The notes under the pieces: generated by a model | What the model saw: only the letters and a program-made list of their open reading frames with translations | Databases searched by the model: none | What the model was told of the DNA's origin: nothing | Translations under genes and position numbers: made by a program | Part shown: piece after piece, positions 1 to 64,000 of the stretch | Position numbering within the stretch: the first letter of the stretch is position 1 | How the letters are laid out: the number at the start of each line of letters is the position of its first letter | From: an uncultured Chloroflexia bacterium | GTDB taxonomy: Bacteria > Chloroflexota > Anaerolineae > Anaerolineales > UBA4823 | Direction of reading: 5' to 3' | DNA length: 64,000 nucleotides | Assembly: GCA_963827155.1 (NCBI GenBank) | Contig: CAWGZV010000002.1 | Location: forward strand, 3,287,237-3,351,236

Positions 1-1257
1 AAGGGTAAAAAGGAGGTAGCTGCCTACAGGAACAGCCAGTTTCTTCGCCCCCTGTTCTGAGATCCAAGGTGAGACCAGTCGGATAAATCCTTCAGACAGC
101 GGTTCAGCATATAAGATCAATCCAAGGGTTGCCATGAATGAAAGCTGAAAGCTAACATCCCACAGCACATGCGGGCTGAAGAGCGCCATCAAACCTGCTG
201 CCGCAATGAGTGAATTTATCCCACTCGACCGTCGACCAATCCTCAGCGCAAAGACCCCCAGGCTTCCCATGATCGCAGCCCGCACCACCCCTCCACTCGC
301 ACCTGCCAACACCGCATAGCCCGCAATCCCCAATAATGCCAGCGGCAGGCTCTTCCAAAGTCCGAACAGTTTTCCAAACACAAAGACAAACAGCCCTGAG
401 ATAATCGCAAAGTTAAATCCAGAGATAGCAATGATGTGGGCGGTGCCCGTCTGGCGAAAATCTTCTAACACCGGTTCAGGAATGCCCGTCTCAATCCCTA
501 ACAGGATCCCAGCCAGCAGCGCCGCTTCAGGATCGGGCAGGATTCTGTGGACCACCTCGAGCGCCTTCCGTCTCACGGAAAAGATTGCACCCTTCAACCT
601 GCTTCCTTCCCCAACCCCAAGCAGCTGAACGCATTCTGCGGCTTTAGCCTTGGGGCAGGTCATGGTCGAGTAGATTCCAAGATGCTCTAAATAAGTGCGG
701 TAGGAGAATTCTTCACTCTCTCCGGGTGTTGCCAGGTGTCCTTCCAATCTTATCCGATCCCCGTAGCGCCAATCTCGTCCTGGGGGAGTGCGCATCAACA
801 GCCTGCCGTAAACCGAGATCGACATCCCAGTCTCTATTGCATGAAGTCTATCCGATTCCACTTCGAACAGTGTGTATGCATCCCGAAATTCGGGGTCGGT
901 GTCGATCACCCCCTCCACCACGATACGCCCCACCTGGTCGTTGTACCAGGCAAGGTGTCTCGGATCAATTTCCGGTGTTGCAGCTTGAAGTCGGAATCCG
1001 CCCAGCAGGAAGACGAGCGGCAGGCAGGGGATAACCAATCCGGGCAGCAGCGCCTCTGAATCCTCCGGCCAGCGCTTGGAAAGCCATCCCATCAATCCAC
1101 CTGCTGCCGCTCGGTTTCTCGCTTTCAAATGCGCTGCGAACAGGACTAAGAAGGAACACCCCGATCCAGCTACGATCCAGGTTGGAAAAGATCCCCCGAT
1201 CCACCAGGTTGTAGCGATGCCAAACAGGAACGCTCCGCTCAGCCACATCAGCGGCAT
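1..1257 (-). CDS. comEC: ComEC/Rec2-family DNA internalization (competence) protein, N-terminal ~419 codons; the 3' end lies outside the window
   Basis: Absent from the ORF track because the frame has no stop inside the window. My translation from ATG 1257 (in-frame TGA upstream at 1282-1284) gives MPLMWLSGAFLFGIATTWW... It continues through an OB-fold-like segment (GRIVVEGVIDTDPEFRDAYTLFEVESDRL) and the ComEC membrane core TGTAHIIAISGFNFAII...LAGASGGVVRAAIMGSLGVFAL. I checked the frame codon by codon over 1-480 and it is open. Confidence 0.7.
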   Translation of the reverse strand, partial: MPLMWLSGAFLFGIATTWWIGGSFPTWIVAGSGCSFLVLFAAHLKARNRAAAGGLMGWLSKRWPEDSEALLPGLVIPCLPLVFLLGGFRLQAATPEIDPRHLAWYNDQVGRIVVEGVIDTDPEFRDAYTLFEVESDRLHAIETGMSISVYGRLLMRTPPGRDWRYGDRIRLEGHLATPGESEEFSYRTYLEHLGIYSTMTCPKAKAAECVQLLGVGEGSRLKGAIFSVRRKALEVVHRILPDPEAALLAGILLGIETGIPEPVLEDFRQTGTAHIIAISGFNFAIISGLFVFVFGKLFGLWKSLPLALLGIAGYAVLAGASGGVVRAAIMGSLGVFALRIGRRSSGINSLIAAAGLMALFSPHVLWDVSFQLSFMATLGLILYAEPLSEGFIRLVSPWISEQGAKKLAVPVGSYLLFTL

Positions 1258-1496
1258 GATTGTTATTATAATTCCGGAATTTCATCTACGAACAGCCTTG
1301 TGCTCTCTGCCAGCTTGAACGACTCGTTTTTATTTTGGGCTTATGAATGAGAACATGCTTAAGGTCTTAACATTCCTACTTTAATTGGCTATACTATGGG
1401 ATGGAATTCGGGTGGTTTGTGCGGCGATTAAACGGGAATACTGGGGGCGGCTGCTTGATCCACACTGGATAAACCTGACATCTCGGGAGGAGAGCT

Positions 1497-2195
1497 GTGG
1501 CGCTCATTCTGCTAGTAGACGATGAACAACTGATCACCAACTCGCTTACCTACAGCCTGAAGCGAGAGGGCTTTGATGTTGCCAATGTGGCAGATGGAAT
1601 TTCCGCGATCAAAGCTGTCGAAGAGCTCAATCCAGATCTGATCGTGCTTGATCTCATGCTCCCCGATATCAGCGGATTCGAGGTCTGCCGTCGACTGCGC
1701 ACCTTCACCGCCACGCCGGTCATCATGCTCACGGCGCGTGGAGAAGAGATCGATCGAGTCCTCGGTTTGGAAGTAGGCGCCGATGATTACCTGGCAAAAC
1801 CATTTTCCTTTCGCGAGCTTCTGGCACGCATCCAGGCGATGCTCAGAAGAGTTCAGCTCGACCGCCAGGTCTCCCAACCTCAGCCGATCTCCACCCATCA
1901 GCTGAGCCTTGACCCGGTCGCCAGGCGCACCTGGAGAGGCGATCAGGAGCTCCAGCTTTCGGCGCGCGAATTCGATTTGCTCACAGTTTTGATGAAAAAT
2001 GCTGGTCGGGCGATGAGCCGCGACGAGTTGATCAAACTGGTGTGGGGCGACGATTGGGTCGGTGATCCGCGAACCCTGGATGTCCATGTCCGATGGCTGC
2101 GCCTGAAGATCGAAGAAGATCCCGCCAGCCCTCAATATATTCAAACTGTTCGAGGTTATGGGTATCGTTTTGCAGGACCAGAAGAACTCATCTGA
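1497..2195 (+). CDS. OmpR-family two-component response regulator
   Basis: GTG start. Receiver domain (LVDDE..., LIVLDLMLPD, LTAR) followed by a winged-helix output domain (YIQTVRGYGYRF). Confidence 0.9.
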   Translation: MALILLVDDEQLITNSLTYSLKREGFDVANVADGISAIKAVEELNPDLIVLDLMLPDISGFEVCRRLRTFTATPVIMLTARGEEIDRVLGLEVGADDYLAKPFSFRELLARIQAMLRRVQLDRQVSQPQPISTHQLSLDPVARRTWRGDQELQLSAREFDLLTVLMKNAGRAMSRDELIKLVWGDDWVGDPRTLDVHVRWLRLKIEEDPASPQYIQTVRGYGYRFAGPEELI

Positions 2196-3666
2196 AGATA
2201 AAAAAAAACGTTTTGCCAGCCTTTACCAAAAACTGAGCAATTCCTTAAATTCCCGCCTGGTGCTCTCTCACCTGGCGGTCTCCCTTGTCAGCATTGTCCT
2301 TATGGCGGCTTTCACGGGACGTTATATCTTTCAAGCTGCCAATTTTGAGTTAGAGCACAATCTGCAAGACCTGGCTTTCACAGCTGCCAATGCCATTGAG
2401 CTTCCAATCCAGGAGGTCCAGGAAGGTCGCGCTCAGCCTTCCTATATTCGCGATCTTCTTACCCGTATGTTTGCAGACAATGAAGCGATGGCGTTCTCTG
2501 TGTATTATCCCGATGGGCGTCCGCTAATATCCAGCGATGTCAATGTCCCGCCAAACGCGTCTCGGGCGAACGCACCAGAGGTCATCGATGCACTCGAGAG
2601 CGATATTGGCCGCGGCGTCAGCGTCCGTGGCTACCGTGGCGAACCGTATATGTATATGGCTGTCCTCGTTCAGCGCGAGATAGAAGTCATTGCGATCCTT
2701 CGCCTGGCTGTGCCAATGACTCCAACTCGCGAGGCAGCCCGCCAATCATTCCTGATCATGATGCTGGTTGCGCTGATTATTGCCTCGGGCGTCAGCCTGG
2801 TCGGTTGGATCCTTGCTAAAAACCTTGCCCGTCCTATCCAGGTTCTGACAAATGCCGCAGAACACATGGAGCATGGCGATCTGGGGGTGCGCGTTAAGCC
2901 CTCTGGTCCTAGAGAGCTGCACCGCCTTGCCGAAGCTTTCAACAGCATGGCAAGCCGTCTGCAGTCCAATGTGAACGAGCTTCGAGCTTTCGTTGCCAAC
3001 GCCAGTCACGAGCTGCGCACCCCGCTCACCGTCGTAAAGCTGCGCGCCGAGGCTCTCCGCGAAGGCGCCCTGGACGACCCAGATGTCGCCGAGAAATTCT
3101 TGCAAGAGATTGATACGGAGATCGATCGCCTGGTGCGGATGGTTAACGATTTGCTTGACCTCTCCCGAATGGAAGCCGGGATGGATGCTGGCAAGCCAGT
3201 CCCGGTCAACCTCAATGCGATTGCCCATGAGGTTTATGAGACCTTCAAGATCAGGGCGAAACGTGCAGAAGTGGATCTTAAATTGGAGGTAGAGCCCAAC
3301 CTTCCCCCGGTAATGGGCTATGAAGACCAGCTTCGTCGCGTGTTCTACAATTTACTCGAGAATGCAATCCGATATACCCCCAGTGACGGGCAGGTTGAGC
3401 TTTTACTGCGGGCGGGTCCAAACCCCAAATCGATCCGCTTTCTTGTCCGCGATACCGGACCGGGAATCTCCCCTGAGCATCTTGTTCACGTCTTTGAGCG
3501 CTTCTACCGCGCTGAGACCACCCAGCCCCGTCCAGGGCTTGCGCGTGGCAGCGGGCTTGGACTCGCGATCGTTAAATCGATCGTCGAGAACCATGGGGGT
3601 GAAATTGGGGTTAGCAGCCAGATTGGAAACGGCACTACCTTTTGGGCCGATCTACCCACTGTCTGA
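2158..3666 (+). CDS. Sensor histidine kinase (TM-sensor-TM, HAMP, HisKA, HATPase_c), partner of the upstream regulator
   Basis: H-box ASHELRTPLT, N/G boxes (LLENAIRYTP, DTGPGI, GSGLGLAIV). Two hydrophobic segments flank a putative extracytoplasmic region. Overlaps the regulator gene by 38 nt. Confidence 0.9.
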   Translation: MGIVLQDQKNSSEDKKKRFASLYQKLSNSLNSRLVLSHLAVSLVSIVLMAAFTGRYIFQAANFELEHNLQDLAFTAANAIELPIQEVQEGRAQPSYIRDLLTRMFADNEAMAFSVYYPDGRPLISSDVNVPPNASRANAPEVIDALESDIGRGVSVRGYRGEPYMYMAVLVQREIEVIAILRLAVPMTPTREAARQSFLIMMLVALIIASGVSLVGWILAKNLARPIQVLTNAAEHMEHGDLGVRVKPSGPRELHRLAEAFNSMASRLQSNVNELRAFVANASHELRTPLTVVKLRAEALREGALDDPDVAEKFLQEIDTEIDRLVRMVNDLLDLSRMEAGMDAGKPVPVNLNAIAHEVYETFKIRAKRAEVDLKLEVEPNLPPVMGYEDQLRRVFYNLLENAIRYTPSDGQVELLLRAGPNPKSIRFLVRDTGPGISPEHLVHVFERFYRAETTQPRPGLARGSGLGLAIVKSIVENHGGEIGVSSQIGNGTTFWADLPTV

Positions 3667-4329
3667 TTTAGGCGGAACATAGGTTGAACCATCTGGCAAG
3701 ATCGCATCTGTCATCTTAGCGCCTTCCAGGTTGGTATCCTGCATCTCTGCCCCGGTTAAAATTGCTTCGCGCAAATCTGCCCCGCTTAAGTTGGCTGCGG
3801 TGAGGTCGGCTTTCGATAGATTGGCGCCTACAAGATTTGCGCCGCTCAGGTTGGTCTCGAACATATTCGCCATCGACAGATCTGCCCCGCTTAAATTTGC
3901 TCCAGAAAAGTTTGATTTGCTCAAGTCTGCTCTGGATAGGTTGCTGTTATTCAGATTCGCCCGGATCAGGGTGGCTTTGCTCACATTTGCCCGGCTCAGG
4001 TTTGCTTCCACAATCGTTGCATCTACCAGCTCCACCTTCCCGAGGTCGGCCCGAGTCAAGTTGCAGCGGGTTAGATTCGCCTCATTCATATTTGCTCGCT
4101 GAAGGTGGGCTTCGAATAGATTTGCCATGTTCATATCAGCCCGGCGTAGGTCAGCCCCCGCAAAGGTCGCCCAATTTAAGTCTGCGCGGCTGAAATTCGC
4201 CATCCCCAGCTTGCATTCGCTGAAGTCAACCCAATACAGGGATGCGCCGCTTAGATCAATCTTGACCAGGTAAAGCGGTCTCGGCCGGTTTAATAAATCA
4301 AGAATCTGGTATGGGTTAAGGGTCGTCAT
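3652..4329 (-). CDS. Pentapeptide-repeat protein (Qnr/MfpA-sized, 225 aa)
   Basis: Almost the whole ORF is A(D/N)LxX-type pentapeptide repeats (ANLSGADLSMANMFETNLSGANLVGANLSKADL...). Confidence 0.85.
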   Translation of the reverse strand: MTTLNPYQILDLLNRPRPLYLVKIDLSGASLYWVDFSECKLGMANFSRADLNWATFAGADLRRADMNMANLFEAHLQRANMNEANLTRCNLTRADLGKVELVDATIVEANLSRANVSKATLIRANLNNSNLSRADLSKSNFSGANLSGADLSMANMFETNLSGANLVGANLSKADLTAANLSGADLREAILTGAEMQDTNLEGAKMTDAILPDGSTYVPPKSDSG

Positions 4330-4368
4330 AAGTTTTCTCCCAGGGAATCAAAATAACTAACCTTGAGC

Positions 4369-5184
4369 TCAAACACACATCTCGCCGTGAGCGTCAGCCA
4401 AAGATTTACGCACCGCCTCACACCGCTCACAGTATGAACGATCGCACAGCAGCGCCAACGAATCTTCTCGAATCTTTCTTTCTGCTGCTACTACCAGGCC
4501 TTCCAGTGGAATTGCCTGAATTCGTCCAAGGCCCAGACGGACCTGGCAGGTGATCGCTTCCAGGCTTGGAGCGAGAGCCGGGAATCCATCCGAACATCCG
4601 GGGAACTTCGAACATTCGACCACACCATCGACAGTCAGCGCCCAGCGCACGAACTGCTTGCGCCCACTCAGACCTTCTGCATAATGAATGCTTGTATTCA
4701 CATCGTGGTCCACTCCCAGCAGCATCACCCAGCCGCGTTCCTCCAGCATCAGCCGGATCGGTTTTAGCGGCTCCTGGAGCGTCTGGCTATCCAAAATCGC
4801 ATCCGCTCCAATCCCAACAAAGGATAGGATCGGATGCACCGAGCGTCTCGCTCTTTCATGCCGGCGCATCGCCTCAGGAACAGCTCCCATTAATCGGTCG
4901 ACGCCCATCAGGGGGTCAAAAATCTGCGCCATCTGGTTCGCATCCCTGTGCTGCCCATAAGTCATCCCGTTATTCGCCGGACCGCACTCCGGGGTTACCA
5001 TCGTCTTATAGGTAAAGCTAGGCATTAAGACCTTTCCACAGCGGTCCACCAACGCCCGCACCAGCCCTTCGGCGCCTCCCTTCAGATAACCAAACGAGGA
5101 GAGGGATGCATGCGCGATGATTGGGACGCCTTTCGGGATCTCAAGCGTATTCAGAGCTGCCTGAAGCTCAGCGCTTTCGATCAT
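4369..5184 (-). CDS. AAC(3)/Antibiotic_NAT-family N-acetyltransferase-like protein
   Basis: Family-like pattern: IIAHASLSSFGYLKGGAEGLVRALVDRCGKVLMPSFTY and LLGVDHDVNTSIHYAE. The start ATG overlaps the upstream stop (ATGA). The substrate is not established. Confidence 0.6.
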   Translation of the reverse strand: MIESAELQAALNTLEIPKGVPIIAHASLSSFGYLKGGAEGLVRALVDRCGKVLMPSFTYKTMVTPECGPANNGMTYGQHRDANQMAQIFDPLMGVDRLMGAVPEAMRRHERARRSVHPILSFVGIGADAILDSQTLQEPLKPIRLMLEERGWVMLLGVDHDVNTSIHYAEGLSGRKQFVRWALTVDGVVECSKFPGCSDGFPALAPSLEAITCQVRLGLGRIQAIPLEGLVVAAERKIREDSLALLCDRSYCERCEAVRKSLADAHGEMCV

Positions 5185-5957
5185 TCACCTTTCCAGGTTG
5201 GTTTTCTCTTTTCAATGAAGGCTTTCATCCCTTCCTTTTGATCTTGCGTGTTAAAAAGCAAGTAGAAGGATCTTCGCTCGGCGGAGATCCCGTTGGAGAG
5301 AGGGGTCTCGAAGGCGTTGTTCACCGCTTCCTTTGCTAAGCGGAGCGCAATCGGCGCCCGATTCGCGATTTCATCAGCCAGGCTTAAGGCTGCCTCCAGG
5401 AATCGCTCAACCGGCACCACGCGGTTGACCAGCCCGTAATGAAGCGCCTCCTGCGCATCGATAGTTCGGTTATTCAACACCATTTCCATTGCGATCGCTT
5501 TGCCGACCGCCCTTGTCAGCCGCTGGGTGCCACCTGCGCCAGGAATTACCCCAATAGTGATCTCCGGTTGTCCAAACCGGGCGGTTTCGGAGGCAACAAT
5601 CATATCGCACGACAGCGCCAGCTCGTTCCCACCCCCAAGGCACCACCCTGAAACTGCCGCAATCACCGGTTTCCGGATTTTGCGAATGCGGTCAAATTGG
5701 GAGATTGTGTCCTCGGCCAGCATCTGGACGGTCGAAGATTCTGCCATCCCTTTGATGTCCGCTCCAGCTGCGAAAGCCTTTTCGTTCCCGGTGATCACCA
5801 TCGCCCCAACTTGGGCGTCCTCATCGAATTTCTCCAGCGCATCCATCAGTTCGATCACCAACGGATTGCTGAGCGCGTTCAAAACTTGCGGCCGATTAAG
5901 CGTCGCCAACCCCACCCGCCCCCTGACTTCAGCCAGAACCAGGTTCTCTGCGCCCAT
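5181..5957 (-). CDS. Enoyl-CoA hydratase/isomerase (crotonase) family protein
   Basis: Crotonase fold motifs: FAAGADIKGM, GWCLGGGNELALSCDMIVAS, ETARFGQPEITIGVIPGAGGTQRL. Confidence 0.85.
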   Translation of the reverse strand: MGAENLVLAEVRGRVGLATLNRPQVLNALSNPLVIELMDALEKFDEDAQVGAMVITGNEKAFAAGADIKGMAESSTVQMLAEDTISQFDRIRKIRKPVIAAVSGWCLGGGNELALSCDMIVASETARFGQPEITIGVIPGAGGTQRLTRAVGKAIAMEMVLNNRTIDAQEALHYGLVNRVVPVERFLEAALSLADEIANRAPIALRLAKEAVNNAFETPLSNGISAERRSFYLLFNTQDQKEGMKAFIEKRKPTWKGE

Positions 5958-6730
5958 TTTTCCTCCTTTGCTTTTCCTGGTCGCTCTTGCGATAACCCTT
6001 TCCTGTCACTTCAAACCGCTTACCCCTTTTGAAAACCAGGCCGTTCAAATCCTCCGCCATTGGGCTGCATAAATATAGCATCAACGCGCCGACTTGCTCG
6101 TTATTTCCCCACTCTCCCACGCAGGAAGGCTCACAGTCACCGACCACGTGCACCCTGATGCGGTATTCTCCCAACTCCTTGGCAGCTGCTCTTGCCAGCC
6201 CGAGCAAGCCCATCTTGCTTGCCAGGGACGCAGCGCTTCCATTCGCATCCATATCGTGTTCATCCAAGAACCCGCCATTATCAAGGCAGTAGAGGATCAC
6301 GCCTCCTTCATGTTCTCGCATAGCTCTGCCTACAAGCTGGGTCAAGAAGAAGGGTCCGTTCAAGTTTAACATCCTGAGTTCTCCGCCAATCCCATTCATC
6401 GGTTTCAAAAACCGAACGCTGAAGGTGAACTCTCGCATGGTTTATCAGCACATCGATCTTCCCAAAATCATCTAGCACCTGGTTCACCAGGATTTGAGCA
6501 GGCATCATCTTAGAGATGTCGCTGATATATTCCTTCGCCTTACCCCCCTGCTCTAGGATCATTTCCAGGGTCTTATCCAGATTTATTGGGGTAATATCAT
6601 TCGCCGCAATGATCGCTCCATTAGCGGCGAAAGCCAAAGCGGCTGCTCTTCCAAGCCCTCGTCCTGCACCGGTGATTAAGACCACTTTGCGTTCGAAATC
6701 CATCGAGTCATCCACCAAATGGCGCGTCAA
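5929..6730 (-). pseudogene. Short-chain dehydrogenase/reductase, reading frame interrupted as sequenced (fragments 6308..6730 and 5929..6438)
   Basis: The N-terminal fragment has the Rossmann motif VVLITGAGRGLG and IDVLINHA. The C-terminal fragment continues with NLNGPFFLTQ. Removing one base of the run at 6365-6367 rejoins them (...RRTQDV|NLNGPFF...). The YxxxK position reads SLASK, so Tyr is replaced by Ser. ATG 6730 overlaps the M23 stop (ATGA). Confidence 0.7.
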
Positions 6731-7455
6731 TCCTCCAAGCAGGTCGGAATCTGGTCCGGGTTGGTTTTGGCATTCAACGCCAGTCCCAGATAGGGGGATG
6801 GATCCAGCGTATTTTGAATTTCAAGTTCGTTTAAGAATTGCCCCTCCCCATCATCTCGCACAATCGAAAAATGTAAATGGACGCCGACCGGGTTGCCAGC
6901 TTGCCCTGAATAGTTGCCCTGGAATCCGAGCAGCTTTCCCGCTTCAATCGGCACCTCTCGAGTTCCCGGAGGAAATTCATCACTAATCGTCAATTCGCCA
7001 TCGGGATCAGCCATATGGGTGTAGTAGGCCCAGATCTGTCTACCGGGGTGAAGCGGGTCTTCTGGGATTCGGACGATCACCGATGACTTCCAGTCCGGCA
7101 GGCGGGTCAGGTAGCCAGCATATGCGGCGTAAACCGGAGTCTCGTTTACCTCTCCACCGCCGAAAATGTCAATTCCCTGGTGCCGATGACCGGCTCGAAA
7201 TAAGTCGTCCCACAGAAATCCAATCAAGCCGCGCGTGGGCATCTGAAATGGGGCGTCACCGCAGATCGCTCCAGCCCGAACCGCCCAAACATCATGTTTC
7301 TGCGCTTCCCTTAACCAAGTCAGTACCCAATCCGTTCGCCTGCTCGCGCCGGACCGGCTCCGGTATACCCAGGCCGCGGTTCCAATCAGGATCACTATCG
7401 GGATCACCACCAGCAAGCCAGTTCCCATGCGCTGCCAGCTCGACTTTTTCGTCAC
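6727..7455 (-). CDS. Membrane-anchored M23 (LytM-type) metallopeptidase
   Basis: N-terminal TM segment (LLVVIPIVILIGTAAWV). M23 motifs HQGIDIFGG, YAAYAGYL and GVHLHFSI. Confidence 0.85.
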   Translation of the reverse strand: MTKKSSWQRMGTGLLVVIPIVILIGTAAWVYRSRSGASRRTDWVLTWLREAQKHDVWAVRAGAICGDAPFQMPTRGLIGFLWDDLFRAGHRHQGIDIFGGGEVNETPVYAAYAGYLTRLPDWKSSVIVRIPEDPLHPGRQIWAYYTHMADPDGELTISDEFPPGTREVPIEAGKLLGFQGNYSGQAGNPVGVHLHFSIVRDDGEGQFLNELEIQNTLDPSPYLGLALNAKTNPDQIPTCLED

Positions 7456-7817
7456 ATGCTGTCCGCAGTTTTGTAAGCAAGGATATGGGTGAGGTCGTCT
7501 TCCTTGTGATCTGCCAGGAAGAGGATCATCCTTCCGCCTGTCATATTTTGGATCAGCTTCCCTGCGGCCTGACCTTGAGGCGACGCTAATGCCTTCTCGG
7601 CGTCTGCCAGTGTGTTGAAGAAAAGCTCATGCACCTGCCCAACCCTACAGTCCCCATAGAGAAAACGGTCGATCCGGCTTGTTGCCTCGCGCTGGAGACC
7701 AGGCATCGTTTCCACCAGATGGAGGAATTCCGGCCAGCCCGATTCAAAAACCTGCCAATCTTCCTGTTGTTCAATCAGAATCATCAGCTTATGCATTTCG
7801 CTCCTTCCTTCGCCCAT
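7452..7817 (-). CDS. Small hypothetical protein (weak EthD/Dabb-like resemblance)
   Basis: First gene of a translationally coupled minus-strand operon; its stop overlaps the M23 start (ATGA). An alternative start is ATG 7796 (MHKLMILIEQ). No firm motif. Confidence 0.5.
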   Translation of the reverse strand: MGEGRSEMHKLMILIEQQEDWQVFESGWPEFLHLVETMPGLQREATSRIDRFLYGDCRVGQVHELFFNTLADAEKALASPQGQAAGKLIQNMTGGRMILFLADHKEDDLTHILAYKTADSM

Positions 7818-7867
7818 TATACTCGCGGGTCTTCAAATTCAAATCTGCTCGCTTTTCGGATTATGGT

Positions 7868-8305
7868 ATGATTTGGGACGCGATAATATTGGTGCTGGAG
7901 CATACCGGGATGGAAGAAAAGATCACAATTATTGAAGGACCTCCCCCTACTTTTGAAGTGGTAAGCGATGGATGGGCGCTCGGCTTGATCGAAAGCCCGC
8001 TGCTCTTTACAGTCAGCTTAACTCGGGTACGCACATTCAACGGACCGGCGCTGCTCGAACGATGCCACCGCGCCTGGCGGCACCATAGCACAATCCATCT
8101 TGAATATCGCGATGAAAACGGGCTTGATTTCGAAGCCCCAATCTTGGCGGCTCGCACCATCACTGTTGATGAAGGTCAAATGCTCCTGATGTGGGTCCAG
8201 ATGGAGATTAATCTTGAGGAAATCGATCCAGACAGCGACGATCTGGGGGATGACGATTTTGACAACGAAGATTTCGGTGACGATCTAAACTTCCCCGATC
8301 GCTAA
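7868..8305 (+). CDS. Hypothetical protein with a strongly acidic C-terminal tail
   Basis: The long ORF 7679..8305 overlaps the divergent gene, so the internal ATGs at 7868 or 7910 (MEEKITIIEGPPP) are more plausible starts. The tail is EEIDPDSDDLGDDDFDNEDFGDDLNFPDR. Confidence 0.55.
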   Translation: MIWDAIILVLEHTGMEEKITIIEGPPPTFEVVSDGWALGLIESPLLFTVSLTRVRTFNGPALLERCHRAWRHHSTIHLEYRDENGLDFEAPILAARTITVDEGQMLLMWVQMEINLEEIDPDSDDLGDDDFDNEDFGDDLNFPDR

Positions 8306-8371
8306 GTCTTATCCTAATCCATCCGATCTTTGAGCCCCTTGATTGCCTACTCAAGCCAGGGAGGGAGGGCG

Positions 8372-9151
8372 ATGTCTGATCCGGAAACCTTGAAAATCAA
8401 GCGGGACCAATCGGTTTTGGTCTTATCGATCGACCGTCCTAAGGTCAATGCCCTAAACCTGGATCTGGTCCTCCAGCTCCAAAATGCATTCCAGCTCGCT
8501 GAACGCGAGGTGGATATCCGTGCTGTTCTTCTCACTGGGGTAGGTAATACATTCAGTGCCGGGCAAGATATCTTCGAGATCCAGAAAGCGTCTGGGGAAT
8601 CCTTCAGCCGTCATCTCCAGGGTACTTACAATCCGCTTGTCCTGCAGATCCGGCGCCTGCCAAAACCTGTCATCGCGGCGATCAATGGTTCTGTGTCTGG
8701 CGCCGCCCTTGGACTCGCCCTGGCTTGCGACCTGCGCATTGGATCGGAAAATGCTCGTTTTATCGTCGGGTTCAATACCATCGGGCTTGTTCCCAATTCT
8801 GCTGTCTCTCTCCTGCTCCCTGTGCTGATCGGTCTCGGTCGGGCATCCGAGTTCACATTCACCAATGCGCCGATCAGTGCCTCACAAGCGCTGGAGTGGG
8901 GAATGGTGAACGAGATTGTGCCAGCTGACCAGTTTTATCAGCGGGCTTTTGCTCTGGCGGCCCAGCTTGCTGCTGGTCCGGTCATATCGATGGGACTAAC
9001 CAAGCGCCTTTTCAATAAAGCTGTGCTCCCGAACCTCGAACAGGTGCTTGATCATAAATCCCAACTGCAGGAAATTGCTTCAAAAACCGAGGAGCATGTC
9101 GAGGGAGTGGCAGCGTTCCTGGAAAAACGCCCTCCAGCATTCAAGTCGTAG
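8372..9151 (+). CDS. Enoyl-CoA hydratase/isomerase family protein
   Basis: Crotonase pattern (TFSAGQDI, INGSVSGAALGLALACDLRIG). ATG 8372 is preceded by GGGAGGGAGGG. The track start at 8330 is a TTG. Confidence 0.85.
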   Translation: MSDPETLKIKRDQSVLVLSIDRPKVNALNLDLVLQLQNAFQLAEREVDIRAVLLTGVGNTFSAGQDIFEIQKASGESFSRHLQGTYNPLVLQIRRLPKPVIAAINGSVSGAALGLALACDLRIGSENARFIVGFNTIGLVPNSAVSLLLPVLIGLGRASEFTFTNAPISASQALEWGMVNEIVPADQFYQRAFALAAQLAAGPVISMGLTKRLFNKAVLPNLEQVLDHKSQLQEIASKTEEHVEGVAAFLEKRPPAFKS

Positions 9152-9201
9152 GAAATCTCCCAGAAAAACCACCCTGCTGACCGCTGCCAAATCGCCTCAG
9201 C

Positions 9202-9948
9202 TCATGCCATAAAGATCTTCAGGGCTGCTAGAAATGCAAAAACGCCTCCAACGAGCAAACCGGCACGCAGCGTCTCTCCCGACCCGCGTAGATCAGTGAC
9301 CGGAGAATAAGGATCCTGCCTTTGGTAGAGCGGACCGGCTAACCAGGCAAATGTTGTTCCCCCAACCAGACCTCCCAGGTGCCCCCAGTTGTCGATCCCA
9401 GGTCTTAATCCGATCACCAGGTTGATCACAGCAATGGTCACCACATTGGTTAGCGAGCGCCGCGCCATAGGTCCAAATAATTTCCGGTTCTGGTAGAAGA
9501 ATACCCCTTCCGCTCCCAACAGCCCAAAGATTGCAGTAGATGCTCCCAGCGATGGCTCAACCGAAAACAGAAACGAGGCTACATTTCCAGTAAATCCGCT
9601 CAGCAAATAGAGTGTCAGGTACCGCCCCCGCCCATAGAACCGCTCCAACCCTGTTCCGATCACAAAAAGGGCGTACATATTAAAACCGATATGCAAAACG
9701 GAGGCATGCAGGAACATCGGTGTGAACAGGCGCCAGATCTGCCCCTGGATGATCAGCTCGTTCACCTTCATTCCAAAAGCTGCCGGCAGATCAGTTCCCA
9801 ATAGATACTGCGAAGCGAACTGAAGCCCATAAACCGCGATCGTAATCGCCATGAGTGAATAGGTAACAACCGGCTTCCAGCTTTTATTCATTCCGATCGC
9901 ACCTCCATCTGGCGCAGTCGGGGGACTATCTTGTTCGATGTTCGTCAT
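9202..9948 (-). CDS. Rhomboid-family intramembrane serine protease
   Basis: Six or more hydrophobic helices. Motifs FLHASVLHIGFNM, the catalytic GASTAIFGLLGA and HLGGLVGG. The start overlaps the gmk stop (ATGA). Confidence 0.85.
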   Translation of the reverse strand: MTNIEQDSPPTAPDGGAIGMNKSWKPVVTYSLMAITIAVYGLQFASQYLLGTDLPAAFGMKVNELIIQGQIWRLFTPMFLHASVLHIGFNMYALFVIGTGLERFYGRGRYLTLYLLSGFTGNVASFLFSVEPSLGASTAIFGLLGAEGVFFYQNRKLFGPMARRSLTNVVTIAVINLVIGLRPGIDNWGHLGGLVGGTTFAWLAGPLYQRQDPYSPVTDLRGSGETLRAGLLVGGVFAFLAALKIFMA

Positions 9949-10568
9949 AGCGCTACCTTTCTGTGGCGTACCCGGTGATGTTCTGCTGCGATGATCGCTT
10001 CAATCAAATCCAGAGTGTCTTCCAGGTGATCATCCTGGTTGATAACTACATAGTCAAACAACCCGATTTGCTTGAGTTCTTGCCGCGCCATCGCGATCCT
10101 TAACTTCAATCCTTCGGCATCTTCGCTTCGGCGGACTGTAAGCCTTCGAACCAGCTCGTCCTCGTCTTTCGGTGCCAGGAAGATCAGCAAGGCTTCGGGC
10201 ACCAGCTTGCGTACCGTGTCAGCCCCCTGCACATCCACCCGCATCACTACATCTTTGCCTGTCGTAAGCGCTTCCCGCACCTGCTGTTTGGGTACACCTT
10301 TATAATCCTCGTAAACGATTGCGTACTCGAGCAGCTCACCCTGCTCGATCATCTCGGCAAATTCATCCTTACTGAGGAAGAAATAATGTTCCCCATGCTT
10401 CTCTGTTGATCGTCGCGCCCGGGTAGTTGCGGTAATTACAAAGTGAAAAGGCAGCCCTCTCTCGCGCAGTCCCTCGATAACAGTGTCCTTTCCCGCCCCA
10501 GAAGGTCCGGAGATCACAATCAGGAGCGGCTCGGGGGTTAATGGATAAAATTCGTTTTCAGAAGACAC
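9945..10568 (-). CDS. gmk: Guanylate kinase
   Basis: P-loop ISGPSGAGKDT and the conserved TTRARR...GEHYFF pattern. Confidence 0.9.
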   Translation of the reverse strand: MSSENEFYPLTPEPLLIVISGPSGAGKDTVIEGLRERGLPFHFVITATTRARRSTEKHGEHYFFLSKDEFAEMIEQGELLEYAIVYEDYKGVPKQQVREALTTGKDVVMRVDVQGADTVRKLVPEALLIFLAPKDEDELVRRLTVRRSEDAEGLKLRIAMARQELKQIGLFDYVVINQDDHLEDTLDLIEAIIAAEHHRVRHRKVAL

Positions 10569-10648
10569 GCTAACCTCGTTGCATATTTTGGATTGGGTTG
10601 ATTATAATTTCAAAGTACTTTCGAACAACAAAACTCATGGGAGGTAAT

Positions 10649-11050
10649 ATGCCCAACTATCCTTATCGCTGCCTGGACTGCAAGAAACGATTTGATGTTT
10701 TTCTTACATACGGCGAATATGGTGTAAAACCAGTCTCGTGTCCAAACTGTGGAAGTCAGAAACTCGAGCGCCGGATCAGCCGCATCCGCATTGCCCGCTC
10801 GGAAGAAAGCCGGCTGGATGGTCTTTCAAGTATGGATGGTCTCGATGACCTGGACGGCCTCGAAGATGATCCACGCGCCCTGGGGAAGATGATGCGTAAA
10901 ATGGGGCGGGAAATGGGAGAAGATGTCGGTCCCGAATTCGACGAAGTCATCGATCGTCTCGAAGCAGGGCAAAGCCCCGAAGAGATCGAATCAGCTTTGC
11001 CGGATTTAGGCGGTGATTTAGGCGCACCTGGCGGTATGGATGATTATTAA
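10649..11050 (+). CDS. FmdB/CxxC_CxxC_SSSS-family zinc-ribbon protein with a long acidic tail
   Basis: MPNYPYRCLDCKKRFD...CPNCGS. ATG 10649 is preceded by GGGAGGT. Confidence 0.75.
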   Translation: MPNYPYRCLDCKKRFDVFLTYGEYGVKPVSCPNCGSQKLERRISRIRIARSEESRLDGLSSMDGLDDLDGLEDDPRALGKMMRKMGREMGEDVGPEFDEVIDRLEAGQSPEEIESALPDLGGDLGAPGGMDDY

Positions 11051-11727
11051 GCCGGGGTTTTCCCCTTCAGTCGGTTCAATACAACCTGGCGGATCTCTGC
11101 CTGTACTTCCTCCAATGTCCGACCAGCATCTACAACTACCCAGCGGTCTGGACCAGCTTGCGCCAGTTTGAGGAACCCCTCACGCACACGCTGGTGGAAG
11201 GCACAGTCATAAGCATCCATGCGGTTCCACCCACCCTGATTCATCCGCCGCTCTAACCCTTTATCTATATCGACATCAAGGAGTAGGGTCAAATCTGGAG
11301 TCAAGCCGCCTGTTGCAAATGCGATTAGCGGCTTAAGTTCATCAATCGAGAACTGCTGGTGCCCAAACCCTTGATAGGCCAGAGTTGAGTCCGCGTATCG
11401 ATCCGAGACCACGAGATATCCCTCCGAAAGGCGAGGTTTGATCACTTGCTCTACCAGCTGCGACCTCGATGCCTGGAAGAGCAGGATCTCGGTGCGCGGG
11501 CGCATTTCTGTGTTCTTCAAACCCATCAGCACGGAGCGAATCTCATCTCCGATCGGCGTTCCGCCTGGTTCGCGGGTTGAATATACCTGGTATCCCTGTT
11601 CACGTAAGTATTCGGCCAGCGCGGCGACATGTGTTGTCTTACCGCTGCCCTCCGGTCCTTCAACCGTGATGAACACCCCGTTATCCTTCACGGAAAATTC
11701 GCACCCTCCGGTTCGGCTCTTTCCCAT
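11047..11727 (-). CDS. tmk: Thymidylate kinase
   Basis: FITVEGPEGSGKTT P-loop, DRY motif (SDRYADSTLAYQG). The start is uncertain: ATG 11727 or GTG 11691. The longer track ORF (to 11823) would overlap the upstream gene heavily. Confidence 0.85.
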   Translation of the reverse strand: MGKSRTGGCEFSVKDNGVFITVEGPEGSGKTTHVAALAEYLREQGYQVYSTREPGGTPIGDEIRSVLMGLKNTEMRPRTEILLFQASRSQLVEQVIKPRLSEGYLVVSDRYADSTLAYQGFGHQQFSIDELKPLIAFATGGLTPDLTLLLDVDIDKGLERRMNQGGWNRMDAYDCAFHQRVREGFLKLAQAGPDRWVVVDAGRTLEEVQAEIRQVVLNRLKGKTPA

Positions 11728-13303
11728 AGGAATGTGAGACCAGGTTCGCCTCTCTTGCCATTTGGTGCTGAAGCCTTCGGATTGAAGATGCCGCCGGGTG
11801 AAGCTCCACCCACCGCTCCCCATTCATGACAGCGTCAATTGCGCCGCGCGTCTCTTCTACCACGGCATCGATCGCAACGTTGCCCTGTTCGTCCGTATAA
11901 AGATTGAAAAGGTCGCCGAGGAACTGCTGCATCTGGTTCACTGTATTTGAGCGCAGCACATAGATCGGGATGCTTCTGTTCTCGGCGTCTGAGATCGTGC
12001 GTTGACGTTTGCGGTAATATGAGCGCAGCGTCACAAGCACATCCGCTTCACCTGGCTGGTCAACAATTGTCGCAGGTACAGCCAGCCGCCGCGCCGCCTG
12101 GACCAACCGGTTCCGCGCCACGCCATAAGGATAAATCTTCATGGGCTGCAACCCATTCCGACCTCGCCCCGGCATTGCCGGCTCAGGATAACGCCTCATG
12201 GGTTCATTTTCGAAGGGAGGGGCTTGCTGAGCGTAGCGCTCTGATGAGGGTTCATTCCCCTGGCGTCGGAAACCCTGCTGTCCGGTTGAAAGAGGCCGGT
12301 TTGGCGCCGGCGCTCGTTCAATTCGTATCTCCCCATCGATCCTCTCGCGGATCTCTGGAGGCAGCGGATATCCTCGCAGCAAGGAGTCCACTGCCGCAGC
12401 AACATCCGGGTGGACTGCAACTCGTTCTCGATTCTGAATCTCGATCAATACATCGAATGTTGGCGGAGCTCTCCGCTCGAGTACAGTCTTTTGGGTGCCG
12501 CGTCTGCGCGCTTCCTCATCCGATAGGGTGACGGATTCAATCCCTCCAACCAGGTCAGAAAGAGTTGGGTTCAGCAGCAGATTCTCCAGATTATTACCAT
12601 GCGCAGTTCCAATTAATTGAACTCCCCGCTCGGCAATCGTGCGTGCAGCCGCTGCTTCCAGCTCGCGGCCAATCTCGTCGATCACAATCGCTTCTGGATT
12701 GTGATTTTCGACAGCTTCGATCATCACCTCATGTTGAAGTGAAGGTTTGGCAACCTGCATTCGCCGGGCGCGTCCTACTGCGGGGTGAGGGACATCGCCA
12801 TCGCCACCTATCTCGTTCGAGGTGTCAACAATCACCACTCGCTTTGTCTCAGCCAGGATGCGTGCGGCTTCGCGCAGCATGGTTGTTTTTCCAACCCCTG
12901 GCCTCCCTAAGATCAGCAAACTTTTCCCACTCTCGATCAGGTCCTTGATGATATCCGTAGTTCCATAAACCGCCCGCCCAACCCGGCATGTCAGCCCTAC
13001 AATATAGCCGCGTCGGTTGCGGATGGCTGAGATCCTGTGAAGGGTTCGCTCTAATCCAGCCCGGTTGTCCGCGTCAAATTCCCCAATCCGCTCGACTACG
13101 AAGTCGATATCTTCGTCCGCGACATCAATTTCCCGCAGCGGCACTTCTCGAAGGACAAACCGCGCCGTTGGAATTCTCCCCAAATCCATAATGACCTCAA
13201 GCAGATTGTCGCTATCGTTGGCTTCTTTCACTGCCTCTGCAATCGGCTTGGGCAACACAGACATCAGGGCTTGCAGATCATCGGTAATTTTCTTCTGATA
13301 CAT
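11681..13303 (-). CDS. R3H-domain AAA+ ATPase (Ycf45/SpoIIIAA-like)
   Basis: Walker A LGRPGVGKTT, Walker B VIVDTSNEIGG / IVIDEIG. The C-terminal R3H-like end is VSHSYGKEPNRRVRIF. Confidence 0.8.
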   Translation of the reverse strand: MYQKKITDDLQALMSVLPKPIAEAVKEANDSDNLLEVIMDLGRIPTARFVLREVPLREIDVADEDIDFVVERIGEFDADNRAGLERTLHRISAIRNRRGYIVGLTCRVGRAVYGTTDIIKDLIESGKSLLILGRPGVGKTTMLREAARILAETKRVVIVDTSNEIGGDGDVPHPAVGRARRMQVAKPSLQHEVMIEAVENHNPEAIVIDEIGRELEAAAARTIAERGVQLIGTAHGNNLENLLLNPTLSDLVGGIESVTLSDEEARRRGTQKTVLERRAPPTFDVLIEIQNRERVAVHPDVAAAVDSLLRGYPLPPEIRERIDGEIRIERAPAPNRPLSTGQQGFRRQGNEPSSERYAQQAPPFENEPMRRYPEPAMPGRGRNGLQPMKIYPYGVARNRLVQAARRLAVPATIVDQPGEADVLVTLRSYYRKRQRTISDAENRSIPIYVLRSNTVNQMQQFLGDLFNLYTDEQGNVAIDAVVEETRGAIDAVMNGERWVELHPAASSIRRLQHQMAREANLVSHSYGKEPNRRVRIFREG

Positions 13304-13308
13304 GATTG

Positions 13309-14277
13309 TTATGTATTCTCCACACGTGCGATTGGGGCGGTGACTTCAGCCTGACCGCCTTCAAGCGCCGGAAGTGCAAAGGTTCGAGCGGCTTTCTGCT
13401 GAACGACAAGCTGCCGCGCCATTACTGCCTGTCGAGGTCCCACTTCCGCGCCAAGCGCCTCAATCGCTGGCTCTAACCAGGCCTGGTAAGATCTTACGCA
13501 AATATACACAGGAGTTTTGCGCCGTTTCGTAATCTTTGCCAACAATTCCAAAAGATAATCCTGCACGTTTTCGGTATCTGGATGGATAAGCGGTTGCGCC
13601 CAGATCCCGCGGTGACCAACGATCAGGTCGACCCAAGCCGCAAGCTCACCGTCCTGATAATATACAAGCCCGTGCGACTTCTGAATGGCTATGGGCTCAA
13701 ATTGCTGCACCAATCCAGGCACAAGGTTATTGTATAACGTTCTAACTGCGATCATATCTCGGTCGACGGCTGTATGCCAACCAAAAGCCCCTGGTTTTTC
13801 GGATTTCTCACCTGAAATTTGATCGCTCGGGGTTTTCAGGCTTGCCAGCTGCCAGATCCGCTGGCGTGTGAAAATCGCAAATCCGGTTCTCCTCAACGCT
13901 TCAAACGCTAAAGACCGTTCATCCACATCTGCCAGCAGCCTGAGTGCGCCGCGCTCCCCGGAAACCGCCATCATGAATTCCACCAACGACCCAATTGCAT
14001 CGCCTTCCAGCGCTTCGCCTGGTGTAAGAAATGTCAAGTGAGAGAGCGGGCTTCCTGTTGAATGGATAAACTGACCCAGCACACATGTGTCATTGTCTCC
14101 GTATCCATCAGAGACAAAGGTGAACACTCCCATATTTGGCGCAATAGATGAGAGCAGGGCGCCAGGGACCATCAGCTCTCCGCGGGTAAGTACCAACGCG
14201 CTGTCCAGGTAAACGCTGGAGTTTCTGTATCTTTGTAAGCAACGGAGATCACGCCAACCGAACAAGCGCACGCTCAT
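13309..14277 (-). CDS. Hypothetical protein (weak GNAT-like pattern)
   Basis: 322-aa ORF, co-directional with and 5 nt upstream of the R3H ATPase. Only a weak acyltransferase-like stretch is seen (RLLADVDERSLAFEALRRTGFAIFTRQRIW). Confidence 0.6.
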   Translation of the reverse strand: MSVRLFGWRDLRCLQRYRNSSVYLDSALVLTRGELMVPGALLSSIAPNMGVFTFVSDGYGDNDTCVLGQFIHSTGSPLSHLTFLTPGEALEGDAIGSLVEFMMAVSGERGALRLLADVDERSLAFEALRRTGFAIFTRQRIWQLASLKTPSDQISGEKSEKPGAFGWHTAVDRDMIAVRTLYNNLVPGLVQQFEPIAIQKSHGLVYYQDGELAAWVDLIVGHRGIWAQPLIHPDTENVQDYLLELLAKITKRRKTPVYICVRSYQAWLEPAIEALGAEVGPRQAVMARQLVVQQKAARTFALPALEGGQAEVTAPIARVENT

Positions 14278-14324
14278 GAGATTACATCCTGCCTGGCGCT
14301 AATTGACCTTATCCTTTTTGGCGT

Positions 14325-14903
14325 TCAATCGACCAGAGTCATGAAATAACGGTGGAAGCGATCATCACGGGTCAGCTCCGGGTGGAATGATGTTGCGAGA
14401 AGATGGTCCTGCTGAGCCGCAACGATTTGCCCTTCCGGCAGGGTCGCCAGAATTTGGGCATTTCCACTGACTGATTCAATGAGCGGGGCGCGGATGAAAA
14501 TTGCATGGTAAGAGCTTCCTTTAGAACTTACACTCTGCAGAGCCGGCACATCGATATCGCTTTCAAAGCTTTCGATCTGTCTGCCGAACGCGTTCCGTTC
14601 AACCTGGATATTCATCAAACCAAGCAGTGGTTGCTGCCGACGGGCGTCCTTCGAAAGGAAAATCGCGCCGGCGCAAGTCCCCCAAATCGCCTTCTTTTGG
14701 CCGAACTGGCTCAGCGGTTCCATCAGACCGTACGCCACCGCCAGTTTTCCAATTGTCGTTGACTCTCCGCCAGGGATGATCAACCCATCCAGTTCATTTA
14801 GTTGACCTGGTAGACGGACCTCCGATGCATCCACACCAATCTCGCGCAGGATGTGAATATGCTCAATAAAATCACCCTGCAGGGCAAGAACTCCAATTTT
14901 CAT
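14325..14903 (-). CDS. pdxT: Pyridoxal 5'-phosphate synthase, glutaminase subunit
   Basis: MKIGVLALQGDFIEH, the catalytic GTCAG and the FHPE motif. Confidence 0.9.
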   Translation of the reverse strand: MKIGVLALQGDFIEHIHILREIGVDASEVRLPGQLNELDGLIIPGGESTTIGKLAVAYGLMEPLSQFGQKKAIWGTCAGAIFLSKDARRQQPLLGLMNIQVERNAFGRQIESFESDIDVPALQSVSSKGSSYHAIFIRAPLIESVSGNAQILATLPEGQIVAAQQDHLLATSFHPELTRDDRFHRYFMTLVD

Positions 14904-14951
14904 AGAACTTGAATATCCTGGCTGACCATCCAGCCGCGTTTCAGCGCACCC

Positions 14952-15845
14952 TTACCAGCCTCTTTGCGCGATCAGCTCAGCTTCGGGTATAGCCGAAATC
15001 TGCCGACCGACCATCGGCTCGCCCAAATTCCGGCTTACTTCCGCCAGAATATAAGGGTCGCTGAAATGCGTCACCGCCTTGACAATCGCAGCCGCACGCC
15101 GGGCCGGATCGCCAGATTTAAATATACCGGATCCAACAAATACGCCGTCCACACCAAGCTGCATCATCAGCGCCGCGTCCGCCGGAGTTGCCACTCCACC
15201 AGCGGCAAAATTGACTACTGACAGCCGGCCTAACTCGCGGGTCTCCATCATCAGTTCAAATGGTGCGCCGATCTCTTTCGAGTACGCCATCACTTCCTCT
15301 TCCGGTAAATTTTGGATACGGCGGATTTCTCCCAACACCGACCTGGCGTGCCGTACCGCTTCGACCACATCTCCGGTGCCAGCCTCGCCTTTGGTTCGGA
15401 TCATTGCCGCACCTTCCCCGATGCGCCTCAATGCTTCCCCCAGATTTCTGCATCCGCAGACAAATGGCACTTTGAAGCTGTGTTTGTTTATGTGATGCTG
15501 TTCATCTGCAGGTGTGAGCACCTCAAATTCGTCGATGTAATCTACCCCGATCGCTTCCAGAATCTGCGCTTCTACAAAATGCCCGATCCGGCACTTCGCC
15601 ATCACAGGGATGGATACGGTGTCCATGATTTTTAAAATCAACTCCGGGTCGCTCATACGCGCCACACCGCCATGTGCGCGAATATCTGCCGGAACACGTT
15701 CGAGTGCCATTACGGCTACTGCGCCGGCATCCTCTGCAATTTTGGCATGTTCCGGCGTGACAACATCCATGATGACCCCGCCCTTGAGCATCTGTGCCAA
15801 GCCCTTTTTTACAGTAAAGGTGCCAACTTCTTTCTCCATTTTCAA
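14952..15845 (-). CDS. pdxS: Pyridoxal 5'-phosphate synthase, lyase subunit
   Basis: Highly conserved PdxS sequence ([35 protein letters not shown]). Confidence 0.95.
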
Positions 15846-16107
15846 AAACCTCCAACATAATGCCGACTAACCGTCAGCAGGAAATCAATTTACCGATGGA
15901 TCGTGAGTAATGAACCCTAAATCATTCTACCATGCGCATGTTTTCATTGCAATCCATGCCTCTCACACCGGATTTACTTCTATGGCATTCTAATAATCAT
16001 TTAACCCTTATAAATCAAGGGCGCAATTTTGTTCCAAAATAAACGACCTCCATTGGCAATCGCCGCCGGAGGCCGCATAATTCGTATGTTTCGCTTGAAA
16101 TCGGCAG

Positions 16108-18621
16108 CTAAGCGGTTGGTACCGCTTCCGGTTTAACTTCCGTTTCACCGGTCTCCCCATCGCCCCGCCGAAGCACAACTTCGTCTCCTTCCAGATCAAC
16201 AAAGATCTCTCCACACCCCTGGAATTCACCAGAAAGAAGCGAATCGGAAAGCGGATCTTCCACTTTTTGCTGGATCACCCTGCGGAGTGGTCGGGCACCC
16301 ATGTCTGGGTCGTATCCCAGCTCTGCAAGTTTTTCAAGCGCTTCCGGTCTTGCCTTGAGCGTGATTTCATACTCCTTCAGCCTTAGTGCAACTTTATCCA
16401 GCTCCAGCTGTACGATCGACTTGATATCTTCCTTGCTCAGTGATCGGAAGACAATCATCGAATCCAGGCGGTTGATGAACTCCGGGCGGAAAACCCGTTT
16501 GAGCAAGTCCATCAATTTCTTACGCATTTCGTCATAGGCCATGCGCTCTTCTGTCTCTTCGTCATGTTTAAGCGCAAAACCAAGAGACGACTGGCGTTTG
16601 ATCATGTCTGCACCAACATTCGAGGTCATCACGACGATCGCATTCCTGAAATCTACTTTTCGGCCTTTTGCGTCCGAGAGATGACCTTCCTCCATGATTT
16701 GAAGGAGCATGTTGTGAGCTTCGGGGTGAGCTTTCTCGATTTCGTCGAACACGACAATCGAATAAGGTCTCCGGCGCAGCGCCTCTGTCAGCTGTCCCGC
16801 TTCCTCATAACCTACATACCCAGGTGGGGCCCCAACCAGCCTGCTGACGGTATGCCGTTCCATAAATTCCGACATATCCAGCTGGATCAGCGCATCCTCG
16901 CTGCCAAACATAAACCGTGCCAGGGCTTTGGTAAGCTCTGTCTTGCCCACGCCTGTTGGACCGAGGAACATAAACGAACCAATCGGGCGGCGCGGGTCTT
17001 TCAATCCTGCCCTTGCTCGGCGGACGGCTTTCGCGATCGCTTTTATCGCTTCTTCCTGACCGATAATGTGCTTTTCAAGATCGGATTCCATCTGCAGCAG
17101 CCTCTGTGATTCTTCTTGGGCAATCTGCATCACAGGTACACCTGTCCACATGGATACCACCTCAGCGATATCATCTGCGGTAACGGTCGGGCTGTTCGCC
17201 CGATCCCACCCTGAGCGCAGCCGGTCAAGCTGCACCTCAATCGTCTCCTGGCGGGTCAGAAAATCTTGAGCGTCATCATTTCGCCCATCTTCCTGAGCCA
17301 AGGCAAAATTCTGGCGAAGCTCACGCAGTTGGGACATCAAGTCCTTCGCTTCTTTTGCCGAGGGGCTCTTGTACATCCTTACTCTGGATGAAGATTCATC
17401 GATCAGGTCAATTGCTTTATCCGGCAGGAAACGCTCGGTGACGTAGCGCGCCGATAACTGCACCGCTGCGTCCAATGCTTCATCCGAAATTTTCAGCCGG
17501 TGGTGCTCTTCATAAGCCCCTCGGACACCTTTCAGGATCTCGATGGTCTCATCGACGCTTGGCTCTTCCACAATCACAGGCTGGAAGCGCCGCTCAAGAG
17601 CTGCATCGCTCTCAATATGTTTTCGGTATTCATCTAGTGTGGTCGCGCCAATTACCTGAAGCTCGCCGCGCGAGAGCGCAGGTTTTAAGATATTTGCTGC
17701 GTCCACCGAAGAGCCTGCAGCCCCAGCCCCTACGAGCATATGGACTTCATCGATAAACAGGATTGACATTGAGGCTTTGAGCTCATCGATCACTCGCTTG
17801 AGCCTTTCCTCAAATTGACCACGGTACATTGTCCCGGCAACCAACGAACCAACATCCAACTGCAGTACTCGCTTGTCGAGCAGCGGGGCGGGCACATCTC
17901 CTTCGATGATCCGCTGAGCAAGTCCTTCGACAATGGCTGTTTTCCCAACCCCAGGTTCGCCGATAAGCGCCGGGTTGTTTTTAGTCCGCCGCGCCAGGAT
18001 CTGGATCACGCGCTCGATCTCCATCTGACGTCCGATCACCGGGTCAAGCTTGCCCTCTTCGGCAAGCTGTGTGAGGTCGGTTGCCAGCTGGTCAACCATT
18101 GGCGTCTTGGCTTTGTTCTGCTCCTGGCGGCTTTGTTTTTTCTCGGAAGCAGCCGGCGCCGCACCGGTCTTTTGAGATGCGCTGCTTTCTTGCAGCACCC
18201 GCCGCGTCTGCCTGCGGATCTGCTCTGCTGTAACCCCAAGCTTACGCAGAACATCCATCGCAATCCCTTCTCCGTGCCGCACCAGTCCCAGCAGGAGATG
18301 TTCTGTCCCGATATAATGATGACCCATTCGGCGAGCTTCATCTACTGCAAATTCAAGCACCTGCTGCGTTCCTGGAGAAAGGTCCAGCTTACCGCCGCGG
18401 TATTCACCTGGACCGGTCAGGCGCTCGACTAATTCCTGAACGCGATCTGCCTCCAGACCCAGCTCTCTCAAAACGCGTCCGGCAACTCCACCTTCTTCCC
18501 TGATTAAACCCAGTAAAAGGTGTTCTGTCCCGATATAGTTATGGCGCATGCGTTCAGCCTCTTGATGTGCAAGGCTGAGAACCCGTCGCGCCCTCTGTGT
18601 AAAGCGTTCCATGCCAGACAC
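16108..18621 (-). CDS. clpC: ATP-dependent Clp protease ATP-binding subunit ClpC
   Basis: Two Clp_N repeats ([10 protein letters not shown] twice) and two AAA+ modules ([17 protein letters not shown]). Confidence 0.9.
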
Positions 18622-18858
18622 GGCATTCCTCCTAATACCTAACCATTATCCTTACTTTATACCAATCATCTTCACGATGTTGAGACACATTGTCCAATTG
18701 GATTCTACCAGAGTTTACCTACGCCGGATCGTGTGATGCACTTACCGCCGGTTAAGTTAACAAAACTCTTAGAAATACAATGAGCGCACCCTGCGACGGG
18801 CACGCTCATCTGATGGTCTCGTCTCAAAGATCTGTGCAATTGGTGGAACCACCAACTC

Positions 18859-20158
18859 TTACTCGCTGGCTACTCCATCTACATCCGCACTCAAATCATC
18901 CTGGTCTTTTGGCTCAGATTCTTCTGTCGAAGCCGCTTCGCTTGAATAAACTCCATCTTCTTCAGGAAGCGACATGCCGACCTCATCCGATAAACCCATC
19001 TTCCAGTCGAGATCTGTAAATGCCGCCGAATCCACCTTACGCCGGCTTAACCCAATTCGATGTCGTTCTTCGTCGATCTTGATGATCCTCAAGGTGAGGA
19101 TATCCCCTTCTTTCACCACTTCCTTCGGATGGTTCACGCGCTGATCGCTCAGTTCTGAAACATGGATCAGTCCTTCCAGGTCGTCCCCAATTCTGGCAAA
19201 TGCGCCAAACTTAGTCAGATGGGTGATCGTTCCCTCGATCAACATCCCTTCATGAAGCTCTCCGACCTTCTCCATCCATGGATCGCGCTGGAGCTGACGG
19301 ATCGAAAGCCCAATGCGTTTTCGATCACGGTCAACACTGATCACACTTACCTTGACCTCATCGCCAATTTTGAGGACTTCATTCGGATGCTGAATCCTAT
19401 CCCAGGATATCTCGGATAGATGCACCAACCCATCTGCGCCATCGATGTTCACGAATGCGCCAAATTCAGCCAGGCTGGTAACCCGCCCGGTGCGCACATC
19501 TCCTTCGTGGAGTTCATCGAGCAGCCGGTCTTTCAACATTTCGCGTGTTTCTTGAAGCGCCAAACGCTCTGATAGGATCAATCGCCGCCGGTTTCGGTCA
19601 ACTTCGATCACCCGGACCGCAATTTCATCACCAACCATTTTCCCATATCGCAGTTCGGGGGTTTCTCCTCCGCCAGGTCGGCGGGTAAGGCTGATTTGAG
19701 AAGCGGGGACAAACCCTCGCAAGCCTCCGATTGGTACGATCAACCCTCCCTTGTTGAATCCGATGACCTTGCTGTCAAACTCTTCGCCCAATTTCAAGCA
19801 AAGCCTCGACGTCCGCCCAATCGCTTTCTTCTCTCGCACGGACATATGACAATACGACGTTCCCATTCGGATCTTCCGGTGCGATCACAAAAACCGGTAT
19901 TTCCTGCCCCACCTGCAGAGTTTCCCGCTCCTCATCCGGGATTTGCTCCAACTCGCGCCCGGAGATCACACCCTCCGATTTCGTGCCTATACTGACCAGG
20001 ATCTCGTTTTCTCGGATCGTTGCGATGGTTCCCCGTCGTATCTCACCCTGGTTCGGCAGGTCCAGGCTGAGGCCTTCTTCGAGGAGAGACTGCATGGAAA
20101 TTTTTTCCTTATCATCAGCCCCTCCTTCTTGCCCAAAAAGGGCTCCGTCTTGCTCCAT
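18859..20158 (-). pseudogene. rpsA: 30S ribosomal protein S1, reading frame interrupted as sequenced (fragments 19775..20158 and 18859..19866); probably intact in vivo
   Basis: Tandem S1 domains (GEIRRGTIATI..., VIGFNKGGLIV, GRVTSLAEFGAFVNI, GTITHLTKFGAFARI). Removing one base of the G/C run at 19787-19789 gives a continuous ...ALLEIGEEFDSKVIGFNKGG... Confidence 0.85.
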
Positions 20159-20220
20159 ATGATTTCTCTAGCTCCGGTTGATCACAATTTAGGGGTGTAT
20201 TATAAAGGTGAAAAGGCAAC

Positions 20221-20248
20221 TTGACAACCTTAATAATATGGATAGAAT
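20221..20248 (+). promoter_or_regulatory. Sigma-70-like promoter upstream of the ChlI-like gene
   Basis: TTGACA (20221-20226), a 16-nt spacer, then TAGAAT (20243-20248). It lies in the divergent rpsA/chlI-like intergenic region. Confidence 0.45.
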
Positions 20249-20308
20249 TCATATGATCGCAATCTTAACCCGCATGGCACCATACCGCTGCCATGCTGCA
20301 AGGATTAC

Positions 20309-21415
20309 ATGCCACACATTTATCCATTTACTGCAGTAGTTGGTCAAGAGCGCATGAAACGCGCTCTCGTTTTAAATGCAGTCAACCCGCGTATCGGTGG
20401 CGTCTTGATTCGCGGCGAACGCGGAACCGCCAAGTCTACCGCAGCGCGCGCGATGGCTGCTCTTCTCCCTAAAATTGAGGTGTTTTCAGATTCACCTTTC
20501 AATGATAACCCGAATGAACCGAACACCTGGTCTGACTGGGCGAAAGATCATTATAAGGATGCCGTGTCGCTGGATATCTCCTACCGTCAAATCCGCTTCG
20601 TTGACCTTCCCGTTAGCGCTACTGAAGATCGGGTGGTCGGGACGCTAGATATTGAAAAAGCAATCCAGAAAGGCGAGCGCCATTTTGAGCCAGGCGTGCT
20701 TGCAGCTGCGAACCGAGGTCTTTTGTATATTGATGAGGTCAATCTCCTCGATGATCATGTGGTCGACTTGCTTCTCGACTCTGCAGCAATGGGCATGAAC
20801 ATCGTTGAGCGTGAAGGAATTTCTTTCTCTCATCCATCTCGTTTCATCCTGGTTGGAACGATGAATCCCGAGGAAGGCGATCTCCGTCCCCAACTGCTCG
20901 ACCGGTTTGCCCTTTCAGTGGAGATCCACGGCATCCGTGAAGCCCGAGAGAGAGTTCTGATCATGCAGCGCAACCTGGCATTTGAAGATGATCCTGAGAA
21001 TTTCTATCAGCAGTGGCAGCCGCGCGAGCAGGAAGTTTCCCGTCAGATCGAGCAGGCGCGTCTCATTCTGGATAAGGTCACATATTCCAACAGGGACCTG
21101 ATTGCGATTGCCTCACTGACTTCTTCTTTGAATGTTGACGGTCATCGCGCAGATCTTGTCATTCTCAAGACAGCCCGTGCTCACGCGGCATTTGAGGGGC
21201 GCACTGAGATCTCCGAGCGCGATATTGCGCTTGCCGCCGAACTGGCGCTTCCTCACCGAATTAAGCGCGGTCCTTTCCACCAGGCTGAGATGACCATGGA
21301 AGACCTCCAGGAGCGGATCGAACAGCTCCAGGGCGCTACTCCTAACCAGCCTGAAATGGAGCCAGTCCCAGATGAGGAATCCACCGGCGAAAAAAAAAGA
21401 TCCGGTGACGGCTGA
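20309..21415 (+). CDS. ChlI/BchI-type AAA+ ATPase (Mg-chelatase subunit I family)
   Basis: YPFTAVVGQERMK, Walker A RGERGTAKST, Walker B LLYIDEVNLLDDH, GTMNPEEGDLRPQLLDRF. Ends 17 nt after an A9 tract. Confidence 0.85.
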   Translation: MPHIYPFTAVVGQERMKRALVLNAVNPRIGGVLIRGERGTAKSTAARAMAALLPKIEVFSDSPFNDNPNEPNTWSDWAKDHYKDAVSLDISYRQIRFVDLPVSATEDRVVGTLDIEKAIQKGERHFEPGVLAAANRGLLYIDEVNLLDDHVVDLLLDSAAMGMNIVEREGISFSHPSRFILVGTMNPEEGDLRPQLLDRFALSVEIHGIREARERVLIMQRNLAFEDDPENFYQQWQPREQEVSRQIEQARLILDKVTYSNRDLIAIASLTSSLNVDGHRADLVILKTARAHAAFEGRTEISERDIALAAELALPHRIKRGPFHQAEMTMEDLQERIEQLQGATPNQPEMEPVPDEESTGEKKRSGDG

Positions 21416-22355
21416 AATTTCCGAAGAAGAATCCAGCCAATCTCCCCCATCCGATCCATCCCGCCAGAATGTTTTTGATCAGCTCAGCGCAAACTGGTGG
21501 GAGGGCGGCGAAAAAGTAAAGATCGGGCAGACTTTTCTCCCACGAAAAATTCAAAATCCTCTAGACCGGATAAACCGGCGTTACGGCGGTCGCCGATCGC
21601 GGACGCACACCGAACGAAAACGCGGCCGCTACATCCAGTCTCGCCCAGCCAAAGGGAAGACGGACGATCTTGCTTTCGATGCAACTTTACGCGCCGCTGC
21701 CCCATATCAGAAAAACCGAATCTCCCAGCGCAAGCAAGTTGCCTTCGCTATTCAAAAAAGTGATCTTCAGCGCAAAGTGCGGATCAAAAAAGCCGCCAAC
21801 CTTATCCTTTTTGTGGTTGACGCATCCTGGTCAATGGCAGTGGCTGAACGCATGGCTGCCACGAAAGGCGCCATTCTATCACTGCTCACCGATGCCTACC
21901 AGCGGCGAGACCGGGTTGGTTTGGTCGTATTCCAAAAGAACCGCGCAACGCTTATCCTGCCGCCCACCAATTCTGTCCAGCTCGCCCAACATGCCCTGGC
22001 AGACATCCCTGTCGGAGGAAAGACTCCACTCTCGGCAGGTTTGTACATGGCACATGAAGTCGTCGAAAAAGAGCGCATTATCCATCCCGATGTCAATCCG
22101 TTGATCATTCTGCTAACCGATGGCGCCGGCAATGTATCAATGACCAGCCTGCCGCCTCAGGAGGAATCGAACCGGCTGGCAGACCGCATAGCCTCCGATG
22201 AAATCCGCTCTGTCGTCATCAACATGGAACATGCAGCATTTGACCAGGGGCTGGCAAAAAATCTTGCCGATCATCTTAAAGCAGCGTGTTACACTCTGAG
22301 CGATTTGAAAGCCGAAGTTCTTTACCAGAAAGTCCGCGAAGAGATGGGCTCTTGA
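21372..22355 (+). CDS. von Willebrand factor A (VWA) domain protein, ChlD C-terminal-like
   Basis: Acidic/Pro-rich N-terminus followed by a VWA domain with the MIDAS motif (ILFVVDASWSM). Overlaps the ChlI-like ORF by 44 nt, in the frame reached by deleting one A of the A9 tract. Confidence 0.8.
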   Translation: MRNPPAKKKDPVTAEISEEESSQSPPSDPSRQNVFDQLSANWWEGGEKVKIGQTFLPRKIQNPLDRINRRYGGRRSRTHTERKRGRYIQSRPAKGKTDDLAFDATLRAAAPYQKNRISQRKQVAFAIQKSDLQRKVRIKKAANLILFVVDASWSMAVAERMAATKGAILSLLTDAYQRRDRVGLVVFQKNRATLILPPTNSVQLAQHALADIPVGGKTPLSAGLYMAHEVVEKERIIHPDVNPLIILLTDGAGNVSMTSLPPQEESNRLADRIASDEIRSVVINMEHAAFDQGLAKNLADHLKAACYTLSDLKAEVLYQKVREEMGS

Positions 22356-22398
22356 GTTTTCACAGTTTTTTTCCTAAACTATTTTTCTGTTCCTCCTG

Positions 22399-22791
22399 GA
22401 ATATCCCAATATATTGAATATATTGATTCTTAGTAGTCGTAGTAGGTGTTGTGGATATGTGGATAGAATTGAACGCAATCGATTGTTATCCTCTTCGGTG
22501 CTGGTCGTTCGCTGCAGTCCCCCCATTCCTGGGATCGATTAAATTAAATCTCCATCGAACAGCTGTGGATAGAAACAGCCTCAAAAAAGGACAGAAGCTA
22601 AAAGTAAAATCCAATCTCAGGAATGGCTGAAAATAAAGATGTTAATCCAATAAACGGCGGATTTTTCCCGTCTTAATTCGAACAAAATTGCGAGTTTTCC
22701 CCAATTTTTGGGTTTTATCCACAGATTTTCCCGAGTTATCCACAGTTTTTCATCAGGTGTTCCAGGATCTCATAGGTCCTTCTGTGGATTA
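22399..22791. other. Candidate chromosomal replication origin (oriC-like DnaA-box cluster with DnaA-trios and an AT-rich unwinding flank)
   Basis: Perfect TTATCCACA boxes at 22715-22723 and 22736-22744. One-mismatch boxes on the other strand: TGTGGATAT 22450-22458, TGTGGATAG 22458-22466, TGTGGATAG 22564-22572, TGTGGATTA 22783-22791. A TAG TAG TCG TAG TAG array (22431-22445) sits 4 nt from the tandem boxes, next to an AT-rich stretch at 22399-22430. All of this lies in a 555-bp non-coding gap. Confidence 0.65.
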
Positions 22792-22910
22792 TTTGCAATA
22801 AAAACGAAATCGCCAGCAGCAATTTGCTAACCATCTCCCGTTTTGTAACCCTCATAAATTCGCTGCATCTAAGGTTTGCATTATATATTTGTAAAAGGAG
22901 ATAGAACTTC

Positions 22911-23309
22911 ATGGAAATGATGATTGACTTCCCCGGTGGATCCCGAGTCGATGCTCACTTTGGAAATTTTACAGTGCAAACGGATCAACCACCAGTTGCG
23001 AGTGCGCCAAGCCCGTTTGCTACATTTCTTGCTTCCATCGGCACCTGTGCGGGGATTTATGTGTTGGGTTTCTGTCAACAGCGCGGGCTGCCTTCCGAAG
23101 GCATTCGAATTATTCAGCACATGCATACTGACCCGTCGAATGGATTAGTAGGAAAAATTGACCTGGAGATTCAGGTTCCTCCTACATTCCCAGAGAAATA
23201 CCTTCCGGCCCTTGTTAAAAGCGCTGAACTCTGTGCAGTTAAAAAACACCTTGAACAGCCGCCTCAATTTGAGATTTTCACGCGCACAGCAGAGCTGACG
23301 CACTCATGA
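22911..23309 (+). CDS. OsmC/Ohr-family protein
   Basis: 132 aa with an OsmC-like pattern (FLASIGTCAGIYVLGFCQQRG...SAELCAVKKHL). SD AAAGGAGA upstream. Confidence 0.8.
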   Translation: MEMMIDFPGGSRVDAHFGNFTVQTDQPPVASAPSPFATFLASIGTCAGIYVLGFCQQRGLPSEGIRIIQHMHTDPSNGLVGKIDLEIQVPPTFPEKYLPALVKSAELCAVKKHLEQPPQFEIFTRTAELTHS

Positions 23310-23350
23310 CTATCTCTCAAGAATACGCTGAAACCAATCGTTAAGAAAGG

Positions 23351-23373
23351 CAGCGGATAATCATTATCCGCTG
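23351..23373. terminator. 10-bp perfect hairpin between the convergent osmC-like gene and tRNA-Leu
   Basis: CAGCGGATAA-tca-TTATCCGCTG. The T-richness is modest and only on the tRNA side. Confidence 0.5.
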
Positions 23374-23385
23374 CATCTTCCTCAG

Positions 23386-23467
23386 TGCCGAAGGTGGGAA
23401 TCGAACCCACACTCCCGAGGGAACACGATTTTGAGTCGTGCGCGTCTGCCAGTTCCGCCACTCCGGC
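23386..23467 (-). tRNA. tRNA-Leu (anticodon CAA), long variable arm, no encoded CCA
   Basis: The reverse complement folds as a cloverleaf: acceptor GCCGGAG/CTTCGGC, anticodon stem CACGA/TCGTG with loop CTCAAAA, variable arm TTCCCTCGGGAGT, T-arm GTGGG-TTCGATT-CCCAC. Confidence 0.9.
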
Positions 23468-23481
23468 TAATTCGCAGGGAT

Positions 23482-23510
23482 AGTATATCGAAATCTGTGA
23501 CGGAGGTCAA
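23482..23510 (-). promoter_or_regulatory. Sigma-70-like promoter for tRNA-Leu
   Basis: On the minus strand: TTGACC (23510-23505), a 17-nt spacer, then TATACT (23487-23482). The -10 element ends 14 nt upstream of the tRNA 5' end. Confidence 0.5.
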
Positions 23511-23753
23511 GACGCCCCGGTTTTATTTATTTCGATATTTTGATATCTGAAAACTGGAAAGATCCTTCTTCCCCGCGAAATTTTTCGCTTGCGGTCCGAA
23601 TTCTCAAAATTTCTGTTTCGGTTATAATGATCGCTTGGATTAAGAAGCTGCCTGGAGAAATTGCTTCTCGCCAATAGCCTGCTACTGTTCAGCGCCGCAA
23701 TCCTGTAATAGTTCAATGACGCAAAACGAATAGATAGGAACGATTGATTCCCC

Positions 23754-24833
23754 ATGCGCTTAGGTATCATTGGTCTACCGCAATCTGGGAAGACCACCAT
23801 CTTTAATGCCCTTACCCGCGGAGATGCGCCTGTTTCGATGAGCGGAGGCCGGATCGAAATCCGCACAGCAGTCGTGGATGTTCCGGATCCGCGTGTGGAT
23901 CATCTTGCTGAGATGTTTCATCCGCAAAAAACGACTTATGCCAAAGTCACCTATGCCGATATCAACGGCCTTGAGACGGGTTCCGGACAGGTCAGCAAAT
24001 CCGGAATTTCTGGCCAGCTCCTAAATCAGCTCAGCCAGATGGATGGCTTTGTCCATGTGGTTCGCAGCTTTGAAAACGCCAGCGTCCCTCACCCGGCGGG
24101 GAGCCTTGATCCGCAGCGGGATATCACTGTAATGGATGCCGAGCTGTCGCTTAATGATTTGATCGCAGTCGAGCGTAAGCTCGAGCGGCTGGTGGAGGAA
24201 AAGAAGAAAAGCAGCGGTCGGGATAAGGCTCAAATAGATCGAGAGCTTGAGCTTTTTGAACAGTTTCATGGGGTTCTTTCGACAGGCGCTCCACTCCGCG
24301 ATCTAGACCTTGGTTCAGAAGGGGAACGATTAGTTTCTGGTTTTGGGCTGCTTACTCTCAAACCCGTCCTTATCGTTTGCAATGTTGGTGACGGAGAAAT
24401 TCCACCTTTTTTGACATACTCGCATAAGCGAAGTGCGATCTTGGCGCTTCAAGGCCGACTGGAAATGGATCTGGCCCAGCTCCCGGCTGATGAGGCCGCC
24501 CTCTTTATGGAAGAGTTTGGCGTTGAAGAACTCGGACTCCAAAAAGTGATTCACCAATCGTATGAGCTGCTCGGTCAGATGTCTTTCTTCACAGTCGGCG
24601 AAGATGAGGTGCGAGCCTGGACGGTAAGGCGAGGCGCTTCCGCTCTTGAGGCTGCCGGTGCAATCCATACCGATCTGCAGAAAGGTTTTATTCGCGCCGA
24701 AGTCATCGAATACCACACGCTCCTCTCGCTCGGAGGAATCGCTGAAGCCCGCGCCAAAGGTCGTTTGCGGCTGGAAGGGAAAGATTATTCTATTCAGGAC
24801 GGGGAGATCATGCACGTCCGTTTCAATTTGTGA
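23754..24833 (+). CDS. ychF: Redox-regulated ribosome-binding ATPase YchF
   Basis: G1 motif GLPQSGKTTIFNALT and a C-terminal TGS-like region (FIRAEVI...GKDYSIQDGEIMHVRFN). Confidence 0.9.
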   Translation: MRLGIIGLPQSGKTTIFNALTRGDAPVSMSGGRIEIRTAVVDVPDPRVDHLAEMFHPQKTTYAKVTYADINGLETGSGQVSKSGISGQLLNQLSQMDGFVHVVRSFENASVPHPAGSLDPQRDITVMDAELSLNDLIAVERKLERLVEEKKKSSGRDKAQIDRELELFEQFHGVLSTGAPLRDLDLGSEGERLVSGFGLLTLKPVLIVCNVGDGEIPPFLTYSHKRSAILALQGRLEMDLAQLPADEAALFMEEFGVEELGLQKVIHQSYELLGQMSFFTVGEDEVRAWTVRRGASALEAAGAIHTDLQKGFIRAEVIEYHTLLSLGGIAEARAKGRLRLEGKDYSIQDGEIMHVRFNL

Positions 24834-24860
24834 CTTTGTAGCTCTGAAAGCGAGGAACAA

Positions 24861-26627
24861 ATGTCTCCTTACACAGTCTCGACTTGGAGCTTGACAGATC
24901 TTTTCCCAGGCTTTGACAGCCCAGAGATGAAGCAAGGTCTTGAAACCCTGCAATCCACTGCCGATGGGTTTGCCGAACGACGCGTTGAATTGATCGAAGA
25001 TATCCAGCCTGAGAGATTTCTAGAAATCCTGCGTCAGTTCGAAGAAATCAGCCGGCTGGCTTCGCGGATTAATGCCTTTGCTAGCTTGAATTTTTCCGCC
25101 GATACTCAGGATCAAACTGCGCAGACTTTCCTGGCCCAAATTCAGCAAGTTCTGGCAGGGGTAGAAAACCGGACACTCTTCTTCAGTCTGTGGTGGAAAG
25201 CGCTAGGTGATGCGTCCGCCCAACACTTGATGGAGGCATCAGGCGACTATCATGCCTGGTTGGAGCAGATGCGCCTCTTCAAGCCTTATACGCTGAGCGA
25301 ACCTGAAGAATCCATAATTAATGTAAAGAATACAACCGGCTTCAGCGCATTGACCACGCTCTACAATTCTCTTACCAATCGCTATGCTTTTAATCTAAAG
25401 ATTGAAGGGGAAGCAAAAGAGCTCACCCGCGGCGAATTGATGGTCCATGTACGCAGGAACGATCCTAATCTGAGAGCGGCTGCCTATCAAGAGCTCTATC
25501 GCGTGTTCGGTCAGGATGGACCAATTTTAGGGCAGATCTACCAGACCCTGGTGCGAGATTGGCATAACGAGCAGCAGGAAATGCGCGGTTTTGCTTCTCC
25601 GCTCTCAGCAAGGAATTTGACGAATGACATCCCGGACTCGGTTGTCGACACGCTCCTCGATGTCAGCCAGAAGAATACTCAAATATTCCAGCGTTTCTTC
25701 CGCCTGAAAGCACGCCTCATGGGGATGGATAAGCTTAGGCGTTATGATATTTATGCACCGGTAGTTGCATCAGAAAAAACATATCTCTTTGAGCAAGCCG
25801 CCGAGTTGGTTCTTGAATCGTTTGCGCGTTTTGATCCCCGCCTAGATAAGCTGGCCAGGCGGGTTTTTGATGAGCGCCGGCTGGACAGCTCGGTGCGAAA
25901 GGGCAAACGCAACGGCGCCTTCTGCTATACCGTATCCCCAGAACTGACACCCTGGGTGCTGGTGAACTACCAGATGCGAGCAGAAGATGTCGCCACGCTT
26001 GCTCATGAGCTTGGGCACGCCGTCCATTCAATGCTCGCAGAGCATCACAATCTTTTCACTCAGCAGTCTTCCCTCCCGCTGGCTGAAACCGCTTCAACCT
26101 TTGGCGAGATGATGTTAATCGACCGGCTGCTTGAACAAGAAAGCGATGAATCTGTCCATCGAGATCTGCTCTTCCGACAGGTGGAGGATTCTTATGCAAC
26201 CATCATGCGCCAGACCTACTTCGCCCTTTTCGAACGAGAAGCGCATGGGATGGTTCAACACGGCGCATCCGTGGACGATCTTGCCGAAGCCTACCTAAAG
26301 AATTTACTGGATCAATTTGGTGATTCGATCTGGGTCGCTCCCGAATTTCGATGGGAATGGGTATCGATTCCTCACATCTATCATGTCCCATTCTATGTAT
26401 ACGCTTATGCTTTTGGTCAGCTGCTTGTGCTTTCTCTCTACGAGCAGTATAAAACTGAAGGTGACCCGTTTAAGCCTCGCTACCTGGATATCCTCTCGGC
26501 GGGTGGATCAGATTCGCCAGTGCAAATCCTATTGGCTGCTGGAATTGATGTGTATGATCCAGCGTTCTGGCAGGGCGGCTTTGATGTTATTGCCCAGCTG
26601 GTAGATCAGCTGGAACAGCTCCACTGA
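24861..26627 (+). CDS. M3B-family oligoendopeptidase F
   Basis: Zinc motif HELGHAVH and length typical of PepF (588 aa). Confidence 0.85.
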   Translation: MSPYTVSTWSLTDLFPGFDSPEMKQGLETLQSTADGFAERRVELIEDIQPERFLEILRQFEEISRLASRINAFASLNFSADTQDQTAQTFLAQIQQVLAGVENRTLFFSLWWKALGDASAQHLMEASGDYHAWLEQMRLFKPYTLSEPEESIINVKNTTGFSALTTLYNSLTNRYAFNLKIEGEAKELTRGELMVHVRRNDPNLRAAAYQELYRVFGQDGPILGQIYQTLVRDWHNEQQEMRGFASPLSARNLTNDIPDSVVDTLLDVSQKNTQIFQRFFRLKARLMGMDKLRRYDIYAPVVASEKTYLFEQAAELVLESFARFDPRLDKLARRVFDERRLDSSVRKGKRNGAFCYTVSPELTPWVLVNYQMRAEDVATLAHELGHAVHSMLAEHHNLFTQQSSLPLAETASTFGEMMLIDRLLEQESDESVHRDLLFRQVEDSYATIMRQTYFALFEREAHGMVQHGASVDDLAEAYLKNLLDQFGDSIWVAPEFRWEWVSIPHIYHVPFYVYAYAFGQLLVLSLYEQYKTEGDPFKPRYLDILSAGGSDSPVQILLAAGIDVYDPAFWQGGFDVIAQLVDQLEQLH

Positions 26628-26681
26628 TCTAGAAAAGCGGTCAACCCTGGAGGCTGTTCTCCGGCTGCATGAGGACTGCTT

Positions 26682-27068
26682 TTAAAAGGGAAATTCTTCT
26701 TCGTCGGTCGGGGGAGGAGCGGGTGGTTCGTTTTCGTCCGCTTTGCGATCCAGCATCTGCATCTGCGCCGCCACAACTTTAGTGGACGTGCGCTTCTCTC
26801 CTTCATGCTCGTATTGGTCAGTTTGCAGGCGGCCCTCAACAAAGATCAGGCTCCCTTTTTTAAGATGCTCCTGGCAAACCTCACCCAGCCGACCCCAAGC
26901 CTCCACATTGAACCAATCGGTGGCTTCTTTTGCTTCACCTTCAGAGCTGATCCATCGCCGGTTAACGGCCACGCTGAACTTGCATACCTTCTTCCCGCTA
27001 GGTGTAAAACGGGTCTCTGGGTCTCTGCCCAGATTGCCAATCAACTGAACTCGATTGAGAGCGGGCAT
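26682..27068 (-). CDS. ssb: Single-stranded DNA-binding protein
   Basis: MPALNRVQLIGNLGRDPE OB-fold N-terminus and an acidic tip DEEEFPF. ATG 27068 is preceded by AAAGGAGG; the track start at 27086 is less likely. Confidence 0.9.
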   Translation of the reverse strand: MPALNRVQLIGNLGRDPETRFTPSGKKVCKFSVAVNRRWISSEGEAKEATDWFNVEAWGRLGEVCQEHLKKGSLIFVEGRLQTDQYEHEGEKRTSTKVVAAQMQMLDRKADENEPPAPPPTDEEEFPF

Positions 27069-27121
27069 TCTTCCTCCTTTATGCATCAGGGTTATCGAAG
27101 ATGAATATACACAGCTATTTT

Positions 27122-27149
27122 AGTTTAGCGCGAGTTATAAGATTGTCAA
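27122..27149 (-). promoter_or_regulatory. Sigma-70-like promoter for ssb
   Basis: On the minus strand: TTGACA (27149-27144), a 16-nt spacer, then TAAACT (27127-27122). Confidence 0.4.
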
Positions 27150-27287
27150 GCGTCCAAATCCGATCCTTGCAGTGTTGCAATCTTATTGAAACGCTGGTAT
27201 GCTTGAGGCAGTCTGGCTAGAAAGCCTGCCGAGGCACAGCAATACATATTGTATATTTTAGCAATCCAGCAACAATAATTACAGGGC

Positions 27288-27950
27288 GTGGATATGTATA
27301 TTGCGATCGAAGGTGTGATTGGAGTAGGCAAGACAACTCTGGCTCGCATGCTTCAGCCTGCATTTGGTGCAGGCCTTTTGCTCGAGGTTTTCGAGGAAAA
27401 TCCCTTCCTCTCCGATTTTTATTCTGACCGCACTCGATACGCTTTCCAAACCCAAATTTTTTTCTTGCTCAGCCGCTATCACCAACAGCGTCGGACAGTA
27501 ACCACGCTCTTAAGCCAGCACTCCCATCTAATCGCAGACTACACCTTCGAAAAGGACGCTCTCTTTGCAGAGATCAACCTGGCGGGCGACGAGCTCGATA
27601 TGTACTACCGCGTTCATGAAGCTCTTGCCGAAAAAATTGTCCCACCTGACCTGATCGTCTATCTGCGCGCCGATACAGAAGTTTTATTGGGTCGAATTGC
27701 CTTTCGAGATCGCCCGTACGAACGCAATATGGAGCGCTCCTATATCGAACAACTCCGCAAGGGTTATGATGAATTTTTTACAGACCAAAAATCTCGGCGC
27801 TCCCCTGTTTTGGTAGTGGATACCAATTACCTGGATTTCGTCCACAGCCAAGAAGACTTAGCCTGGGTGGAGACGCGCATCCGCCAGACGCTCCGGCTGC
27901 CGCCTTTTCAGACCGAGCTGCCGCTCCCGCTTTCTGATCAAGTCGGATGA
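27288..27950 (+). CDS. Deoxynucleoside kinase family protein
   Basis: P-loop IEGVIGVGKTTLARML and dNK-like ERS/DRY-type segments. The start is GTG 27288 or ATG 27294. Confidence 0.8.
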   Translation: MDMYIAIEGVIGVGKTTLARMLQPAFGAGLLLEVFEENPFLSDFYSDRTRYAFQTQIFFLLSRYHQQRRTVTTLLSQHSHLIADYTFEKDALFAEINLAGDELDMYYRVHEALAEKIVPPDLIVYLRADTEVLLGRIAFRDRPYERNMERSYIEQLRKGYDEFFTDQKSRRSPVLVVDTNYLDFVHSQEDLAWVETRIRQTLRLPPFQTELPLPLSDQVG

Positions 27951-28007
27951 ATGATTTCTAGCGTTTGAGAATTATTTTACAGAGAGAAACGGATCTCACA
28001 GACAGTT

Positions 28008-29024
28008 ATGCGCATTACCCGGGATTTTATTCAAAAATATACCCATGAATTTATTGAGCGCCGGGTATTTACCAGACATGATCTCATAGCTGTTTGCATG
28101 TGCGGTTCTTTTCTAAGAGAAAATTACCTGCTCGGCGGGGCCGGCGATGTCGATCTCTTCATGATCCACCTGGATACGCCCTCACTTAACCGTGAAATTG
28201 TTCGCATCACCGAAGATATCCATCTCGATATCGCCCATTTCAGCCAGCAGGATTTCCGAGATACACGCCGGCTGCGCATCGATCCCTGGATCGGTCCATC
28301 TCTGAATACATGTAAGATTTTATATGACAACCAGCATTTCATGGATTTTGTCCAGGCCAGCATCCGAGGCCAATTCGACCGCACAGATTATATCTATCAG
28401 CGCGTCCGTCCGCTCGCGGCGCAGGCACGCGAGACCTGGTTTCACCTGCAGTCCGAACAACCCGAATCCGAAGCCGCAGCCATCCAGAATTACTTGCAGG
28501 CGGTCGGAATGGCGGCGAATGCCATCGCCAGTTTGAGTGGACCTCCTCTCACGCCGCGGCGTATGCTTCTGGAGTTTCTTCAGAGGGCCGAAAGCCAAAA
28601 CCATCCTGGCTTCTATCATGGTCTGCTTGGACTGTTGGGAGCGCCGAAATTTGATCCGCTTCAGCTAGAAGGTTGGCTCAGCGCCTGGGAGGCTGCCTTC
28701 AGGGCATTACCCGAATTTAAAAAGCCAACTCGCCTGCATCCGGATCGCTTGAAGTACTACCTCGAGTCATTCAAGGCGATCTCTAACAGCGAACGACCGT
28801 TCACCTTGCTCTGGCCGCTCCTGACCACATGGACAGCGCTGATTGTCGCTTTGCCAGCCGACTCGCCGCACATCCATGCCTGGCAGCAGGCTGCCGCCAG
28901 CCTGGAGTTACTCGGACCAGCCCTGAATGAACGCATTCTTGCCCTTGACGCTTACCTGGATATGGTTGAGGAGACGATTGAGAGTTGGGCTCAGAACAAT
29001 GGCGTTTGGGAAGCAGATCAATAA
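28008..29024 (+). CDS. Hypothetical protein with a nucleotidyltransferase-fold N-terminus
   Basis: CGSFLRENYLLGGAGDVDLFMI fits the GS-x(n)-DxD minimal NTase pattern. The C-terminal region looks helical. Function unknown. Confidence 0.6.
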   Translation: MRITRDFIQKYTHEFIERRVFTRHDLIAVCMCGSFLRENYLLGGAGDVDLFMIHLDTPSLNREIVRITEDIHLDIAHFSQQDFRDTRRLRIDPWIGPSLNTCKILYDNQHFMDFVQASIRGQFDRTDYIYQRVRPLAAQARETWFHLQSEQPESEAAAIQNYLQAVGMAANAIASLSGPPLTPRRMLLEFLQRAESQNHPGFYHGLLGLLGAPKFDPLQLEGWLSAWEAAFRALPEFKKPTRLHPDRLKYYLESFKAISNSERPFTLLWPLLTTWTALIVALPADSPHIHAWQQAAASLELLGPALNERILALDAYLDMVEETIESWAQNNGVWEADQ

Positions 29025-29040
29025 TGTTTCACGTGAAACA
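29025..29040. other. parS centromere-like site, perfect consensus
   Basis: TGTTTCACGTGAAACA, a perfect 16-bp palindrome identical to the widely conserved ParB-binding consensus (tGTTtCAcGTGAAAca). It follows immediately after the stop codon at 29022-29024. Confidence 0.75.
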
Positions 29041-29091
29041 ACTCTTTGAAAAAATCGGGCTCGTCTGAATCTTCCCAAATTTCCCCAAAAA

Positions 29092-29107
29092 AGTTTCACG
29101 TGAAACA
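29092..29107. other. Second parS site (15/16 match)
   Basis: AGTTTCACGTGAAACA, 67 bp (start to start) from the first site, in the same convergent intergenic gap. Confidence 0.7.
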
Positions 29108-29117
29108 TATCTTTACA

Positions 29118-30044
29118 TCAAATGGATAATGCGGCTTGATCCTCCGGCATTGAAGCATTTGTTTCACCTGGCGAATCCTTAACCGGCAGCTTACCTCGCC
29201 AGACCAGCCAGGCTAAAAACACCACCATCGGGATCCAGCCGACGATGCTGCTGATTGGACCGCCAAAAGCCAGATCGACTGTCGGCATAAAAAGAATCGG
29301 TAAGCCGGCGACAGCGTTTAAACTGCCGTGTCCCAGCGCCGGCGCCCAAGGGCTGCGCGTTTGCAGGTACAGCCAGCTCAAAAAAGCTCCAAAAAGCACG
29401 CAAAATACGATCATCAGGAACACACCTGCAACCGGGTGCTGCGGATAATTGTGCCCCTGCAGGATCACGGGCATATGCCAGAGCCCCCAAATCACCCCGC
29501 TAAGCACAATCGCCTTCCATTGTCCAAGCCCTTCCAGCTGGGGCAGCAGATATCCTCGCCAGCCCAGCTCTTCCCCTAACGCAAACAAAGTGTTGAAGAT
29601 CGGTCCGATGGTCAATGCCATTGCGATCTGCAGCAAGACGATCATTGCTGGTGGAATTCTAGGCCCCGTGGCAGCCTCCATCGCTTTTTGTATGGATGAA
29701 AATTCCAGGTCAAGCTTTCCCACGCCCAGCAGCCAGGTCAGCAGACCTGCCGCAATCGTCAAGAAGAATGGGGTCAGCCAAGCCCAGAGATAAACCCGCC
29801 AGTTTCCCAGCCGCTGTAGATTCAGGCTGGCAAAAGGCTTTCGATCTACACGCCTCGTACAGACGATCGCAGCTAATCCAGGCGCCCACATCGCAATCGA
29901 CCAGGTGATCAGCGACACAGTCTGTCGGGTGCTGCTGCCAGCAGGACCTGAAGCCAGGGGCAGAACAAACAACAGCCACCCCAATCCAAAGGAAATGATT
30001 AAATACCAGACCATATTTTTTTGTTTGAATTTTTTGATTATCAT
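29118..30044 (-). CDS. CPBP-family (CAAX-type) intramembrane glutamic protease
   Basis: Multi-TM protein with the EELGWRGYL motif and WHMPV. ATG 30044 (MIIKKFKQKNMVWY, AAGGAAA upstream) is preferred; the track start at 30200 would overlap the upstream gene. Confidence 0.8.
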   Translation of the reverse strand: MIIKKFKQKNMVWYLIISFGLGWLLFVLPLASGPAGSSTRQTVSLITWSIAMWAPGLAAIVCTRRVDRKPFASLNLQRLGNWRVYLWAWLTPFFLTIAAGLLTWLLGVGKLDLEFSSIQKAMEAATGPRIPPAMIVLLQIAMALTIGPIFNTLFALGEELGWRGYLLPQLEGLGQWKAIVLSGVIWGLWHMPVILQGHNYPQHPVAGVFLMIVFCVLFGAFLSWLYLQTRSPWAPALGHGSLNAVAGLPILFMPTVDLAFGGPISSIVGWIPMVVFLAWLVWRGKLPVKDSPGETNASMPEDQAALSI

Positions 30045-30123
30045 TTGATTTTCCTTGTTCTTTCTCAATTCTTCCCTGCCGAGGTATCCCCGGCAGGGAA
30101 TTGCGAACAATATCACCATTATT

Positions 30124-30339
30124 TTACGGCCAGCCGCGCGGTTTTTGGTTCGTCGTGCCCACGGGGCGTTTCGCCGCAACGCGGACCTTATTGCTGCCAT
30201 GTGAATTCTCGATGCTGAATACTTCCCAACCTGCTTCGCCGAGCTCCTTCAGCAGCCCGCCGAGCTCTTCATCCTTTAGGCTTTTCAAAGTCGAACCTAA
30301 GGTCTCTACGTAATATTCCCAGCGTCTGGTCTCAGCCAT
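30124..30339 (-). CDS. DUF4177-like small protein
   Basis: 71 aa, RWEYYVETLG...ELGEAGWEVFSIE pattern. Lies 3 nt downstream of the SPFH gene. Confidence 0.6.
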   Translation of the reverse strand: MAETRRWEYYVETLGSTLKSLKDEELGGLLKELGEAGWEVFSIENSHGSNKVRVAAKRPVGTTNQKPRGWP

Positions 30340-30342
30340 GGC

Positions 30343-31299
30343 TTATTCTTCTCCAGAGCTGGCTTGGGCAGCATGGGTGAGCGAAGTCAATCCAGCCAAC
30401 CCTCCCAGGTTCATCGTTTCCACCGCGCTGCTTGGCACAATCACCAGCGCCCCCTTCTCCTTCAAGCCTTCAAATAACATATTCATAGCTCGGAGGTGAA
30501 GAGCAGTTGGATTGTTGATGTAGGCTTCCGATGCTTCCGAAAAAGATTTCGCGATCTGTTTCTCGGATTCTCCCAGGATCACCCGCGCCTGGCGCTCGCG
30601 TTCGGCTTGCGCTTGCCGGCTCATTGCATCCTCGAGGTCCTGCGGGATCACCACGTCTCGAATTTCCACGGATTGGACCGAAATTCCCCACGGCGTGGTT
30701 CGTTCATCGATGATCCGCTGCAGATCGGCGTCCATCTTCTCCCTGCCAATCAGGATATCTGCTAAGGTCATCTGCCCGATAATTTCGCGCAGCGCAGTTT
30801 GTGCCGCCCATGAAATCGCTCCCCAGTAGTCGGCGACTTCCAGCGCTGCTTTTTCGGCATCCCATACCATCCAGAACAACACCGCATCCACATCCACTGG
30901 CACGGTATCCTTTGTCAGCGTCTTCTCGGCGTTGAAGCTCGTCACCATCACACGGTGATCGATCCAATTCGGTGTAGAGTCAAGGATCGGCATGATCCAA
31001 AACAGCCCGGGGCCGCGCAGCCCTCTGAATTTTCCGAGCCTCAGCAGCACTGCCTTTTCCCATTGTTGAGCTACTTTTATTGAATACAGAAGGGTAAGGC
31101 CGACCAGCAAAATTGCCCCGGTCACAATGGCAATTACGATGTCTGAGACCCCTGCATTTTCCATCATCAAAGCTAATATCACGATGATCACCATCAAAAT
31201 GATGAAGATTGTGATCGCGATGCTGCTGATATGCACGTTGTCGGTTTTTTTAGTGCGGCTCACCTGCTGTGAGTTTTCACGATTGCCTTTCATTACCAT
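30343..31299 (-). CDS. SPFH/Band-7 (stomatin-like) membrane protein
   Basis: N-terminal TM segments followed by a PHB domain (VDVDAVLFWMVWDAEKAALEV...IIGQMTLADIL...WGISVQSVEIRDV). Confidence 0.85.
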   Translation of the reverse strand: MVMKGNRENSQQVSRTKKTDNVHISSIAITIFIILMVIIVILALMMENAGVSDIVIAIVTGAILLVGLTLLYSIKVAQQWEKAVLLRLGKFRGLRGPGLFWIMPILDSTPNWIDHRVMVTSFNAEKTLTKDTVPVDVDAVLFWMVWDAEKAALEVADYWGAISWAAQTALREIIGQMTLADILIGREKMDADLQRIIDERTTPWGISVQSVEIRDVVIPQDLEDAMSRQAQAERERQARVILGESEKQIAKSFSEASEAYINNPTALHLRAMNMLFEGLKEKGALVIVPSSAVETMNLGGLAGLTSLTHAAQASSGEE

Positions 31300-31681
31300 T
31301 CTCCTTCCAGTTTCTCAAGGGTCTAACGAATTCCGCTTCAATCTCTTGGAGGCTGTAGCCCTGGCGGCTCAATCCATCTAAAAAAGTCATTACCTGTTCA
31401 TGAAGCGTCTTGCTGCGGAGCTTTTCCACAGCTTCTTGTGAAGGTTTTTCCCAGACATAGGTACCTCTGCCGAGTTGGGTCGAGATCAACCCTGCCTCGT
31501 CCAGCAACCGGTAAGCGCGCGCTACTGTGTTGAAATTCACCCGCAAATCAGCAGCAAGCTGGCGAACGGTTGGGAGCTGGTCACCGGGCACCAGCTCGCC
31601 TGACATGATCTGCTTTCGAACCTGCTCGACAATCTGCAGATAAATGGGTTGCCCGCTGCGAAAATCGATCGCTATTTCCAT
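31277..31681 (-). CDS. GntR-family (YtrA-like, short) transcriptional regulator
   Basis: Winged HTH: PIYLQIVEQVRKQIMSGELVPGDQLPTVRQLAADLRVNFNTVARAYRLL. First gene of the GntR-SPFH-DUF4177-CPBP operon. Confidence 0.85.
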   Translation of the reverse strand: MEIAIDFRSGQPIYLQIVEQVRKQIMSGELVPGDQLPTVRQLAADLRVNFNTVARAYRLLDEAGLISTQLGRGTYVWEKPSQEAVEKLRSKTLHEQVMTFLDGLSRQGYSLQEIEAEFVRPLRNWKENGNERQS

Positions 31682-31710
31682 TTTTCGATAATCCTATAGG
31701 TTCTCTCCAT

Positions 31711-31758
31711 ATTGTATGATTGTCTTATTGTATTATTGTATTATTGAGTGAATTGTAC
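31711..31758. promoter_or_regulatory. Array of ATTGTAT-type direct repeats in the GntR divergent promoter region (candidate operator)
   Basis: ATTGTAT at 31711, 31727 and 31735; ATTGAGT at 31743; ATTGTAC at 31752. Spacing is 8-16 nt, starting 30 nt upstream of the GntR start codon. Confidence 0.35.
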
Positions 31759-31805
31759 ACAAACAACCCATCCTTGTCAAGAGGGTTCGATGTAAAATAG
31801 CGATT

Positions 31806-32721
31806 ATGATTATCAGTGCAAGTCGCCGCACCGATATCCCTGCCTTCTACCCGCGCTGGATGATCAATCGAATGCGCCTTGGCTGGTGCCTTGTTCCGAA
31901 TCCCTTCAACAGCCGTCAGGTATCAAAGATTTCATTGGCGCCAGAAGATGTCGCCGCAATTGTATTTTGGACGCGCAGCCCGCGGCCTCTCCTCCCTTAC
32001 CTGGATGAGCTGAATGGTCGGGGCTACCGCTACTACTTTCAATTCACCCTGATGGATAATCCATCGATTATCGATCCGCATCATCCTCCAATTTCTCTTC
32101 AGCTTGAAACCTTCCGAGCGCTAGCGGACTTTATCGGAGCCGAGCGCGTTATCTGGCGCTATGACCCGATCGTTCTCACTTCAATAACTCCTCCCGAATA
32201 TCATCTCCGCAATTTCGCTACTATTGCTCAAGCGCTTAAAGGCAGTACCAGGCGCTGCGTAATCAGCTTCCTGGATATTTACGCGAAAATTCGCCCTCGC
32301 CTGACTGAAATGTCAGTCCAAGGCGCCCCTTTGCTGCCTGTTGTAGAGCAACAGCAGCCTGTTGGACCAGCCGTTCCGGAGCAGATTGGCTCGTTAAACT
32401 TGTGACCTCGCCCAAATCGCCTATCAGCATGGGATGGATATTGTGTCGTGCGCCGAGCCTTATGATCTCCTTCCCTTCGGAGTCCGTCCAGGGAAATGTA
32501 TCGATGACGAGCTTATCTCCCGCCTTTTTGGCTTGGATGTCACGCACATCAAGGATCCATCACAGCGCCTCGCCTGCGGATGTGTTCAAAGCCGAGATAT
32601 TGGAATGTACGATTCCTGCCTGTTTGGCTGTCGGTACTGCTATGCCACCAGCAGCTTCGATCGTTCTCGCCGAAATTTCGGTCAACACGATCCGGAATTT
32701 CCTTCTTTGTATCGATTTTAG
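31806..32721 (+). pseudogene. DUF1848-family protein, reading frame interrupted as sequenced (fragments 31806..32405 and 32434..32721)
   Basis: N-terminus MIISASRRTDIPAFYPRWM and C-terminus CGCVQSRDIGMYDSCLFGCRYCYA. The second frame is already open from 32398 (DLAQIAYQHGMDIVSCAEPYDL). The shift must lie in 32396-32402, which contains an AAA run. Confidence 0.7.
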
Positions 32722-32817
32722 CGATTTCCTTTACTTAATCCCCCTTGACTTTCCCGTCGCGGGAGGGTATACAATCCCAAAAGCTTTCGAACAGGAGCCG
32801 CGCTTAGGTCATTTGCC

Positions 32818-34132
32818 ATGTTCAAGATTGGTGATTTCTCAAAGCTTGCCCAGATCTCAGTCAAAACCCTGCGTCATTATGACCGCCTCAAGCTTTTCGA
32901 GCCGGCATGGGTAGACCGCTTCACGGGTTACCGTTACTATTCGCTAGATCAGCTTTCCCGTCTGAACCGCATCCTGGCTCTCAAGGATCTGGGTTTCTCT
33001 CTGGCTCAGATCCAGACCTTGTTGGTGCAGGATCTGCCTCCCGAAAAGCTCCGCTTGATGATGCGCACCCAACAGCTTGATCTGGAACGCCAGGTCAAAA
33101 ACGAACAGGCGCGCCTCAATCGCATCGAAGCCAGATTGCGCCAGATTGACCGTGAAGGTTCGCTTCCTGCCTACGATGTCGTCTTAAGCAGACTCCCCCT
33201 TTAAAGTGGCTGGTCTGAGGGACTGCGTCTCGCAAATGGATGTACTGCTTGTGCTGTTTGCCGAGCTGGATCGCAATCTCCCCCCTCGGCTACTAGACTT
33301 GCCGATTTGGGGTTCGTATCTGGCGGTCTATTACGATACCGAATACCGCGATCTTAATATTGACGTTGAAGCTGCTCGCCTCATCAAGACCAATAGTGTT
33401 CTAGATTTGAGTTGATTAATACACGATCTGCCTGCCGTTTCGAGCATGGCCTCCACTATTTACCAGGGCAGCATTATCGACCTTCCGGATGCCACTCAGA
33501 ACCTGTTAGCCTGGATTTCCGCAAATGGCTACCGCATCTCCGGTCCGGCTCGGGAGATTTATTTGCAGAGCGCTCTTCCAACGGATTTTTCAGATGACCT
33601 GATCGTGGAAGTACAGGTTCCTGTGGAAAGTCTGCCCAAACCAATATTTAATCCTAATCCTAAGGAGAATGTTGATATGGAACCAAAACTCGTCAGTAAA
33701 CTCCAATTCACTGCTGTAGGCCTGGAATATTATGGAACGAATCAGAATCAGGAGATCGCAGAGCTCTGGCAGCAGTTTAATCCTCGCATCTCTGAGATCG
33801 TCAAATGCATCGATGGTGCGTTTGGTCTGTGCAGTCCGGTGGATAAAACAGGAGCATTCCGGTACCTGGCTGCAATGGAGGTTTCCGATTCCTCCTTGAT
33901 TCCGGATGGGATGACTGTCTGGGAAGTGCCAGCACAGGATTACATCGTCTTTCCCAGCACACTACCCCGTGTTGGGGAAACCTATCAATATGCCTTCGAA
34001 ACCTGGATCCCACAGTCGTCCTTTGTGTATACCCAGGGCATCGATTTCGAGCTCTACGACGAACAATTTGATCCGCAAGACCCCGACTCGCCCATCTTCG
34101 TATATATTCCAGTGGAGAGGAAGCGTAGCTGA
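32818..34132 (+). pseudogene. MerR-family regulator with tandem GyrI-like effector-binding modules, disrupted by one frameshift and one in-frame TGA
   Basis: The MerR HTH (MFKIGDFSKLAQISVKTLRHYDRLKLF) and coiled coil end at 33204. The frame is restored by removing one C of the C5 run at 33195-33199 (RLPFKVAGLRDCV). An in-frame TGA sits at 33413-33415 between ORFs 33206..33415 and 33446..34132, which share a frame. The second GyrI-like module begins at MEPKLV (ATG 33677, AAGGAG 9 nt upstream) and could be translated independently. Confidence 0.7.
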
Positions 34133-34219
34133 GGTCTCAAAAGCAATTTATTTAGATTTTGCAGGACCTCTTTTAGTGTCTGCCTGTCGAGCCGATCCTT
34201 GAGAAGCGTAATGGCTGGT

Positions 34220-36997
34220 TCACACCGATTGGATCAACCGGCGCAGCCCGATCTGCAAATCGTCTTCGATATGGAAACGGATCACCTTTCGACCGCGATC
34301 CAGCAGCGCCTGGCTATCACCAAGCGCCTGGGCTCTTTCGAGCACCCCAAAACTGATCCGAGATTCCGCCTCTCCTAGCTTCTCTGGGATCGCAGCATCC
34401 TCCAGCGCTTCGCAAGTGATCTGGATGAACAATCCACGACCTGCATCGCCCTTGTGGAGCTGGCCGGTTGAATGCAGGAACCGCGGCCCGTATCCGGTTG
34501 TCACTGCAAGCTTCGTCCGCTCTCGCAGCTCGGTCCGCAGCGCCAGGAGCGACGCGTCGTTGGCGGTTGATGGTGGAATATAAGACAGCACAGCCAGGTA
34601 TCCACCAGGCTGTGCCTGGGAGAGGAACTCATCCCAGCATCCGGGCAGGTCTTTGCTCTGCATTGGACCAAAAACTTGGATGCCGTTTTTCCGAAGATTA
34701 GCCGCAGGTTCTGGCAGCTGCCCTGACTCCTGAAACGAAGCGACCATTTTTCGGGCGAGTATTTTTGCAGATTCCACATCTGGCTGGTCGAATGGCTGCA
34801 CCCCCAGGCGCTGACATGCAACCGCCGTGGCGAATTCCCAAAGAAAGATTTGCCCGCCCAGATCATAAGTATCTTCTATTGTTATACCGATTACTGGAAA
34901 TTCAGCCTGCTCCAACGCCTTCACCAAATTATCTTGATCGTGGTCGCCTGCCAGCCTTAGATAAACAAAAGCCCGGTCAGCTGCATATGAATTTGGATTA
35001 CCGGTGACTTCGCCTACTACCGGCAGGATCCCTATGCCAGATTTCCCGCTGCTTTCTGCGATGAGCTGTTCCAGCCAATCGCCGAATGTACGCAGTTCAG
35101 TGGAGCTGATCAGGGTCAGTTTATCCCGTCCCTGACGTGCCAGCTCACCTATGATCGCACCCAGATATACGCCGATATTTTCTACCGCCGGCGTTTTGGC
35201 GCAGACTGCTGCCATTCCGACCGCCCGCAAGAGCAGTTTGCGCAGGTCAATGCCTATCAGCCCGGCAGGCGCCAATCCAAAAAGCGAAAGCCCCGAAAAC
35301 CGCCCACCAATGTTAGGATCATTTAATAATATCGTCCGGAATTTGAAGCTCTCTGCGATCTTCGCAATCTCACTACCAGGGTCAGTGATTGCGACGAAAT
35401 GGGCGCCGACTTGCTCCACACCCAGGCTCTCAGCAGCTAGGTTGTAGAAAAATTCCATAAAAGATGCCGTTTCAACAGTCCCGCCCGATTTCGTGGAGAC
35501 GAGATATAGCGTCTTTGCCGGGTTCAGCCTTCGCGCCGCCTCGAGCACAGCTGCAGGGTCAGTGCTGTCGAGCACAGACAGATCGAGATATCCGGGTTTT
35601 ACCCCGAAGCATTTCCGAAATACCTCTGGCGCCAGGCTGGAGCCTCCCATCCCAAGAAGCAGGGCATGCGTGTAACCTGCTCCCCGCACATCGGATACAA
35701 GCTGCTCAATCCGTGTCACCTGATCCAGCATGACTTCGGCGGTTTGTAACCAGCCCAACCGGTTTGTGATTTCGCTCGGATCGGGATTCCACACTGTGTG
35801 GTCCCCTTTCCAGATCCGTGAGATTATTTCATCTTGGTCGATTTCAGCCAGGGCGCGGTTCACTTTTGCCTGGGTTTTTCCAAGCCGAACGGATAAACTC
35901 AGCTCTTCTGCTCGCATGAACTCATATTTTCGTTCCAACCCATCCATCAGCGAGTTGAATGATTTTGCAAATGCCGCGACACCCTCATCTTCCAGCTTCT
36001 GTGTTACTCCATCGAGATCGATCCCTATCTCATGCAGCTGGTTGAGCTGGTGGAGAGATTCGGGGATACCAGACTCGAGTGATGATCTCGCCTTTCCGTG
36101 ATCCAAAATCGCTTCGAGCGTGATAGGGGGGAGAGTGTTCACGGTCTGCGTTCCAACCAGCGCCTCGACATAATATGTGTCCGGATACGCTGGATTCTTG
36201 GTGCTGGTGCTTGCCCAAAGTGGTCGCTGGACCTGAGCGCCTCTCGCAGCCAACTGCATCCAACGCTCGCTTCCGTACATCTCACAAAAGCGAGAATAAG
36301 CTGCCCTGGAATTCGCGATCGCAATTTTTCCTTCAAGCGCGCCAGCTCCTGCAGCTTTAAGCAGCGGATCCAGCATCGTATCGACCCGGCTCACAAAGAA
36401 AGATGCTACCGAGGCGATCCTTCCGATCTCGCCGCCAGCCTTCAACCGCTCTTCCAACCCGCGCATATGTGCCTCAATTACGGCTTCGTACTGCTTGATC
36501 GAGAAAATCAGAGTCACATTGATGTTTACCCCGCTTCTGAGCGCCTCCTGGATCGCAGGGAGTCCTTCGTTTGTCGCCGGGATCTTAACCATCAGGTTTG
36601 CTCGATCTACCATCTTGAACAGTCGAATGGCATCAGATGCGGTCTTTTCGGAATCATATGCCAGCCTGGGGCTGACCTCTAAACTCACAAACCCATCTCT
36701 GCCGCCGCTGCTTTCATAAACCGGGAGCAAAATATCTGCCGCCTGACGGATATCCGCGATGACCAGCGCTTCGTAAGTCTCCGGCAGGGTCTTCCGCTGC
36801 CGCACCAGTTCCCGCAGTTCTTCATCGTACTCCTGGCTACCGCGAATCGCTTTTTCGAAAATGCTTGGATTGGAAGTCAGTCCGCGAAGCCCAAGTTGGA
36901 CCAGTCTTGCCAGCTCGCCGCTTGAAAAATAATCTCTGCGGATATCGTCCAGCCAGATAGACTGCCCTGCTTCAAGAAATTGGCTGAGTTTTGCCAT
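34220..36997 (-). CDS. Bifunctional transaldolase / glucose-6-phosphate isomerase fusion protein
   Basis: 925 aa. The N-terminal transaldolase part includes GLRGLTSNPSIFEKAI and MVKIPAT. The C-terminal PGI-like SIS domains include LLGMGGSSLAPE. Confidence 0.9.
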   Translation of the reverse strand: MAKLSQFLEAGQSIWLDDIRRDYFSSGELARLVQLGLRGLTSNPSIFEKAIRGSQEYDEELRELVRQRKTLPETYEALVIADIRQAADILLPVYESSGGRDGFVSLEVSPRLAYDSEKTASDAIRLFKMVDRANLMVKIPATNEGLPAIQEALRSGVNINVTLIFSIKQYEAVIEAHMRGLEERLKAGGEIGRIASVASFFVSRVDTMLDPLLKAAGAGALEGKIAIANSRAAYSRFCEMYGSERWMQLAARGAQVQRPLWASTSTKNPAYPDTYYVEALVGTQTVNTLPPITLEAILDHGKARSSLESGIPESLHQLNQLHEIGIDLDGVTQKLEDEGVAAFAKSFNSLMDGLERKYEFMRAEELSLSVRLGKTQAKVNRALAEIDQDEIISRIWKGDHTVWNPDPSEITNRLGWLQTAEVMLDQVTRIEQLVSDVRGAGYTHALLLGMGGSSLAPEVFRKCFGVKPGYLDLSVLDSTDPAAVLEAARRLNPAKTLYLVSTKSGGTVETASFMEFFYNLAAESLGVEQVGAHFVAITDPGSEIAKIAESFKFRTILLNDPNIGGRFSGLSLFGLAPAGLIGIDLRKLLLRAVGMAAVCAKTPAVENIGVYLGAIIGELARQGRDKLTLISSTELRTFGDWLEQLIAESSGKSGIGILPVVGEVTGNPNSYAADRAFVYLRLAGDHDQDNLVKALEQAEFPVIGITIEDTYDLGGQIFLWEFATAVACQRLGVQPFDQPDVESAKILARKMVASFQESGQLPEPAANLRKNGIQVFGPMQSKDLPGCWDEFLSQAQPGGYLAVLSYIPPSTANDASLLALRTELRERTKLAVTTGYGPRFLHSTGQLHKGDAGRGLFIQITCEALEDAAIPEKLGEAESRISFGVLERAQALGDSQALLDRGRKVIRFHIEDDLQIGLRRLIQSV

Positions 36998-37045
36998 ATT
37001 AATCTCCAGTAGATCTCTGGTTTCAGTCGATCATTGCGGTGAAGA

Positions 37046-38341
37046 TCACACTGTCTTTAAAAAGTCGCGGATGCTGAGCGCTGCGGCTGCGCCTTCTCCA
37101 ACAGCAGAAGCCACCTGGTTTGTGCTACCGTGCCGCACATCTCCAGCTGCGAACAGCCCTGGCAGGCTTGTTTCGAAAGCCAACGGGATGCGCTCCAATT
37201 TGTAATTGCTGCCAATTTCATTCATATGATCGAAGAGATCGTGACCGGTGAGGATATAACCGAATTCATCCAGCGCAGCCAGATCTTTCACGAAGTGGCT
37301 GTTTGGTTTCTGGCCGATAAAAATAAAAACCGCTGACGGGTGGATCAGGCTTTCCTCCCCTCTGATCGCATCTCGCAGCCGGATAGCAGTCAGTTTGGAT
37401 CCACTGCCCTCGAATCCTTCAACTGTCGTATTGAATTGGACCTGGATCCGTGAACTTGGCTCGCTGATTTTATCGATCGCGATCTGACTTGCGGTCAAGT
37501 GGTCTCCGCGCACCAGCATCGTCACTTGATCAGCAAAACGGGTCAGGTGCAGGCTTTCCTCAGCAGCCGAGTTGCCGCCGCCGATTACCGCGATCTCTTT
37601 CGCGCCTTTGTAGAATGGTCCATCGCAAGTTGCGCAAAAATGGATCCCCGCCCCGACAAAGTCATCTTCCCCCGGCACACCAAGTCGCCGATATGTCGCC
37701 CCGGTCGAAACCAGGAATGCATTTGCATGCAGATGTTTCCCGCTCTCATCTTTCACGCAGAAGCAGGAGGCTTCGTGCTGGATGCCGACGGCCTCCTGTG
37801 CTTGTAATATCTCTACCCCAAAGCGCTTTGCCTGCTGGACGATTTGTTCCGCAAATTCCTGACCACTGATCCCTTCTGGAAAGCCCGGGAAATTATCGAT
37901 CCCACCGCTGATCGCGGCCTGTCCCCCAAGTCCAGAGCGCTCTATCAGCAGCGTCTCCACCCCTTCGCGTGCCGCGTAAATCGCCGCGGTAAGACCGGCT
38001 GGTCCGCCTCCAATGATAATCAGGTCATAAAAACTGGATTTTGTCTCCGTATTCAACCCCAGTTTACGCGCCAGCTCGGCATTGGTCGGCTCAACCAATA
38101 TTGAGCCATCCGGGAAGACAATCGTGGGGATGATCCGCTTGCCGTGGTTGAGCTGGACGATATATTGTTCGGTCTCAGGCGCTTGCTCGATATCCACCCA
38201 CTCAAATTGAACAAACTGCTCGCTCAAGAATTTCTTGGACCGATGGCAGTCCGGGCACCAGTGCGCACCATACACCTTAATAATAGAGCCTGTCAAATCA
38301 TGCACCTCCAAATCAAACAAAATGAATACTCGCCTGGCCAC
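37046..38341 (-). CDS. Thioredoxin-disulfide reductase with an N-terminal glutaredoxin/NrdH-like domain
   Basis: The N-terminal ~90 aa has a CPDC redox motif (VYGAHWCPDCHRSKKFL). The TrxR core follows: GGGPAGLTAAIYAAREG, CATCDG, GGGNSAAEE. Confidence 0.85.
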   Translation of the reverse strand: MARRVFILFDLEVHDLTGSIIKVYGAHWCPDCHRSKKFLSEQFVQFEWVDIEQAPETEQYIVQLNHGKRIIPTIVFPDGSILVEPTNAELARKLGLNTETKSSFYDLIIIGGGPAGLTAAIYAAREGVETLLIERSGLGGQAAISGGIDNFPGFPEGISGQEFAEQIVQQAKRFGVEILQAQEAVGIQHEASCFCVKDESGKHLHANAFLVSTGATYRRLGVPGEDDFVGAGIHFCATCDGPFYKGAKEIAVIGGGNSAAEESLHLTRFADQVTMLVRGDHLTASQIAIDKISEPSSRIQVQFNTTVEGFEGSGSKLTAIRLRDAIRGEESLIHPSAVFIFIGQKPNSHFVKDLAALDEFGYILTGHDLFDHMNEIGSNYKLERIPLAFETSLPGLFAAGDVRHGSTNQVASAVGEGAAAALSIRDFLKTV

Positions 38342-38397
38342 TCAACCCCATGGGCGGCGGATCCCCTGGTATTCGAAGCTGAATTATAATACCGCCC

Positions 38398-39826
38398 ATG
38401 GCGAAGATTTACACGCAATTTGTCTGCCAGCAGTGCGGCCGCACCAGCGCACGAGAGATGGGGCGCTGCCCGCGCTGCGGCGCTTGGAACAGCATGGTCG
38501 AAGAAATGGTCGCCGAGCCCACACCTGCCGCGTCTCGCCATCCACCCGGGCTTGGGTCGCGTTGAACTCCGCGCCGCCTGGTAGATATCGGCGGCGATGT
38601 GGATGAGCGCCTGCCGCTGTCCATCGGAGAGTTTGCACGAGTGCTTGGCGGCGGGGTAGTGCCGGGGTCGGTGGTCTTAATCGGCGGGGATCCCGGGATC
38701 GGGAAATCCACTCTGCTTCTCCAGGTGGCCCTGGAGATGGCGCAATCATTTAACGGTCCTCTATGTTTCCGGTGAAGAGTCCGAGCGCCAGATCAAAATG
38801 CGCGCCGCTCGACTGCTCCGTTTCGCACAGAACGGTTCTTCCAACGAAAATGGTTCCGGTCCAATTCCGGAAGGTCTATTCCTGGTGACCGAAACCAGTC
38901 TGTCTGTGATCCTCGATCACATTGCCGAGGTAAAGCCGCAGGTCTTGATCCTTGATTCGGTTCAAACCACCTACATGTCCGAGCTCGATTCCTCTGCGGG
39001 CTCGGTAAGCCAGGTCCGCGAAACTGCCTCTCGCCTGCGCGAGCTTGCCAAGACCAGCGGGCTGGCAGTCTTTTTGATTGGTCATGTCACCAAAGAAGGC
39101 GCCATCGCTGGCCCGCGGGTTCTTGAACATATCGTCGATACCGTGCTCTACCTTGAAGGTGACCGCTTTCAATCTTATCGCCTGCTCCGTTCGGTTAAGA
39201 ACCGGTTTGGGGCGACATCGGAAGTGGGGGTGTTCGAGATGCACGAGCGCGGCATGGTAGAGGTCGTGAATCCATCTGAGGCTTTCCTGGCAGAGCGGAT
39301 GGTCAACGCTCCGGGGTCTGCGATTGTCGTCACCATGGAAGGCACTCGCCCGCTTCTGGTCGAGATACAGGGGCTGACCAGCCCGACCGCTTTTGGAAAC
39401 CCTCGCCGCACCCCCAATGGAGTCGATTTCAATCGACTTCTGCTCACGATCGCCGTACTGACCCGCCGGCTTGGACTTCACCTTGGAGAGCAGGACGTCT
39501 TCGTCAATGTGGTTGGCGGCATCGCGGTCAGCGAGCCCGCCGCCGATCTGGCTGTGGCTGCTGCGATTGCTTCATCGCTGCGCGGTCTGCCGATCCGGGC
39601 TGACACCGCTTTAATTGGGGAGATTGGGCTCTCAGGCGAGCTGCGCATGGTCGCTCAAATGCCGGCTCGCCTACGCGAGGCTGCCAAGCTTGGCTTCAAG
39701 ACAGCCGTCGTCCCGCGCCGCCTTCGACCGTTGGAACCCTGGTCTGAGGAAATCCAGGTGATCGAAGCGCGCTCGCTGCGCCAGGCGCTTGAAGCCGTCC
39801 TCCTGGAGCAGAACCAGGAGCGATAA
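38398..39826 (+). pseudogene. radA: DNA repair protein RadA, disrupted as sequenced (in-frame TGA plus one frameshift)
   Basis: Zn-ribbon MAKIYTQFVCQQCGRTSAREMGRCPRCGAWNS. In-frame TGA at 38563-38565. The same frame continues with [50 protein letters not shown] frameshift at the T run 38749-38751 leads into [17 protein letters not shown] (ORF 38798..39826), which carries KNRFG and a Lon-like C-terminal domain. Confidence 0.85.
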
Positions 39827-39851
39827 TCCGCCATATCCACCAGCAACCTCA

Positions 39852-40802
39852 ATGTCTCAAATTCCCTCCTTCTGGATCAAGCATATACCGGTTCATGGAG
39901 ACCTGGTCCTGGCACCTATGGACGGCTTCTCCGACCAACCTTTTCGATCGCTCTGCCGTGAGCTGGGTTCAGCGCTGAGTTATACCGAGTTTATTAACGC
40001 CCTGGATGTGCTCAATGGTCACCCGCGCCTGCCGCGTAAGCTTGCGTTCCTCCCATCCGAACGACCCGTCGTTTACCAACTCTTCGACAGTGATCCAGAA
40101 CGCTTGCTGCAGGCTGCTTTGCTCCTTCGGCAGCGCAACCCGGATATAATCGATATCAATATGGGGTGCTCAGTCCGCAGCGTGTCTGGGCGGGGTGCCG
40201 GCGCTGGTTTGCTGCGTGACCCGAATAAGATCTCTAAAGTAATCTCGACTTTTACCCGGCGCCTGGATATTCCGGTGACTGCCAAAATCCGCCTGGGTTG
40301 GGATGATGACCAGCTCAATTACCAGGTTGTGGGGCGGGCGATCGAGGAGAGCGGCGGTGCGCTGGTTGCGGTCCACGGCCGCACTCGCTCACAGGGTTAT
40401 TCTACCCGCGCCAATTGGGAAGCCATCGCCGAGCTCAAGCAGAACCTCTCCATCCCGGTTATCGCCAACGGCGACGTAGTCACCGTCGCCGATATTCAGC
40501 GCATCCGGGCTTACACCGCCTGTGATGCTGTCATGATCGGCCGGGCTGCGGTAGGTAATCCATGGATCTTCTCCCGCCTTGATCGTCATGACGTCCCGGA
40601 GGAGGTTGTCCAAACTACCATGCTCCGCCACCTAGATCAAATGGTCTCGTTTTACGGCGAATCCCTCGGCCTGCAGCTCTTCCGGAAGCACGCCAGCCGC
40701 TACCTGGACTTGCACAGCCTCTCACCCGAGCAGCGTCGTGAGATCCTCACTGTTACGCATCCTGCAGATTTCCGGCTTGCCCTCGATTTTCTTCATCTCT
40801 AA
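39852..40802 (+). CDS. tRNA-dihydrouridine synthase
   Basis: LAPMDGFSDQPFR, INMGCSV and KIRLGW motifs. ATG 39852 lies just after the radA stop. Confidence 0.85.
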   Translation: MSQIPSFWIKHIPVHGDLVLAPMDGFSDQPFRSLCRELGSALSYTEFINALDVLNGHPRLPRKLAFLPSERPVVYQLFDSDPERLLQAALLLRQRNPDIIDINMGCSVRSVSGRGAGAGLLRDPNKISKVISTFTRRLDIPVTAKIRLGWDDDQLNYQVVGRAIEESGGALVAVHGRTRSQGYSTRANWEAIAELKQNLSIPVIANGDVVTVADIQRIRAYTACDAVMIGRAAVGNPWIFSRLDRHDVPEEVVQTTMLRHLDQMVSFYGESLGLQLFRKHASRYLDLHSLSPEQRREILTVTHPADFRLALDFLHL

Positions 40803-40907
40803 CTCATCAAACTCTCTTGAAAATCTACGTGAATCTACATTGACCAGGGTTAGAATCCTGGTAAATTGGGTTACGTTTCTAATAATTTTAATAGAGGTTG
40901 TGAGTTT

Positions 40908-42214
40908 ATGCTCAGAAAACGCATCCAGCTCGGGTTGATCCATGTCGCGGTCGCGATGACCCTTGTTCCGATCAACAGCACCCTTAACCGCATCATGATC
41001 AATGAGCTTGCGATTTCGGCTGCACTGGTGGCAGTTCTTGCTTCTCTGCCCTACCTCTTCTCTCCAATCCAGGTTGCGATTGGCGCGTTTCAGATCGACA
41101 TCCCTGGTTTGGTTACCGCCGCACCCCTTATATTGTGATTGGGCTTGGGCTTTGTGTGGCGGGACTGATATCGTCACCGCAGGTTGCTTTCCAGCTTGCC
41201 GAAAATCCACCGCTGGGGATCCTTTTTGGGTTGATTGCCTTTGGCGCCTGGGGGATGGGTTTCAACCTTGCCACGGTATCCTACCTTTCCCTGGCGTCGG
41301 AGATTTCGGGTGAGCGCGGGCGCAGCCGAACGATCGCCGTCATGTTCTTCATGATGATTGCCAGCATCATCATAACCGCCATCAGCTTGAGCCAGATGGT
41401 CGATCCATACACACCTCAGGCGATTGTGTTCTCATTTTGGGTAATCGGTCTTGCCGCCCTGGTAATCGGCTTAGTGGGGGTGATTGGATTAGAAAAACCC
41501 TTCGCCGAGCCAGTCCAGCACGGTGAAAATTATCCATGGGCTGTCTTGCTGCGCTTTATCCTGGGCAACCGCCAGGCAAAACATTTCTTTATTTACCTGG
41601 TAATTCTTTTGGTTGCATTGCTGGGTCAGGATATCCTGCTTGAACCCTTCGGCGCCCAGGCTTTTGGTTTGACCGTCCAGCAAACCACCCGCATCACCTC
41701 TATCTGGGGCACCTGCGTCCTTGCGGCTCTGCTCGCTGCTGGAGCAATGGAGGGACGCATTTCCAAACGAAAAATTGCAACGATCGGCGGTTGGGGGGCA
41801 TTTGCCGGTTTTGGGCTCATTACCGCAAGCGGATATCTGCAGAATGGGTCGGTTTTCTACACTGGTGTGGTCTTGTTGGGGCTTGGAACAGGCCTGTCGA
41901 CCGTTTCGAACCTCTCTTTGATGCTCGATATGACCACAGCCGAGCATGTCGGGCTTTTTATCGGCGCCTGGGGTATGGCGAACGCATTTTCGCGCCTGAT
42001 CGGTTCACTGATGGCTGGTGCAGTCCGAGATGTGATCACTCGCCTCAGCGGGGACCTGCTGCTTGGTTATGTCATAGTATTTGCGTTGATGGCAATCATT
42101 ATGCTTCTTTCGCTTTTCATGCTGCGCAAGGTGGATGTCCAGGCCTTCCGTAATGAAGCAGGTGAGACAGCATCTTTGGTTGAGAGAGCCGCTTTGGCTG
42201 GTGAGCCTGGGTAA
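40908..42214 (+). pseudogene. BCD/PucC-family MFS transporter, reading frame interrupted as sequenced (fragments to 41138 and 41135..42214)
   Basis: PucC-like N-terminus LGLIHVAVAMTLVPINSTLNRIMINELAISAALVA...SPIQVAIGAF, then the expected SDRHPWFGYRRTPYIVIG in the -1 frame. One T appears to be missing from the run at 41088-41090. Confidence 0.75.
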
Positions 42215-42297
42215 TGGACTGGGCGCGTTTCAGGTAAACACGAACAAAGCCGGTTATTACCCTTTTTTTATGAACGAATAGATCTATGGGCGCGAGT

Positions 42298-42922
42298 ATG
42301 CAGAATGAATGGTTAAGTCTGGGTGATGTCGCGCAGCTTCTGGGTATTCATCCGAGCACAGTTCGAAGCTGGTCCGACAGCGGGCTGCTCCCTGTTCACC
42401 GCACGCACGGCGGTCACCGCCGCTACCTGCGCAGCGAGATCGAATTGTGGATCCAGTCTCAGCGCCAGGGCGGAGTTGATGATGCCAACTTAATCGTCCA
42501 GAACGCTTTGCGGGCTACGCGCTTCCAAATCAGCCTTGGGCGCCTGGAGCAGCAAGCCTGGTATCAAAAATTGGATGACGAGGCTCGTGACCAGTACCGA
42601 ATCAGCGGCCGCGCCTTGCTCCATGGGCTTATTAACTATCTAAATTATCAGGGCGCCAAAGCCGAGGCGGAGGCTGAAGCGCTGGGGTATGAATACGCCT
42701 CCCGCGGACGGCGCTACAACCTTGGCAGCGTCGATGCCACTCACGCCTTCCTTTTTTTTCGCAACACCCTGCTCGATGCCATGCTGAGTGTATATGAAAT
42801 CAGCCGCGGTGCGATCTCCACACGCCTGGAGCAGCATGTTCCGCAAGATCAACGATTTCACCGATACGATTCTGATCACTCTGCTCGAAACTTATGAAGC
42901 TTATGACCGGGCAAATCGATGA
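42298..42922 (+). pseudogene. Excisionase/MerR-type HTH protein with an RsbRD-N-like helical domain, C-terminal frame interrupted as sequenced
   Basis: HTH WLSLGDVAQLLGIHPSTVRSWSDSGLLPVHRTHGGHRRY. The plausible C-terminus AWSSMFRKINDFTDTILITLLETYEAYDRANR is in the +1 frame, which is open from 42788 and ends with TGA at 42920-42922. Confidence 0.6.
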
Positions 42923-43062
42923 GACCTAAGAGCAAGCGATTCTCACCGGATACCTGGGCTGCTCGCCTGGCGCCTCTGCTCCTGACAGCGCTTTTCCTGG
43001 TCCTTTTGCTTACCCTGGTCATTGTCGGGCTTTCCGAGCTGGGGCTCACCCCGGGATTTTGA
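42919..43062 (+). CDS. Small (47 aa) single-TM protein, translationally coupled (ATGA) to the upstream HTH gene
   Basis: My translation: MRPKSKRFSPDTWAARLAPLLLTALFLVLLLTLVIVGLSELGLTPGF. It is below the ORF-track length cutoff. Confidence 0.4.
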   Translation: MRPKSKRFSPDTWAARLAPLLLTALFLVLLLTLVIVGLSELGLTPGF

Positions 43063-43121
43063 AGTCTGCTTCGCAGAGGACAATTCTGATGGTTTCACAT
43101 TAATCTGTTGGAGTGCTTATT

Positions 43122-43833
43122 ATGAACATTATTCCGGTCATCTCGACATTAATCACGTTTGGCTTCGCAGTTTCGGTCTTAAACCGATGGCGATATAAAA
43201 AACCTAATCACCTGCTTTTCTGGGGTGCAGGCTTGATTTGGTACGGGCTTGGGACCTCTCTCCGAGGTCCTCCTATCCTTCACATTTAGTCCTTTTATCC
43301 TGAAGCTCTGGTATCTCAGCGGCGCGATGCTGACCGCCGCCTGGCTTGGGCAGGGTACTGTGTACCTGCTGGTTCGCCGGAGGATGATTGCTAACAGCCT
43401 GATGGTCCTGCTTCTTCTGGCCACAATTGCTTCGGTCATCTTACTGGCGTCCGCTTCTGTCATCCCCGGAGCCGTTTACCATATAAATCACCCGGCTTCC
43501 GAACAATATAAAGAAATCATTGTCCGCAGCGGACCGATTCTTTTCCTGACCATCTTGTTGAACATTTACGGCACGCTGGCTTTGGTCGGTGGGGCGCTTT
43601 ACTCCGCGTTTCTTTTCTGGCGAAAGAAAATCCTGATCAACCGGATGCTCGGGAATATCCTGATCGCGGCTGGCGCGTTAATGCCCGCTATGGCAGGCTC
43701 GTTATTGAAAGCCGGACTTGTGGATATTTTGTATTTAAGTGAATTGGTTGGCGTAGTTTTGATGTATTCCGGTTTTCTGTTAGCTGTCTCCACTCGCCCG
43801 GCTGTGCAAACCACCTCGGTAGCTGCTGATTGA
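43122..43833 (+). pseudogene. Polytopic membrane protein of unknown function, reading frame interrupted as sequenced (43122..43289 and 43249..43833)
   Basis: ATG 43122 gives MNIIPVISTLITFGFAVSVLNRW...GLIWYGLGT, which continues naturally in the +1 frame as LSEVLLSFTFSPFILKLWYLSG... About seven hydrophobic helices in total. Confidence 0.55.
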
Positions 43834-43966
43834 GTGGAACCCCCGCATCAGATCGTATGAGTGGATCAAATTGACGGAGAGGGAGACAGTCCCCTCTCCT
43901 TTTCACTCTGTCGGGGTAGAATGAATGCCGGATTCCACACACTACCCGCATCTATCAGGAGCAAAG

Positions 43967-44509
43967 ATGATCGAAAAATCAGCCAGCAGCCAGAACATGC
44001 CAGAATTCGCCCCCCTCTCCCGAATTCGCCGCAACCATGGGCTCGAGCATGCCACTTTACACATCCTCGCCGAACGTCATCCCGGCAAGCCAATGGCGGG
44101 TCATTCAGACGCCTCCGGTTTCTGGATTATTTCCGAGCTTTCTGAAGACCAGGTCGCAAGCGCTGTCCAGGAAGCTCTTAGCCGTCTGCGTGCCGGCGAA
44201 GCAAAGCTGGCTGTTCACCCAAACTGCGGTACTAACATTGCCACTGCTGGCGTTTTGGCTGGCCTGGCAGCCGGACTGGCGATGTACGGCGCCGGGCGGA
44301 AGCTGCGTAACAACCTTGAGCGCCTCCCAACTGCAATTGCCCTTGCTACACTGGCATTGATCGCCGCCCAACCGCTTGGCTTGCTGCTCCAGGAACGCTT
44401 CACCACCTCAGGCGTGCCCGGAGATCTGCACGTGTTGGCATTGGAGTCGCGCCGCATAAGCCGCACTTCGGGTACTTTGATCGCTCACAGGATAAAAACT
44501 CAGGGGTGA
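43967..44509 (+). CDS. Conserved hypothetical membrane-associated protein
   Basis: SRIRRNHGLEHATLHIL...KLAVHPNCGTNIATAGVLAGLAAGL. ATG 43967 has AGGAG 5 nt upstream; the track start is 43925. Confidence 0.6.
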   Translation: MIEKSASSQNMPEFAPLSRIRRNHGLEHATLHILAERHPGKPMAGHSDASGFWIISELSEDQVASAVQEALSRLRAGEAKLAVHPNCGTNIATAGVLAGLAAGLAMYGAGRKLRNNLERLPTAIALATLALIAAQPLGLLLQERFTTSGVPGDLHVLALESRRISRTSGTLIAHRIKTQG

Positions 44510-44511
44510 TA

Positions 44512-45657
44512 ATGCCCGAATCATCTCGGTCAATATTCCTGCTGCACGGTGAAGATGAATATGGAATTGCCTTGAGGCTGGCGGAATTCGAATCAAGCCT
44601 CGGCGACCCAGCGAATGCAGCTTTGAATATCACCCGCCTGAACGGAGATTCGTTCCAACCGGACCAGCTCCTATCCGTTGCGGCAGCGATGCCCTTTCTA
44701 GCCAGCCGCCGTCTGGTGATCGTCACGGGGGTGCTATCCCGCCTGACCAGGGTACCCACCCAAGAGGCAGTAATTGAAGCACCGGTTGAAGGAAAACCGG
44801 TAGAAGTGCAGGTGTCAGGTGATGCGTCTAACCGAGATAAGACTGCAGATGTGAAGAAGGTCGCCAGAGAACAGATTGATAAAGAGAAATTAACTGCAGC
44901 CCAGAGGAAATTCGTAGATCTGATAAGTAAAATTCCGTCAACCACAACGCTGCTCTTAATTGAAATTTTGCCGCCCCATCTAACCAAGACTGAACAAAAA
45001 AAGTTTGATCTTGGTTGGTTTAAGAAGGAAACTGAAAAACGATCTATCGCGATCAAAATCGAATCGTTTGATCTCCCTAAAGGCGTGGATTGGACGCGCC
45101 GCCTCCAAGCAATGGCCCGCAGCTCGGGCGGACAGATCTCGCCGGCTGCCGCCCAATTGCTTTATAGTTTGCTGAATGGGGATGTCCGGCTCGCCGACCA
45201 GGAAATCCAGAAACTCCTGGCGTACGTCAATTATCAACGCCAGATAGAAGTTGAGGATATCCAGGCAGTTACCGAGGATGTCGGGCAGGGGAGCATCTTT
45301 GCACTGGTTGAAGCGCTGGGCGACCGCAATGGACGCCAGGCTTTGAGTATGCTCCGACGGCTGATGGAAAATCAGGATGACCAGGCAATATTTGGGATGA
45401 TTGTTCGCCAGTTTCGCTTGTTGATCCTTACTCGGGCGATGTTAGATATGGGACGTAGCAGAGCAGAAATCACGAAGCATCTAAAAGTTGCAGATTTTGT
45501 CGTTGATCGACTGTTCGAACAGCTTCGCCGTTTTTCAACTGCCGACCTGGATCGGATTTACCACCGCTTGTTAGAGATCGACGAGCAGGTGAAGAAGAGC
45601 CAGATTAGCAGAGACCTCGCTATGCAAACTTTCGTAACGGCTCTGGCTTTGCGCTGA
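44512..45657 (+). CDS. holA: DNA polymerase III delta subunit
   Basis: IFLLHGEDEYG...AAMPFLASRRLVIV N-terminal domain and a C-terminal HolA-like helical domain (VEALGDRNGRQALSMLRRL). A charged insertion of ~45 aa follows the first domain. Confidence 0.8.
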   Translation: MPESSRSIFLLHGEDEYGIALRLAEFESSLGDPANAALNITRLNGDSFQPDQLLSVAAAMPFLASRRLVIVTGVLSRLTRVPTQEAVIEAPVEGKPVEVQVSGDASNRDKTADVKKVAREQIDKEKLTAAQRKFVDLISKIPSTTTLLLIEILPPHLTKTEQKKFDLGWFKKETEKRSIAIKIESFDLPKGVDWTRRLQAMARSSGGQISPAAAQLLYSLLNGDVRLADQEIQKLLAYVNYQRQIEVEDIQAVTEDVGQGSIFALVEALGDRNGRQALSMLRRLMENQDDQAIFGMIVRQFRLLILTRAMLDMGRSRAEITKHLKVADFVVDRLFEQLRRFSTADLDRIYHRLLEIDEQVKKSQISRDLAMQTFVTALALR

Positions 45658-45994
45658 TCAATGGGTTTATCCCCACATCACCGCTTTCTTCGCGAAAGAT
45701 AATTCTGCCTTGTGACACCCCATTGATCCCAATCCAAAAATGGTTTGGAAGTACGGATTGGTTTAATCGAATCTCGATCCCGCAAGCCGCGAAATTCTTT
45801 TCCGCATCCGACCCATCCTCACCATTTTCTGGTGAGCTCTTGTGGAAACTTCCGTTTTTCAACATGCTCGGATGGACGAAACACAGCGTCGGGCTCTTGC
45901 CGTATTTAACCTGATAATAACGTGCGGCTCTTTCAATCTTGAGATCCAGGCTGGATTTTGGATCGTTATCAAACCAAAGCATCCCGATATTCAT
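45620..45994 (-). CDS. Hypothetical protein
   Basis: MNIGMLWFDNDPKSSLDLKIERAARYYQVKYGKSPTLCFVHPSML... It is preceded by a consensus promoter and GGATGGAGG. Its 3' end overlaps the holA 3' end by 38 nt. Confidence 0.55.
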   Translation of the reverse strand: MNIGMLWFDNDPKSSLDLKIERAARYYQVKYGKSPTLCFVHPSMLKNGSFHKSSPENGEDGSDAEKNFAACGIEIRLNQSVLPNHFWIGINGVSQGRIIFREESGDVGINPLISAKPEPLRKFA

Positions 45995-46042
45995 GGCAAG
46001 CCTCCATCCATCCAACTAACCATAATAAGAACTAATGTTCTA

Positions 46043-46070
46043 ATTATAGCCCAAATTAAAAGGGTGTCAA
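46043..46070 (-). promoter_or_regulatory. Consensus sigma-70 promoter
   Basis: On the minus strand: TTGACA (46070-46065), a 16-nt spacer, then TATAAT (46048-46043). It lies about 50 nt upstream of ATG 45994. Confidence 0.55.
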
Positions 46071-46089
46071 GCCTTTTTGAGGGATTTTC

Positions 46090-46437
46090 TGACCAGAGAA
46101 AGGTCTCAGCCGCATGATCATAATCTATGCACCTTAGTTCTGCCTCCCAACAGCCATCCTCGAAGGTAAGAAAGGCATATTGTGCTTCAACTTCCCCGTT
46201 CAGCGGACACGCTACCGAGCCAGGACACAGTACCAGCTTGCCCTTCCTGTGCCGGATCTAAGGTGTATGTGTGTGTCCGCAGATCAGCACAGGCTTGTTT
46301 ACCCGCTCCAAGTCCTGGTCAAGGATGGCAAGGTCTTTGTCTGGTTGGATACCATCGTATGGATCTCGCGGAGAGCCGTGCACCAATCGGATTGGGGCTA
46401 TAACTATCCGCCAAAACTGCAATTTGCAGGTTGAGTC
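46090..46437 (-). pseudogene. Remnant of a calcineurin-like metallophosphoesterase (C-terminal half only, with an in-frame TAG)
   Basis: My minus-strand translation: ...IAPIRLVHGSPRDPYDGIQPDKDLAILDQDLERVNKPVLICGHTHTP[TAG at 46260-46258]IRHRKGKLVLCPGSVACPLNGEVEAQYAFLTFEDGCWEAELRCIDYD. The N-terminal DxH/GDxxxxG motifs were not found. There is no start codon and no proper stop. Confidence 0.5.
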
Positions 46438-46586
46438 TCACCATCATTTCTCTATGGAGATCATTCTCTCGGTAAGCTTCTCCAATATTTCCTTCGCCTA
46501 CCATTGGGGAATCGGTCGATGTAACCTTTCATTGCATTTGTCATCTAAAATCTGGATAATATTACTAACCTGTTGAGGAGCCGTTT

Positions 46587-46796
46587 ATGCCGCTTTTTGA
46601 GTTCTCCTGCAATCAATGTCATCAACCATTTGAAGAACTGGTGCGAAGCTCGTCTGGCTGGGAAGGGCTAGCATGCCCGTCATGCGGCAGCACAGAGATC
46701 GTCAAGAAAGTCTCAACGTTCGCCTCAAAAATTACCTCATCGGGTGGCTCAATCCGCCTGAGCCCCTCTGCTTTGTGCAGTACCGGCAGCACCTGA
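46587..46796 (+). CDS. FmdB/CxxC_CxxC_SSSS-family zinc-ribbon protein
   Basis: MPLFEFSCNQCHQPFE...CPSCGSTEIVKKVS. SD GAGGAG upstream. Confidence 0.75.
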   Translation: MPLFEFSCNQCHQPFEELVRSSSGWEGLACPSCGSTEIVKKVSTFASKITSSGGSIRLSPSALCSTGST

Positions 46797-46844
46797 GGGC
46801 TGTAAATCACATCGGCCGTGCGCCGATCCAAATAACTGGACTGC

Positions 46845-46898
46845 GATCAGCGTATAGTGAACGGGGGCGCACTATACGCTGATCGACGCTTTTATTTC
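46845..46898 (+). terminator. Rho-independent terminator
   Basis: 15-bp perfect stem GATCAGCGTATAGTG / CACTATACGCTGATC (46845-46859 / 46870-46884) followed by GACGCTTTTATTTC. Confidence 0.6.
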
Positions 46899-46943
46899 AA
46901 GTTAATTGACAGATTGAAATGAGACGATTACACTTCGCCTGCG

Positions 46944-48432
46944 ATGACCTTTCATGACGACCGTCAGCGCCAGTTTGAGGAATACTTGCGTGACGGGATC
47001 ACTGCGGTAAAAAGCGGGCAGACCAGGCTGGCTGAATCTTTGTTCAACCGGGCTGTCTACATCAACGCTTCAGACTCCCGACCTTTCCTTTGGCTTTCCC
47101 AGACAACTAAAGATCCCCAGAAACAGATCGACCTGCTGGAAAAAGCGGTAGGCATCGATCCGACCAATATCTCTGCCCGGCGCGGTCTGGCTTTGCTTAG
47201 AGGAAGAATCGACGAAAGCAGGCTCATCCAGGAAAATAGAGAGCGTGATGATCTTCCTGACGGGACTGAAGATCAAGCCGAGATTGATTCATTCCAATGC
47301 CCGCAATGTGGCGGTGGCATGGTCTTCTCGATACTGCGCGAACAGCTGGTCTGCGATTATTGCGGTTTCTCTTCCTCCGAGTCGGAAGCCTTGGATTCTA
47401 ATTGGGGGCCCTCCGAAGACCGCTCCGAAGACCTGCTCCGATGTCCGCTCTCTAGTTAGCTCGAATCGGCGTCTCGAAGAAAACCCAGTGGGTCAGTATA
47501 CATCGATTTCTGATCAGTCCGAGCAGGTGCTTGATTTTATCATCCCTACTTCCTCCGCCCATCGTTGGCTGAACCAGCAGCAGCTCATCCACTGCGAGCG
47601 CTGTGGCGCACAGACAATGCTTTCCCGAGGTGAACGGTCTATCCAATGCCCGTACTGCGGATCCAGCCAGGTGCTTCGAGCTAACCCGCAAGCAGACCTG
47701 ATCGAACCCCATTTGGTTGGGATCATGAAAGTGAACGAAACCCAAGCTCTAGCTTTTGCCAAACTATGGTTGGGAAGAGGGTTTTTCTCGCCGGATAACC
47801 TGATGGCATCCAGCGTTTTAATCTCGCTTCGTCCCGGCTATTATTCGTTCTGGACCTTTGATGGGTCGATCGAGATTCCCTGGTCTTGTGAGGTTCTCGA
47901 AAATCGCTCTCAAGCGGCAGCATGGGCTGCACACAGTGGGGTTGAGACCCGCTTTTTCAACGATGTTCTGATTCCAGGGGTCAAATCTTTACCCCTTTCT
48001 CGTATCAAGTCGCTTGAACCGTTCAATTTGCAGGAATTAAAACCCTTCGATCCAGCCGTATTGGCAGGATGGCCAACTGTGTTTTATGATCGTTCTCTTT
48101 CTGACTCCTCGCTGCTGGCACGCGAGCAGGTCGTCAAGATTGTCCGACCCTCGCTTAATGCCTTGATCGAACCCGGGCGCGAGAAAAGAAACCTTGTGAC
48201 GGGCAGTCCCTCCTGGAGCGGAATGACTTTTAAGCACATTTTGATCCCCTTGTGGGTCGGTGAATTTCGCTTTCGGGGTAAACAATATCCGCTTCTCGTC
48301 AATGGTCAGACCGGAAAAGTTGTTGGTGAAAAGCCGCGAGATTCGATAAAGATTCTTTTTTCGCTTATGAGCGTTGGTCTTTTGCTCCTGGCGATATTTA
48401 TGGTTTACCTCCTGCTTAGCAGCCTGAGGTAA
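46944..48432 (+). pseudogene. TPR + double zinc-ribbon protein with a C-terminal TM anchor, reading frame interrupted as sequenced (46944..47459 and 47245..48432)
   Basis: TPR-like N-terminus, CPQCGGGMVF...CDYCG in frame 0 and CERCGAQTML...CPYCGSSQV in frame +1. C-terminal helix LFSLMSVGLLLLAIFMVYLLL. The shift lies somewhere near 47400-47459. Confidence 0.6.
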
Positions 48433-48538
48433 TGACCATTCTCAGCCAGCCAGCAGTTTTCCTGGGCGAGGAATTTGCCCGTTTTGCCTGCCTTCGTCTG
48501 ATAAAATCATCGAATTAGAAAGCAGAAGGCCTAATCTT

Positions 48539-51500
48539 ATGAGCAATCCGTTGAATTTTCAATCCATTATCTTGAAACTCCAAGATTTTTGGGCAAGCCG
48601 GGGCAGTCTTATCTGGCAGCCTTATTACGCTCAGGTTGGTGCAGGCACATACAACCCTGCCACGTTTCTGCGGGTCTTAGGCCCCGAACCATGGAACGTC
48701 GCCTATGTAGAGCCCTCCATCCGTCCGGACGATGGGCGATATGGTGAAAACCCAAATCGTATGCAAATGCATTATCAGTTCCAGGTCATTCTCAAGCCCG
48801 ATCCTGGCAACCCGCAGGAGATCTACCTCGAGTCACTCCAGGCGATCGGGATCGACCCTCTTCAGCATGACATCCGCTTCGTCGAAGATAACTGGGAATC
48901 GCCCGCCCTGGGTGCCTGGGGGCTTGGTTGGGAGGTGTGGTGCGATGGGCAAGAGATTACCCAATTCACCTATTTTCAGCAAGCCGGCGGAATCCAGCTT
49001 GATCCGGTCTCTGTCGAGATCACATATGGCTTGGAGCGGATCGCGATTGCGCTTCAGGGTGTAGAAGGTTTTCAGGATATTCAGTGGAATGAAACCCTTA
49101 CCGATGGAGACGTGAATCTGCAGGCTGAAGAAGAGCACAGCCGATATTATTTTGAAATTGCCGATGTCGTCCGCCTTCGCCAAATGTATGACCTCTACGA
49201 ACAAGAAGCACAAGCCTGTCTGGAGAAAGGTTTAGTACTGCCTGCCCATGATTATCTTCTAAAGTGCTCGCATACTTTCAATATACTGGATACTCGTGGA
49301 GCAGTGGGTGTCACCGAGCGTCAGGGTTTGTTCGCTCGGATGCGCGATGTGGCGAAAGGCGTCGCCCAGGCTTATTTGGATCAGCGCCAGCGACTTGAGT
49401 TTCCGCTCCTCGACAAGGCTCAGCTCTTGCATCCACAAATGGACGATGTTTCTCTAACCCCCCAGATTTCCCCTGGACCTATTACTGATCTCCCTGAGAA
49501 AGGTGCATTCTTGCTTGAAATTGGAGTCGAGGAGCTCCCTGCTGGCGATCTCGATTCTGCCCTTTATCAGCTTGGAGTCTCTGTTCCGGCTCTATTGGCA
49601 GAACTGCGGCTTGCATATCAGGTTCTGCAAGTGATGGGTACGCCCCGTCGTTTGGTGGTCGTAGTTGAAGAGCTTGCCTCTCGTCAGGCAGACCTGGAAC
49701 AGTGGATTAAGGGACCTCCTGCCGACAAAGCTTTTGCACCTGATGGCTCGCCGACCAAAGCAGTCGAGGGTTTCGCTCGCAGCAAAGGTATTTCAATTGC
49801 AGATTTGGAAATCCGTGAAGTTGAAGGTGGGCGGTATGTCGGTGCCCTGGTGCACCAATCAGGGAAATCGATAGTAGAAGTCTTTGCCGAGGCTCTCCCG
49901 AAGCTGATTGCCTCAATCCGCTTTGAAAAGCCTATGCGCTGGAACCCGAGCAATGTCCTTTTCTCGCGGCCGATTCGTTGGCTGGTGGCGATCTTCTCTC
50001 ACGGTGAAGACTGTACAATAATCCCTTTTGAATTCGCCGGTTTGCTTTCCGGATGTGTGACCAAGGGGCTGCGTTTTAGAATGCCTTTGGAATATTGCGT
50101 TCATTCGCCTCTTGAATATTTCGATTTTCTATCATCTCAAGGCATCGTGCTGGACTCAAACTCCAGGCAGGCTACGGTGAGAGAACAAGTTGCCGCGCTT
50201 GCAAACTCTGCTGGGGGAGTGGTATCCAACGATCCAGAGCTGTTTGCGGAAGTGACAAATTTGGTCGAAGCGCCAACAGCTCTGCTCGGCTCGTTCAATC
50301 CCGACTACCTCAAGCTTCCGCCTGAAGTACTCATCTCGGTTATGAAAAAGCACCAGCGCTATTTCCCGGTGCTTTCTGGTAAGAAAGTTTCTGCCGAGGA
50401 AGTGCCGCTGCCTTGTTTCATCGCCGTCAGAAATGGCGACAATGAAGGTCTAGATACTGTAGTGGAAGGGAATCAACATGTGATTCGCGCCAGGTTTGCG
50501 GATGCGAATTTCTTCGTGCGTGAAGATCTTAAGAAACCGCTTGAAGACTACCTCCCACGCCTGTCCACGCTTACTTTTCAAGCGCGGTTGGGGACTATGA
50601 GAGACAAGGTCACTCGGATCCAGGCTCTGGTTGAAGACCTGAGTCAACAAGTTGGGCTGGATAATGACCAGCTTCGCACGGCACGCCGCGCTGCGCTGCT
50701 CTCTAAAGCCGATCTGGGCACAAGGATGGTAGTTGAGATGACATCCTTACAAGGTCAGATTGGCCGTTACTATGCGCTGCGCTCAGGCGAAATGAGGGAA
50801 GTCGCCCAGGCGATATTAGATCATTATTTGCCCCGGCATGCAGGCGACCAGCTGCCCGCCAGCCGTCCGGGTCTTGTAATCGGTCTGGCCGATCGCCTGG
50901 ATACACTCGCCGGGTTGTTTTCTGCTGGATTAATCCCTTCAGGCAATAAAGATCCATTCGCCTTGAGGCGCCATGCCCTCGGTCTCGTCCAAATCCTGGT
51001 CTCGTGGGATATCGATTTTAATATCGATGAAGGACTGTGTCTGGCTGCCTCGCATCTTCCTATCTCTAGCAGCACCGAAATACTATCTGCCTGCTCGAAC
51101 TTTGTGGTAGAGCGCTTTCGAAATATCCTGTTGGATCAGGGACGTCGCTATGATATTGTCGATGCTGTCCTGGCGGTTCAGGGCCATAATCCGGCGGCAG
51201 CATCACGGGGGGTTGCACAGCTTCAGATATGGACCTCCCGCCCGGATTGGCACCGGATCTTGCCAGCTTATGCCCGTTGTGTGCGCATTACCCGGGATCT
51301 TGAGGAGCAATTTGAAATTGAAAGCAGCCTATTTGCAGAGCAAGCCGAGCGTGATCTCTACCATGATTTGGTCCAGGCTGAGCAGCTAAATCCATCATCT
51401 GCTTCTGTGGATCAATTTCTTAACACTTTTCTGCCCATAATTCCAGCGATTGATCGTTTTTTTGAGCAGGTGCTGGTAATGTCCGAAGACCACCAGATGC

Positions 51501-51583
51501 GTCAAAACCGCCTGGGTTTGCTGCAGCGGATTGCATTATTGGCAGAAAGGGTTGCTGACCTCTCTCGTCTCGAAGGTTTTTAG
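48539..51583 (+). CDS. glyQS: Glycine--tRNA ligase, fused alpha and beta subunits
   Basis: The N-terminal ~290 aa is GlyQ ([33 protein letters not shown]). The remainder is GlyS-like. Single 1014-aa ORF. Confidence 0.9.
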
Positions 51584-51608
51584 TCTCTATTTTTTTTCAA
51601 TTTTCCTC

Positions 51609-51640
51609 GTGCTGCACATATATGTGCAGCACTCTTTATT
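51609..51640 (+). terminator. Rho-independent terminator of glyQS
   Basis: Perfect 24-bp palindrome GTGCTGCACATA|TATGTGCAGCAC (51609-51632) followed by TCTTTATT. Confidence 0.7.
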
Positions 51641-51737
51641 AACCCCCATCTGTAGCCATTACACCAATATTTGCGCCCCAAACCCCACCTATAGAGGTTA
51701 AACCTTTAATCTTACCGCGGTTTTTACGCGTTCTCCC

Positions 51738-51766
51738 TTGACTTATGCTAAAAAGCATGTTATTTT
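51738..51766 (+). promoter_or_regulatory. Sigma-70-like promoter with an inverted repeat in the spacer, upstream of the small-peptide gene
   Basis: TTGACT (51738-51743), a 17-nt spacer containing ATGCT-aaaa-AGCAT, then TATTTT (51761-51766). Confidence 0.5.
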
Positions 51767-51864
51767 ATTGAAAATTACCTAACAATTCTGCAAGGTAACC
51801 TTTCAAGAATGTAAGGTGATTATATCAGAAAAATTTAGGGAATAAAAAACACAGGAGGCATAAA

Positions 51865-52074
51865 ATGTCGTTAGCAAAAGTGGTATACCAATTATCAACC
51901 GACAACGATTTTGCATCACAATGGAAAGTTGACCCAGAAGGCACTTTAGCCAAACAGGGCTTGCGCCTGACGAATGAAGAGTTGGCTTTCCTCAAAAAGG
52001 GTTTGAAGCGCCGCACCGCCGATCAGGTACGACTGTCTGACCTGCTCTACAAGGCTCGGGATTGGGGCGTCTAG
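51865..52074 (+). CDS. 69-aa candidate RiPP/pheromone precursor (NHLP/Nif11-like leader pattern; ComX-like C-terminus ...RDWGV)
   Basis: AGGAGG lies 6 nt upstream of the ATG. The N-terminus LSTDNDFASQWKVDPEGTLAKQGLRLTNEELAFL fits the D..F......DP...L...G..L...E....L leader pattern. There is a basic stretch KKGLKRR and the C-terminus is LLYKARDWGV. Confidence 0.6.
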   Translation: MSLAKVVYQLSTDNDFASQWKVDPEGTLAKQGLRLTNEELAFLKKGLKRRTADQVRLSDLLYKARDWGV

Positions 52075-52170
52075 ATCGATCCTGTCCTGGAGTAATTATC
52101 AATTTATCTTCAATCTTATATCGAGCAAGTCTGGCATGATTATGGAGCATGGCCCGATTTTCGTCGGACG

Positions 52171-53130
52171 ATGCTTCATGTTTTAAATTTGCAGCAGAAC
52201 GAAGCAGAAAAATTACCCTGGCTGCGCCTACCGGGTATGTGCTGTCAGGCACTCGGAGGGGATCCGCATCAGGCGGATCCGGTCGCGGCTGCCTGGATCC
52301 TGTTCAACAAAGCAGCCCACATTATGGATAGCGTCGAAGATCGCGATGAGCTGAATTCTTGGTCTATCGAATCTCTTCCCGAAGCCCACACAAATTCAGA
52401 TGCAAAGACTGCTACCGGCTACAAGAATAGCAGTGCCACGGGCGCAACCTATGCCACCGCTATAAGCGCTGCAACTGGTTTGTATTTCACAGCCAACTTG
52501 ATCCTGCATGACCTTGATGCCAGGCTTGCTTACCCGGCAGCGGCCCAACAGATCAGGGCTGAGTTCCTGAGCCGTTTTTTGGTGATGTGCTGCGGTCAAC
52601 ATTTGGATTTGATCCAGCCGAATCCAACGATTGAACAATACTATAAGATTGCTTCCGCCAAATCAGGGGAATTCTTTGCGGTTGCCTGTTGGGCTGGGGG
52701 GCGTCTGGCATCGGACCAATTTGAGGTGCTGGCTGGACTGCGCCAGTTCGGCCTTCAAATCGGGTTGATTATCCAGATGCTGGACGATTTGAAAGACCTG
52801 CGAGAGTTGAGGATCATCCCAATCGCCAACCGTGCTGCCAGGCTTCTTCGCTCCCTCCCGGTCATCTATGTCTTGGATGTCTTGCCAGAGAGTGAAAAAA
52901 ATCGTCTTATCTCGTTGTTCATAGAACCTCAACTTACATCAGAGCATGAAATTGAGATCCATGAGCTTATCGAAGGCAAAGGGGGAACGCTCTACCTGCT
53001 TGCCGAATTGGAAGGAAGCCGCCAGATGGCTGAAGATGGTCTGGCGCAGGCGGGTATTAAAAATCCTCATATCAGCCCTCTGCATGCGCTTCTTAATCAG
53101 CTTTGCAGCCTTGACCCAAATGGGGGTTAA
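52171..53130 (+). CDS. Divergent polyprenyl-synthase-fold protein (ComQ-like candidate peptide prenyltransferase)
   Basis: Family landmarks are present: AAHIMDSVEDRD (degenerate first Asp-rich motif), CGQHLDL, KIASAKSGEFF and IIQMLDDLKD (intact DDxxD). It lacks GKRxRP, the RRG after motif 1 and the GK..D..K.T segment after motif 2. Confidence 0.75.
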   Translation: MLHVLNLQQNEAEKLPWLRLPGMCCQALGGDPHQADPVAAAWILFNKAAHIMDSVEDRDELNSWSIESLPEAHTNSDAKTATGYKNSSATGATYATAISAATGLYFTANLILHDLDARLAYPAAAQQIRAEFLSRFLVMCCGQHLDLIQPNPTIEQYYKIASAKSGEFFAVACWAGGRLASDQFEVLAGLRQFGLQIGLIIQMLDDLKDLRELRIIPIANRAARLLRSLPVIYVLDVLPESEKNRLISLFIEPQLTSEHEIEIHELIEGKGGTLYLLAELEGSRQMAEDGLAQAGIKNPHISPLHALLNQLCSLDPNGG

Positions 53131-53185
53131 TCTATTTTTAGATTCTTTTCGCTGAAGCCGACTCCGGTCTAAAAGACACCCTTTG

Positions 53186-53194
53186 TGCTAGAAT
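53186..53194 (+). promoter_or_regulatory. Possible extended -10 element (TGCTAGAAT) only 9 nt upstream of the kinase ATG
   Basis: TGC+TAGAAT at 53186-53194. No SD is visible before ATG 53204, so the transcript may be leaderless. This is speculative. Confidence 0.3.
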
Positions 53195-53203
53195 CGAAAT
53201 GAT

Positions 53204-56053
53204 ATGGAAACAGCGCGTGTGACACGCTCCAACACGCTCCTGCGCTGGGTGGCATTTCTGCCGCTCATTTATGCTGTCTTGGTGTTCGCTTTTATCCTTG
53301 GCACAACAGTAAAACTCATTTCCTTCCCAGATGATGGCATCGATAGTGTAAATTCGTCCGGCGAGGTTCAGTCGCTCGCCCCAGCTGGCCCAGCTTTCGG
53401 AAAGCTTCAAGAAGGAGATATTATCATTTCTGTGGAAGGGGTCCCCTTCAGCAGCGGCGCTACAAATTACAGCGCCCTTGATAAAAAGGGTGGTTCTGAA
53501 GTGGAGTTTAAGGTCTTGCGCCAGGGAATATTGACGACAGTCACTGTTCGCCTGGATGCACCATCCCGCGACCTGGTCATGAGCCGGATGGCGGCTATCC
53601 TGATTGCGCTAATGTTTTTGCTGACCGGTATAGGCATCGACGCATTTAAACCATCCGGCTCTGGCAACATGATCTATTCAATCTGGTTCTACACCTGCGC
53701 CCTTACTTTGACTGCAGGTGCGGCATCGACCATGCGGATTGGTTTTTCTACTGCGTTATTTTACATCTGTCTCTGGATGATTGGGGCGGTCTCGGTTCAC
53801 TTCCATATGCATTTTCCCCAGCTGATCCGCTGGCGCCTGAAATATGTATTTCTCTCGATCCTTTATTTCATCAGTTTCTTAGGGATTGCGCCCCTCATCA
53901 TTTTTGGAACTGTCAAGTTTAGGGCTTTCAGCTGGTACCCACAGTTTTTAGGGGCGAGCCAGATCGTCTTATCCATCAGCCTCTTTTTCGTAGTGGCTTT
54001 GTTGATTTTTAGCTATCGGAGCGCAGATACACCTGGCGTGCGCGGAAAAATCCGGCTGGTTTTATTAGGCGGCATTCTGGTGGTTATGCCGTTTATCAGC
54101 CTCACGATCCTTCCGACAGCATTGTTGGACCAGCCGCTGATCCCATATTCAATTGCCTTCCTCTTGCTTGGGCTTCTCCCGCTTACCTATGCATATGCTA
54201 TTTTTCGCCTCCATCTGATCGAGATCGACCAAAAAGTCAACCGCGGTGCGACCTTGATCCTGGTCTATTCGATCCTCGGAGGATTTTACCTGGTGCTTTA
54301 TGCGCTGCTTAACCGTTACCTTCCCACCAGCTTTCGCACCATCCCACTGATCAATACCTTCCTGGTGCTGGTGCTCGCCACCATTTTCATCCCTCTTCAT
54401 CGCTGGGTTCAGCGTATGGTGGACCGCATTTTTTATGGGGGTTGGTACGATTATCGCATCGGCGTTCGTCAAATCACCGAGAACATCTCGCAATTGACAG
54501 ATTTGCAGAGCCTTGCCCAAACGGTAAGCGAGCGGCTTAAAAATACGCTCAGGCTCGAGGAGGCTGTCGTTTTCTTCCGGGATCAGAATGGCGACTTTGC
54601 AGTGGTCGAGGCTTCATTTAGTGGAGGAATTAAAGAACACGAGCGCCGGGAATTCCCGGTCCTGCCGCGCTCCAGCCTAACTTATCTCCTAAAAATCGGC
54701 GCGGCCGAACGTACTGCTCTGCTTCAATCGCTCAGTCAGATAACCCTCACCCCCGAAGAAGTCCAACTTCTCAAAACCGAACAGATCCACCTTTGGGTGC
54801 CCGTGATTGGTCATCAGCAAATTCAGGGCTTGCTTGCCTTGGGACCAAAGATCGGAGGAGACGTATTTAGCGGCGAGGACCTAGACATCCTGCGCGTGGT
54901 CGTTCAGCAACTGAGCCCGATTATCGAAAACATTCATCTGCTTACCGACCTTAAACAGCACGCCTCCGAATTGGAAAAACGGGTTGAGGAGCGTACCGCC
55001 GAGCTCTATGATGCGAAAGAGCGAGTGGAAGCAATCCTGGCAAGCGTAGGAGATGGAGTAGTCGTAACCGACCTCGAGGGCCAGATCTTGACAGTCAATC
55101 TGGCTTTCGAGAGGCTCTCTGGCTTCTCGTCTGTTGAGATACGCGGACAAAATCTTTTCGATATCTTGTCCTCTGAAAACGGCGTTGCGCGCATTTCTGC
55201 AATGAGGGATACTCTTCTGAATGGAGATATTTGGAGTGATGAGCTGGTTGGGCGGCGCATTGATAACAGCCAATACAATATCCAGTTCACCATAGCCCCT
55301 ATTCACGATCGCCAGGGTCAGCCAGTCGGTTATGTTGGAAGCCAAACAGATATCAGCCGTCAAAAAGAGCTCGATAAAATGAAGGATGCCTTTATTTCAG
55401 ATGTCTCTCATGAGCTTCGCACTCCAATTACCAACATCAGCCTTTATATTGAACTCTTGAAATCTGCACCGGTTGATCGTCACTCTCGCTACCTTGAAAT
55501 CGTTAAGGAACAGAGTTCGCTCCTAACCAAATTGGTTGAAGATATCCTGGACCTCTCGCGGCTTACTGCATCGAAGACCAGACCTGCTGTTTTTTCACCC
55601 ATCCAGCTGAATAAACTCGCCGAACAGGTCGTTACAGCTTATTTGCCGCTAGCCGAGGCTTCAGGGGTAAATCTGGTCTTCCAACCCGATCCCGATCTAC
55701 CGGTCGTCCAAGTCGAACAAAATCAAATCGCCCGCCTGATCACGAACCTGGTAACGAATGCGGTCCGTTACTCGCCCAAGGGGCAGGTCTTCGTCAGTAC
55801 TACCCAGGATCTGGGATGGGTTTCTATAAAAGTTGAAGACACCGGGATTGGCATCGACCCGCACGATATTCCGCACATCTTTGAGCGGTTTTTCCGCGGA
55901 AGCAATGTGCGCCAATCGGAAATGCACGGCACCGGACTTGGATTGGCAATCGTCAAGGAGATCGTCGATTTCCATGGAGGCACCATCGAAGTCAACAGCG
56001 TTCCGGGGGTCGGTTCTTGCTTCCAGGCCTGGCTCCCCATGACCCAGTTATAA
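53204..56053 (+). CDS. Multi-TM sensor histidine kinase (TM, PDZ-like, ~9 TM, GAF, PAS, HisKA, HATPase_c)
   Basis: PDZ-like GPAFGKLQEGDIIISVEGVPF...VEFKVLRQG, then a long polytopic region. After that come a GAF-like and a PAS segment (VGDGVVVTDLEGQILTVNLAFERLSGF), the H-box SHELRTPIT and the G-box GTGLGLAIV. Confidence 0.9.
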   Translation: METARVTRSNTLLRWVAFLPLIYAVLVFAFILGTTVKLISFPDDGIDSVNSSGEVQSLAPAGPAFGKLQEGDIIISVEGVPFSSGATNYSALDKKGGSEVEFKVLRQGILTTVTVRLDAPSRDLVMSRMAAILIALMFLLTGIGIDAFKPSGSGNMIYSIWFYTCALTLTAGAASTMRIGFSTALFYICLWMIGAVSVHFHMHFPQLIRWRLKYVFLSILYFISFLGIAPLIIFGTVKFRAFSWYPQFLGASQIVLSISLFFVVALLIFSYRSADTPGVRGKIRLVLLGGILVVMPFISLTILPTALLDQPLIPYSIAFLLLGLLPLTYAYAIFRLHLIEIDQKVNRGATLILVYSILGGFYLVLYALLNRYLPTSFRTIPLINTFLVLVLATIFIPLHRWVQRMVDRIFYGGWYDYRIGVRQITENISQLTDLQSLAQTVSERLKNTLRLEEAVVFFRDQNGDFAVVEASFSGGIKEHERREFPVLPRSSLTYLLKIGAAERTALLQSLSQITLTPEEVQLLKTEQIHLWVPVIGHQQIQGLLALGPKIGGDVFSGEDLDILRVVVQQLSPIIENIHLLTDLKQHASELEKRVEERTAELYDAKERVEAILASVGDGVVVTDLEGQILTVNLAFERLSGFSSVEIRGQNLFDILSSENGVARISAMRDTLLNGDIWSDELVGRRIDNSQYNIQFTIAPIHDRQGQPVGYVGSQTDISRQKELDKMKDAFISDVSHELRTPITNISLYIELLKSAPVDRHSRYLEIVKEQSSLLTKLVEDILDLSRLTASKTRPAVFSPIQLNKLAEQVVTAYLPLAEASGVNLVFQPDPDLPVVQVEQNQIARLITNLVTNAVRYSPKGQVFVSTTQDLGWVSIKVEDTGIGIDPHDIPHIFERFFRGSNVRQSEMHGTGLGLAIVKEIVDFHGGTIEVNSVPGVGSCFQAWLPMTQL

Positions 56054-56156
56054 CTGTTTCCCGTTTGGTTCCAAACGATCAGGCAGCCTGCTTACTGCGC
56101 TCACTTTCATCCATCAGGTATAATCCGGACTGACCTGAGATTGGAGCCTCTTTTCC

Positions 56157-58118
56157 ATGTCGGTTGTTGACGAAATTAAAAATAGGATCGATATCATCGA
56201 TCTGGTCGCCGAATCCGTGCAGCTGCGTCGTTCGGGTAAAAACTACTCTGGTTTTTGCCCGTTTCATCCGAACCAACGCACGCCAGCATTCGTTGTTTTC
56301 TCGGATACTGGCACATGGCGTTGTTTTGGTCAGTGCAACGAAGGCGGGGATATTTTTCGCTTCATTATGAAGAAGGAGGGCTGGGATTTTCCAGAAGCTC
56401 TCCGCTATCTGGCAGATCGAGCTGGAATCCAGCTAAAACCACAAACTGAACAGCAGCAGTTGGAAGATGATGCCCATGATGAACTGCGGCAGATCCTGGA
56501 GCAGGCCGTCTCATTCTTTCGTGGGCAACTCATTAACACCTCCCAAGGGAAAAATGCCCACCAGTACCTGGTCGAAAAACGAGGCTTACAAGAGGAGACG
56601 ATTGAGACATTTGGCATCGGCTATGCTCCGCGCTCTTGGGATACCTTGAAGGTCCATCTCACCGCGAAAGGCTATAATATTTCGAACCTGCTCGCCGCAG
56701 GCCTTCTTAGCGAGCGTGAGCCTGGGATTGGTTCAATTAATCCACAGGGACTTAATTCGAACGAAGTCTTCGACCGCTTCCGCCACCGCATCATGTTCCC
56801 CATCCGTGATGGGCGTGGCCGCATGGCTGGATTTGGCGCACGCATCCTCGATCCCGACGATATCCCAAAATTTCTCAATTCTCCCCAATCCCCTATCTTC
56901 GATAAAGGTCATCTGCTTTATGGATTAGACCGCGCCGGTAAAACGATCCGTCTCCGTGACCAGGCAGTGATTGTTGAAGGGTATCTGGATGTCATTGCCC
57001 TGCATCAGGCTGGTTTTGATAACGCCGTCTCCCCAATGGGGACTGCACTGACCGAGCACCAACTTTCCATCCTGAAACGCTACAGTCGCCGTATCATCCT
57101 GGCGCTTGATTCCGACGCGGCAGGTGCAAAGGCGACTTTACGGGGCCTGCAGATTGCTCGCCAGACAATGGATCGTGAAGAGGATACTCGCTTTGATGCC
57201 CGTGGTTTGCTGCGCCATGAAGCCCGCCTTCAAGCCGATATTCGGGTCACTACATTGCCGTCAGGGCTGGATCCTGACGATCTAGTCAACCGCGATCCAC
57301 AGGAATGGCAGCGGATCATTGACAATGCTCGCCCGGTTGTGCTTCATGTTATGGAGACACTCGCCTCAGACCTTGATCTGGAAGATCCGAAAGCGAAAAA
57401 TGAAATAGCCGCTCAGGTTATCCCTCTCATCGAAGATATCCCAAGCCCAATCGAACGCGATACTTACCGCCAGCGGCTTGCCCGTCTGCTGCGGGTGAAT
57501 GAACAGGTCTTGCTCGAGATCAGCCCGCGCACCCACCGTGTAATTTCCGGCGCTCGCCGCGGTATGACTACCTCCGCTCCTGAGAAACCCGTTCAATCTC
57601 CAAAAACCAGGGCTATGAGCAGCTATGGTCTCGAGGTCCATTGTCTTGGCATCTTGCTCCGCAGCCCAGGGCTGCTTTACCAGGTGGATCGCGGGCTGCA
57701 GCAAGAAGGGCTCGCCAGGCTTTCATCCGATGATTTTGAGCATGCCGATCATCAGGCGATCTTCCGGCTTTTCCAAGAATCGATCGATCAGGATCTCGCA
57801 GAGCCGCTCAATTATGTCATGAACAACCTCTCTCTTGAAATGATGGAGGTTGCCGATGATCTTCTTGCGCGGACGACTGAGCTGGATCCCAATAAGGATC
57901 GCGTCCTGGAGGATTTAATGCGTGGGCTTTTAGATCTACGCCGCCGAAAGTTGCATCACGAGATTGAATATCAGCGTTTCATAATCGAAGAAGCCCCCGA
58001 TCCGGCCGATCTCCGGGCATCATTAATGATCCAAAATATGGTCCAGCTGGCAGATGCGAAACGGCGAATCGATCGGGCCATGAAAAAATATACCAGCCGG
58101 CTGCCGTCCACTCACTAG
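56157..58118 (+). CDS. dnaG: DNA primase
   Basis: Zinc finger CPFHPNQRTPAFVVFSDTGTWRCFGQC and TOPRIM (VIVEGYLDVIALHQAG, LDSDAAG). Confidence 0.9.
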   Translation: MSVVDEIKNRIDIIDLVAESVQLRRSGKNYSGFCPFHPNQRTPAFVVFSDTGTWRCFGQCNEGGDIFRFIMKKEGWDFPEALRYLADRAGIQLKPQTEQQQLEDDAHDELRQILEQAVSFFRGQLINTSQGKNAHQYLVEKRGLQEETIETFGIGYAPRSWDTLKVHLTAKGYNISNLLAAGLLSEREPGIGSINPQGLNSNEVFDRFRHRIMFPIRDGRGRMAGFGARILDPDDIPKFLNSPQSPIFDKGHLLYGLDRAGKTIRLRDQAVIVEGYLDVIALHQAGFDNAVSPMGTALTEHQLSILKRYSRRIILALDSDAAGAKATLRGLQIARQTMDREEDTRFDARGLLRHEARLQADIRVTTLPSGLDPDDLVNRDPQEWQRIIDNARPVVLHVMETLASDLDLEDPKAKNEIAAQVIPLIEDIPSPIERDTYRQRLARLLRVNEQVLLEISPRTHRVISGARRGMTTSAPEKPVQSPKTRAMSSYGLEVHCLGILLRSPGLLYQVDRGLQQEGLARLSSDDFEHADHQAIFRLFQESIDQDLAEPLNYVMNNLSLEMMEVADDLLARTTELDPNKDRVLEDLMRGLLDLRRRKLHHEIEYQRFIIEEAPDPADLRASLMIQNMVQLADAKRRIDRAMKKYTSRLPSTH

Positions 58119-58121
58119 TTC

Positions 58122-59924
58122 ATGATAAGATTGAAAAATGCGTGCATTGGACCGCTGTACATTCAAGCTGCAACGGATGGCGGCATGATCTCCAGGACCC
58201 AGAAAACACTCCCAGAATCCCCGGATCCAGCCCAAAAACATGTTGATCAACAGTCACCAGGGCCCCTCGCCGCCGACTTCCCATCCGAACAAAATCCGGC
58301 AGGCGAAGAAGAATCTCCCATCGAGGACTTAGAAGACCTGGTGGATGAAAATGATGACCTGCTCAATGGTGATGAGCTTGTGGAACAAGAACCCCTCTTC
58401 GCGGTTGAGGATATCGATGAGGAGAGTATCTCTCTGGAAGCCGATGAAATCGAAGCTCTAGTAAAAGCGGAGCCGTTAGAGTTTTTTCGCGACCAGAGAG
58501 GGTTGACCGAGATCAATGAAGATCCGGTTAAACTTTATCTCAAAGAAATCGGAAATATCGATCTCCTCACACAGGATCAGGAATTCTGGTTAGCTACCCG
58601 ATTGGAAGCGGATCGCAGGCTGGAGGTGCTTGCCCGTCAGCACCCTCTTGCTCGGGAAAACAAGTCGCCTGACGCGGCCGCTGGCGAAAAACAGAGTGAT
58701 CTTAAAGATGCCGAATCTGCCCGACGCACATATCGTGCTTTATACGAAGACTTGACCACGCATTGGTCGAGAGTCTTGGTGGATGCTCGCCGTCTAGATT
58801 TCCAGCAACCAGACCTGCAGCTACTGCTTTCAGAGGCGCAGATGCTTCGCTCTACCTGGCAGAGCAATGTTCCATCCTATCTTCGCGCCTACCTGGATAA
58901 TGGCCTGTGGGGCAATGATCCTTTATGGAATGGCTTCGCAAAAATTGCGTTTATGGTTTTCCTTTACCTCTACACCATCCCTAAGATTATGGATGCCCCA
59001 TTCCAAAAGTATGTAGAACACCACGGTGAGCTTCCCAGTGAAGCCACCTTTACGCATTACCTCCCCGACAAATACGTGCTCCAGTCTGAGATCGAACAGA
59101 TTCACAGCCGCTGCGAAGAGGCAAATATCGCCATCATCCGCGCCAACTTGCGCCTGGTGGTGAGCGTTGCAAAAAGATACACCGGCCGCGGCTCCTCTTT
59201 CCTAGACCTGATCCAGGAAGGGAATATCGGTCTGTTGAGAGCTGTCTCGAAATTCGATCCTACCCGCGGCTTCAAATTTAGCACGTATGCGACCTGGTGG
59301 ATTCGTCAATCGATCAGCAGATCAATTGCTGACCAGGCTCGAACAATTCGAATTCCCGTGCATATCTTTGAATCACTCAACCGGTTATTGCGGATCCAAC
59401 GGGAGCTCATCCAGAAGCTTGGCCGCGAACCAACCATCGATGATATCGCTCTTGAAGCAGGCTACTTGGAGCCAAAAGATCGCCAGGCGATACTCCGCGC
59501 CATCCAGGATTCTACCCCGGTGGAAGCCGATGTCCGCCGGAGATGGAATCGCGCTTCTGCAAAGGTCAACCGGATTATGCGCGCCATGGAAGAGCCAATG
59601 TCGCTGGACAGCCCCATCGGTCCTGAAGACAGCAGCCAGCTCGGGGATTTTATCGAGGACGAAGAAGCCCAGGAGCCAATGGATGCTGCAGCACGTGAAA
59701 TGCTGCGTGAATCAGTAAAAATTGCGCTGGCAGTGCTTTCAGATCGCGAGCGTGAGGTTTTAGAACTGCGCTTTGGTCTGGTGGATGGAAAGGATCATAC
59801 GCTTGAGGAGGTTGGTCAGTACTTCAATGTAACTCGCGAGCGCATCCGCCAGATTGAATCCAAGGCGCTGCGCAAGCTCCGCCATCCAACCCGAAGCCGC
59901 CATCTGCGCGACTTCCTGCGCTGA
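58122..59924 (+). CDS. rpoD: Primary RNA polymerase sigma factor (sigma-70) with a long acidic N-terminal extension
   Basis: Regions 1.2-4 are present: [65 protein letters not shown]. Starts 4 nt after the dnaG stop. Confidence 0.9.
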
Positions 59925-59940
59925 GCTGGATTTGTGAAAT

Positions 59941-59969
59941 TTGACACGCTCGGACGAGTATGATAAACT
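59941..59969 (+). promoter_or_regulatory. Sigma-70-like promoter (extended -10) upstream of the nuo operon
   Basis: TTGACA (59941-59946), a 17-nt spacer ending in TGa, then TAAACT (59964-59969). Confidence 0.45.
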
Positions 59970-60051
59970 ATCTCTGAAAATAGCCTGATGAGCGAAAAAC
60001 CCGTCTTCAAGTTTTCAGTGAATTTTGTTAAATTAAATAGGTGAGGCTTTT

Positions 60052-60408
60052 ATGCTGCAGGATTATCTCCCACTTGCTGTTGTGATAATCATCGCCACGG
60101 GTATTGCCGGGCTTGCCATCTCGCTTGGGCATTTGTTTGGTCCGCGCCGTCCTACTCTGCGCAAGTCGCAGCCTTATGAATCCGGCATGCGTCCAATCGG
60201 TCCAGGCACTCGCCGGATGCCCGTCCGCTTCTACCTGATCGCTGTCCTTTTCATCCTTTTCGATATCGAAATTGTCTTCTTTCTGCCTTGGGCGGTTGTC
60301 TTCAATAAGCTGGGACTCTTTGGCTTGATTGAGATGCTGATCTTTATCGTGATTTTAATGGTTGGTTATGTTTACGCGTGGAAGAAAGGAGCCCTGGAAT
60401 GGGAATAG
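60052..60408 (+). CDS. nuoA: NADH-quinone oxidoreductase subunit A
   Basis: Three TM helices; PYESGM and [12 protein letters not shown] motifs. Confidence 0.9.
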
Positions 60409-60881
60409 AACAAAAACTCGGTAATATGGGCATTGCGACCTTGCGCCTTGAAGATGCAATCAACTGGTCGCGCACCAATGCCATGTGGCCGATGTTGTTT
60501 GGACTGGCTTGCTGCGCGATCGAAATGATGTCGACTCAGGCTTCGAACTATGATATGAGCCGCTTTGGGATGGAGCTGATGCGTGCAAGCCCTCGCCAGT
60601 CCGATTTGATGATTGTTGCCGGGCGGGTATCACGTAAAATGGCACCCGTACTTCGTCGGTTGTACGACCAGATGCCGGATCCAAAGTGGGTGATCTCGAT
60701 GGGTGACTGCGCCTCTTGTGGTGGTGTATTCAACAACTACGCCATTGTTCAAGGAGTGGATGAAGTCGTTCCCGTGGATGTGTATGTCGCAGGCTGTCCC
60801 CCTCGTCCAGAGGCGTTGATCCATGGGATCGTGACTCTGTATGAAAAGGTCAAGCAGGAGAAAATCAAAGATTGGGCATGA
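60399..60881 (+). CDS. nuoB: NADH-quinone oxidoreductase subunit B
   Basis: [17 protein letters not shown] and GCPPRPEAL cluster ligands. ATG 60399 overlaps the nuoA end by 10 nt; the track start at 60378 is a GTG. Confidence 0.9.
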
Positions 60882-60957
60882 TGCTGTTAGAAATTAGTGG
60901 CGAGCCGGCTTTGATTATGATTATCCACTGGTTTGTTCGATCATGTGAGTGGTGAAA

Positions 60958-61470
60958 ATGAGTGAAGACATTCAATCCATTTTGAGCCAGCTAAAAACCC
61001 GTTTTACTGCGGGTCTTTATGAATTCCGGGGTGAAACCAGCCTGGTCCTTGATCCTGCAGATATCGTCCCAGTTTGCACCTCGCTGCGCGATGATTTCGA
61101 CTTCGAACTCCTATCCGAGCAGACTGCCGTCGATTATTGGCCCGAACAAAATCCGCGATTTCATGTTGTTTATCGGCTGCGTTCTTTGAGACACAATCAA
61201 ATCATCGGATTGGTTGTCCCCCTTAATGGTAATGCCCCAGTGATGCCTTCTTTGACACCTGTCTATCAAAATGCCAACTGGTTCGAGCGCGAGTTATGGG
61301 ATATGTTTGGCATTCGATTTGAAGGTCACCCAGATTTACGCCGGGTTATCATGCCAGCTGATTGGGAGGGGCACCCGCTTCGAAAGGATTATCCCCTCGG
61401 GTATGAAGAGGTTCAGTTTACATTCAATTTCGATGAGATCGACCTGCGCAAGCCTTATGCCCAGGATTAA
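60958..61470 (+). CDS. nuoC: NADH-quinone oxidoreductase subunit C
   Basis: NANWFERELWDMFGIRFEGHPDLRR motif. The start is ATG 60958 or GTG 60949. Confidence 0.85.
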   Translation: MSEDIQSILSQLKTRFTAGLYEFRGETSLVLDPADIVPVCTSLRDDFDFELLSEQTAVDYWPEQNPRFHVVYRLRSLRHNQIIGLVVPLNGNAPVMPSLTPVYQNANWFERELWDMFGIRFEGHPDLRRVIMPADWEGHPLRKDYPLGYEEVQFTFNFDEIDLRKPYAQD

Positions 61471-61509
61471 CAGTCTATTCCAGCCTGGGAATTGAGAAGG
61501 TGACGCCTT

Positions 61510-62754
61510 ATGGATAATAACCTTGATGTAACACTGACACCGGTATCTCTGGAGGAGATCAAGCACTTGATTTCCGATCGTGCTATCCAGGGAGAGACGG
61601 TGCTTTTAAATATGGGCCCACAGCACCCCAGCACGCATGGTGTGCTCCGGCTCTTATTGGAATTGGACGGAGAAGAGGTTGTCAACTGCATCCCCGATGT
61701 CGGTTTCCTCCATACTGGCATCGAAAAGAACATGGAAGCCAAGACTTATGTCAAAGCAGCAGTGATGACCGACCGCCTCGATTATCTGAACAATCTCGGC
61801 AACAACCTTACTTACTGCATGGCGATCGAGAAGCTAGCCGATCTGGATGTCCCGCCGCGTGCCCAGGCTATTCGAGTCCTGCTCACCGAGCTCCAACGCA
61901 TTTCCTCGCACCTGGTCTGGCTAGGCACACACGCTCTGGATGCTGCTGCAATGTCGGTCTTTCTGTACTGCTTTCGCGAGCGCGAAAAAATCCTTGATAT
62001 CTTCGAGCTCGTATCTGGGCAGCGCATGATGACTACCTATTTTCGCCCAGGTGGGCTGTGGCGCGAAGCGCCGGTCGAATTTGAAGCGGCGGTACGAAGT
62101 TTTATCTCCTACTTCCCTGAGCGTATTGAAGAATATAACCGTCTGCTCACCAAAAACCCGATCTTCCTCCGCCGCACAAAAGAAATTGGGTTTCTAAAAC
62201 CTGATGTTGCCCTTCAATATGGTGTGACAGGTCCGATGCTCCGCGCTTCTGGAGTAGCGCACGACTTGCGAAAAGCTCAGCCCTATTCGGGCTATGAACT
62301 TTACTCCTTTGATGTACCCACAGAAACCAGCGGCGACACCTATGCTCGCTACCTGATCAGGATGGAAGAAATGCGCCAGTCGCTACGCATAGTGGAACAG
62401 GCACTGGAAAAGCTCCCCTTGGGTCCAGTTATCAGCGCCAATCGAAAATATGTGCCTCCTCCTCGCAGCGAGATTGGCACCAGCATGGAAGCACTCATCC
62501 ACCACTTTAAACTCTGGACGGAAGGTTTCAACCCCCCGAAGGGATCGGTCTATGTCGCGACCGAATCGCCGCGCGGCGAGCTGGGAGTTTTCCTTGAGAG
62601 CGATGGCGGGCCGAAACCCTATCGCGTTCATTGGCGCACACCATCGTTTACCAATATGCAAATCCTGCCGATTTTGGCGAAAGGTCACCTGGTCGCCGAC
62701 CTCGTCCTGCTGATTGGAACGGTTGACATTGTCCTGGGAGATGTGGACCGCTAG
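61510..62754 (+). CDS. nuoD: NADH-quinone oxidoreductase subunit D
   Basis: NMGPQHPSTHGVLRL, DRLDYL and ESPRGELGVF motifs. Confidence 0.9.
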   Translation: MDNNLDVTLTPVSLEEIKHLISDRAIQGETVLLNMGPQHPSTHGVLRLLLELDGEEVVNCIPDVGFLHTGIEKNMEAKTYVKAAVMTDRLDYLNNLGNNLTYCMAIEKLADLDVPPRAQAIRVLLTELQRISSHLVWLGTHALDAAAMSVFLYCFREREKILDIFELVSGQRMMTTYFRPGGLWREAPVEFEAAVRSFISYFPERIEEYNRLLTKNPIFLRRTKEIGFLKPDVALQYGVTGPMLRASGVAHDLRKAQPYSGYELYSFDVPTETSGDTYARYLIRMEEMRQSLRIVEQALEKLPLGPVISANRKYVPPPRSEIGTSMEALIHHFKLWTEGFNPPKGSVYVATESPRGELGVFLESDGGPKPYRVHWRTPSFTNMQILPILAKGHLVADLVLLIGTVDIVLGDVDR

Positions 62755-62762
62755 AGGCGCTT

Positions 62763-63284
62763 ATGCTTTCAGAAAAATATCCACAAGAGGTTCAATCCAT
62801 TCTGGCAAAATACCCCGCTGAGCAGCGCCGTTCTGCTGTGATGCCGCTGTTATATCTTGCCCAGCGCGACAAGATGTTCATCAGCCGGGAGGATATGACT
62901 GACATCGGCTCTATTCTGGGGCTCACCACTACCGAAGTGGCTTCCATTGTCGGTTTCTATTCCCTTTATTACGATCAGCCCATGGGCAAGTACCGCATCC
63001 AGGTTTGCACAGACCTGCCGTGTGCTTTGCGTGGGGCGGAGAAATTCCTGCAAGAGCTTTGCAGCCGCCTGGGGATTGAACCTGGTGAGACAACCGCCGA
63101 CGGGTTGATCACGATTGAGGCGGTTATGTGCCTGGCAGCCTGCGATAAAGCGCCAATGTTCCAGCTTCAATCTGGAGCAGGAATTGACTATTATGAGAAT
63201 CAGACCGTGGAGAACGCACTGGCACTGATCGATCAGCTCCGCGCAGATGCCGCTCGGAGGCACGGGAGAAATGGTCATGGCTGA
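62763..63284 (+). CDS. nuoE: NADH-quinone oxidoreductase subunit E
   Basis: 2Fe-2S ligand pattern VCTDLPCALRGA...CLAACDKAP. Confidence 0.9.
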   Translation: MLSEKYPQEVQSILAKYPAEQRRSAVMPLLYLAQRDKMFISREDMTDIGSILGLTTTEVASIVGFYSLYYDQPMGKYRIQVCTDLPCALRGAEKFLQELCSRLGIEPGETTADGLITIEAVMCLAACDKAPMFQLQSGAGIDYYENQTVENALALIDQLRADAARRHGRNGHG

Positions 63285-64000
63285 AAAAGAGCTCATCCTG
63301 CTGCGCCACCGCCAGATCGCCGATCTGGACAACCTGGATGTCTACCGTAAGCACGGCGGTTTTAAGGCATTCGAAAAAGTTGTCACCTCTTTGAGACCTG
63401 CAGAGGTAACCGATCAGGTCAAAGCTTCCGGATTGCGCGGGCGCGGCGGCGCCGGCTTCCCCACGGGGTTGAAATGGTCGTTCGTTGACAACCGCAGCTG
63501 GCCTCATTACGTCGTCGCGAATGCAGATGAGTCCGAGCCAGGCACTTTTAAAGATCGTGAGATCATGGAAGGGAATCCTTTCCAATTTCTCGAAGGGGTT
63601 GCCATTTGTGCTTATGCTGTCCAAGCAAACAGCGCTTATGTCTACTTACGCGGGGAGTTTTGGCAGCTAGCTTCCCACCTCGATCAGCAGCTTGCCGCCA
63701 TGGAAGCCGCAGGTCTGCTTGGTGATAAGCTCTTTGGAACGGATTATTCTCTCCACATCTTCACTCACCTTGGGGCGGGCGCGTATATCTGCGGTGAAGA
63801 GACCGCAATGCTTGAATCGCTTGAAGGTAAGCTTGGTCAGCCTCGCCTCCGCCCACCATTCCCGCCCTCCTACGGGCTTTATGGAAAGCCGACTGTCGTT
63901 AACAATGTTGAAACCCTCACCAACTTGCCATTAATCCTTGAGCGGGGGGCAGACTGGTATCGCAGCTTCGGGACCGAGAAAAGCCCGGGTGTCAAGGTGT
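63271..64000 (+). CDS. nuoF: NADH-quinone oxidoreductase subunit F, N-terminal part (continues beyond the window)
   Basis: Absent from the ORF track because there is no stop in the window. My translation: MVMAEKELILL...SGLRGRGGAGFPTGLKWSF...ADESEPGTFKDREIME...GAGAYICGEETAMLESLEG. Confidence 0.85.
   Translation, partial: MVMAEKELILLRHRQIADLDNLDVYRKHGGFKAFEKVVTSLRPAEVTDQVKASGLRGRGGAGFPTGLKWSFVDNRSWPHYVVANADESEPGTFKDREIMEGNPFQFLEGVAICAYAVQANSAYVYLRGEFWQLASHLDQQLAAMEAAGLLGDKLFGTDYSLHIFTHLGAGAYICGEETAMLESLEGKLGQPRLRPPFPPSYGLYGKPTVVNNVETLTNLPLILERGADWYRSFGTEKSPGVKV

Follow-up and report, generated by a model that had tools for sequence, protein, structure and literature searches.

The intergenic region between a VWA-domain gene and an osmC-like gene in the window (the whole 64-kb stretch of DNA analysed in this study) contains an element that we regard, with a probability of about 0.8, as the chromosomal replication origin (oriC) of an Anaerolineales lineage, built around a canonical basal unwinding system (BUS). 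The earlier note on this DNA had read the element as oriC-like, and this reading is supported by its match to the BUS of other bacteria, by ~48 conserved copies, by the presence of the same motif at dnaA-dnaN origins, and by a flip of the strand skew in related genomes. No description of an Anaerolineae origin was found in the literature searched. For Chloroflexota, the element would give a large and mostly uncultured order a specific, recognisable locus for its replication origin, with uses in genome rotation and annotation, in growth-rate estimates for MAGs that rely on skew or coverage (PTR/iRep), and in origin databases.

The interval between the VWA gene and osmC is 555 bp long (22356-22910) and non-coding. 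It is flanked on the left by the VWA-domain gene (21372-22355, + strand, Pfam VWA_2), whose partner is the AAA half of a split chelatase-like pair (20309-21415); a match to the putative cobaltochelatase TIGR02442 is split across the AAA and VWA ORFs. On the right, it is flanked by the gene for an OsmC-like protein (22911-23309, + strand, Pfam OsmC). Between positions 22399 and 22466, the + strand reads, in order, the AT-rich sequence GAATATCCCAATATATTGAATATATTGATTCT, the DnaA-trios TAGTAGTCGTAGTAG, the spacer GTGT, and TGTGGATATGTGGATAG. The AT-rich sequence (22399-22430) is a predicted DNA unwinding element (DUE) and contains a tandem 9-mer (AATATATTG twice, 22408-22425). A+T reaches 72% across the 60 nt upstream of the trios, and among all 30-mers of the 64 kb only one has a less stable duplex than 22408-22437 (z = 3.8). 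The DnaA-trios (22431-22445, + strand) read TAG TAG TCG TAG TAG, i.e., 3'-GAT-5' repeats, of which trio 3, numbered from the boxes, has a central C (TCG) and the other four are perfect TAG. The 4-nt spacer GTGT (22446-22449) is 50% G+C, while related genomes have the more G+C-rich spacers GGCC, GGGG, GGGC or AGCC. It is followed by two co-oriented DnaA boxes on the minus strand, ATATCCACA and CTATCCACA (22450-22466, where the + strand reads TGTGGATATGTGGATAG), with one mismatch each. These boxes start at 22450 and 22458, giving an 8-bp offset and a 1-nt overlap.

Further DnaA boxes lie on the far side of this pair. An auxiliary minus-strand box CTATCCACA with one mismatch (22564-22572) is part of an 11-nt exact repeat of 22458-22468, and a weak + strand box-like site TTTTCCCCA with two mismatches (22695-22703) is located in the conserved block GTTTTCCCCA. 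Two perfect + strand boxes TTATCCACA follow at 22715-22723 and 22736-22744, 21 bp apart from start to start, 265 bp from the box pair and 170-195 bp upstream of osmC. The last auxiliary box, TAATCCACA (22783-22791, minus strand, one mismatch), shows no conservation in an alignment of 12 genomes. In total, six DnaA boxes with at most one mismatch fall within 342 bp of the gap. The cluster exceeds chance: the whole window has 25 DnaA-box matches against an expected 9.9 ± 2.7, and none of 100 shuffles reached 25. The gap with its two perfect and four one-mismatch boxes was confirmed at the coordinates given in the earlier note, as was the sequence of the tandem overlapping boxes, of the trios four nucleotides away, and of the AT-rich tract beyond them.

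The published BUS-finder rule for boxes is a DnaA box with up to two mismatches and an optional second co-oriented box with up to four mismatches, 0-3 bp apart (PMC8287927). In the window, two boxes with one mismatch each lie on the same strand at an 8-bp offset. The distance from a box to the first trio is at most 16 bp and most commonly 13 in this rule set, with a ~4-nt "GC-rich" gap beside the trios (PMC8287927); here, 4 nt separate trio 1 from the proximal box and 12 nt separate it from the distal box. Box orientation is critical in B. subtilis, where reversed boxes inactivate the origin (PMC6669920), and the strand and side of the window trios are those of the B. subtilis oligonucleotide oHM558. 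An AT-rich, easily melted tract is present beyond the trios. Judged by its sequence, the element is therefore a BUS in its boxes, spacer, polarity and AT-rich flank, and strand separation that depends on DnaA, ATP, the boxes and the trios is predicted to occur there. For the trios, the published rule is at least three consecutive central-adenine trios, (.A.){3,}, with the consensus 3'-GAT-5' (PMC8287927). The window tract has no three consecutive NAN trios because trio 3 is TCG; when either A or C is accepted as the central base, all five trios qualify.

Polarity was compared using the strand-separation scaffold oligonucleotides of Pelliciari et al. 2021 (PMC8287927 supplement 5). The B. subtilis scaffold oHM558 reads TAGTAGAAGTAATAGTAG-GGCC-TGTGGATTTGTGGATAAGT, with the core TAGTAG...GGCC-TGTGGATTTGTGGATAA; the S. 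aureus scaffold reads TAGTAATAGTAGTAG-GTGC-TGTGGATTGGTGGATAAGT and the S. elongatus scaffold TAGATCAGTAGTAGTAG-GGGC-TGTGGAAAATGTGGAAAAGG, the trio end being ...TAGTAGTAG in both (PMC8287927). The window sequence TAGTAGTCGTAGTAG-GTGT-TGTGGATATGTGGATAG has the same trio strand, polarity, 8-bp box offset and 4-nt spacer as the scaffolds. The DnaA-trio arrangement that had been proposed for this locus thus agrees with the B. subtilis, S. aureus and S. elongatus oligonucleotides in strand, orientation, offset and spacer.

The resemblance to B. subtilis covers the whole experimentally defined BUS of its oriC (incC), which comprises boxes 6/7, GGCC, the DnaA-trios and an AT-rich 27-mer in the same order and polarity as in the window. 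In both, the strand with 5'-TGTGGATAA-3' carries the trios as 5'-TAG-3', an AT-rich tract lies past them, and auxiliary boxes are found beyond the pair, away from the trios. The 8-bp offset of the window pair is also that of B. subtilis boxes 6/7 and of the S. aureus pair, and the B. subtilis spacer GGCC is identical to the spacer of many relatives of the window. Unlike the B. subtilis dnaA-dnaN site, the window element lies between a VWA gene and osmC, the auxiliary boxes of Anaerolineales are a fixed pair ~265 bp away, and trio 3 has a central C in the window.

By analogy with B. subtilis, we infer that the element in the window genome would bind DnaA, unwind and fire. Domain IV of DnaA would bind the co-oriented box pair (22450-22466), and an ATP-DnaA oligomer would pass the 4-nt spacer and extend along the + strand trios (22431-22445), with one protomer per trinucleotide. 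The oligomer would stretch the DNA and open the adjacent AT-rich DUE (22399-22430), so that the helicase could be loaded. More DnaA may reach the complex from the boxes located 100-340 bp to the right, probably by looping, with the perfect boxes at 22715/22736 as the main candidate for this DnaA-supplying role. Looping has been proposed for B. subtilis boxes 1-5 (PMC6669920).

A central C at trio 3 is common in this order. Of 49 Anaerolineales origins, 33 are C-centred at trio 3 (TCG or TCT) and 11 are A-centred, whereas 28 distinct dnaA-dnaN origins that share the core motif include 25 with A and 2 with C at this base. Each of trios 3-5 has A or C at its centre in 44-48 of the 49 Anaerolineales origins. 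In vitro, a central cytosine can take the place of adenine, and in vivo it supports firing better than G or T (Pelliciari et al. 2023, PMC10721633). The C-centred trios of Anaerolineales look, from their sequences, like a natural instance of this substitution and would lend natural support to the claim that cytosine can stand in for adenine at the centre of a DnaA-trio. With its C-centred trio 3, the module of the window would be missed by the published BUS finder, as would those of most of its relatives. About two thirds of these origins would escape it for this reason. A DoriC-derived BUS candidate has been listed for Anaerolinea thermophila UNI-1, but it is weak (a box with two mismatches, a 16-nt spacer, score 7; PMC8287927 supplement 3), and it was not found in any related locus examined. 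The requirement for three NAN trios may be the reason for this weak candidate.

The closest relatives of the VWA protein are encoded at 80 loci in MAGs of Anaerolineales (Chloroflexota), with 68-88% identity. A box-pair search found the module in 24 of these 80 related genomes, once per locus, and once in the window. All 24 share the synteny clpC-S1-AAA-VWA ... osmC-ychF-pepF. In relative L002, the module is at about 1,258,146 of the 3.65-Mb contig JAOSJQ010000001.1, and long-read MAGs carrying it include CAWBFQ01, CAVVAJ01 and CAVZGO01. The consensus of the relatives consists of an AT-rich tract, nGTAGTnnTAGTAG, GGCC/GGGG/GGGC/AGCC, and TGTGGATATGTGGAnA; every relative has an AT-rich tract where the DUE lies, with a sequence that differs between them. 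The ~350-bp unit was also found in 24 metagenomic Anaerolineales contigs, making ~48 other Anaerolineales sequences in all, and in 22 of these 24 contigs the pair TTATCCACA-N12-TTATCCACA is located 253-291 bp from the box pair. The module lies 0.1-4.8 kb after the VWA gene (~6.3 kb in the related genome L008) and 0.4-3.3 kb before osmC, and these variable distances indicate that it travels as a unit independent of either gene. In six related genomes (L005, L007, L011, L014, L023, L034), 1-3 kb of other genes separate the intact cluster from osmC. The metagenomic contigs show two arrangements: either VWA...module...osmC, or an inverted pepF-ssb-dNK-hyp338 block in which hyp338 abuts the module. 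A self-contained ~350-bp unit with changing neighbours is the expected look of an origin. The proposed origin has kept osmC-ychF-pepF-ssb-dNK-parS on one flank and the chelatase-like AAA/VWA pair on the opposite flank.

In the alignment of 12 genomes, the conserved blocks are the trios, the spacer length, the box pair, GTTTTCCCCA, the two perfect boxes, and a short motif near osmC that is probably the osmC promoter; no match to a sigma-70-type promoter was found in the gap. The box pair and the second perfect box are invariant in this alignment, and the first perfect box differs at one position in one genome. Proteins encoded next to the module are 85-91% identical to those of the closest relatives, and synonymous sites are saturated. 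The retention of the box pair, trios and perfect boxes despite this saturation indicates ongoing selection. The rest of the gap is variable and rich in indels, which disfavours a coding region or a structured RNA. Small ORFs inside the gap showed no conservation in the 12 genomes, and Rfam gave no match in the 555 bp even at E <= 1.

The core motif TAGTAG-N4-TGTGGATATGTGGA was scanned in public metagenomes and found in 120 contigs with 26-68% G+C. These contigs comprised 51 with the arrangement dnaN(-), motif, dnaA(-), 21 from Anaerolineales, 8 with other contexts, and 40 too short to place. The motif was therefore located in a dnaA-dnaN intergenic region in 51 of the 80 contigs with interpretable flanks, making it an empirical marker of chromosomal origins. 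The phyla in which the core motif marks dnaA-dnaN intergenic origins are many.

No dnaA or dnaN was found in the 64-kb window by Pfam scans and tblastn, so the span free of both genes extends 22 kb to the left and 41 kb to the right of the element. Likewise, tblastn found neither gene within 10 kb of the module in the 24 relatives. The DnaA search gave 7,983 proteins at E <= 1e-100, of which the best 120 were listed, and the dnaA loci were obtained from other genomes. In eight Anaerolineales dnaA loci, dnaA follows a GAF-HisKA_3 kinase gene and dnaN is not next to it. No DnaA-box cluster was found near dnaA in these eight loci, so the dnaA neighbourhood offers no competing origin in this order; the earlier note had proposed looking for such a cluster, and the answer comes from eight loci that all belong to other genomes. 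In this lineage, dnaA and dnaN would be located elsewhere on the chromosome. At six Anaerolineales loci that are more distant, the AAA-VWA pair directly follows dnaA, a linkage that hints weakly at ancestral proximity.

The earlier note had described an origin flanked by a chelatase-like/VWA gene and osmC rather than dnaA-dnaN, and had called this unusual. The flanking genes are as described, but "unusual" does not hold, since E. coli oriC has also moved away from dnaA (PMC6669920). The element is of an ordinary kind, a BUS-type oriC, and a location off dnaA is not in itself unusual. It would document another independent separation of oriC from dnaA and dnaN. E. coli oriC (mnmG-mioC) is like the window element in not being adjacent to dnaA/dnaN, and differs from it in having 13-mer repeats, IHF/Fis sites, GATC/SeqA control and low-affinity box arrays, none of which is evident in the window. 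In E. coli, the box R1 flanks the DUE, which lies on its TGTGGATAA side, and the window has the same polarity. The oriC of Synechococcus elongatus has the BUS layout of the window. In cyanobacteria, dnaA is often not beside the origin, yet the origin still adjoins dnaN; the window element differs from cyanobacterial origins in having no adjacent dnaN.

Other replication and segregation features are present in the neighbourhood. The two parS sites and the ssb, holA, dnaG, gmk and tmk genes mentioned in the earlier note were all located in the window. ssb lies at 26682-27086, holA at 44506-45657, dnaG at 56157-58118, gmk at 9945-10568, and tmk at 11047-11823. The parS pair (29025-29107; 0 expected) consists of a perfect copy TGTTTCACGTGAAACA at 29025-29040 and a one-mismatch copy at 29092-29107, and is 6.6 kb from the DnaA-box pair. 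It is kept at the same place in relatives L002 and L003, and no parS was found in the 24 metagenomic Anaerolineales origin contigs. Gene orientation switches at the element, with 13 minus-strand and 7 plus-strand genes to its left and 8 minus-strand and 25 plus-strand genes to its right (Fisher p = 0.0045). From 38.8 to 64 kb, every gene is on the + strand (20 consecutive genes, including holA, glyQS, dnaG, rpoD and nuoA-E). Among the features associated with oriC, the window thus has a box cluster, a DUE, a nearby parS pair and an orientation switch, while the skew change is seen in the relatives and not in the window genome, and adjacency to dnaA/dnaN, which is usual and not obligatory, is absent.

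GC skew was calculated at third codon positions (GC3) on the + strand and balanced over genes of both strands. We used 17 related genomes with enough sequence and, as controls, 25 same-family loci without the module, split at the end of the VWA gene. The mean GC3 skew of the 17 relatives was -0.043 to the left of the module and +0.090 to the right (Wilcoxon p = 4.6e-5). The right side exceeded the left in 16 of the 17, and the sign changed from negative to positive in 13. The control loci showed no shift (mean -0.019, p = 0.25) and differed from the module group (Mann-Whitney p = 2e-5). A skew flip of this kind, as seen in the relatives, marks diverging forks.

In the window genome itself, the skew does not change sign at the element, and the + strand GC3 skew is uniformly negative at about -0.105. 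By gene group, it was -0.156 for left minus-strand genes, -0.115 for left plus-strand genes, -0.122 for right minus-strand genes, and -0.054 for right plus-strand genes, with a coefficient for left versus right side of +0.02 to +0.026 ± 0.013. No significant change point was detected in the 64 kb (maximum F = 4.1 at 44.5 kb); the skew switch for which the earlier note had proposed a search is therefore absent inside the window. A sign change is also absent in relatives L001, L002 and L023. In L003, the orthologues of these genes have the opposite skew, implying that the skew of the window is a property of the genome and not of its genes. An inversion including the origin would preserve the local skew, and one excluding it would break the synteny, which is conserved with L002 and L003. 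It should also be mentioned that gene orientation and skew disagree in the window.

Since the skew is uniform across 64 kb, the module may not be where forks diverge in the window genome, and the same may hold for its closest relatives. In that case, it would be a conserved DnaA unwinding element serving as a dormant, secondary or backup origin on a chromosome whose active origin lies beyond the window, or an origin with strongly asymmetric replication. We consider this alternative unlikely. It would explain why the + strand GC3 skew is negative throughout, without a change point, and why the right flank is negative where a positive value is predicted. It also fits the divergence of the window copy, which lacks the CCCCATATATGGGG and ATATGGGG motifs of most relatives' origins and whose spacer GTGT is not composed of G and C only. 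However, some relatives without the palindrome CCCCATATATGGGG still flip their skew (e.g., L019 and L030), and the intact box pair, trios and perfect boxes at saturated synonymous divergence indicate ongoing selection. Leftward forks through 38.8-64 kb would place 20 + strand genes head-on, including rpoD, dnaG, glyQS and the nuo genes, and the parS sites are only 6.6 kb away. The palindrome CCCCATATATGGGG was found only in Anaerolineales origins and upstream of dnaA, and is lost in the window copy. A related suggestion, which we find equally doubtful, is that a second, dimeric factor binding to CCCCATATATGGGG controls origins throughout Anaerolineales.

Clusters of consensus DnaA boxes away from dnaA, as in the window, also occur at E. 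coli datA and DARS1/2 and at the B. subtilis DnaA-box clusters (DBCs). A non-origin cluster of this kind, acting as a titrating or reactivating locus or as a DnaA-controlled promoter of osmC or of the chelatase-like operon, is a very improbable explanation for the window element. Such a cluster is defined by having no adjacent unwinding module, and the window has a predicted one, so the datA/DARS/DBC class does not fit. To our knowledge, the datA, DARS and DBC clusters have no polar box pair, trios or DUE and are not associated with skew switches, and we know of no titration or regulatory cluster that carries a polar box pair together with a 4-nt spacer, trios and a DUE. In metagenomes, this combination marks dnaA-dnaN origins, and the skew flip of the relatives would not be expected at titrating or regulatory sites. 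The dense boxes outside a dnaA-dnaN region, the two perfect boxes so near to osmC (170-195 bp upstream), and the lack of a skew switch in the window would suit a non-origin role. However, the cluster stays intact when osmC is displaced by 1-3 kb or replaced by hyp338, and a role as an osmC regulator therefore does not fit.

A mobile-element origin instead of a chromosomal one, such as that of an integrated plasmid or a chromid, which the non-classical location and the varying spacing to the flanking genes might suggest, is the least probable explanation, given the housekeeping flanks with conserved synteny (clpC, rpsA-like S1, pdxST, ychF, pepF, ssb), the lack of rep, integrase or mobilisation genes in Pfam scans of the window, the match of the parS sites to the chromosomal consensus, and the single module per locus in a stable neighbourhood.

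We also looked at the product of the hyp338 gene, which has no Pfam or NCBIfam match. In other Anaerolineales this gene adjoins the origin, and in the window it lies beside parS.

Among the retrieved Anaerolineales loci, which total about 1.4 Mb, the 14-bp palindrome CCCCATATATGGGG (at most one mismatch) was found in only two kinds of place. The first was the origin: 15 origins (14 with a mapped DnaA-box pair, plus locus L013) carried it about 195–207 bp from the box pair (locus:position L002:11269, L005:9074, L006:13109, L010:10708, L014:13976 and L039:12728, among others). The second lay about 325–335 bp upstream of dnaA (L050:2029, L056:4451, L063:3703, L078:3099 and L081:9673). The half-site ATATGGGG occurred at 2.39 per kb in origins versus 0.023 per kb, an enrichment of about 100-fold, and its offsets within the origins recurred. 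The motif was absent from 28 dnaA-dnaN origins of other phyla and from the window's own origin. The palindrome is a candidate site for a second regulator that would act on both the origin and dnaA.

In six more distant Anaerolineales genomes, dnaA is located upstream of the chelatase-like AAA-VWA pair (L050:2361-4915, L063:3842-6563 and L073:151-2703, and also in L075, L056 and L078) and directly adjoins it in three of the six. A gene for a GAF-HisKA_3 histidine kinase always preceded dnaA in these loci. A region of about 300–470 bp upstream of dnaA was present throughout and was strongly conserved between L050 and L078, the two loci read. No DnaA-box cluster was found near dnaA in the six loci.

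Metagenome loci revealed a second layout of the Anaerolineales origin, in which the block pepF-ssb-dNK-hyp338 is inverted relative to the window (L102, L112, L146, L154, L168, L173, L182, L185, L187, L190, L193 and L197). Here hyp338 has its 3' end directly against the box side of the origin, with a dNK paralogue on the DUE side; inversions adjoining the origin therefore seem common in the order. The hyp338 gene, which adjoins the origin in other Anaerolineales, encodes a 338-aa protein in the window (28008-29024, + strand), and the first parS site of the pair at 29025-29107 starts one base past its end. The protein had no match in Pfam or NCBIfam, and its N-terminus presumably resembles the GS...DxD motif of the nucleotidyltransferase fold.

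Upstream of osmC by about 40–65 bp, the motif TGTAACC-N13-TGCATCTAA (22844-22872) was kept in most of the aligned genomes. The motif probably belongs to the promoter or leader of osmC and not to the origin; a sigma-70 consensus scan gave no call there.

Over the whole window (1-64000), the + strand showed a GC3 skew of about -0.105 and an AT3 of about -0.10, that is, C-rich and T-rich third codon positions. This C and T richness of the + strand held whichever strand the genes lay on, to the left and to the right of the origin alike. The third-position bias is a pyrimidine excess, a pattern usual for neither leading nor lagging strands.

The chelatase-like gene at 20309-22355 matches TIGR02442 (putative cobaltochelatase) and resembles BchI/BchD. 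It is divided between an AAA ORF and a VWA ORF with a 44-nt overlap, and this split was kept in all 80 related loci. The window also encodes two fused enzymes, a transaldolase-phosphoglucose isomerase of 925 aa (34220-36997, - strand) and a single-chain GlyQ-GlyS glycyl-tRNA synthetase of 1014 aa (48539-51583, + strand).

Follow-up and report, generated by a model that had tools for sequence, protein, structure and literature searches.

Three genes lying between glyQS and dnaG-rpoD in an Anaerolineales-type Chloroflexota genome encode a 69-aa peptide, a protein with a polyprenyl-synthase fold and a sensor histidine kinase. Do they form an isoprenylated-peptide signalling system related to the ComX-ComQ-ComP module of Bacillus? 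The locus was analysed within a 64-kb window, the whole stretch of DNA under study, and its features are collected in Table 1. The arrangement described in an earlier note, three genes on one strand following the glyQS terminator, was confirmed, and the terminator hairpin is the 5' boundary of the module. A promoter-like element had also been assigned to the module; the site exists, but six such sites were observed in the region against 5.1 expected in shuffled sequence, and their frequency is thus not above chance. As the note had stated, no response regulator adjoins the module: the sole one in the 64-kb window is of the OmpR type (1497-2195) and is paired with its own HAMP-HisKA kinase. No protease or exporter gene is encoded within the module.

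Table 1. Features of the locus, with positions in the 64-kb window
Feature	Position	Strand	Evidence or remark
glyQS terminator hairpin	51609..51632	+	perfect 12+12 nt palindrome, then T-rich tail
Promoter-like element TTGACT-17 nt-TG-TATTTT	51738..51766	+	9/12 consensus matches; weak
Shine-Dalgarno AGGAGG	51853..51858	+	6 nt 5' of peptide ATG; direct sequence reading
comX-like precursor gene, 69 aa, C-terminus YKARDWGV	51865..52074	+	ORF; NF038399; homologues; selection
Predicted core/pheromone region LYKARDWGV	52045..52071	+	W67 invariance; ComX and StheX parallels
Trp67 codon, predicted prenylation site	52063-52065	+	sole invariant residue of variable tail
In-frame upstream extension of enzyme gene, IEQVWHDYGAWPDF	52096..52170	+	family's conserved N-terminal helix
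comQ-like trans-IDS-fold enzyme, 319 aa as called	52171..53130	+	PF00348, hhalign, AF2 model, PDB profile match
Modified first Asp-rich motif (FARM) D53-S-V-E-D57-R-D59	52327..52347	+	predicted Mg2+/prenyl-diphosphate site
(Pseudo-)SARM Q202-M-L-D205-D206-L-K-D209	52774..52797	+	predicted indole-positioning site including upstream Gln
comP-like sensor histidine kinase, 949 aa	53204..56053	+	ORF, Pfam, hydropathy
Extracytoplasmic PDZ domain, TM1-TM2, residues 46-117, proposed ligand-binding site	53339..53554	+	PDZ_2 27.9 bits
Polytopic membrane region, about 8-9 TM helices, residues 130-398	53591..54397	+	hydropathy
Cytoplasmic GAF 433-571, PAS 606-718, HisKA 727-789, HATPase_c 839-947	54500..56044	+	Pfam

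Judged by its substitution pattern and its homologues in related loci, the small ORF is a real gene, far beyond chance, and purifying selection on it is strong, with saturated synonymous sites (pS 0.7-1.0), a pN of 0.11-0.32 and a dN/dS well below 1. Twenty homologues were found in the database at 67-100% identity, and a copy is present in every related locus with enough upstream sequence. The near-perfect ribosome-binding site and the Trp-containing C-terminus reported previously are both in place. The leader, of about 48-58 residues, is conserved and NHLP-clan-like, and the tail is variable. The note had likened it to NHLP/Nif11 leaders; it matches the NHLP-clan RiPP precursor model NF038399 of NCBIfam at 34.7 bits (E 1.4e-8), under the cutoff of 40. 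In all 41 sequences, one or two residues follow the tail Trp. Identity over the 48-residue leader is 67-88%, above that of the enzyme, and the leader may therefore have a role beyond recognition by the enzyme; natural fusions of leader to enzyme exist.

The 319-aa protein is predicted to be a peptide Trp prenyltransferase. Its polyprenyl-synthase fold was borne out by an AF2 model with a trans-IDS fold (pLDDT 84) and by a PF00348 match of 45.7 bits that covers residues 95-211 only; real ComQ scores 46.4 bits. In the profile comparison that the note had proposed, hhalign aligned the family with a genuine B. subtilis-type ComQ (L031) at 96.8% (E 2.7e-10, 240 columns including the FARM), better than with E. 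coli IspA (85%, E 6e-6, 124 columns), and gave 2% for PalQ. By HMMER bits the family is no closer to ComQ (51.7 bits) than to Ord1 or a type-I GGPPS (65-69 bits), thus the placement on the ComQ branch rests on motifs, hhalign and gene context. The top PDB profile match of the family is the indole prenyltransferase Ord1, at 68.6 bits.

Within the FARM, D53 and D57 are kept in 145 and 144 of 150 family representatives, respectively, the remainder being gaps or one Glu, whilst position 54 varies; the motif aligns with Ord1 D85/D89 and with ComQ IMDDLEDED. Two IPP-binding motifs, the RRG that would follow the FARM and GGKRxR, are absent from the enzyme family, the window copy included. At the SARM, Q202 is kept in 146 of the 150 sequences; the family has D or N at position 205, and D, G or E at position 209. 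The Q202/D205 pair aligns with Ord1 Q216/D219 and PalQ Q197/D200, and fits the Q212/N215 pattern of StheQ given in a preprint. Neither the second Asp of the FARM nor the last Asp of the SARM is conserved across the 150 representatives. The SARM is degenerate family-wide, yet the window copy reads canonical DDLKD, so metal may be bound there. These motifs support the view that the enzyme is not a normal chain-elongating synthase. Its gene probably starts upstream of the called ATG, since the conserved N-terminal helix of the family is encoded in frame there. The extension contains no canonical start codon, and the candidate starts are non-canonical (ATT at 52102 or ATC at 52120); an upstream in-frame helix that likewise lacks a canonical start occurs in at least six other loci.

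Pfam and hydropathy reproduced the kinase architecture given in the note, from an N-terminal TM helix (TM1, residues 16-34) through a PDZ-like loop and about nine further helices to a GAF-PAS-HisKA-HATPase portion, with a transmitter of the HisKA rather than the HisKA_3 type. In the PDB, a profile of the PDZ loop matched only the PDZ domains of DegP, DegS, RseP and YlbL, with E values down to 5e-12. Bacillus ComP is reported to have its PDZ domain at this same position, between TM1 and TM2 (PMC9620489), and a recovered ComP fragment shows the same TM1-PDZ-polytopic layout as the kinase here, in keeping with the proposed ComP-like sensor. Similarity of the sensor sequences is not significant (HMMER E 0.08-0.15, hhalign E 0.027), the agreement being limited to architecture and colinear alignment. 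The polytopic region is kept in all kinases of the family, HisKA_3-type ones included.

Co-occurrence in other genomes had been put forward as a further check. In each of the 26 related Chloroflexota loci with sufficient sequence, peptide, enzyme and kinase lie together and share a strand, with the kinase directly 3' of the enzyme in every related locus; all of the proposed checks that could be run computationally came out favourable. The flanks of the trio fall into at least three contexts (among them glyQS/dnaG-rpoD, Lactamase_B/REC-HD-GYP and KYNU_C/NAD synthase), and in none of the contexts examined is the trio accompanied by transporter, immunity or protease genes. Some sister loci carry an adjacent REC-HD-GYP gene, of the c-di-GMP phosphodiesterase type. 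In two loci of the same enzyme family (L029 and L030) the same sensor is joined to HisKA_3, with REC-GerE after it. Divergence is faster in the enzyme (45-51% identity), the PDZ loop (36-53%) and the peptide tail than in the flanking genes (GlyQS 64-70%, DnaG 67-81%); enzyme and loop are also less conserved than the kinase cytoplasmic domains (61-79%). This pattern mirrors the comQXP' polymorphism of Bacillus pherotypes.

Gene presence, conservation, linkage, domain architecture, ComQ homology and the motif and divergence patterns form the observed basis on which we consider it likely that the trio and the Bacillus ComX-ComQ-ComP quorum-sensing module are divergent homologues. As in ComX, Trp is third from the C-terminus of a small precursor (RQWGD in ComX, RDWGV here). 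As in ComQ, the trans-IDS-like enzyme carries the motif IMD(D/S)(L/V)EDxD....W and lacks RRG and GGKRxR, and as in ComP, the kinase has TM1, an extracellular PDZ domain and about nine further TM helices (PMC9620489). Enzyme, peptide tail and sensor are hypervariable relative to the flanks in both systems, and a dedicated protease or exporter is missing from both. The note had called the system independent or very divergent; the data favour a divergent ComQXP(A) homologue over an independent invention, because HisKA_3 kinases and REC-GerE regulators, the ComP/ComA combination, persist in sister branches of the enzyme family.

The module is nevertheless a variant. Gene order is X-Q-P here and Q-X-P-A in Bacillus subtilis and other Firmicutes. 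The transmitter is of the GAF-PAS-HisKA and not the HisKA_3 type, and no ComA adjoins; some sister loci have REC-HD-GYP. The leader, unlike that of ComX, is NHLP-clan-like, and ComX168 was not among the reported matches when searched with the peptide profile. DD is kept in the SARM, against G/N-D in ComQ, the sensor lacks significant similarity to that of ComP, and the host phylum is Chloroflexota.

The module is not unprecedented, and the claim that it lies outside the known context holds only in part, given the published PalPXQ (2023; PMC10853753) and StheQ/StheX (Chloroflexota, 2026 preprint). In Paenibacillus alvei, the Trp of PalX, an NHLP-type peptide, is prenylated by PalQ, and a kinase adjoins (PMC10853753). 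PalPXQ has the three-part make-up seen here: its NHLP-type precursor has a conserved Trp at the C-terminus, its trans-IDS-like Trp prenyltransferase carries QxxDDxxD, and PalP is a polytopic HisKA-type histidine kinase. However, PalQ has no PF00348 match, and its sequence shows no detectable resemblance to that of the window enzyme. PalX is an NHLP peptide of the classical kind, in which a VIPP motif is present and the Trp is strictly terminal, and PalP is convergently transcribed and lacks the PDZ-polytopic sensor. PalQ activity is lost when residues follow the Trp, whereas here they always do.

Within the Chloroflexota, StheQ of Sphaerobacter thermophilus farnesylates Trp68 of the 69-aa StheX (bioRxiv 10.64898/2026.08.29.745113, Aug 2026). 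Precursor length and a Trp near the C-terminus (W68 in StheX, W67 here) are shared, as is the Q-x-x-(N/D)-D-x-x-D pattern of the enzyme, and the trans-IDS fold and single Mg2+ at FARM Asp1/Asp5 of StheQ are predicted for our enzyme. Compared by published residue positions, StheQ D82/D85/D89/D91 map to family positions 50/53/57/59 at a constant offset, as do K174/Q212/N215/D216/D219 to 164/202/205/206/209. In contrast, the order there is Q then X, the pseudo-SARM has ND (found in 10 of the 150 family representatives) rather than the DD of the window, and the preprint mentions neither a kinase nor a signalling component. The FARM Asp pair and catalytic Gln/Asp also align with Ord1, a Streptomyces all-alpha indole prenyltransferase (PDB 9V4G; PMC12510300); Ord1, however, acts on free indole or tryptophan, keeps RR after the FARM, and lacks a partner peptide or kinase.

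The module could instead make a prenylated RiPP product and no pheromone, for example an antimicrobial or membrane-active lipopeptide, whose production the kinase would only regulate or coordinate on some other cue. NHLP-clan leaders are typical for RiPP natural products, prenylated Trp peptides can be antimicrobial (PMC13290415), and the related PalX and StheX products have no established biological role (PMC10853753; StheQ preprint). We regard this as unlikely: transporter, immunity and protease genes accompany the module in no context, the constant companion of X and Q is a kinase whose extracytoplasmic PDZ sensor is of the ComP type, and PDZ loop, enzyme and tail co-diverge faster than the flanks, as expected of a ligand-receptor pair.

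Less probable still is that the (near) full-length 69-aa protein is prenylated near its C-terminus in a CaaX-like manner and stays with the cell, where it would be anchored by its lipid and act as a partner or modulator of the kinase rather than a diffusible signal. The very strong conservation of the leader, exceeding that of the enzyme, would fit, as would the natural leader-enzyme fusions, the lack of a processing protease in the module, and a Trp held at a fixed distance from the C-terminus like the Cys of CaaX. However, the ComX leader is itself removed by a protease encoded outside the cluster, and removal is the norm for NHLP-type leaders. Cell lysate cleaves PalX (PMC10853753). An unprocessed cytoplasmic protein without a signal peptide would miss the extracytoplasmic PDZ loop. 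A third reading, very improbable, makes the 319-aa protein a conventional GGPP or FPP synthase among the class-1 isoprenoid enzymes, and the small ORF and kinase mere syntenic neighbours: the JGI and NCBI source annotations ('geranylgeranyl pyrophosphate synthase' or 'class 1 isoprenoid biosynthesis enzyme'), the GGPPS-like fold and HMMER scores and the DDLKD of the window copy point that way, but the family lacks GGKRxR and RRG and has a D-S-x-E-D FARM and a degenerate SARM, real ComQ scores equally weakly against PF00348, and the trio stays together in unrelated flanking contexts.

For the divergent ComX-ComQ-ComP homologue we infer the prenylation chemistry, prenyl donor, cleavage, export, ligand-receptor pairing and downstream output as follows. 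The precursor would bind the enzyme via its conserved helical leader, and a single FARM-bound Mg2+ would hold geranyl or farnesyl diphosphate. The prenyl group would be moved onto the Trp67 indole, positioned by the Gln202/Asp205 pair, with no IPP condensation. Removal of the leader would then release a short C-terminal lipopeptide (roughly ...YKARDW*GV, the asterisk marking the modified Trp), which the TM1-PDZ-polytopic sensor would detect outside the cell. The peptide's free C-terminal residues would probably be read by the PDZ domain, and its prenyl group would probably be taken up by the membrane helices. In this genome the PAS-HisKA transmitter would signal to a non-adjacent regulator; its partner would be the adjacent REC-HD-GYP protein in sister loci, and a ComA-like REC-GerE transcription factor in more distant branches. 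So far only an enzyme-peptide pair has been shown in the phylum, in one preprint; the present module suggests that lipid-tagged peptide signalling is widespread in Chloroflexota.

The three consecutive genes proposed earlier as a ComX/ComQ/ComP-like module were recovered exactly at the positions, lengths and strand assigned to them (see table), and the analysis supported that interpretation: taken as a whole, the locus is probably a ComQXP-like prenyl-peptide signalling module. The near-perfect SD and the strong glyQS terminator described in the earlier note were also found, the former as an AGGAGG and the latter as a perfect hairpin. The promoter-like element is present as well, but such sites near the module are no more frequent than in shuffled sequence. 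Rfam gave no RNA elements near the module; at gathering threshold a tRNA gene was its sole match over the 64 kb. The repeats around the module are trivial. Between the kinase stop and dnaG (56053-56157) the + strand yielded no terminator-like hairpin, and read-through from the module into the dnaG-rpoD operon may occur. Roughly half of the related genomes likewise have the module between glyQS and dnaG.

Features of the module and its surroundings in the window, with selected features of related loci
Feature	Sequence	Coordinates	Strand	Remark
OmpR-type response regulator	window	1497-2195
HAMP-HisKA kinase	window	2158-3666
tRNA gene	window	23386-23467	-
Fused glyQS gene	window	48539-51583		upstream neighbour of the trio
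glyQS terminator	window	51609-51632		perfect hairpin
Promoter-like site	window	51738-51766		9/12 positions matched
AGGAGG	window			6 nt ahead of the peptide ATG
Peptide ORF	window	51865-52074	+	69 aa, end YKARDWGV; ORF reading
Stop codon TAG	window	52072-52074
Stop codon TAA	window	52093-52095
Conserved N-terminal helix of the enzyme family	window	52096-52170		in frame
Enzyme ORF	window	52171-53130	+	319 aa; ORF reading
Low-complexity insertion	window	52357-52455		enzyme residues ~63-95
Kinase ORF	window	53204-56053	+	949 aa; ORF reading
dnaG/rpoD	window	56157-59924		downstream neighbour of the trio
REC-HD-GYP gene	L004	11916-12887
Tandem precursor copies	L016	2361-2576 and 2606-2821		tails ...VHRGWM
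PDZ-polytopic sensor	L029	8247-9464
HisKA_3 kinase	L029	9461-10633
Leader-enzyme fusion	L030	1989-3299

The identity of the enzyme was approached through profile searches, including the comparison with PF00348 and with ComQ that the earlier note had proposed. Pfam gave a partial PF00348 match (45.7 bits, residues 95-211 only), and the best NCBIfam match, whose cutoff is 450, reached 57 bits. The AlphaFold model (pLDDT 84) has an all-alpha trans-IDS fold; with it, Foldseek did not separate Ord1 from GGPP synthases and was uninformative on function, as a fold search likewise was for StheQ, the enzyme of a Chloroflexota enzyme-peptide pair (bioRxiv 10.64898/2026.08.29.745113). At E ≤ 1e-30 an exhaustive profile search put the family at 430 cluster representatives (50% identity); motif conservation was scored over the best 150 of these, each above 205 bits. 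Across the 150, the first Asp-rich motif (FARM) reads [M/L]-D-x-[V/I]-[E/Q]-D-x-D, in which conservation throughout is limited to Asp1 and Asp5, the second position varying among S, D, N and A; the SARM, the second such motif, reads Q-I-x-[D/N]-D-L-x-[D/G/E], with its last Asp not strict. The RRG that follows the FARM is absent from the family, which has D-E-P-D-P-W-W there (MDSVEDxDEPDPWW), and LPGLCCQAxGG stands in place of the absent GGKRxRP. A chain-elongating trans-IDS in the strict PF00348 sense would carry a DDxx(xx)D FARM with RRG, GGKRxR and a strict DDxxD SARM, and the family departs from all of these. The positions concerned are those that bind IPP and the second metal, which makes chain elongation by this family unlikely. 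The best PDB match of the family profile was Ord1 (9V4G, 68.6 bits), with D53/D57 of the window enzyme aligned to Ord1 D85/D89 and Q202/D205 to Q216/D219; in Ord1, an indole prenyltransferase, the first pair binds Mg and the second is catalytic (PMC12510300).

Comparison with a genuine ComQ gave a stronger hhalign alignment than comparison with E. coli IspA. The back-translated C-terminus of ComX-168 was used to retrieve from metagenomes a comQ-comX-comP' contig (L031), which encodes a ComX ending ADPITRQWGD, a 299-aa ComQ and the N-terminal 354 aa of a ComP. By hhalign, the family profile matched this ComQ with 96.8% probability (E 2.7e-10, 240 columns, FARM aligned), placing ComQ DIMDDLEDEDNHHALW opposite the family HIMDSVEDxDEPDPWW, versus 85% for IspA (E 6e-6, 124 columns, FARM unaligned). 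ComQ matches PF00348 nearly as weakly as the window enzyme does (46.4 bits) and shares with the window family the loss of GGKRxR, RRG and the strict SARM. On these alignments the enzyme can be regarded as a homologue of ComQ; in HMMER, the family profile scored ComQ at 51.7 bits, below Ord1 and type-I GGPPS at 65-69 bits, an order that leaves the branch placement to a phylogeny.

The annotated start of the enzyme seems to be misplaced. An in-frame segment just ahead of the annotated ATG, past the TAA, encodes the conserved N-terminal helix of the family, IEQVWHDYGAWPDF; this segment lacks ATG, GTG and TTG, and a helix upstream without a canonical start was found in at least six further loci (L003, L004, L010, L015, L019/L024 and L020). 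This suggests that translation would begin at a non-canonical codon (ATT 52102 or ATC 52120) and that the annotations are systematically N-truncated. Read-through from the peptide gene, which is in the same frame, was rejected because two stop codons separate the two genes. Directly after the FARM, the window enzyme carries a low-complexity insertion of ~32 aa (ESLPEAHTNSDAKTATGYKNSSATGATY...), shared among 20 aligned homologues only with an 88%-identical relative and disordered in the AF2 model (pLDDT <50). Fusions of 400-436 aa were also seen (in L030, P0155, P0157, P0183, P0202, P0204 and P0209), joining a leader-like N-terminus (M.L..V..R.VTD..FA...), a conserved W-Q-x-L-C-x-P segment and a prenyltransferase-like enzyme; possible explanations are self-priming, activation of the enzyme by its leader in cis, and run-through in gene calling.

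Between the window and its relatives, synonymous sites of the peptide gene are saturated (pS 0.7-1.0) while pN is 0.11-0.32, indicating strong purifying selection, and on this substitution pattern we take the small ORF to be a real conserved gene. Its 20 database homologues (67-100% identity) have a strongly conserved leader of ~48 residues and a variable tail in which Trp67, the Trp near the C-terminus that had first drawn attention, is the one invariant residue. A single conserved Trp near the C-terminus of a variable tail is also a feature of the ComQXPA precursor. In all 41 peptide sequences this Trp is penultimate or third from the end, never terminal, the endings in 21 genomic loci being WRD, WRG, WR, WRA, WA, WF, WM, WQF, WG, WGA and WGV. 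As for the leader, likened to NHLP/Nif11 RiPP leaders in the earlier note, the NHLP-clan RiPP precursor model NF038399 matched the peptide at 34.7 bits, slightly below its cutoff of 40, and TIGR03793 matched weakly. Locus L016 has tandem precursor copies with identical tails upstream of a single enzyme gene.

Two further characterized systems were compared with the module. The PalP/PalX/PalQ cluster of Paenibacillus alvei encodes a Trp prenyltransferase of trans-IDS-like type, an NHLP-type precursor that has a Trp at its C-terminus, and a kinase next to them; PalQ needs a terminal Trp, being inactive on extensions beyond it (PMC10853753). The Pal locus (L008) was retrieved through PalX for comparison. 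Its enzyme, kinase sensor and peptide are not significantly similar to those of the window, and membership in the Pal group was rejected on this basis: BLASTP against PalQ found nothing, hhalign gave 2% (E 0.023, SARM region only), HMMER gave -0.1 bits, and PalX aligned to the window peptide with an hhalign E of 0.14. PalX also ends in its acceptor Trp, unlike the peptides of the window family. In Sphaerobacter thermophilus (Chloroflexota), StheX, a peptide of 69 aa, is farnesylated at Trp68 by StheQ; the study gives crystal structures and mentions no receptor (bioRxiv 10.64898/2026.08.29.745113). StheX and the window peptide agree in length and Trp position, compared by description only. StheQ D82/D85/D89/D91, K174 and Q212/N215/D216/D219 correspond at constant offsets to family positions 50/53/57/59, 164 and 202/205/206/209, a comparison of residue numbers only. 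None of the best 150 enzyme representatives matched the StheQ numbering, Sphaerobacter was absent among the ND-type members looked up by name, and the enzyme-alignment genome scan returned Anaerolineales-type MAGs only.

The kinase has a ComP-type sensor layout. The arrangement read earlier, an N-terminal TM, a PDZ-like loop and about nine further helices ahead of GAF-PAS-HisKA-HATPase, agrees with Pfam (PDZ_2 at 46-117, GAF, PAS, HisKA and HATPase_c) and with hydropathy (TM1 at 16-34, ~9 further TM segments in 130-398). The PDZ assignment rests on a profile search with the TM1-TM2 loop, which matched only PDZ domains in the PDB (DegP, DegQ, DegS, RseP and YlbL; E down to 5e-12); a weak PDZ signal is common to all homologous kinases, and a single-sequence structure model of the domain was discarded (pLDDT 48). 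In a published AlphaFold analysis, Bacillus ComP is described as having ten TM segments and, within the extracellular TMS1-TMS2 loop, a PDZ domain proposed to bind ComX (PMC9620489). The elements TM1, PDZ and TM2 fall at 14-32, 37-80 and 122-140 in the L031 ComP fragment, with TM2 at 130-148 in the window kinase. The two sensors therefore have the same architecture. Their homology is plausible but unproven: neither HMMER (E 0.08-0.15, high bias) nor hhalign (E 0.027, 21% identity, colinear over 257 columns) was significant. The transmitter is of HisKA rather than HisKA_3 type and no response regulator adjoins the trio, as had been noted, whereas ComQXPA has HisKA_3 and an adjacent REC-GerE regulator. 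The window kinase is thus an orphan. The sole response regulator in the 64 kb, of OmpR type, is paired with its own HAMP-HisKA kinase and is unrelated to the module.

Loci were gathered from contigs of enzyme homologues and by an enzyme-alignment scan of species-representative genomes, which gave 19 loci, all from Chloroflexota or Anaerolineales MAGs. The order peptide-enzyme-kinase on one strand was kept in every locus extending far enough, across 26 related loci; co-occurrence in other Chloroflexota, suggested earlier as a check, is therefore upheld, as is the X-Q-P order, which differs from the comQ-comX-comP-comA of ComQXPA. The flanks vary, from glyQS and dnaG-rpoD in the window to KYNU_C and NAD synthase in L007 and other arrangements in L020, so conserved synteny alone cannot explain the linkage of the trio. 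In L004, L005, L022, L026 and L028 a divergent Lactamase_B gene lies upstream and a REC-HD-GYP response regulator gene starts a few bases at most from where the kinase gene stops. REC-HD-GYP proteins are of the RpfG-like c-di-GMP phosphodiesterase type. This partner in sister loci suggests c-di-GMP output or turnover for the Lactamase_B-context branch.

An N-D pseudo-SARM, as in ComQ and StheQ, was found in 10 of the 150 representatives, two of which were placed in genomic context. In L029, the peptide has 74 aa, shares the leader motif and ends in EPEPWWIP; downstream of it come the enzyme, a membrane protein of 405 aa, a HisKA_3 kinase and a REC-GerE regulator. In L030, a leader-enzyme fusion precedes a HisKA_3 kinase with a GAF domain and then a REC-GerE regulator. 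The HMM of the window-family sensor matched the membrane protein of L029 (E 5e-60) and the N-terminus of the L030 kinase (E 2e-91), and PalP was unmatched. The conserved unit is thus peptide, enzyme and PDZ-polytopic sensor, and judged from these gene arrangements the transmitter and regulator appear to have been swapped between branches. The L029 sensor and kinase ORFs overlap by 4 nt and represent either a truly split sensor/kinase or a frameshift. A KEGG-based survey reports a ComP-ComA pair in Chloroflexi (PMC8895600); in the literature, an Anaerolineae X-Q-P family, its PAS-HisKA variant and the HD-GYP link were not found described.

Identities to the window were computed against ten syntenic genomes. 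GlyQS (64-70%), DnaG (67-81%) and the kinase cytoplasmic domains (61-79%) are more conserved than the enzyme (45-51%) and the PDZ loop (36-53%), and the peptide tail is variable around its fixed Trp. In Bacillus pherotypes, comQ, comX and the comP sensor are polymorphic. The greater divergence of enzyme, tail and sensor relative to flanks and kinase core resembles this polymorphism and would fit a co-evolving signal, modifier and receptor.

In the proposed mechanism, the leader would dock the precursor onto the ComQ-like enzyme, where FARM-bound Mg2+ would hold GPP or FPP and Gln202 and Asp205 would aid prenylation of Trp67. The leader would then be cut off, and the lipopeptide, once set free, would be detected by the PDZ-polytopic sensor of the kinase. 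We are most confident in the prediction of a ComQ-like Trp-prenylation pair, which we consider highly probable; signalling through the kinase is a somewhat less secure prediction, though still one we favour.

Prenylated-peptide quorum sensing has long been viewed as a Bacillus/Firmicutes speciality. Anaerolineae are dominant filamentous organisms of anaerobic digesters and sediments, and to our knowledge their cell-cell signalling is essentially unknown. The 2026 preprint describes an enzyme-peptide pair in a single Chloroflexota species, without a receptor or biological role; the window locus and its relatives add a candidate for this receptor, since a kinase of ComP architecture is always encoded beside the pair, in a large Anaerolineae family. 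From the family one can predict which residue is modified, that the peptide C-terminus binds the PDZ domain, and that REC-HD-GYP is the output in sister loci. The predicted acceptance of a Trp followed by one or two residues, unlike PalQ, could widen the enzymatic peptide-lipidation toolkit. A broader and distinctly more doubtful proposal is that ComQXP-type signalling is ancient and widespread in Chloroflexota, with the PDZ domain reading a free 'W-x(-x)' C-terminus and an output that has been repeatedly rewired and coupled to c-di-GMP. If so, hundreds of 50%-identity clusters would share the fixed unit of peptide, enzyme and PDZ-polytopic sensor, with HisKA_3/REC-GerE, PAS-HisKA plus REC-HD-GYP, or an orphan kinase between glyQS and dnaG-rpoD as outputs. 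Reading of the C-terminus by the PDZ domain would then give pherotype-like specificity, and filamentous anaerobes living in sludge and sediments would have a peptide quorum signal tied to the turnover of c-di-GMP.

Follow-up and report, generated by a model that had tools for sequence, protein, structure and literature searches.

A putative prenyl-tryptophan lipopeptide precursor encoded with a ComQ/PalQ/StheQ-like enzyme and a ComP-like histidine kinase in Anaerolineae

To our knowledge, tryptophan prenylation of the ComQ type was long believed to be confined to Bacillus. PalQ, described in 2023, and then StheQ, reported in a 2026 preprint, broadened this view. In the ComQXPA system of Bacillus subtilis, the ComP kinase is predicted by AlphaFold to consist of a first transmembrane helix (TM1), an extracellular PDZ-like domain and nine further TM helices, and the PDZ domain has been proposed as the binder of ComX (PMC9620489). 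In Paenibacillus alvei, PalQ prenylates the NHLP-type precursor PalX at a Trp, a reaction that the leader boosts without being indispensable; the core of PalX comprises about 8 residues, and the cluster also encodes a histidine kinase (PMC10853753). Within the Chloroflexota, StheQ of Sphaerobacter thermophilus farnesylates W68 of the 69-residue StheX (bioRxiv 10.64898/2026.08.29.745113).

Here we describe a locus of three adjoining genes, referred to as X, Q and HK, in a 64 kb stretch of Anaerolineae DNA (the window):

51865..52074 (stop included), + strand: X, gene for a 69-residue precursor peptide, supported by conservation and selection data
52171..53130, + strand: Q, putative Trp prenyltransferase of 319 residues, trans-isoprenyl diphosphate synthase (trans-IPPS)-like and of the ComQ/PalQ/StheQ-like kind, assigned from PF00348, its fold and its linkage to X
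53204..56053, + strand: HK, ComP-like sensor histidine kinase of 949 residues, assigned from Pfam domains and its place after Q

Systems of this kind are already known, as ComQXPA, PalPXQ and StheQ/X precede this one. The locus shows that a complete cassette of precursor, enzyme and ComP-like receptor forms a large and diversified family in Anaerolineae, and the X-Q-HK genes of this class most likely represent a large uncharacterised family of precursor cassettes of the ComX/PalX/StheX type.

As in ComQXPA, a precursor with a Trp near its C-terminus, a trans-IPPS-like enzyme and a polytopic kinase adjoin on one strand, the tail of the precursor is hypervariable, and both enzyme and sensor are polymorphic. 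The gene order differs (Q-X-P-A there, X-Q-P here), as does the phylum (Bacillota versus Chloroflexota), and in place of the NarL-type regulator ComA the kinase here is followed by a REC+HD-GYP gene or by no adjacent regulator. PalPXQ likewise combines a histidine kinase, an NHLP-type precursor with a Trp in its C-terminal region and a trans-IPPS-like Trp prenyltransferase, and X lies 5' of Q in both systems, although the order there is P-X-Q. StheX shares with X a length of 69 residues, an ordered N-terminal domain, a disordered tail of about 10 residues, a subterminal Trp, an adjoining ComQ-like enzyme and an origin in the Chloroflexota; stheX, however, lies 3' of stheQ, the StheQ paper mentions no kinase whereas HK adjoins Q here, and the host belongs to the Thermomicrobia rather than the Anaerolineae. 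Two direct searches for the described peptides and enzyme were negative: the PalX core pattern DNVRRFFW had no match in the metagenome scan, and tblastn of plasmids for PalX and PalQ returned nothing relevant. The X family profile gave no alignment to ComX of B. subtilis 168, a comparison to be taken as a lead, not a firm test.

X starts at an ATG at 51865 and ends with a TAG at 52072-52074, giving 69 residues. When the sequence was re-read, the open reading frame, the AGGAGG and the TTGACT-17-TATTTT element were all found where a preliminary description of this DNA had placed them; the peptide segments it quoted and its W67 (codon 52063-52065) are also correct, and X has no Cys and, as it had said, no Gly-Gly motif. 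Homologues of X formed 20 protein clusters in a first search and 431 in a later one (at 90% identity), alongside at least 430 clusters of Q (at 50% identity), and they occur in 19/19 related reference genomes and at 80 metagenome loci. None of the 14 nucleotide differences between the window X and its two closest relatives changes an amino acid; in distant pairs the leader has a pN of 0.11-0.36 against saturation at synonymous sites (pS 0.7-1.0). X is a coding sequence under purifying selection and almost certainly a real, conserved gene.

Relatives also carry the small gene beside the enzyme: X stands directly 5' of Q at 19/19 reference genome loci and at about 58 of 59 metagenome loci. HK follows Q at about 38 of 39 metagenome loci and at all genome loci with enough DNA. 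X, Q and HK occur together in 19/19 reference genomes, their linkage is strict, and the genes around the cassette differ, with at least four contexts seen. Its setting is a core-genome one, with glyQS on one side and dnaG-rpoD on the other; in the window dnaG follows HK. No conserved protease, exporter, immunity gene or further tailoring gene was found beside the cassette in the loci compared.

Within X, three parts can be told apart:

51865..52008, + strand: leader, residues 1-48, a four-helix domain of the NHLP clan (NF038399, PDB 6LK7, AlphaFold2 model)
52009..52044, + strand: linker and semi-conserved V-x-L-[SA]-[DE]-hydrophobic segment, residues 49-60, noted for its conservation, with a possible role in cleavage or recognition
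52045..52071, + strand: hypervariable tail LYKARDWGV, residues 61-69, the putative core, in which the codon for W67 is invariant

The leader is a member of the NHLP clan. In profile searches the window X matched NF038399 with E 1.4e-8 and 34.7 bits (cutoff 40) and TIGR04509 with 14.4 bits (cutoff 34), and among 26 members of the X family NF038399 matched 26, TIGR04509 11 and TIGR03793 3. As X scores under the curated cutoffs of NF038399 and TIGR04509, it represents a separate subfamily of the clan. The preliminary description had seen an NHLP- or Nif11-type leader; the first assignment holds, and a Nif11 leader is rejected, as no such model matched the window peptide or the 26 members. The family profile also matched Os1348 (PDB 6LK7), a solved protein of the NHLP clan, at about 1e-5 (E 1.2e-5), and gave weak PDB matches to an NHLP chimera and to a nitrile hydratase alpha chain. 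The AlphaFold2 model has helices at 4-12, 14-22, 24-31 and 37-48 with pLDDT around 80. The Os1348 family of Pseudomonas sp. Os17 (NF038399; PMC7726476) is the closest leader-domain family, but its protein has 85 residues, its neighbour is a GNAT acetyltransferase in place of a prenyltransferase, no rule on Trp has been reported, and X falls under its cutoff. The Pfam family Frankia_peptide matched X only weakly.

Beyond the leader, residues 49-53 are modelled with pLDDT below 50, and no Gly-Gly or Gly-Ala leader cleavage site before the tail was found in X sequences. The tail is highly diverse, with 92 distinct last-8 sequences among the 120 clusters listed, and the C-terminal Trp is its sole invariant residue. 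A W followed by 0-2 residues closes 119 of the 120 clusters listed and 85/85 complete metagenomic reading frames; X ends in W itself in 1 of those 120 clusters and in 0/85 of the frames, with 1 or 2 residues after W in the rest. Two residues follow the W in the window X; one is the commonest number in the family, and one also follows the Trp of StheX. In PalX, by contrast, the Trp is terminal and PalQ rejects C-terminal extensions, whereas here 1-2 residues almost always follow. The pattern anticipated by analogy with ComX, a conserved leader and a variable tail, is seen in the alignments. W67 is likewise supported as the modification candidate, being the only invariant tail residue beside an enzyme whose motifs follow the published PalQ/StheQ layout of Trp-prenylating trans-IPPS-like proteins. 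The KKGLKRR stretch proposed as a processing region is present, followed by 19 residues and not the 20 given, but as the boundary between leader and core it is probably placed too early, because V55-x-L57-[SA]-[DE] is still conserved beyond it and only about the last 8-10 residues are hypervariable. Some relatives carry tandem arrays of up to four X genes, and at five loci (L069-L073) the core is three-fold (...G[LM]SWYQ-AKGD.TDG[LM]SWYQ-AKGD.TDG[LM]SWYQ); both the tandem genes and the three-fold "SWYQ" cores point to a processed short peptide.

The enzyme-like protein Q has two Asp-rich regions:

52327..52347, + strand: first Asp-rich motif (FARM), D53-S-V-E-D57-R-D59, with D53, D57 and D59 invariant
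52774..52797, + strand: Gln and second Asp-rich motif (SARM), Q202-M-L-D205-D206-L-K-D209, with Q202, D205, D206 and D209 invariant

Q matches PF00348 above the Pfam cutoff (E 6e-12), and its AlphaFold2 model is all-alpha (pLDDT 84) with TM scores of about 0.7 to IPPS structures and to the indole prenyltransferase Ord1, the best PDB match of the Q family profile (E 4e-18). Chain-elongating trans-IPPSs canonically carry GGKRxR, DDxx(xx)D...RRG and, after DDxxD, GK...D...K.T, motifs of isopentenyl diphosphate (IPP) binding and catalysis. GGKRxR, the RRG after the FARM and the GK...K.T after the SARM were not found in the Q family consensus, in which the FARM reads DSVEDxDEPDPWW, lacking the second D as well as the RRG. 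In pairwise alignment to the geranylgeranyl diphosphate synthase (GGPPS) 1WY0 the same IPP-binding motifs are missing, and D53 and D57 align with the DDIMD of the Pyrococcus horikoshii GGPPS. None of the NCBIfam synthase models comes near its cutoff on Q (at most 57 bits versus cutoffs of 275-600). Between relatives Q is 35-47% identical, where GlyQS and DnaG reach 66-71%. Q thus has an IPPS fold with altered motifs. Several homologues are named 'ComQ' in JGI, and in the sources 'geranylgeranyl pyrophosphate synthase' is a frequent name.

These alterations recall the described peptide prenyltransferases. The D-x3-D of the FARM is that of PalQ, and the Q-x2-D-x3-D spacing equals that of its Q197, D200 and D204 in the published motif layout (PMC10853753); StheQ has the same D-x3-D-x-D (D85, D89, D91) and a Gln that precedes the second motif by one helical turn. 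ComQ and StheQ differ in having an NDxx(x) pseudo-SARM (N215-D216 in StheQ, where the preprint implicates N215 in positioning the Trp), whereas Q keeps a canonical DDxxD (DDLxD) with invariant D205-D206. Ord1 (PDB 9V4G/9V4J, PMC12510300) is an all-alpha protein of the same fold whose Q216 and D219 are equivalent to the Q-x2-D pair of Q; it acts on free tryptophan and not on a peptide, and is only about 19-20% identical to Q. Taken with the strict linkage and the invariant Trp, this makes it likely that X is the substrate of Q and is prenylated at that Trp.

The third gene encodes a protein with the architecture TM1-PDZ-9TM-GAF-PAS-kinase:

53321..53569, + strand: extracytoplasmic PDZ domain, residues 40-122, between TM1 and TM2 (PF13180)
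53570..54403, + strand: polytopic membrane bundle of about nine TM helices (10 with TM1), from hydropathy
54500..56050, + strand: cytoplasmic GAF (433-571), PAS (606-718), HisKA (727-789) and HATPase_c (839-947) domains, from Pfam

HK carries a PDZ domain plus a 10-TM architecture, the same TM1-PDZ-9TM layout as in the ComP prediction (PMC9620489), and differs from ComP by the addition of GAF and PAS and by a dimerisation domain of the HisKA type (PF00512); its N-terminus showed no significant similarity to Bacillus ComP. PF13180 matches 11/12 HK homologues, and the PDZ profile matches the PDZ domains of DegP, DegS and RseP (best E 1.6e-9); in an alignment to DegS, the putative carboxylate-binding loop falls elsewhere than at 'DDGI'. 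The membrane bundle has invariant HFH..FPQ, E340 and NRG motifs; its assignment to a known sensor or peptidase family was rejected, as no family or PDB entry matched.

The PDZ domain is the most variable folded region of HK. Mean pairwise distances fall in the order tail (0.77), PDZ (0.62), Q (0.56), TM region (0.48), kinase (0.39) and leader (0.35). Partial Mantel tests conditioned on the kinase gave r 0.18, p 0.02 for tail against Q and r 0.09, p 0.13 for tail against PDZ, at most a weak signal of coevolution. Together, the hypervariable tails and the fast-evolving Q and PDZ suggest strain-specific pherotypes, and the product of X is probably a strain-specific pheromone.

We propose, with a probability of roughly 60%, that X, Q and HK are a lipopeptide precursor, its Trp-prenylating enzyme and a sensing kinase, which is the best overall explanation of the data. 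The NHLP-type helical leader (about residues 1-48) would dock X onto Q, a trans-IPPS-fold enzyme of the homodimer type without the IPP-binding motifs needed for chain elongation. The first Asp-rich motif with Mg2+ would ionise a prenyl diphosphate, most likely C10-C15 (a presumed chain length), and Q would alkylate the indole of W67, at C3 and with formation of a pyrroloindoline ring if ComX, PalX and StheX are a guide. Some protease may then free a C-terminal lipopeptide of about the last 8-10 residues (…YKARDWGV, prenylated at the Trp), which would leave the cell and be sensed by the ComP-like kinase next door, with the PDZ domain and membrane bundle as the likely binding site. That the product is secreted and sensed by HK seems to us somewhat better supported than not, a judgement less firm than that on prenylation.

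An alternative, which we consider unlikely, is that X gives a prenylated RiPP product, a membrane-active antimicrobial or surfactant-like lipopeptide, and that the kinase merely controls its synthesis or responds to another stimulus. Os1348, founder of the NHLP clan, is tied to antibiotic activity (PMC7726476), prenylated Trp peptides may be membrane-active (review PMC13290415), precursors with several cores and in tandem arrays are typical for RiPP products, and the cassette includes no DNA-binding regulator. However, no conserved immunity, transporter or extra tailoring genes accompany the cassette, apart from Q and a receptor-type kinase X has no constant partner, the extracytoplasmic PDZ sensor is hypervariable along with the tail, and the glyQS to dnaG-rpoD setting is a core-genome one.

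More doubtful still is that X is prenylated and left uncleaved, the full-length protein being anchored in the membrane by its lipidated C-terminus as an in-cis accessory or co-sensor of the kinase. Such a role would suit an ordered, very strongly conserved four-helix leader, the stable folded dimer of Os1348, a cassette without linked protease or exporter, and a peptide without signal peptide or GG motif. The three-fold cores with AKGD linkers, on the other hand, can be understood only if short units are cut out, cleavage turns ComX and PalX into peptides of 6-10 residues (PMC10853753), and the PDZ sensor is extracytoplasmic. Least of all, and very improbable, is that Q is an ordinary polyprenyl diphosphate synthase supplying quinones or carotenoids, with X as a small protein unrelated to it or as the small subunit of a heteromeric synthase: the PF00348 match above cutoff, the DDxxD second motif and the synthase name of many homologues fit it, but the low NCBIfam scores, the missing IPP-binding motifs, an identity far below that of GlyQS and DnaG and the strict coupling to an NHLP peptide whose Trp does not vary speak against it.

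If the lipopeptide-signal reading is true, the output may often involve c-di-GMP. In RpfC/RpfG of Xanthomonas, a cell-cell signal (DSF) acts through a kinase on a REC+HD-GYP c-di-GMP phosphodiesterase. The same type of regulator also follows HK in about half of the relatives that can be scored: a REC+HD-GYP gene lies directly after HK at L019, L023 and L025, and a regulator follows at 9/17 scorable metagenome loci, being REC+HD-GYP in 7/7 of those checked by Pfam. DSF, however, is a fatty acid and RpfC a hybrid kinase, and the window clade lacks an adjacent regulator: no response regulator adjoins HK and no HD-GYP regulator occurs within the 64 kb, so that its partner would be encoded elsewhere. 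The only candidate regulator gene in the window, of OmpR type at 1479-2192, was rejected as the partner, lying 50 kb away.

A wider reading, which we hold only tentatively, is that the Anaerolineae possess a widespread, phylum-specific form of quorum sensing by prenyl-Trp lipopeptides, with pherotype tails read by a PDZ/10-TM kinase and HD-GYP output when complete. In the family, natural tail variants number in the hundreds, multi-core precursors occur, and many members have an HD-GYP output. Were the proposal correct, it would offer a testable handle on cell-cell communication of the filamentous Chloroflexota of digesters and sediments, and a circuit from peptide pheromone to c-di-GMP that might control how filaments, biofilms or granules behave in abundant, hard-to-culture bacteria. 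It would also provide a natural library of enzyme-substrate pairs for prenylation of subterminal rather than terminal Trp, of use in peptide lipidation, and a sequence-recognisable PDZ counterpart of ComP for studying the proposed recognition of pheromones by PDZ domains; the multi-core precursors would be a new means of amplifying ComX-type signals.

The region upstream of X contains three further elements:

51738..51766, + strand: promoter-like TTGACT-N17-(TG)TTATTTT 5' of X, from a scan and conservation in relatives, its promoter function presumed
51779..51815, + strand: two tandem operator-like inverted repeats CTWACA-N4-TGYAAG, just 3' of the -10
51853..51858, + strand: Shine-Dalgarno AGGAGG, 6 nt 5' of the ATG

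A TG precedes the -10 of the promoter-like element (an extended -10). By itself the match is not significant, with 5 sites in the scan versus 5.1 expected; TTGAC[AT]-N17-TG-n-TATnTT is kept 5' of X at 7 loci (L007, L001, L004, L014, L016 and L021 among them). GGAG-type sites in relatives align with the Shine-Dalgarno. A terminator or attenuator in the spacer between X and Q was rejected, the fold being no better than that of shuffles (z 0.23). One operator-like repeat is exact (51779-51794) and the other has 1 mismatch (51800-51815); they lie 21 nt apart, and with up to one mismatch CTWACA-N4-TGYAAG has no other match within the 64 kb. Exact copies occur at 16 of the first 25 loci, and wherever their position was compared with the coordinates of X they lie just 5' of it.

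The small open reading frame X, which lies directly upstream of a putative tryptophan prenyltransferase gene (Q) and a ComP-like sensor histidine kinase gene (HK), is a real gene. Homologues formed twenty protein clusters of 65–100% identity in a first search and 431 clusters in a profile search. All 14 nucleotide differences from its two nearest relatives are synonymous, and comparison with distant relatives shows saturation at synonymous sites (pS 0.7–1.0), with nonsynonymous divergence of 0.11–0.36 in the leader and 0.13–0.60 in the tail. The features of the region are as follows, and the start, stop, ribosome-binding site and promoter-like element of X agree with the preliminary description.

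48539-51583: glyQS, fused glycyl-tRNA synthetase alpha+beta, 1014 aa (Pfam matches on homologues at relatives' loci L001-L005)
51609-51632: strong hairpin and T-run, 3' of the glyQS stop
51738-51766, +: promoter-like TTGACT-17-TATTTT, TG preceding the -10, from a promoter scan
51853-51858, +: Shine-Dalgarno AGGAGG, 6 nt 5' of the X ATG
51865-52074, +: X, 69 aa, ATG 51865, TAG 52072-52074
52171-53130, +: Q
53204-56053, +: HK; in order TM1, PDZ (residues 40-122), about nine more TM helices, GAF, PAS, HisKA, HATPase

With the hairpin and T-run behind glyQS, X appears to open a transcription unit of its own. The promoter scan found 5 sites in the window against 5.1 expected by chance, so the match upstream of X is by itself at chance level; its -35 and extended -10 can be aligned across seven loci. 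Just 3' of the -10 stand two tandem inverted repeats, CTWACA-N4-TGYAAG (51779-51815, 21 nt spacing), and nothing else in the 64 kb window matches them. The sequence recurs exactly at 16 of the first 25 loci, just 5' of X wherever checked against X coordinates, despite differing distances to the ATG. The left half is constant (CTTACA) while the right alternates between TGCAAG and TGTAAG, a pattern that fits a candidate protein operator better than an RNA hairpin.

Residues 1–48 of the peptide are almost invariant across the family, and are followed by a short linker, a semi-conserved V-x-L-[SA]-[DE] and a last 8–10 residues that are hypervariable except for one invariant Trp. The 120 clusters listed show 92 different last-8 tails, and in 119 of the clusters the Trp is followed by 0–2 residues; in all 85 complete ORFs from metagenome loci 1 or 2 residues follow it. 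The second Trp of X lies in the leader (W20) and is not conserved in every member. The NHLP-type leader proposed from the initial reading is borne out by profile comparisons: NF038399 matches 26/26 members (window X, E 1.4e-8, 34.7 bits, below the cutoff of 40), TIGR04509 11/26 and TIGR03793 3/26, and the family profile finds the Os1348 crystal structure (6LK7) at E 1e-5. The AF2 model predicts four leader helices (pLDDT ~80), with linker and tail at low confidence. That reading, a modified Trp in a C-terminal core, is supported overall, except that the core, placed in the last 20 residues, shrinks to roughly the last 8–10.

Linkage of the three genes is nearly complete. At the Q-encoding reference-genome loci, which all come from MAGs of Anaerolineales or other Chloroflexota, X is directly upstream in 19/19, and the same kinase lies downstream wherever there is enough DNA; the 80 metagenome loci give Q after X in 58 of 59 scorable cases and HK after Q in 38 of 39. 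The cassette occurs in at least four contexts: glyQS and dnaG-rpoD, the order glyQS - X-Q-HK - dnaG - rpoD being kept in the window's clade; pyruvate:ferredoxin oxidoreductase and a metallo-beta-lactamase-fold gene on one side with an amidase on the other; a molybdo-enzyme and aldo-keto reductase; and gcvT.

Q is a PF00348 protein with a predicted trans-IPPS (isoprenyl diphosphate synthase) fold, yet it scores far below all curated synthase models, and the canonical IPP-binding motifs (GGKRxR, RRG after the first motif, GK...K.T after the second) are absent from its family, so Q is unlikely to be a chain-elongating synthase. The best solved relative of the family profile is Ord1, an all-alpha indole prenyltransferase (PMC12510300). 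The invariant D53-x3-D57-x-D59 and Q202-x2-D205-D206-x2-D209 have the spacing published for StheQ (D85/D89/D91; Q212, N215, D216, D219; bioRxiv 10.64898/2026.08.29.745113) and PalQ (D89/D93; Q197, D200, D204; PMC10853753). Window Q also carries a low-complexity insertion of ~32 residues (EAHTNSDAKTATGYKNSSATGATY...; 52357-52434, Q residues 63-88; pLDDT <50), shared only with P0022, an 88%-identical relative.

Support for the PDZ domain of HK comes from PF13180, which matches 11/12 homologues, and from matches to DegP, DegS and RseP PDZ domains (best E 1.6e-9). The TM/PDZ layout is the one predicted for Bacillus ComP, for which a published AlphaFold analysis describes ten TM helices and, between TM1 and TM2, a PDZ-like domain proposed to bind ComX (PMC9620489). 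The membrane bundle (53570-54460, residues ~123-418) matches nothing in Pfam, NCBIfam or PDB families and has invariant polar motifs, SVHFH..FPQ, I-E340, N346-R-G and FYGGWYDYR (residues 410-418), for which ligand binding and catalysis are both possible.

We consider it probable (roughly 0.8) that X is the substrate of Q at its Trp, and rather favour, at a little better than even odds, a secreted signal sensed by HK. From sequence-level evidence we infer chemistry, cleavage, export and sensing as follows. The NHLP leader would dock X on Q, which, with prenyl diphosphate and Mg2+ at D53/D57, would alkylate W67, probably at C3 with formation of a pyrroloindoline as in ComX, PalX and StheX; a protease would free a short lipopeptide, to be sensed outside the cell by HK, which in many relatives would pass the signal to an HD-GYP regulator.

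At four loci (L069, L070, L071, L073; e.g. L071:5917-6294) the precursor is 98 aa long and joins the usual leader to three repeats, ...TTAG[LM]SWYQ / AKGD.TDG[LM]SWYQ / AKGD.TDG[LM]SWYQ, in which cores ending SWYQ are separated by AKGD linkers. The repetition implies that short units would be excised, ending two residues past the Trp. The literature consulted on ComX-type systems makes no mention of precursors with several cores. Elsewhere, arrays of 2–4 tandem X genes precede a single Q (L013:2361-2818, L043:5980-6711, L044:2870-3905, L055, L063), with tails identical or one residue apart (e.g. ...ISRGWM vs ...ISRGWK).

Systems of this kind are already known, namely ComQXPA, PalPXQ of Paenibacillus alvei (HK, NHLP-type PalX and PalQ; PMC10853753) and StheQ/StheX of Sphaerobacter thermophilus, likewise of the Chloroflexota, whose 69-aa StheX, the length of X, is farnesylated at its second-from-end Trp (bioRxiv 10.64898/2026.08.29.745113). 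The preliminary observation is confirmed. The system is not new in kind: X-Q-HK, with PalQ and StheQ compared by published description, belongs to the ComX/PalX/StheX type as a variant that is new, large and distinct in architecture. It is set apart by its X-Q-P gene order (P, the kinase), multi-core precursors, a subterminal rather than terminal Trp (PalX), DDxxD instead of the NDxx(x) of ComQ and StheQ, additional GAF and PAS domains in the kinase, and REC+HD-GYP in place of ComA. Neither X with ComX nor the HK N-terminus with ComP shows detectable similarity in provisional comparisons, and a literature search found no description of the cassette in Anaerolineae.

A regulator gene lies directly 3' of HK in 9 of 17 scorable metagenome loci, about half, and is REC+HD-GYP, a c-di-GMP phosphodiesterase type, in 7/7 of those tested. 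REC+HD_5 (HD-GYP) genes occupy this place at L019:9801-10820, L023:9791-10816 and L025:9850-10824, and in L039, L054, L058, L069-L071, L090, L102 and L104. In the 64 kb window no HD-GYP regulator was found, and dnaG follows HK instead. The window's sole response regulator, an OmpR/PhoB-type gene (REC+Trans_reg_C, 1479-2192), is 50 kb from HK, with nothing connecting the two.

In 30 complete cassettes compared pairwise, the mean distance falls from the tail (0.77) through PDZ (0.62), Q (0.56), TM bundle (0.48) and kinase (0.39) to the leader (0.35), and Q identity is 35–47% against 66–71% for the flanking GlyQS and DnaG. This pattern resembles that of the polymorphic comQXP of Bacillus. In the closest pair Q has a dN/dS of 0.29 and X a dN of 0 with dS 0.22; a formal coevolution test on the cassette parts gave a weak signal. 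A metallo-beta-lactamase-fold gene stands 5' of X, in opposite orientation, at loci whose flanking contexts differ (L025:4398-5345(-), L011:3013-3945(-)), and at L023 an ORF (4316-5290(-)) has a comparable position.

Follow-up and report, generated by a model that had tools for sequence, protein, structure and literature searches.

Bacillus, Paenibacillus and Sphaerobacter have known systems of a comparable kind, in which a peptide is prenylated on tryptophan. ComQ requires the first and fifth aspartates of its first Asp-rich motif, and the acceptor Trp lies second to fourth from the C-terminus of the peptide (PMC5331326). The second motif of ComQ is a pseudo-motif, NDxxx or GDxxx, which was stated to be required, the form DDxxD being called "unsuitable" for Trp prenylation, and a change of Asn to Asp at its first position lowers activity by 90% (PMC5331326). 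In Paenibacillus alvei, PalQ (K4ZRG6) works with the NHLP-type precursor PalX and the kinase PalP, and it keeps the residues Q197, D200 and D204 (PMC10853753). In the Chloroflexi, StheQ of Sphaerobacter thermophilus prenylates W68 of StheX, a peptide of 69 aa, with D85 and D89 acting with Mg2+ and K174 contacting the pyrophosphate (bioRxiv 10.64898/2026.08.29.745113). The indole prenyltransferase Ord1 relies on a relay of Q216 and D219 (PMC12510300).

The locus described here comes from an uncultured Chloroflexia bacterium of the order Anaerolineales and lies in a window of 64 kb, by which we mean the whole stretch of DNA that was analysed. Three consecutive genes on the forward strand encode a 69-aa precursor peptide (X, 51865..52074), a predicted prenyltransferase of IPPS fold (Q, 52171..53130) and a 949-aa sensor histidine kinase (P, 53204..56053). 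By analogy with the systems above, we think it probable that Q is a peptide Trp prenyltransferase that acts on X, and that X-Q-P forms a ComQXP-like signalling cassette of Anaerolineae. The clade is an uncharacterised Anaerolineae group.

The ORF of Q lies where the first-pass annotation had placed it, on the + strand, and encodes 319 aa from the first ATG. A homology search returned 43 close homologues, and 434 clusters (50% identity) were found at E <= 1e-30, which shows that the gene is real and conserved. The Pfam family polyprenyl_synt (PF00348) matches residues 95-211 only, with 45.7 bits, and the AF2 model is all-alpha with a pLDDT of 82.8. The top Foldseek matches of this model are GGPPS, polyprenyl synthases and Ord1, the GGPPS 1wy0 aligning with a TM score of 0.74 (E 1e-7). 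It is thus confirmed that Q is a real and conserved protein of polyprenyl-synthase fold. An HMM search of the 64-kb window found no second polyprenyl synthase, and tblastn of Q on plasmids gave as its sole match an unrelated polyprenyl synthase of Lactiplantibacillus.

Upstream of the ATG of Q the frame is open from 52096 to 52170 (+ strand), and this stretch, LSIYLQSYIEQVWHDYGAWPDFRRT, matches the conserved N-terminal helix of the Q family (IExxWxxxGAWPEF), so that it is coding and Q extends beyond the 319 aa counted from the ATG. The extension holds no ATG, GTG or TTG. Judging from the sequence, the start is likely to be the in-frame ATT at 52102, which is preceded by 9 nt by a Shine-Dalgarno-like GGAG (52089..52092, + strand). 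The first-pass annotation had named, as a finding that would refute its reading, an N-terminal frameshift hiding the synthase motifs that are missing from Q, and we found that the upstream frame is coding and that none of these motifs occurs there. A fusion of X and Q by stop-codon read-through is unlikely here, with two in-frame stops, TAG at 52072-74 and TAA at 52093-95.

The gene order X-Q-P was found in 26 of 26 related loci, with X upstream of Q in each and with polytopic kinases of about 950 aa; the position of P directly after Q was counted in those loci that are long enough to show P. X and Q often share a frame, at a spacing of 0-30 nt, and the trio is kept together where the flanking genes differ. 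Among related Chloroflexota this co-conservation is partly inherited synteny. In the loci examined, no gene for transport, immunity or additional tailoring is conserved beside the trio, and neither the window nor the related loci contain a gene for a partner synthase. No response regulator lies adjacent to P in the window, where the next gene is dnaG; in one other locus P is followed by a regulator of the REC-HD-GYP type. The upstream limit of the cassette is probably set by a terminator-like hairpin after glyQS (51609..51632, + strand), which has a T-rich tail and a 10-bp stem that includes 6 G-C pairs, and a promoter-like site, TTGACT-17-TATTTT with an extended TG, lies about 100 nt upstream of X (51738..51766, + strand). 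Both are consensus matches only, and promoter-like sites of this kind are no commoner in the region than in shuffled sequence. A scan of 51300-53400 with Rfam gave only a chance match to a snoRNA (E 0.95), and hence no riboswitch or leader RNA.

X (51865..52074, + strand) consists of a helical leader of the NHLP clan (about residues 1-47), the conserved motif VRLSDL, and a variable tail that ends in DWGV; residues 58-69 of X read SDLLYKARDWGV. The X peptides of related loci have 67-71 aa. The X of the window scores 34.7 bits against the NCBIfam model NF038399, under the cut-off of 40; among 20 orthologues, NF038399 matches all 20, TIGR04509 matches 12 and TIGR03793 matches 3. In the AF2 model the helical leader (residues 1-40) has a pLDDT of 81-87 and the tail one of 56-58, and a fold search with this model returned RiPP precursors as its best matches, which are weak (E about 0.2). 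The sole invariant residue of the tail, in alignments of 20 and of 46 orthologues, is a Trp. In the X of the window this is Trp67 (codon 52063..52065, + strand), the predicted prenyl acceptor, which stands third from the C-terminus and thus inside the range that ComQ requires and that StheQ uses. All 120 X homologues in the database have the Trp with 0-2 residues after it (1-2 in 119 of them, terminal Trp in only one), and G, S or N precedes it. The neighbouring ORF to which the first pass pointed is this 69-aa ORF, an NHLP-clan RiPP precursor with an invariant near-C-terminal Trp.

P (53204..56053, + strand), which Pfam and synteny point to as the putative receptor for the modified peptide, carries the Pfam domains PDZ_2, GAF, PAS, HisKA (PF00512) and HATPase_c. 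The divergent PDZ domain covers residues 45-117 (53336..53554, + strand); PDZ_2 matches the N-terminal 150 aa with 31.7 bits (cut-off 27), and PDZ-like matches, mostly sub-threshold, are seen in 9 of 10 P orthologues. This domain falls between TM1 (residues 16-34) and a polytopic membrane block of about 8 hydrophobic segments predicted by a Kyte-Doolittle scan (residues 130-398; 53591..54397, + strand), and it is probably extracytoplasmic. The N-terminal sensor part is the most divergent, with identities of 28-47% against 54-79% in the kinase core, which is what one would expect of a receptor diversifying in step with a peptide whose tail varies. ComP and ComA are a pair of the NarL type (HisKA_3), whereas P is a HisKA kinase with PDZ, GAF and PAS domains and no adjacent regulator, and both its class and the missing regulator count against the ComQXP-like reading.

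These features bear on the alternative that survives best, namely that Q does prenylate X but that the product is a lipidated RiPP with a different role (for example antimicrobial, surfactant or membrane-anchoring) and not a quorum-sensing signal, and that P regulates or answers to something else. In the window no response regulator is adjacent, P could sense other inputs through its cytoplasmic GAF and PAS domains, prenylated peptides can be membrane-active (PMC13290415), and no biological role has been assigned to what PalX and StheX yield either (PMC10853753; bioRxiv 10.64898/2026.08.29.745113). We nevertheless consider this explanation unlikely, because every locus that reaches far enough has P directly behind Q, despite differing flanks, because the extracytoplasmic N-terminal part of P diverges fastest, and because no transporter, immunity or tailoring gene is conserved beside the trio.

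To describe the motifs of Q we counted conservation over up to 189 aligned relatives, and over 184 for motif 1. The strings quoted in the first-pass annotation are all in place (HIMDSVEDRD at residues 50-59, CGQHLDL at 141-147, KIASAKSGEFF at 159-169 and IIQMLDDLKD at 200-209). Motif 1, D53-S-V-E-D57-R-D59 (52327..52347, + strand), is predicted to bind Mg2+ and the diphosphate of the prenyl donor, on the grounds of conservation and of the spacing in StheQ. It had been called degenerate, which is right in that it reads DSVED and not DDxxD: its second residue is Ser, neither Asp nor Glu, which speaks against the preferred reading of Q, and it falls outside the pattern DDx(2-4)D. The description has to be refined in that Asp remains at positions one and five, and these are precisely the two that are essential in ComQ and that bind Mg2+ in StheQ. 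D53 is present in 184 of 184 relatives, D57 in 182 and D59, as D or E, in 172; position 54 is variable (S in 77, D in 28, N in 19, and others, also A, K and H). The GQxxD region, CGQHLDL (52591..52611, + strand), aligns to QGQHDD of ComQ, with G142 in 184/189 and Q143 in 189/189 relatives. K164-S-G (52660..52668, + strand) aligns to K-C/S-G of ComQ and contains the predicted diphosphate-contacting Lys, which is kept in 184/189.

When the Q-family profile was compared by hhalign with 12 authentic sequences of ComQ (IPR033965), the probability was 98.4%, with E 5.9e-15 over 255 columns at 20% identity. The two share MDxxEDxD, including Asp 1 and 5 of motif 1, a Trp replacing RRG, GQHxD, K(S/C)G and Q..xD. 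An identity of about 20% is comparable to that of Q with canonical GGPPS, so that sequence alone does not place the Q family among the peptide transferases; the ComQ-type reading is supported mainly by genomic context. The earlier suggestion of a ComQ-like transferase that binds an allylic diphosphate but has no IPP site thus gains support from the X-Q-P linkage and the invariant Trp, together with the ComQ alignment and the Ord1 match.

In its second motif Q departs from ComQ, which has Q-I-x-[N/G/S]-D-Y and never DD, whereas Q has DDLKD. The segment Q202-M-L-D205-D206-L-K-D209 (52774..52797, + strand) combines a Gln with the intact second Asp-rich motif reported at first pass, which our analysis bears out, and we predict that it positions the indole, from the alignment to Ord1 and the spacing of PalQ. 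Of the 189 relatives, 185 keep Q202 and 181 keep D206; position 205 holds Asp in 176 of them and Asn in 10. A Gln three residues before motif 2 is also present in canonical synthases. The segment aligns through Q202/D205 with Q216/D219 of Ord1 and has the same spacing as Q197/D200/D204 of PalQ. StheQ has a pseudo-motif 2, N215-D216, where Q has D205-D206, and the mutant N215D loses 98% of its activity (bioRxiv 10.64898/2026.08.29.745113). The Asp at the first position of motif 2 counts against the preferred reading of Q as a peptide Trp prenyltransferase because the equivalent change of N to D cripples ComQ and StheQ; PalQ and Ord1 carry Asp at this position.

The same segment raises the question of whether Q, like Ord1, could prenylate an aromatic compound or a small molecule, or else some further non-peptide acceptor, next to which X would be an unrelated neighbour. 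The Q-x-x-D-D of Q aligns residue for residue with the catalytic Q216/D219 of Ord1 (PDB 9V4G-J), and Ord1 carries out no IPP condensation. The best match of the Q-family profile in the PDB is Ord1 (E 5.6e-18), which farnesylates free indole (PMC12510300), and StheQ takes Fmoc-Trp too (bioRxiv 10.64898/2026.08.29.745113). Searches of the PDB with Q by sequence, profile and fold matched only Ord1 and canonical synthases, and no StheQ chain. We regard this alternative as improbable in view of the tight linkage of X and Q in 26/26 loci, often in a shared frame and 0-30 nt apart, the near-terminal Trp of all 120 X homologues, and the NHLP-type leader of X, which in PalX enhances modification (PMC10853753). 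Ord1 also differs in acting on free indole and not on a peptide, in having a canonical DDxxD as motif 1 followed by an RR that the alignment shows to be kept in Ord1 but not in Q, and in having no known precursor or kinase partner.

The residues that would hold the diphosphate of IPP are missing throughout the family. None of GKR, KRxR, RRG and K.T occurs in the ORF of Q or in the open frame upstream of it (52096-52170). The absence of GKRxRP, RRG and GK..D..K.T claimed for Q holds, and it extends to the 189 relatives, in which the position of GKRxRP is occupied by W-x-x-L-P and that of RRG by P-D-P-W-W, and in which the segment after the second Asp-rich motif (SARM) has no GK..D..K.T. By these alignments the missing basic motifs of the IPP site are a family trait and not a local defect. 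This weighs heavily against the possibility that Q is a divergent but genuine chain-elongating prenyl diphosphate synthase, similar to GGPPS. Q has in common with FPPS and GGPPS (PF00348, IPR000092) the fold, the dimer-type all-alpha architecture, the GQ, the K(S/T)G (here KSG) and an intact DDxxD as motif 2; it matches polyprenyl_synt, GGPPS is among its top Foldseek matches, and many of its relatives are named "geranylgeranyl pyrophosphate synthase" by JGI. We nevertheless judge it very improbable that Q is such an enzyme. The IPP-diphosphate basic residues (GKRxR, RRG, GK..D..K.T) are missing in 189/189 relatives, motif 1 has no conserved Asp at its second position, and the conserved linkage to a peptide and a kinase would be left unexplained. 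The scores of Q against the NCBIfam FPPS and GGPPS equivalogs are all far under the cut-offs (57 vs 450, 46 vs 475 and 29 vs 275 bits), those against the synthase equivalogs overall being 12-57 bits for cut-offs of 275-600. It is just as hard to credit that Q has no catalytic role and serves as a synthase-like subunit or binding protein (compare the small subunits of GPP and heptaprenyl synthases, of which some from heteromeric GPPS also lack IPP-binding motifs) or a chaperone that binds the leader of X, as its motif 1, degenerate at position 2, might suggest, given that the near invariance of D53, D57, D59, K164, Q202, D205 and D206 over 189 sequences argues for catalysis and that no partner synthase gene is found in the window or related loci.

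The Ser/Thr/Ala-rich stretch reported after motif 1 was found at residues 74-103. Only residues of about 71-94 (52381..52452, + strand) form a true insertion, as seen from the alignment and pLDDT, and the part reading ISAATG already starts the next conserved helix. This loop insertion is lineage-specific: it is missing from 19 of 21 aligned homologues and carried only by the Q of the window and an 88%-identical relative (P0002), in which it is longer. The AF2 model predicts disorder in it, with a pLDDT < 50 over residues 72-89, and it is irrelevant to the function of Q. An origin by tandem repeat was rejected, as no DNA tandem repeat was found.

In comparing the cassette with the described systems, we find likenesses and differences with each. 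Like ComX and ComP, X and P show a Trp second to fourth from the end, a tail that varies while the rest is conserved, and an adjacent gene for a polytopic kinase. ComX differs in having no NHLP-type leader, and the order of the genes in Bacillus subtilis is Q-X-P-A as opposed to X-Q-P. The comparisons of Q with PalQ and StheQ follow the published descriptions of these enzymes. The Pal system has the same three components, a kinase, an NHLP-type precursor with a conserved leader and a C-terminal Trp, and a prenyltransferase of the isoprenoid-synthase superfamily, and the PalX gene is listed ahead of the PalQ gene, as X stands before Q. In PalQ, too, a Gln lies three residues before an Asp-bearing motif 2 (Q202/D205/D209 here), and a small residue, Gly, is favoured before the Trp of PalX, as it is among the X homologues. 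The annotation of PalQ was that of a terpene synthase distant from the subfamilies known so far, in contrast to Q with its match to polyprenyl_synt. PalQ demands Trp as the last residue and loses its activity upon C-terminal extension (PMC10853753), whereas 119 of the 120 X homologues have 1-2 residues after the Trp. The homologues of PalQ that have been listed (Table S1, PMC10853753) are all from Firmicutes, and the relatives of Q are from Chloroflexota. StheQ comes from the same phylum as Q, has the IPPS fold, and has GGPPS and Ord1 as its nearest structures, and StheX has a length of 69 aa, an ordered body, about 10 flexible residues at its end and a Trp near the C-terminus. The residues D85/D89/D91 of StheQ motif 1 correspond by their spacing to D53/D57/D59 of Q, both being of the type D-x-x-x-D-x-D, and StheQ shares the diphosphate-contacting Lys as well as a Gln that precedes motif 2 by one turn. 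On the other hand, stheX lies downstream of stheQ, and no kinase is described for this pair, whereas X lies upstream of Q and is accompanied by P.

By analogy, we infer the following sequence of events, from the choice of donor and the action of Q on X, with the place and chemistry of prenylation, to the processing and the sensing by P. Q would bind an allylic prenyl diphosphate (C10-C20, going by the known systems) through Mg2+ on D53 and D57, with D59, and through K164. X would be docked by its folded NHLP-type leader in place of IPP, for which Q has no site. Trp67 of the flexible tail would then be positioned beside Q202 and D205, and its indole alkylated by Q, probably at C3 and with closure of a pyrroloindoline ring, as in ComX, PalX and StheX. 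The leader would be removed afterwards; VRLSDL may be where it is cut off, and the mature peptide would then be about 8-10 residues long. The resulting lipopeptide would be sensed by the co-conserved polytopic kinase P.

Beyond this, we put forward a more specific joint reading, which as a whole is tentative and on balance doubtful. According to it, X-Q-P would be a widespread quorum-sensing module of Anaerolineae, in which the PDZ domain of P reads the free C-terminus of the peptide that bears the prenylated Trp; such a receptor, with an extracytoplasmic PDZ placed before a polytopic, lipid-facing block, would be without precedent. Equally without precedent would be the expression of Q, which might be under-translated relative to X by starting at near-cognate codons (ATT, ATC or CTG). 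Its Shine-Dalgarno sequence would be made of the Trp-Arg codons of X (TGG AGx), and the sequence of the pheromone tail would thereby be tied to the expression of the modifying enzyme. On the joint reading the clade would also show that an enzyme whose motif 2 is an intact DDxxD can prenylate the Trp of a peptide, against the rule derived from ComQ.

If the preferred reading of Q as a peptide Trp prenyltransferase is true, a large clade of at least 434 clusters at 50% identity would consist of such enzymes, paired with about 400 distinct NHLP-type precursors, and the systematic mis-annotation of most of its members as "geranylgeranyl pyrophosphate synthase" or "hypothetical" would be corrected. 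The clade would offer natural enzymes that have an intact DDxxD and accept a Trp followed by 1-2 residues, and these would bear on what sets the use of Trp versus IPP; the toolbox for the enzymatic lipidation of peptides would be widened as well. We know of no cell-cell signal in the filament-forming Anaerolineae, and ComX-like lipopeptide signalling would be found to reach this group.

Q, the polyprenyl-synthase-fold gene, is a 319-aa open reading frame at 52171-53130 on the forward strand, and every motif string quoted for it in the first-pass annotation sits at the residues reported. The absence of the basic motifs of the IPP site was likewise borne out: GKR, KRxR, RRG and K.T are found neither in the ORF nor in the open frame upstream of it. 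Pfam polyprenyl_synt covers residues 95-211 only (45.7 bits), and with the NCBIfam models of FPP, GGPP and longer-chain synthases, whose cut-offs are 275-600 bits, Q reaches 12-57. Q is a genuine gene from a large family: it has 43 close homologues, and a family-profile search covering 1.84 billion cluster representatives yielded 434 proteins at E ≤ 1e-30.

Across 189 aligned members of this family, D53 and D57 of the first Asp-rich motif (D53-S-V-E-D57-R-D59), G142, Q143, K164-S-G, Q202, D205 and D206 are invariant or nearly so. The columns corresponding to GKRxRP read W-x-x-L-P, those corresponding to RRG read P-D-P-W-W, and none of the 189 has a segment resembling GK..D..K.T. Since the loss of the IPP site and the motif pattern are common to these members, they characterise the family as a whole and do not stem from a local defect. 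Motif 1 tolerates many residues at its second position (S in 77 members, D in 28, N in 19, A in 15, K in 14 and H in 12), and D205, which opens motif 2, is Asp in 176 and Asn in 10. Both motif states thus occur within the family: 28 of the 189 carry the canonical DD in motif 1, and the Asn state Q-I-A-N-D, as in ComQ and StheQ, is found in P0116, P0138, P0151, P0153, P0160, P0163, P0164, P0169, P0177 and P0185. Eight members have N-terminal extensions of 50-90 residues. The Ser/Thr/Ala-rich insertion claimed for Q stands in part, with a true insertion at residues ~71-94, whereas the rest of the quoted stretch is not inserted. It is confined to the window Q and its 88%-identical relative, in which it is longer; it is predicted to be disordered, and no DNA repeat was found at it. 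The loop is peculiar to this lineage and irrelevant to function.

The decisive evidence for the reading of Q is its neighbourhood. Directly upstream lies X (51865-52074), a 69-aa ORF that matches the NHLP clan of RiPP leader peptides, and downstream lies P (53204-56053), a 949-aa histidine kinase. By tblastn the three genes occur in this order in all 26 related loci fetched, wherever the contig is long enough, and the 19 loci from the genome scan are all from Chloroflexota/Anaerolineales MAGs. The linkage of the trio survives a change of flanks: glyQS and dnaG border it in the window, L001 and L004, whereas L002 and L006 have unrelated genes on either side. In several genomes the flanks are housekeeping genes, namely a fused glycyl-tRNA synthetase gene and dnaG-rpoD; in the window (48539-51583) the alpha and beta subunits form one 1014-aa polypeptide (tRNA-synt_2e and 2f in homologous loci). 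Q and/or P appear split into several frames in four MAG loci (L019, L020, L024 and L025, mostly 'MFD' assemblies), probably through frameshifts in assembly and not because they are pseudogenes. Between glyQS and X lie a terminator-like hairpin (51609-51632) and a promoter-like site (51738-51766), both consensus matches only, which point to separate transcription of the cassette. Another terminator-like hairpin, a weak one with a T-run and again only a consensus match, overlies the last codons of Q ahead of P (53111-53130), where expression of X-Q and P may diverge.

X scores 34.7 bits against NF038399, under the cut-off of 40, and all 20 of its orthologues examined match that model; there is also a weak match to Pfam Frankia_peptide. 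Conservation among the orthologues lies in the leader; of the last ~12 residues only one, a Trp, is invariant and the others vary. A profile search returned 409 proteins, and in the 120 listed, for which the C-termini were read, this Trp is followed by no residue (1), one (76) or two (43), the residue before it usually being G, S or N. In the structure model of X the leader is helical (pLDDT 81-87) and the tail less confident (56-58); its closest folds, at an E of only about 0.2, are RiPP precursors with NHLP-like leaders (SonA, a proteusin). In L014 the X gene is duplicated in tandem upstream of a single Q (2361-2576 and 2606-2821), the copies differing at a few leader residues and having identical tails.

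Several known systems resemble this arrangement. In Bacillus, the IPPS-fold enzyme ComQ geranylates or farnesylates a Trp of ComX; motif 1 must keep its first and fifth Asp, and the Trp must be second to fourth from the C-terminus (PMC5331326). Paenibacillus alvei encodes PalQ together with the NHLP-type precursor PalX and the histidine kinase PalP; PalQ prenylates the C-terminal Trp at C3, and a conserved Gln, Q197, which precedes D200/D204, points towards the indole NH (PMC10853753; PMC13290415). In Sphaerobacter thermophilus (Chloroflexi) the substrate of StheQ is the 69-aa StheX, prenylated at W68, and the StheQ structure has Mg2+ at D85/D89 and, surrounding the diphosphate, D91, K174 and Q212 (bioRxiv 10.64898/2026.08.29.745113). 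In a profile-profile comparison the Q family matches an authentic ComQ alignment (probability 98.4%, E 5.9e-15, 255 columns, 20% identity), and the two share MDxxEDxD, GQHxD, K(S/C)G, Q..xD and a conserved Trp where canonical enzymes have RRG.

The AlphaFold2 model of Q built from the family alignment is all-helical and confident (pLDDT 82.8), and its Foldseek neighbours are GGPP and polyprenyl synthases from archaea and bacteria, together with Ord1. Ord1, an IPPS-fold indole prenyltransferase, is also the best solved-structure match to the family profile (E 5.6e-18), and in the profile alignment Q202/D205 fall on its catalytic Q216/D219 (PMC12510300). Motif 2 of the window Q begins with Asp, whereas ComQ and StheQ have Asn or Gly; their N-to-D mutants lose 90-98% of activity, and DDxxD was called unsuitable for Trp prenylation (PMC5331326). 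PalQ and Ord1 have Asp at this position, which places the Q clade with the PalQ/Ord1 type. Further differences are that PalX ends in Trp and X almost never does, that P is of the HisKA type without an adjacent response regulator, unlike ComP, and that the gene order is X-Q-P. Given these differences we place Q outside the ComQ family in the strict sense and treat its clade as one more among the trans-IDS-like peptide Trp prenyltransferases, StheQ and PalQ being compared by published description.

The frame upstream of the Q ATG (52096-52170) encodes LSIYLQSYIEQVWHDYGAWPDFRRT, which fits the conserved N-terminal helix of the homologues (IExxWxxxGAWPEF), so it is translated. The first-pass annotation had allowed that the missing motifs might lie in this N-terminal part; the extension holds none. 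ATG, GTG and TTG are all missing from it in the window, and likewise in 9-10 of the 21 loci compared. The window has an in-frame ATT (52102) 9 nt past a GGAG (52089-92), and other loci have ATT, ATC or CTG after a GGAG that is often built from the Trp-Arg codons of X. X and Q share one reading frame in 13 of the 21 loci, and in 10 the Q frame opens directly past the X stop. This suggests a near-cognate start or translational coupling; our preferred, though tentative, reading is near-cognate initiation, with little Q presumably made per X. The pattern lies between the X stop and the first Q ATG, at 52072-52170 in the window and in the matching region of L002, L004, L007, L008, L013, L017, L018 and L022. 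In L004 (5887-5898), L017, L022, L001 and L002, for example, the terminal Trp-Arg codons TGG AGx give a Shine-Dalgarno-like GGAG(G) a few nt before the presumed Q start, so translation of Q, besides peptide function, may constrain X to its frequent 'WR' ending.

P consists of a TM segment (16-34), then a divergent PDZ (45-117; window 53336-53554), then a polytopic block of about eight more hydrophobic segments (130-398), and finally GAF, PAS, HisKA and HATPase. The PDZ scores 31.7 bits on the N-terminal fragment, and 9 of 10 orthologues have PDZ-like matches, mostly sub-threshold. Because PDZ domains typically bind C-termini, this domain could read the tail of X. P diverges most over its first 120 residues (28-47% identity versus 54-79% in the kinase core), a pattern resembling that of a receptor co-varying with a variable peptide. 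No response regulator adjoins P in the window, where dnaG follows it, so the cognate regulator is not adjacent. In L002 (9916-10887), L003 and L026 a REC-HD_5 response regulator (HD-GYP-type output) directly follows P. An OmpR-type response regulator and a HAMP-HisKA kinase lie ~50 kb from the cassette (1497-3666), with no link to it.

The first-pass proposal that Q is a transferase lacking the IPP site and acting, like ComQ, on another acceptor is upheld as the most likely reading by the X-Q-P context, the ComQ profile match and the precedents. Q would take an allylic prenyl diphosphate through D53/D57(/D59)-Mg2+ and K164, the IPP pocket being absent. X would be recruited through its folded leader, and its Trp67 indole, positioned by Q202/D205, would be alkylated. 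After leader removal the lipopeptide would be a candidate ligand of P. We infer the catalysis, regiochemistry, donor length, processing and sensing from an anatomy that is itself observed and conserved.

The most serious alternative, which concerns role and not chemistry, is that the prenyl-peptide may not be a signal. An Ord1-like small-molecule transferase would leave the invariant Trp of X unexplained, and a non-catalytic subunit would leave the invariant metal- and diphosphate-binding residues unexplained. The absence of the IPP-site residues, the NCBIfam scores below threshold and the conserved link to X make a canonical chain-elongating synthase very unlikely.

Each element of the cassette has been described in print before, and one of the precedents comes from this phylum. 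The novelty lies in the Q clade itself, which is large, known so far only from Anaerolineae-type Chloroflexota and carries the annotation GGPP synthase or hypothetical, and in its intact motif 2, PDZ-bearing kinase and unusual translation start.
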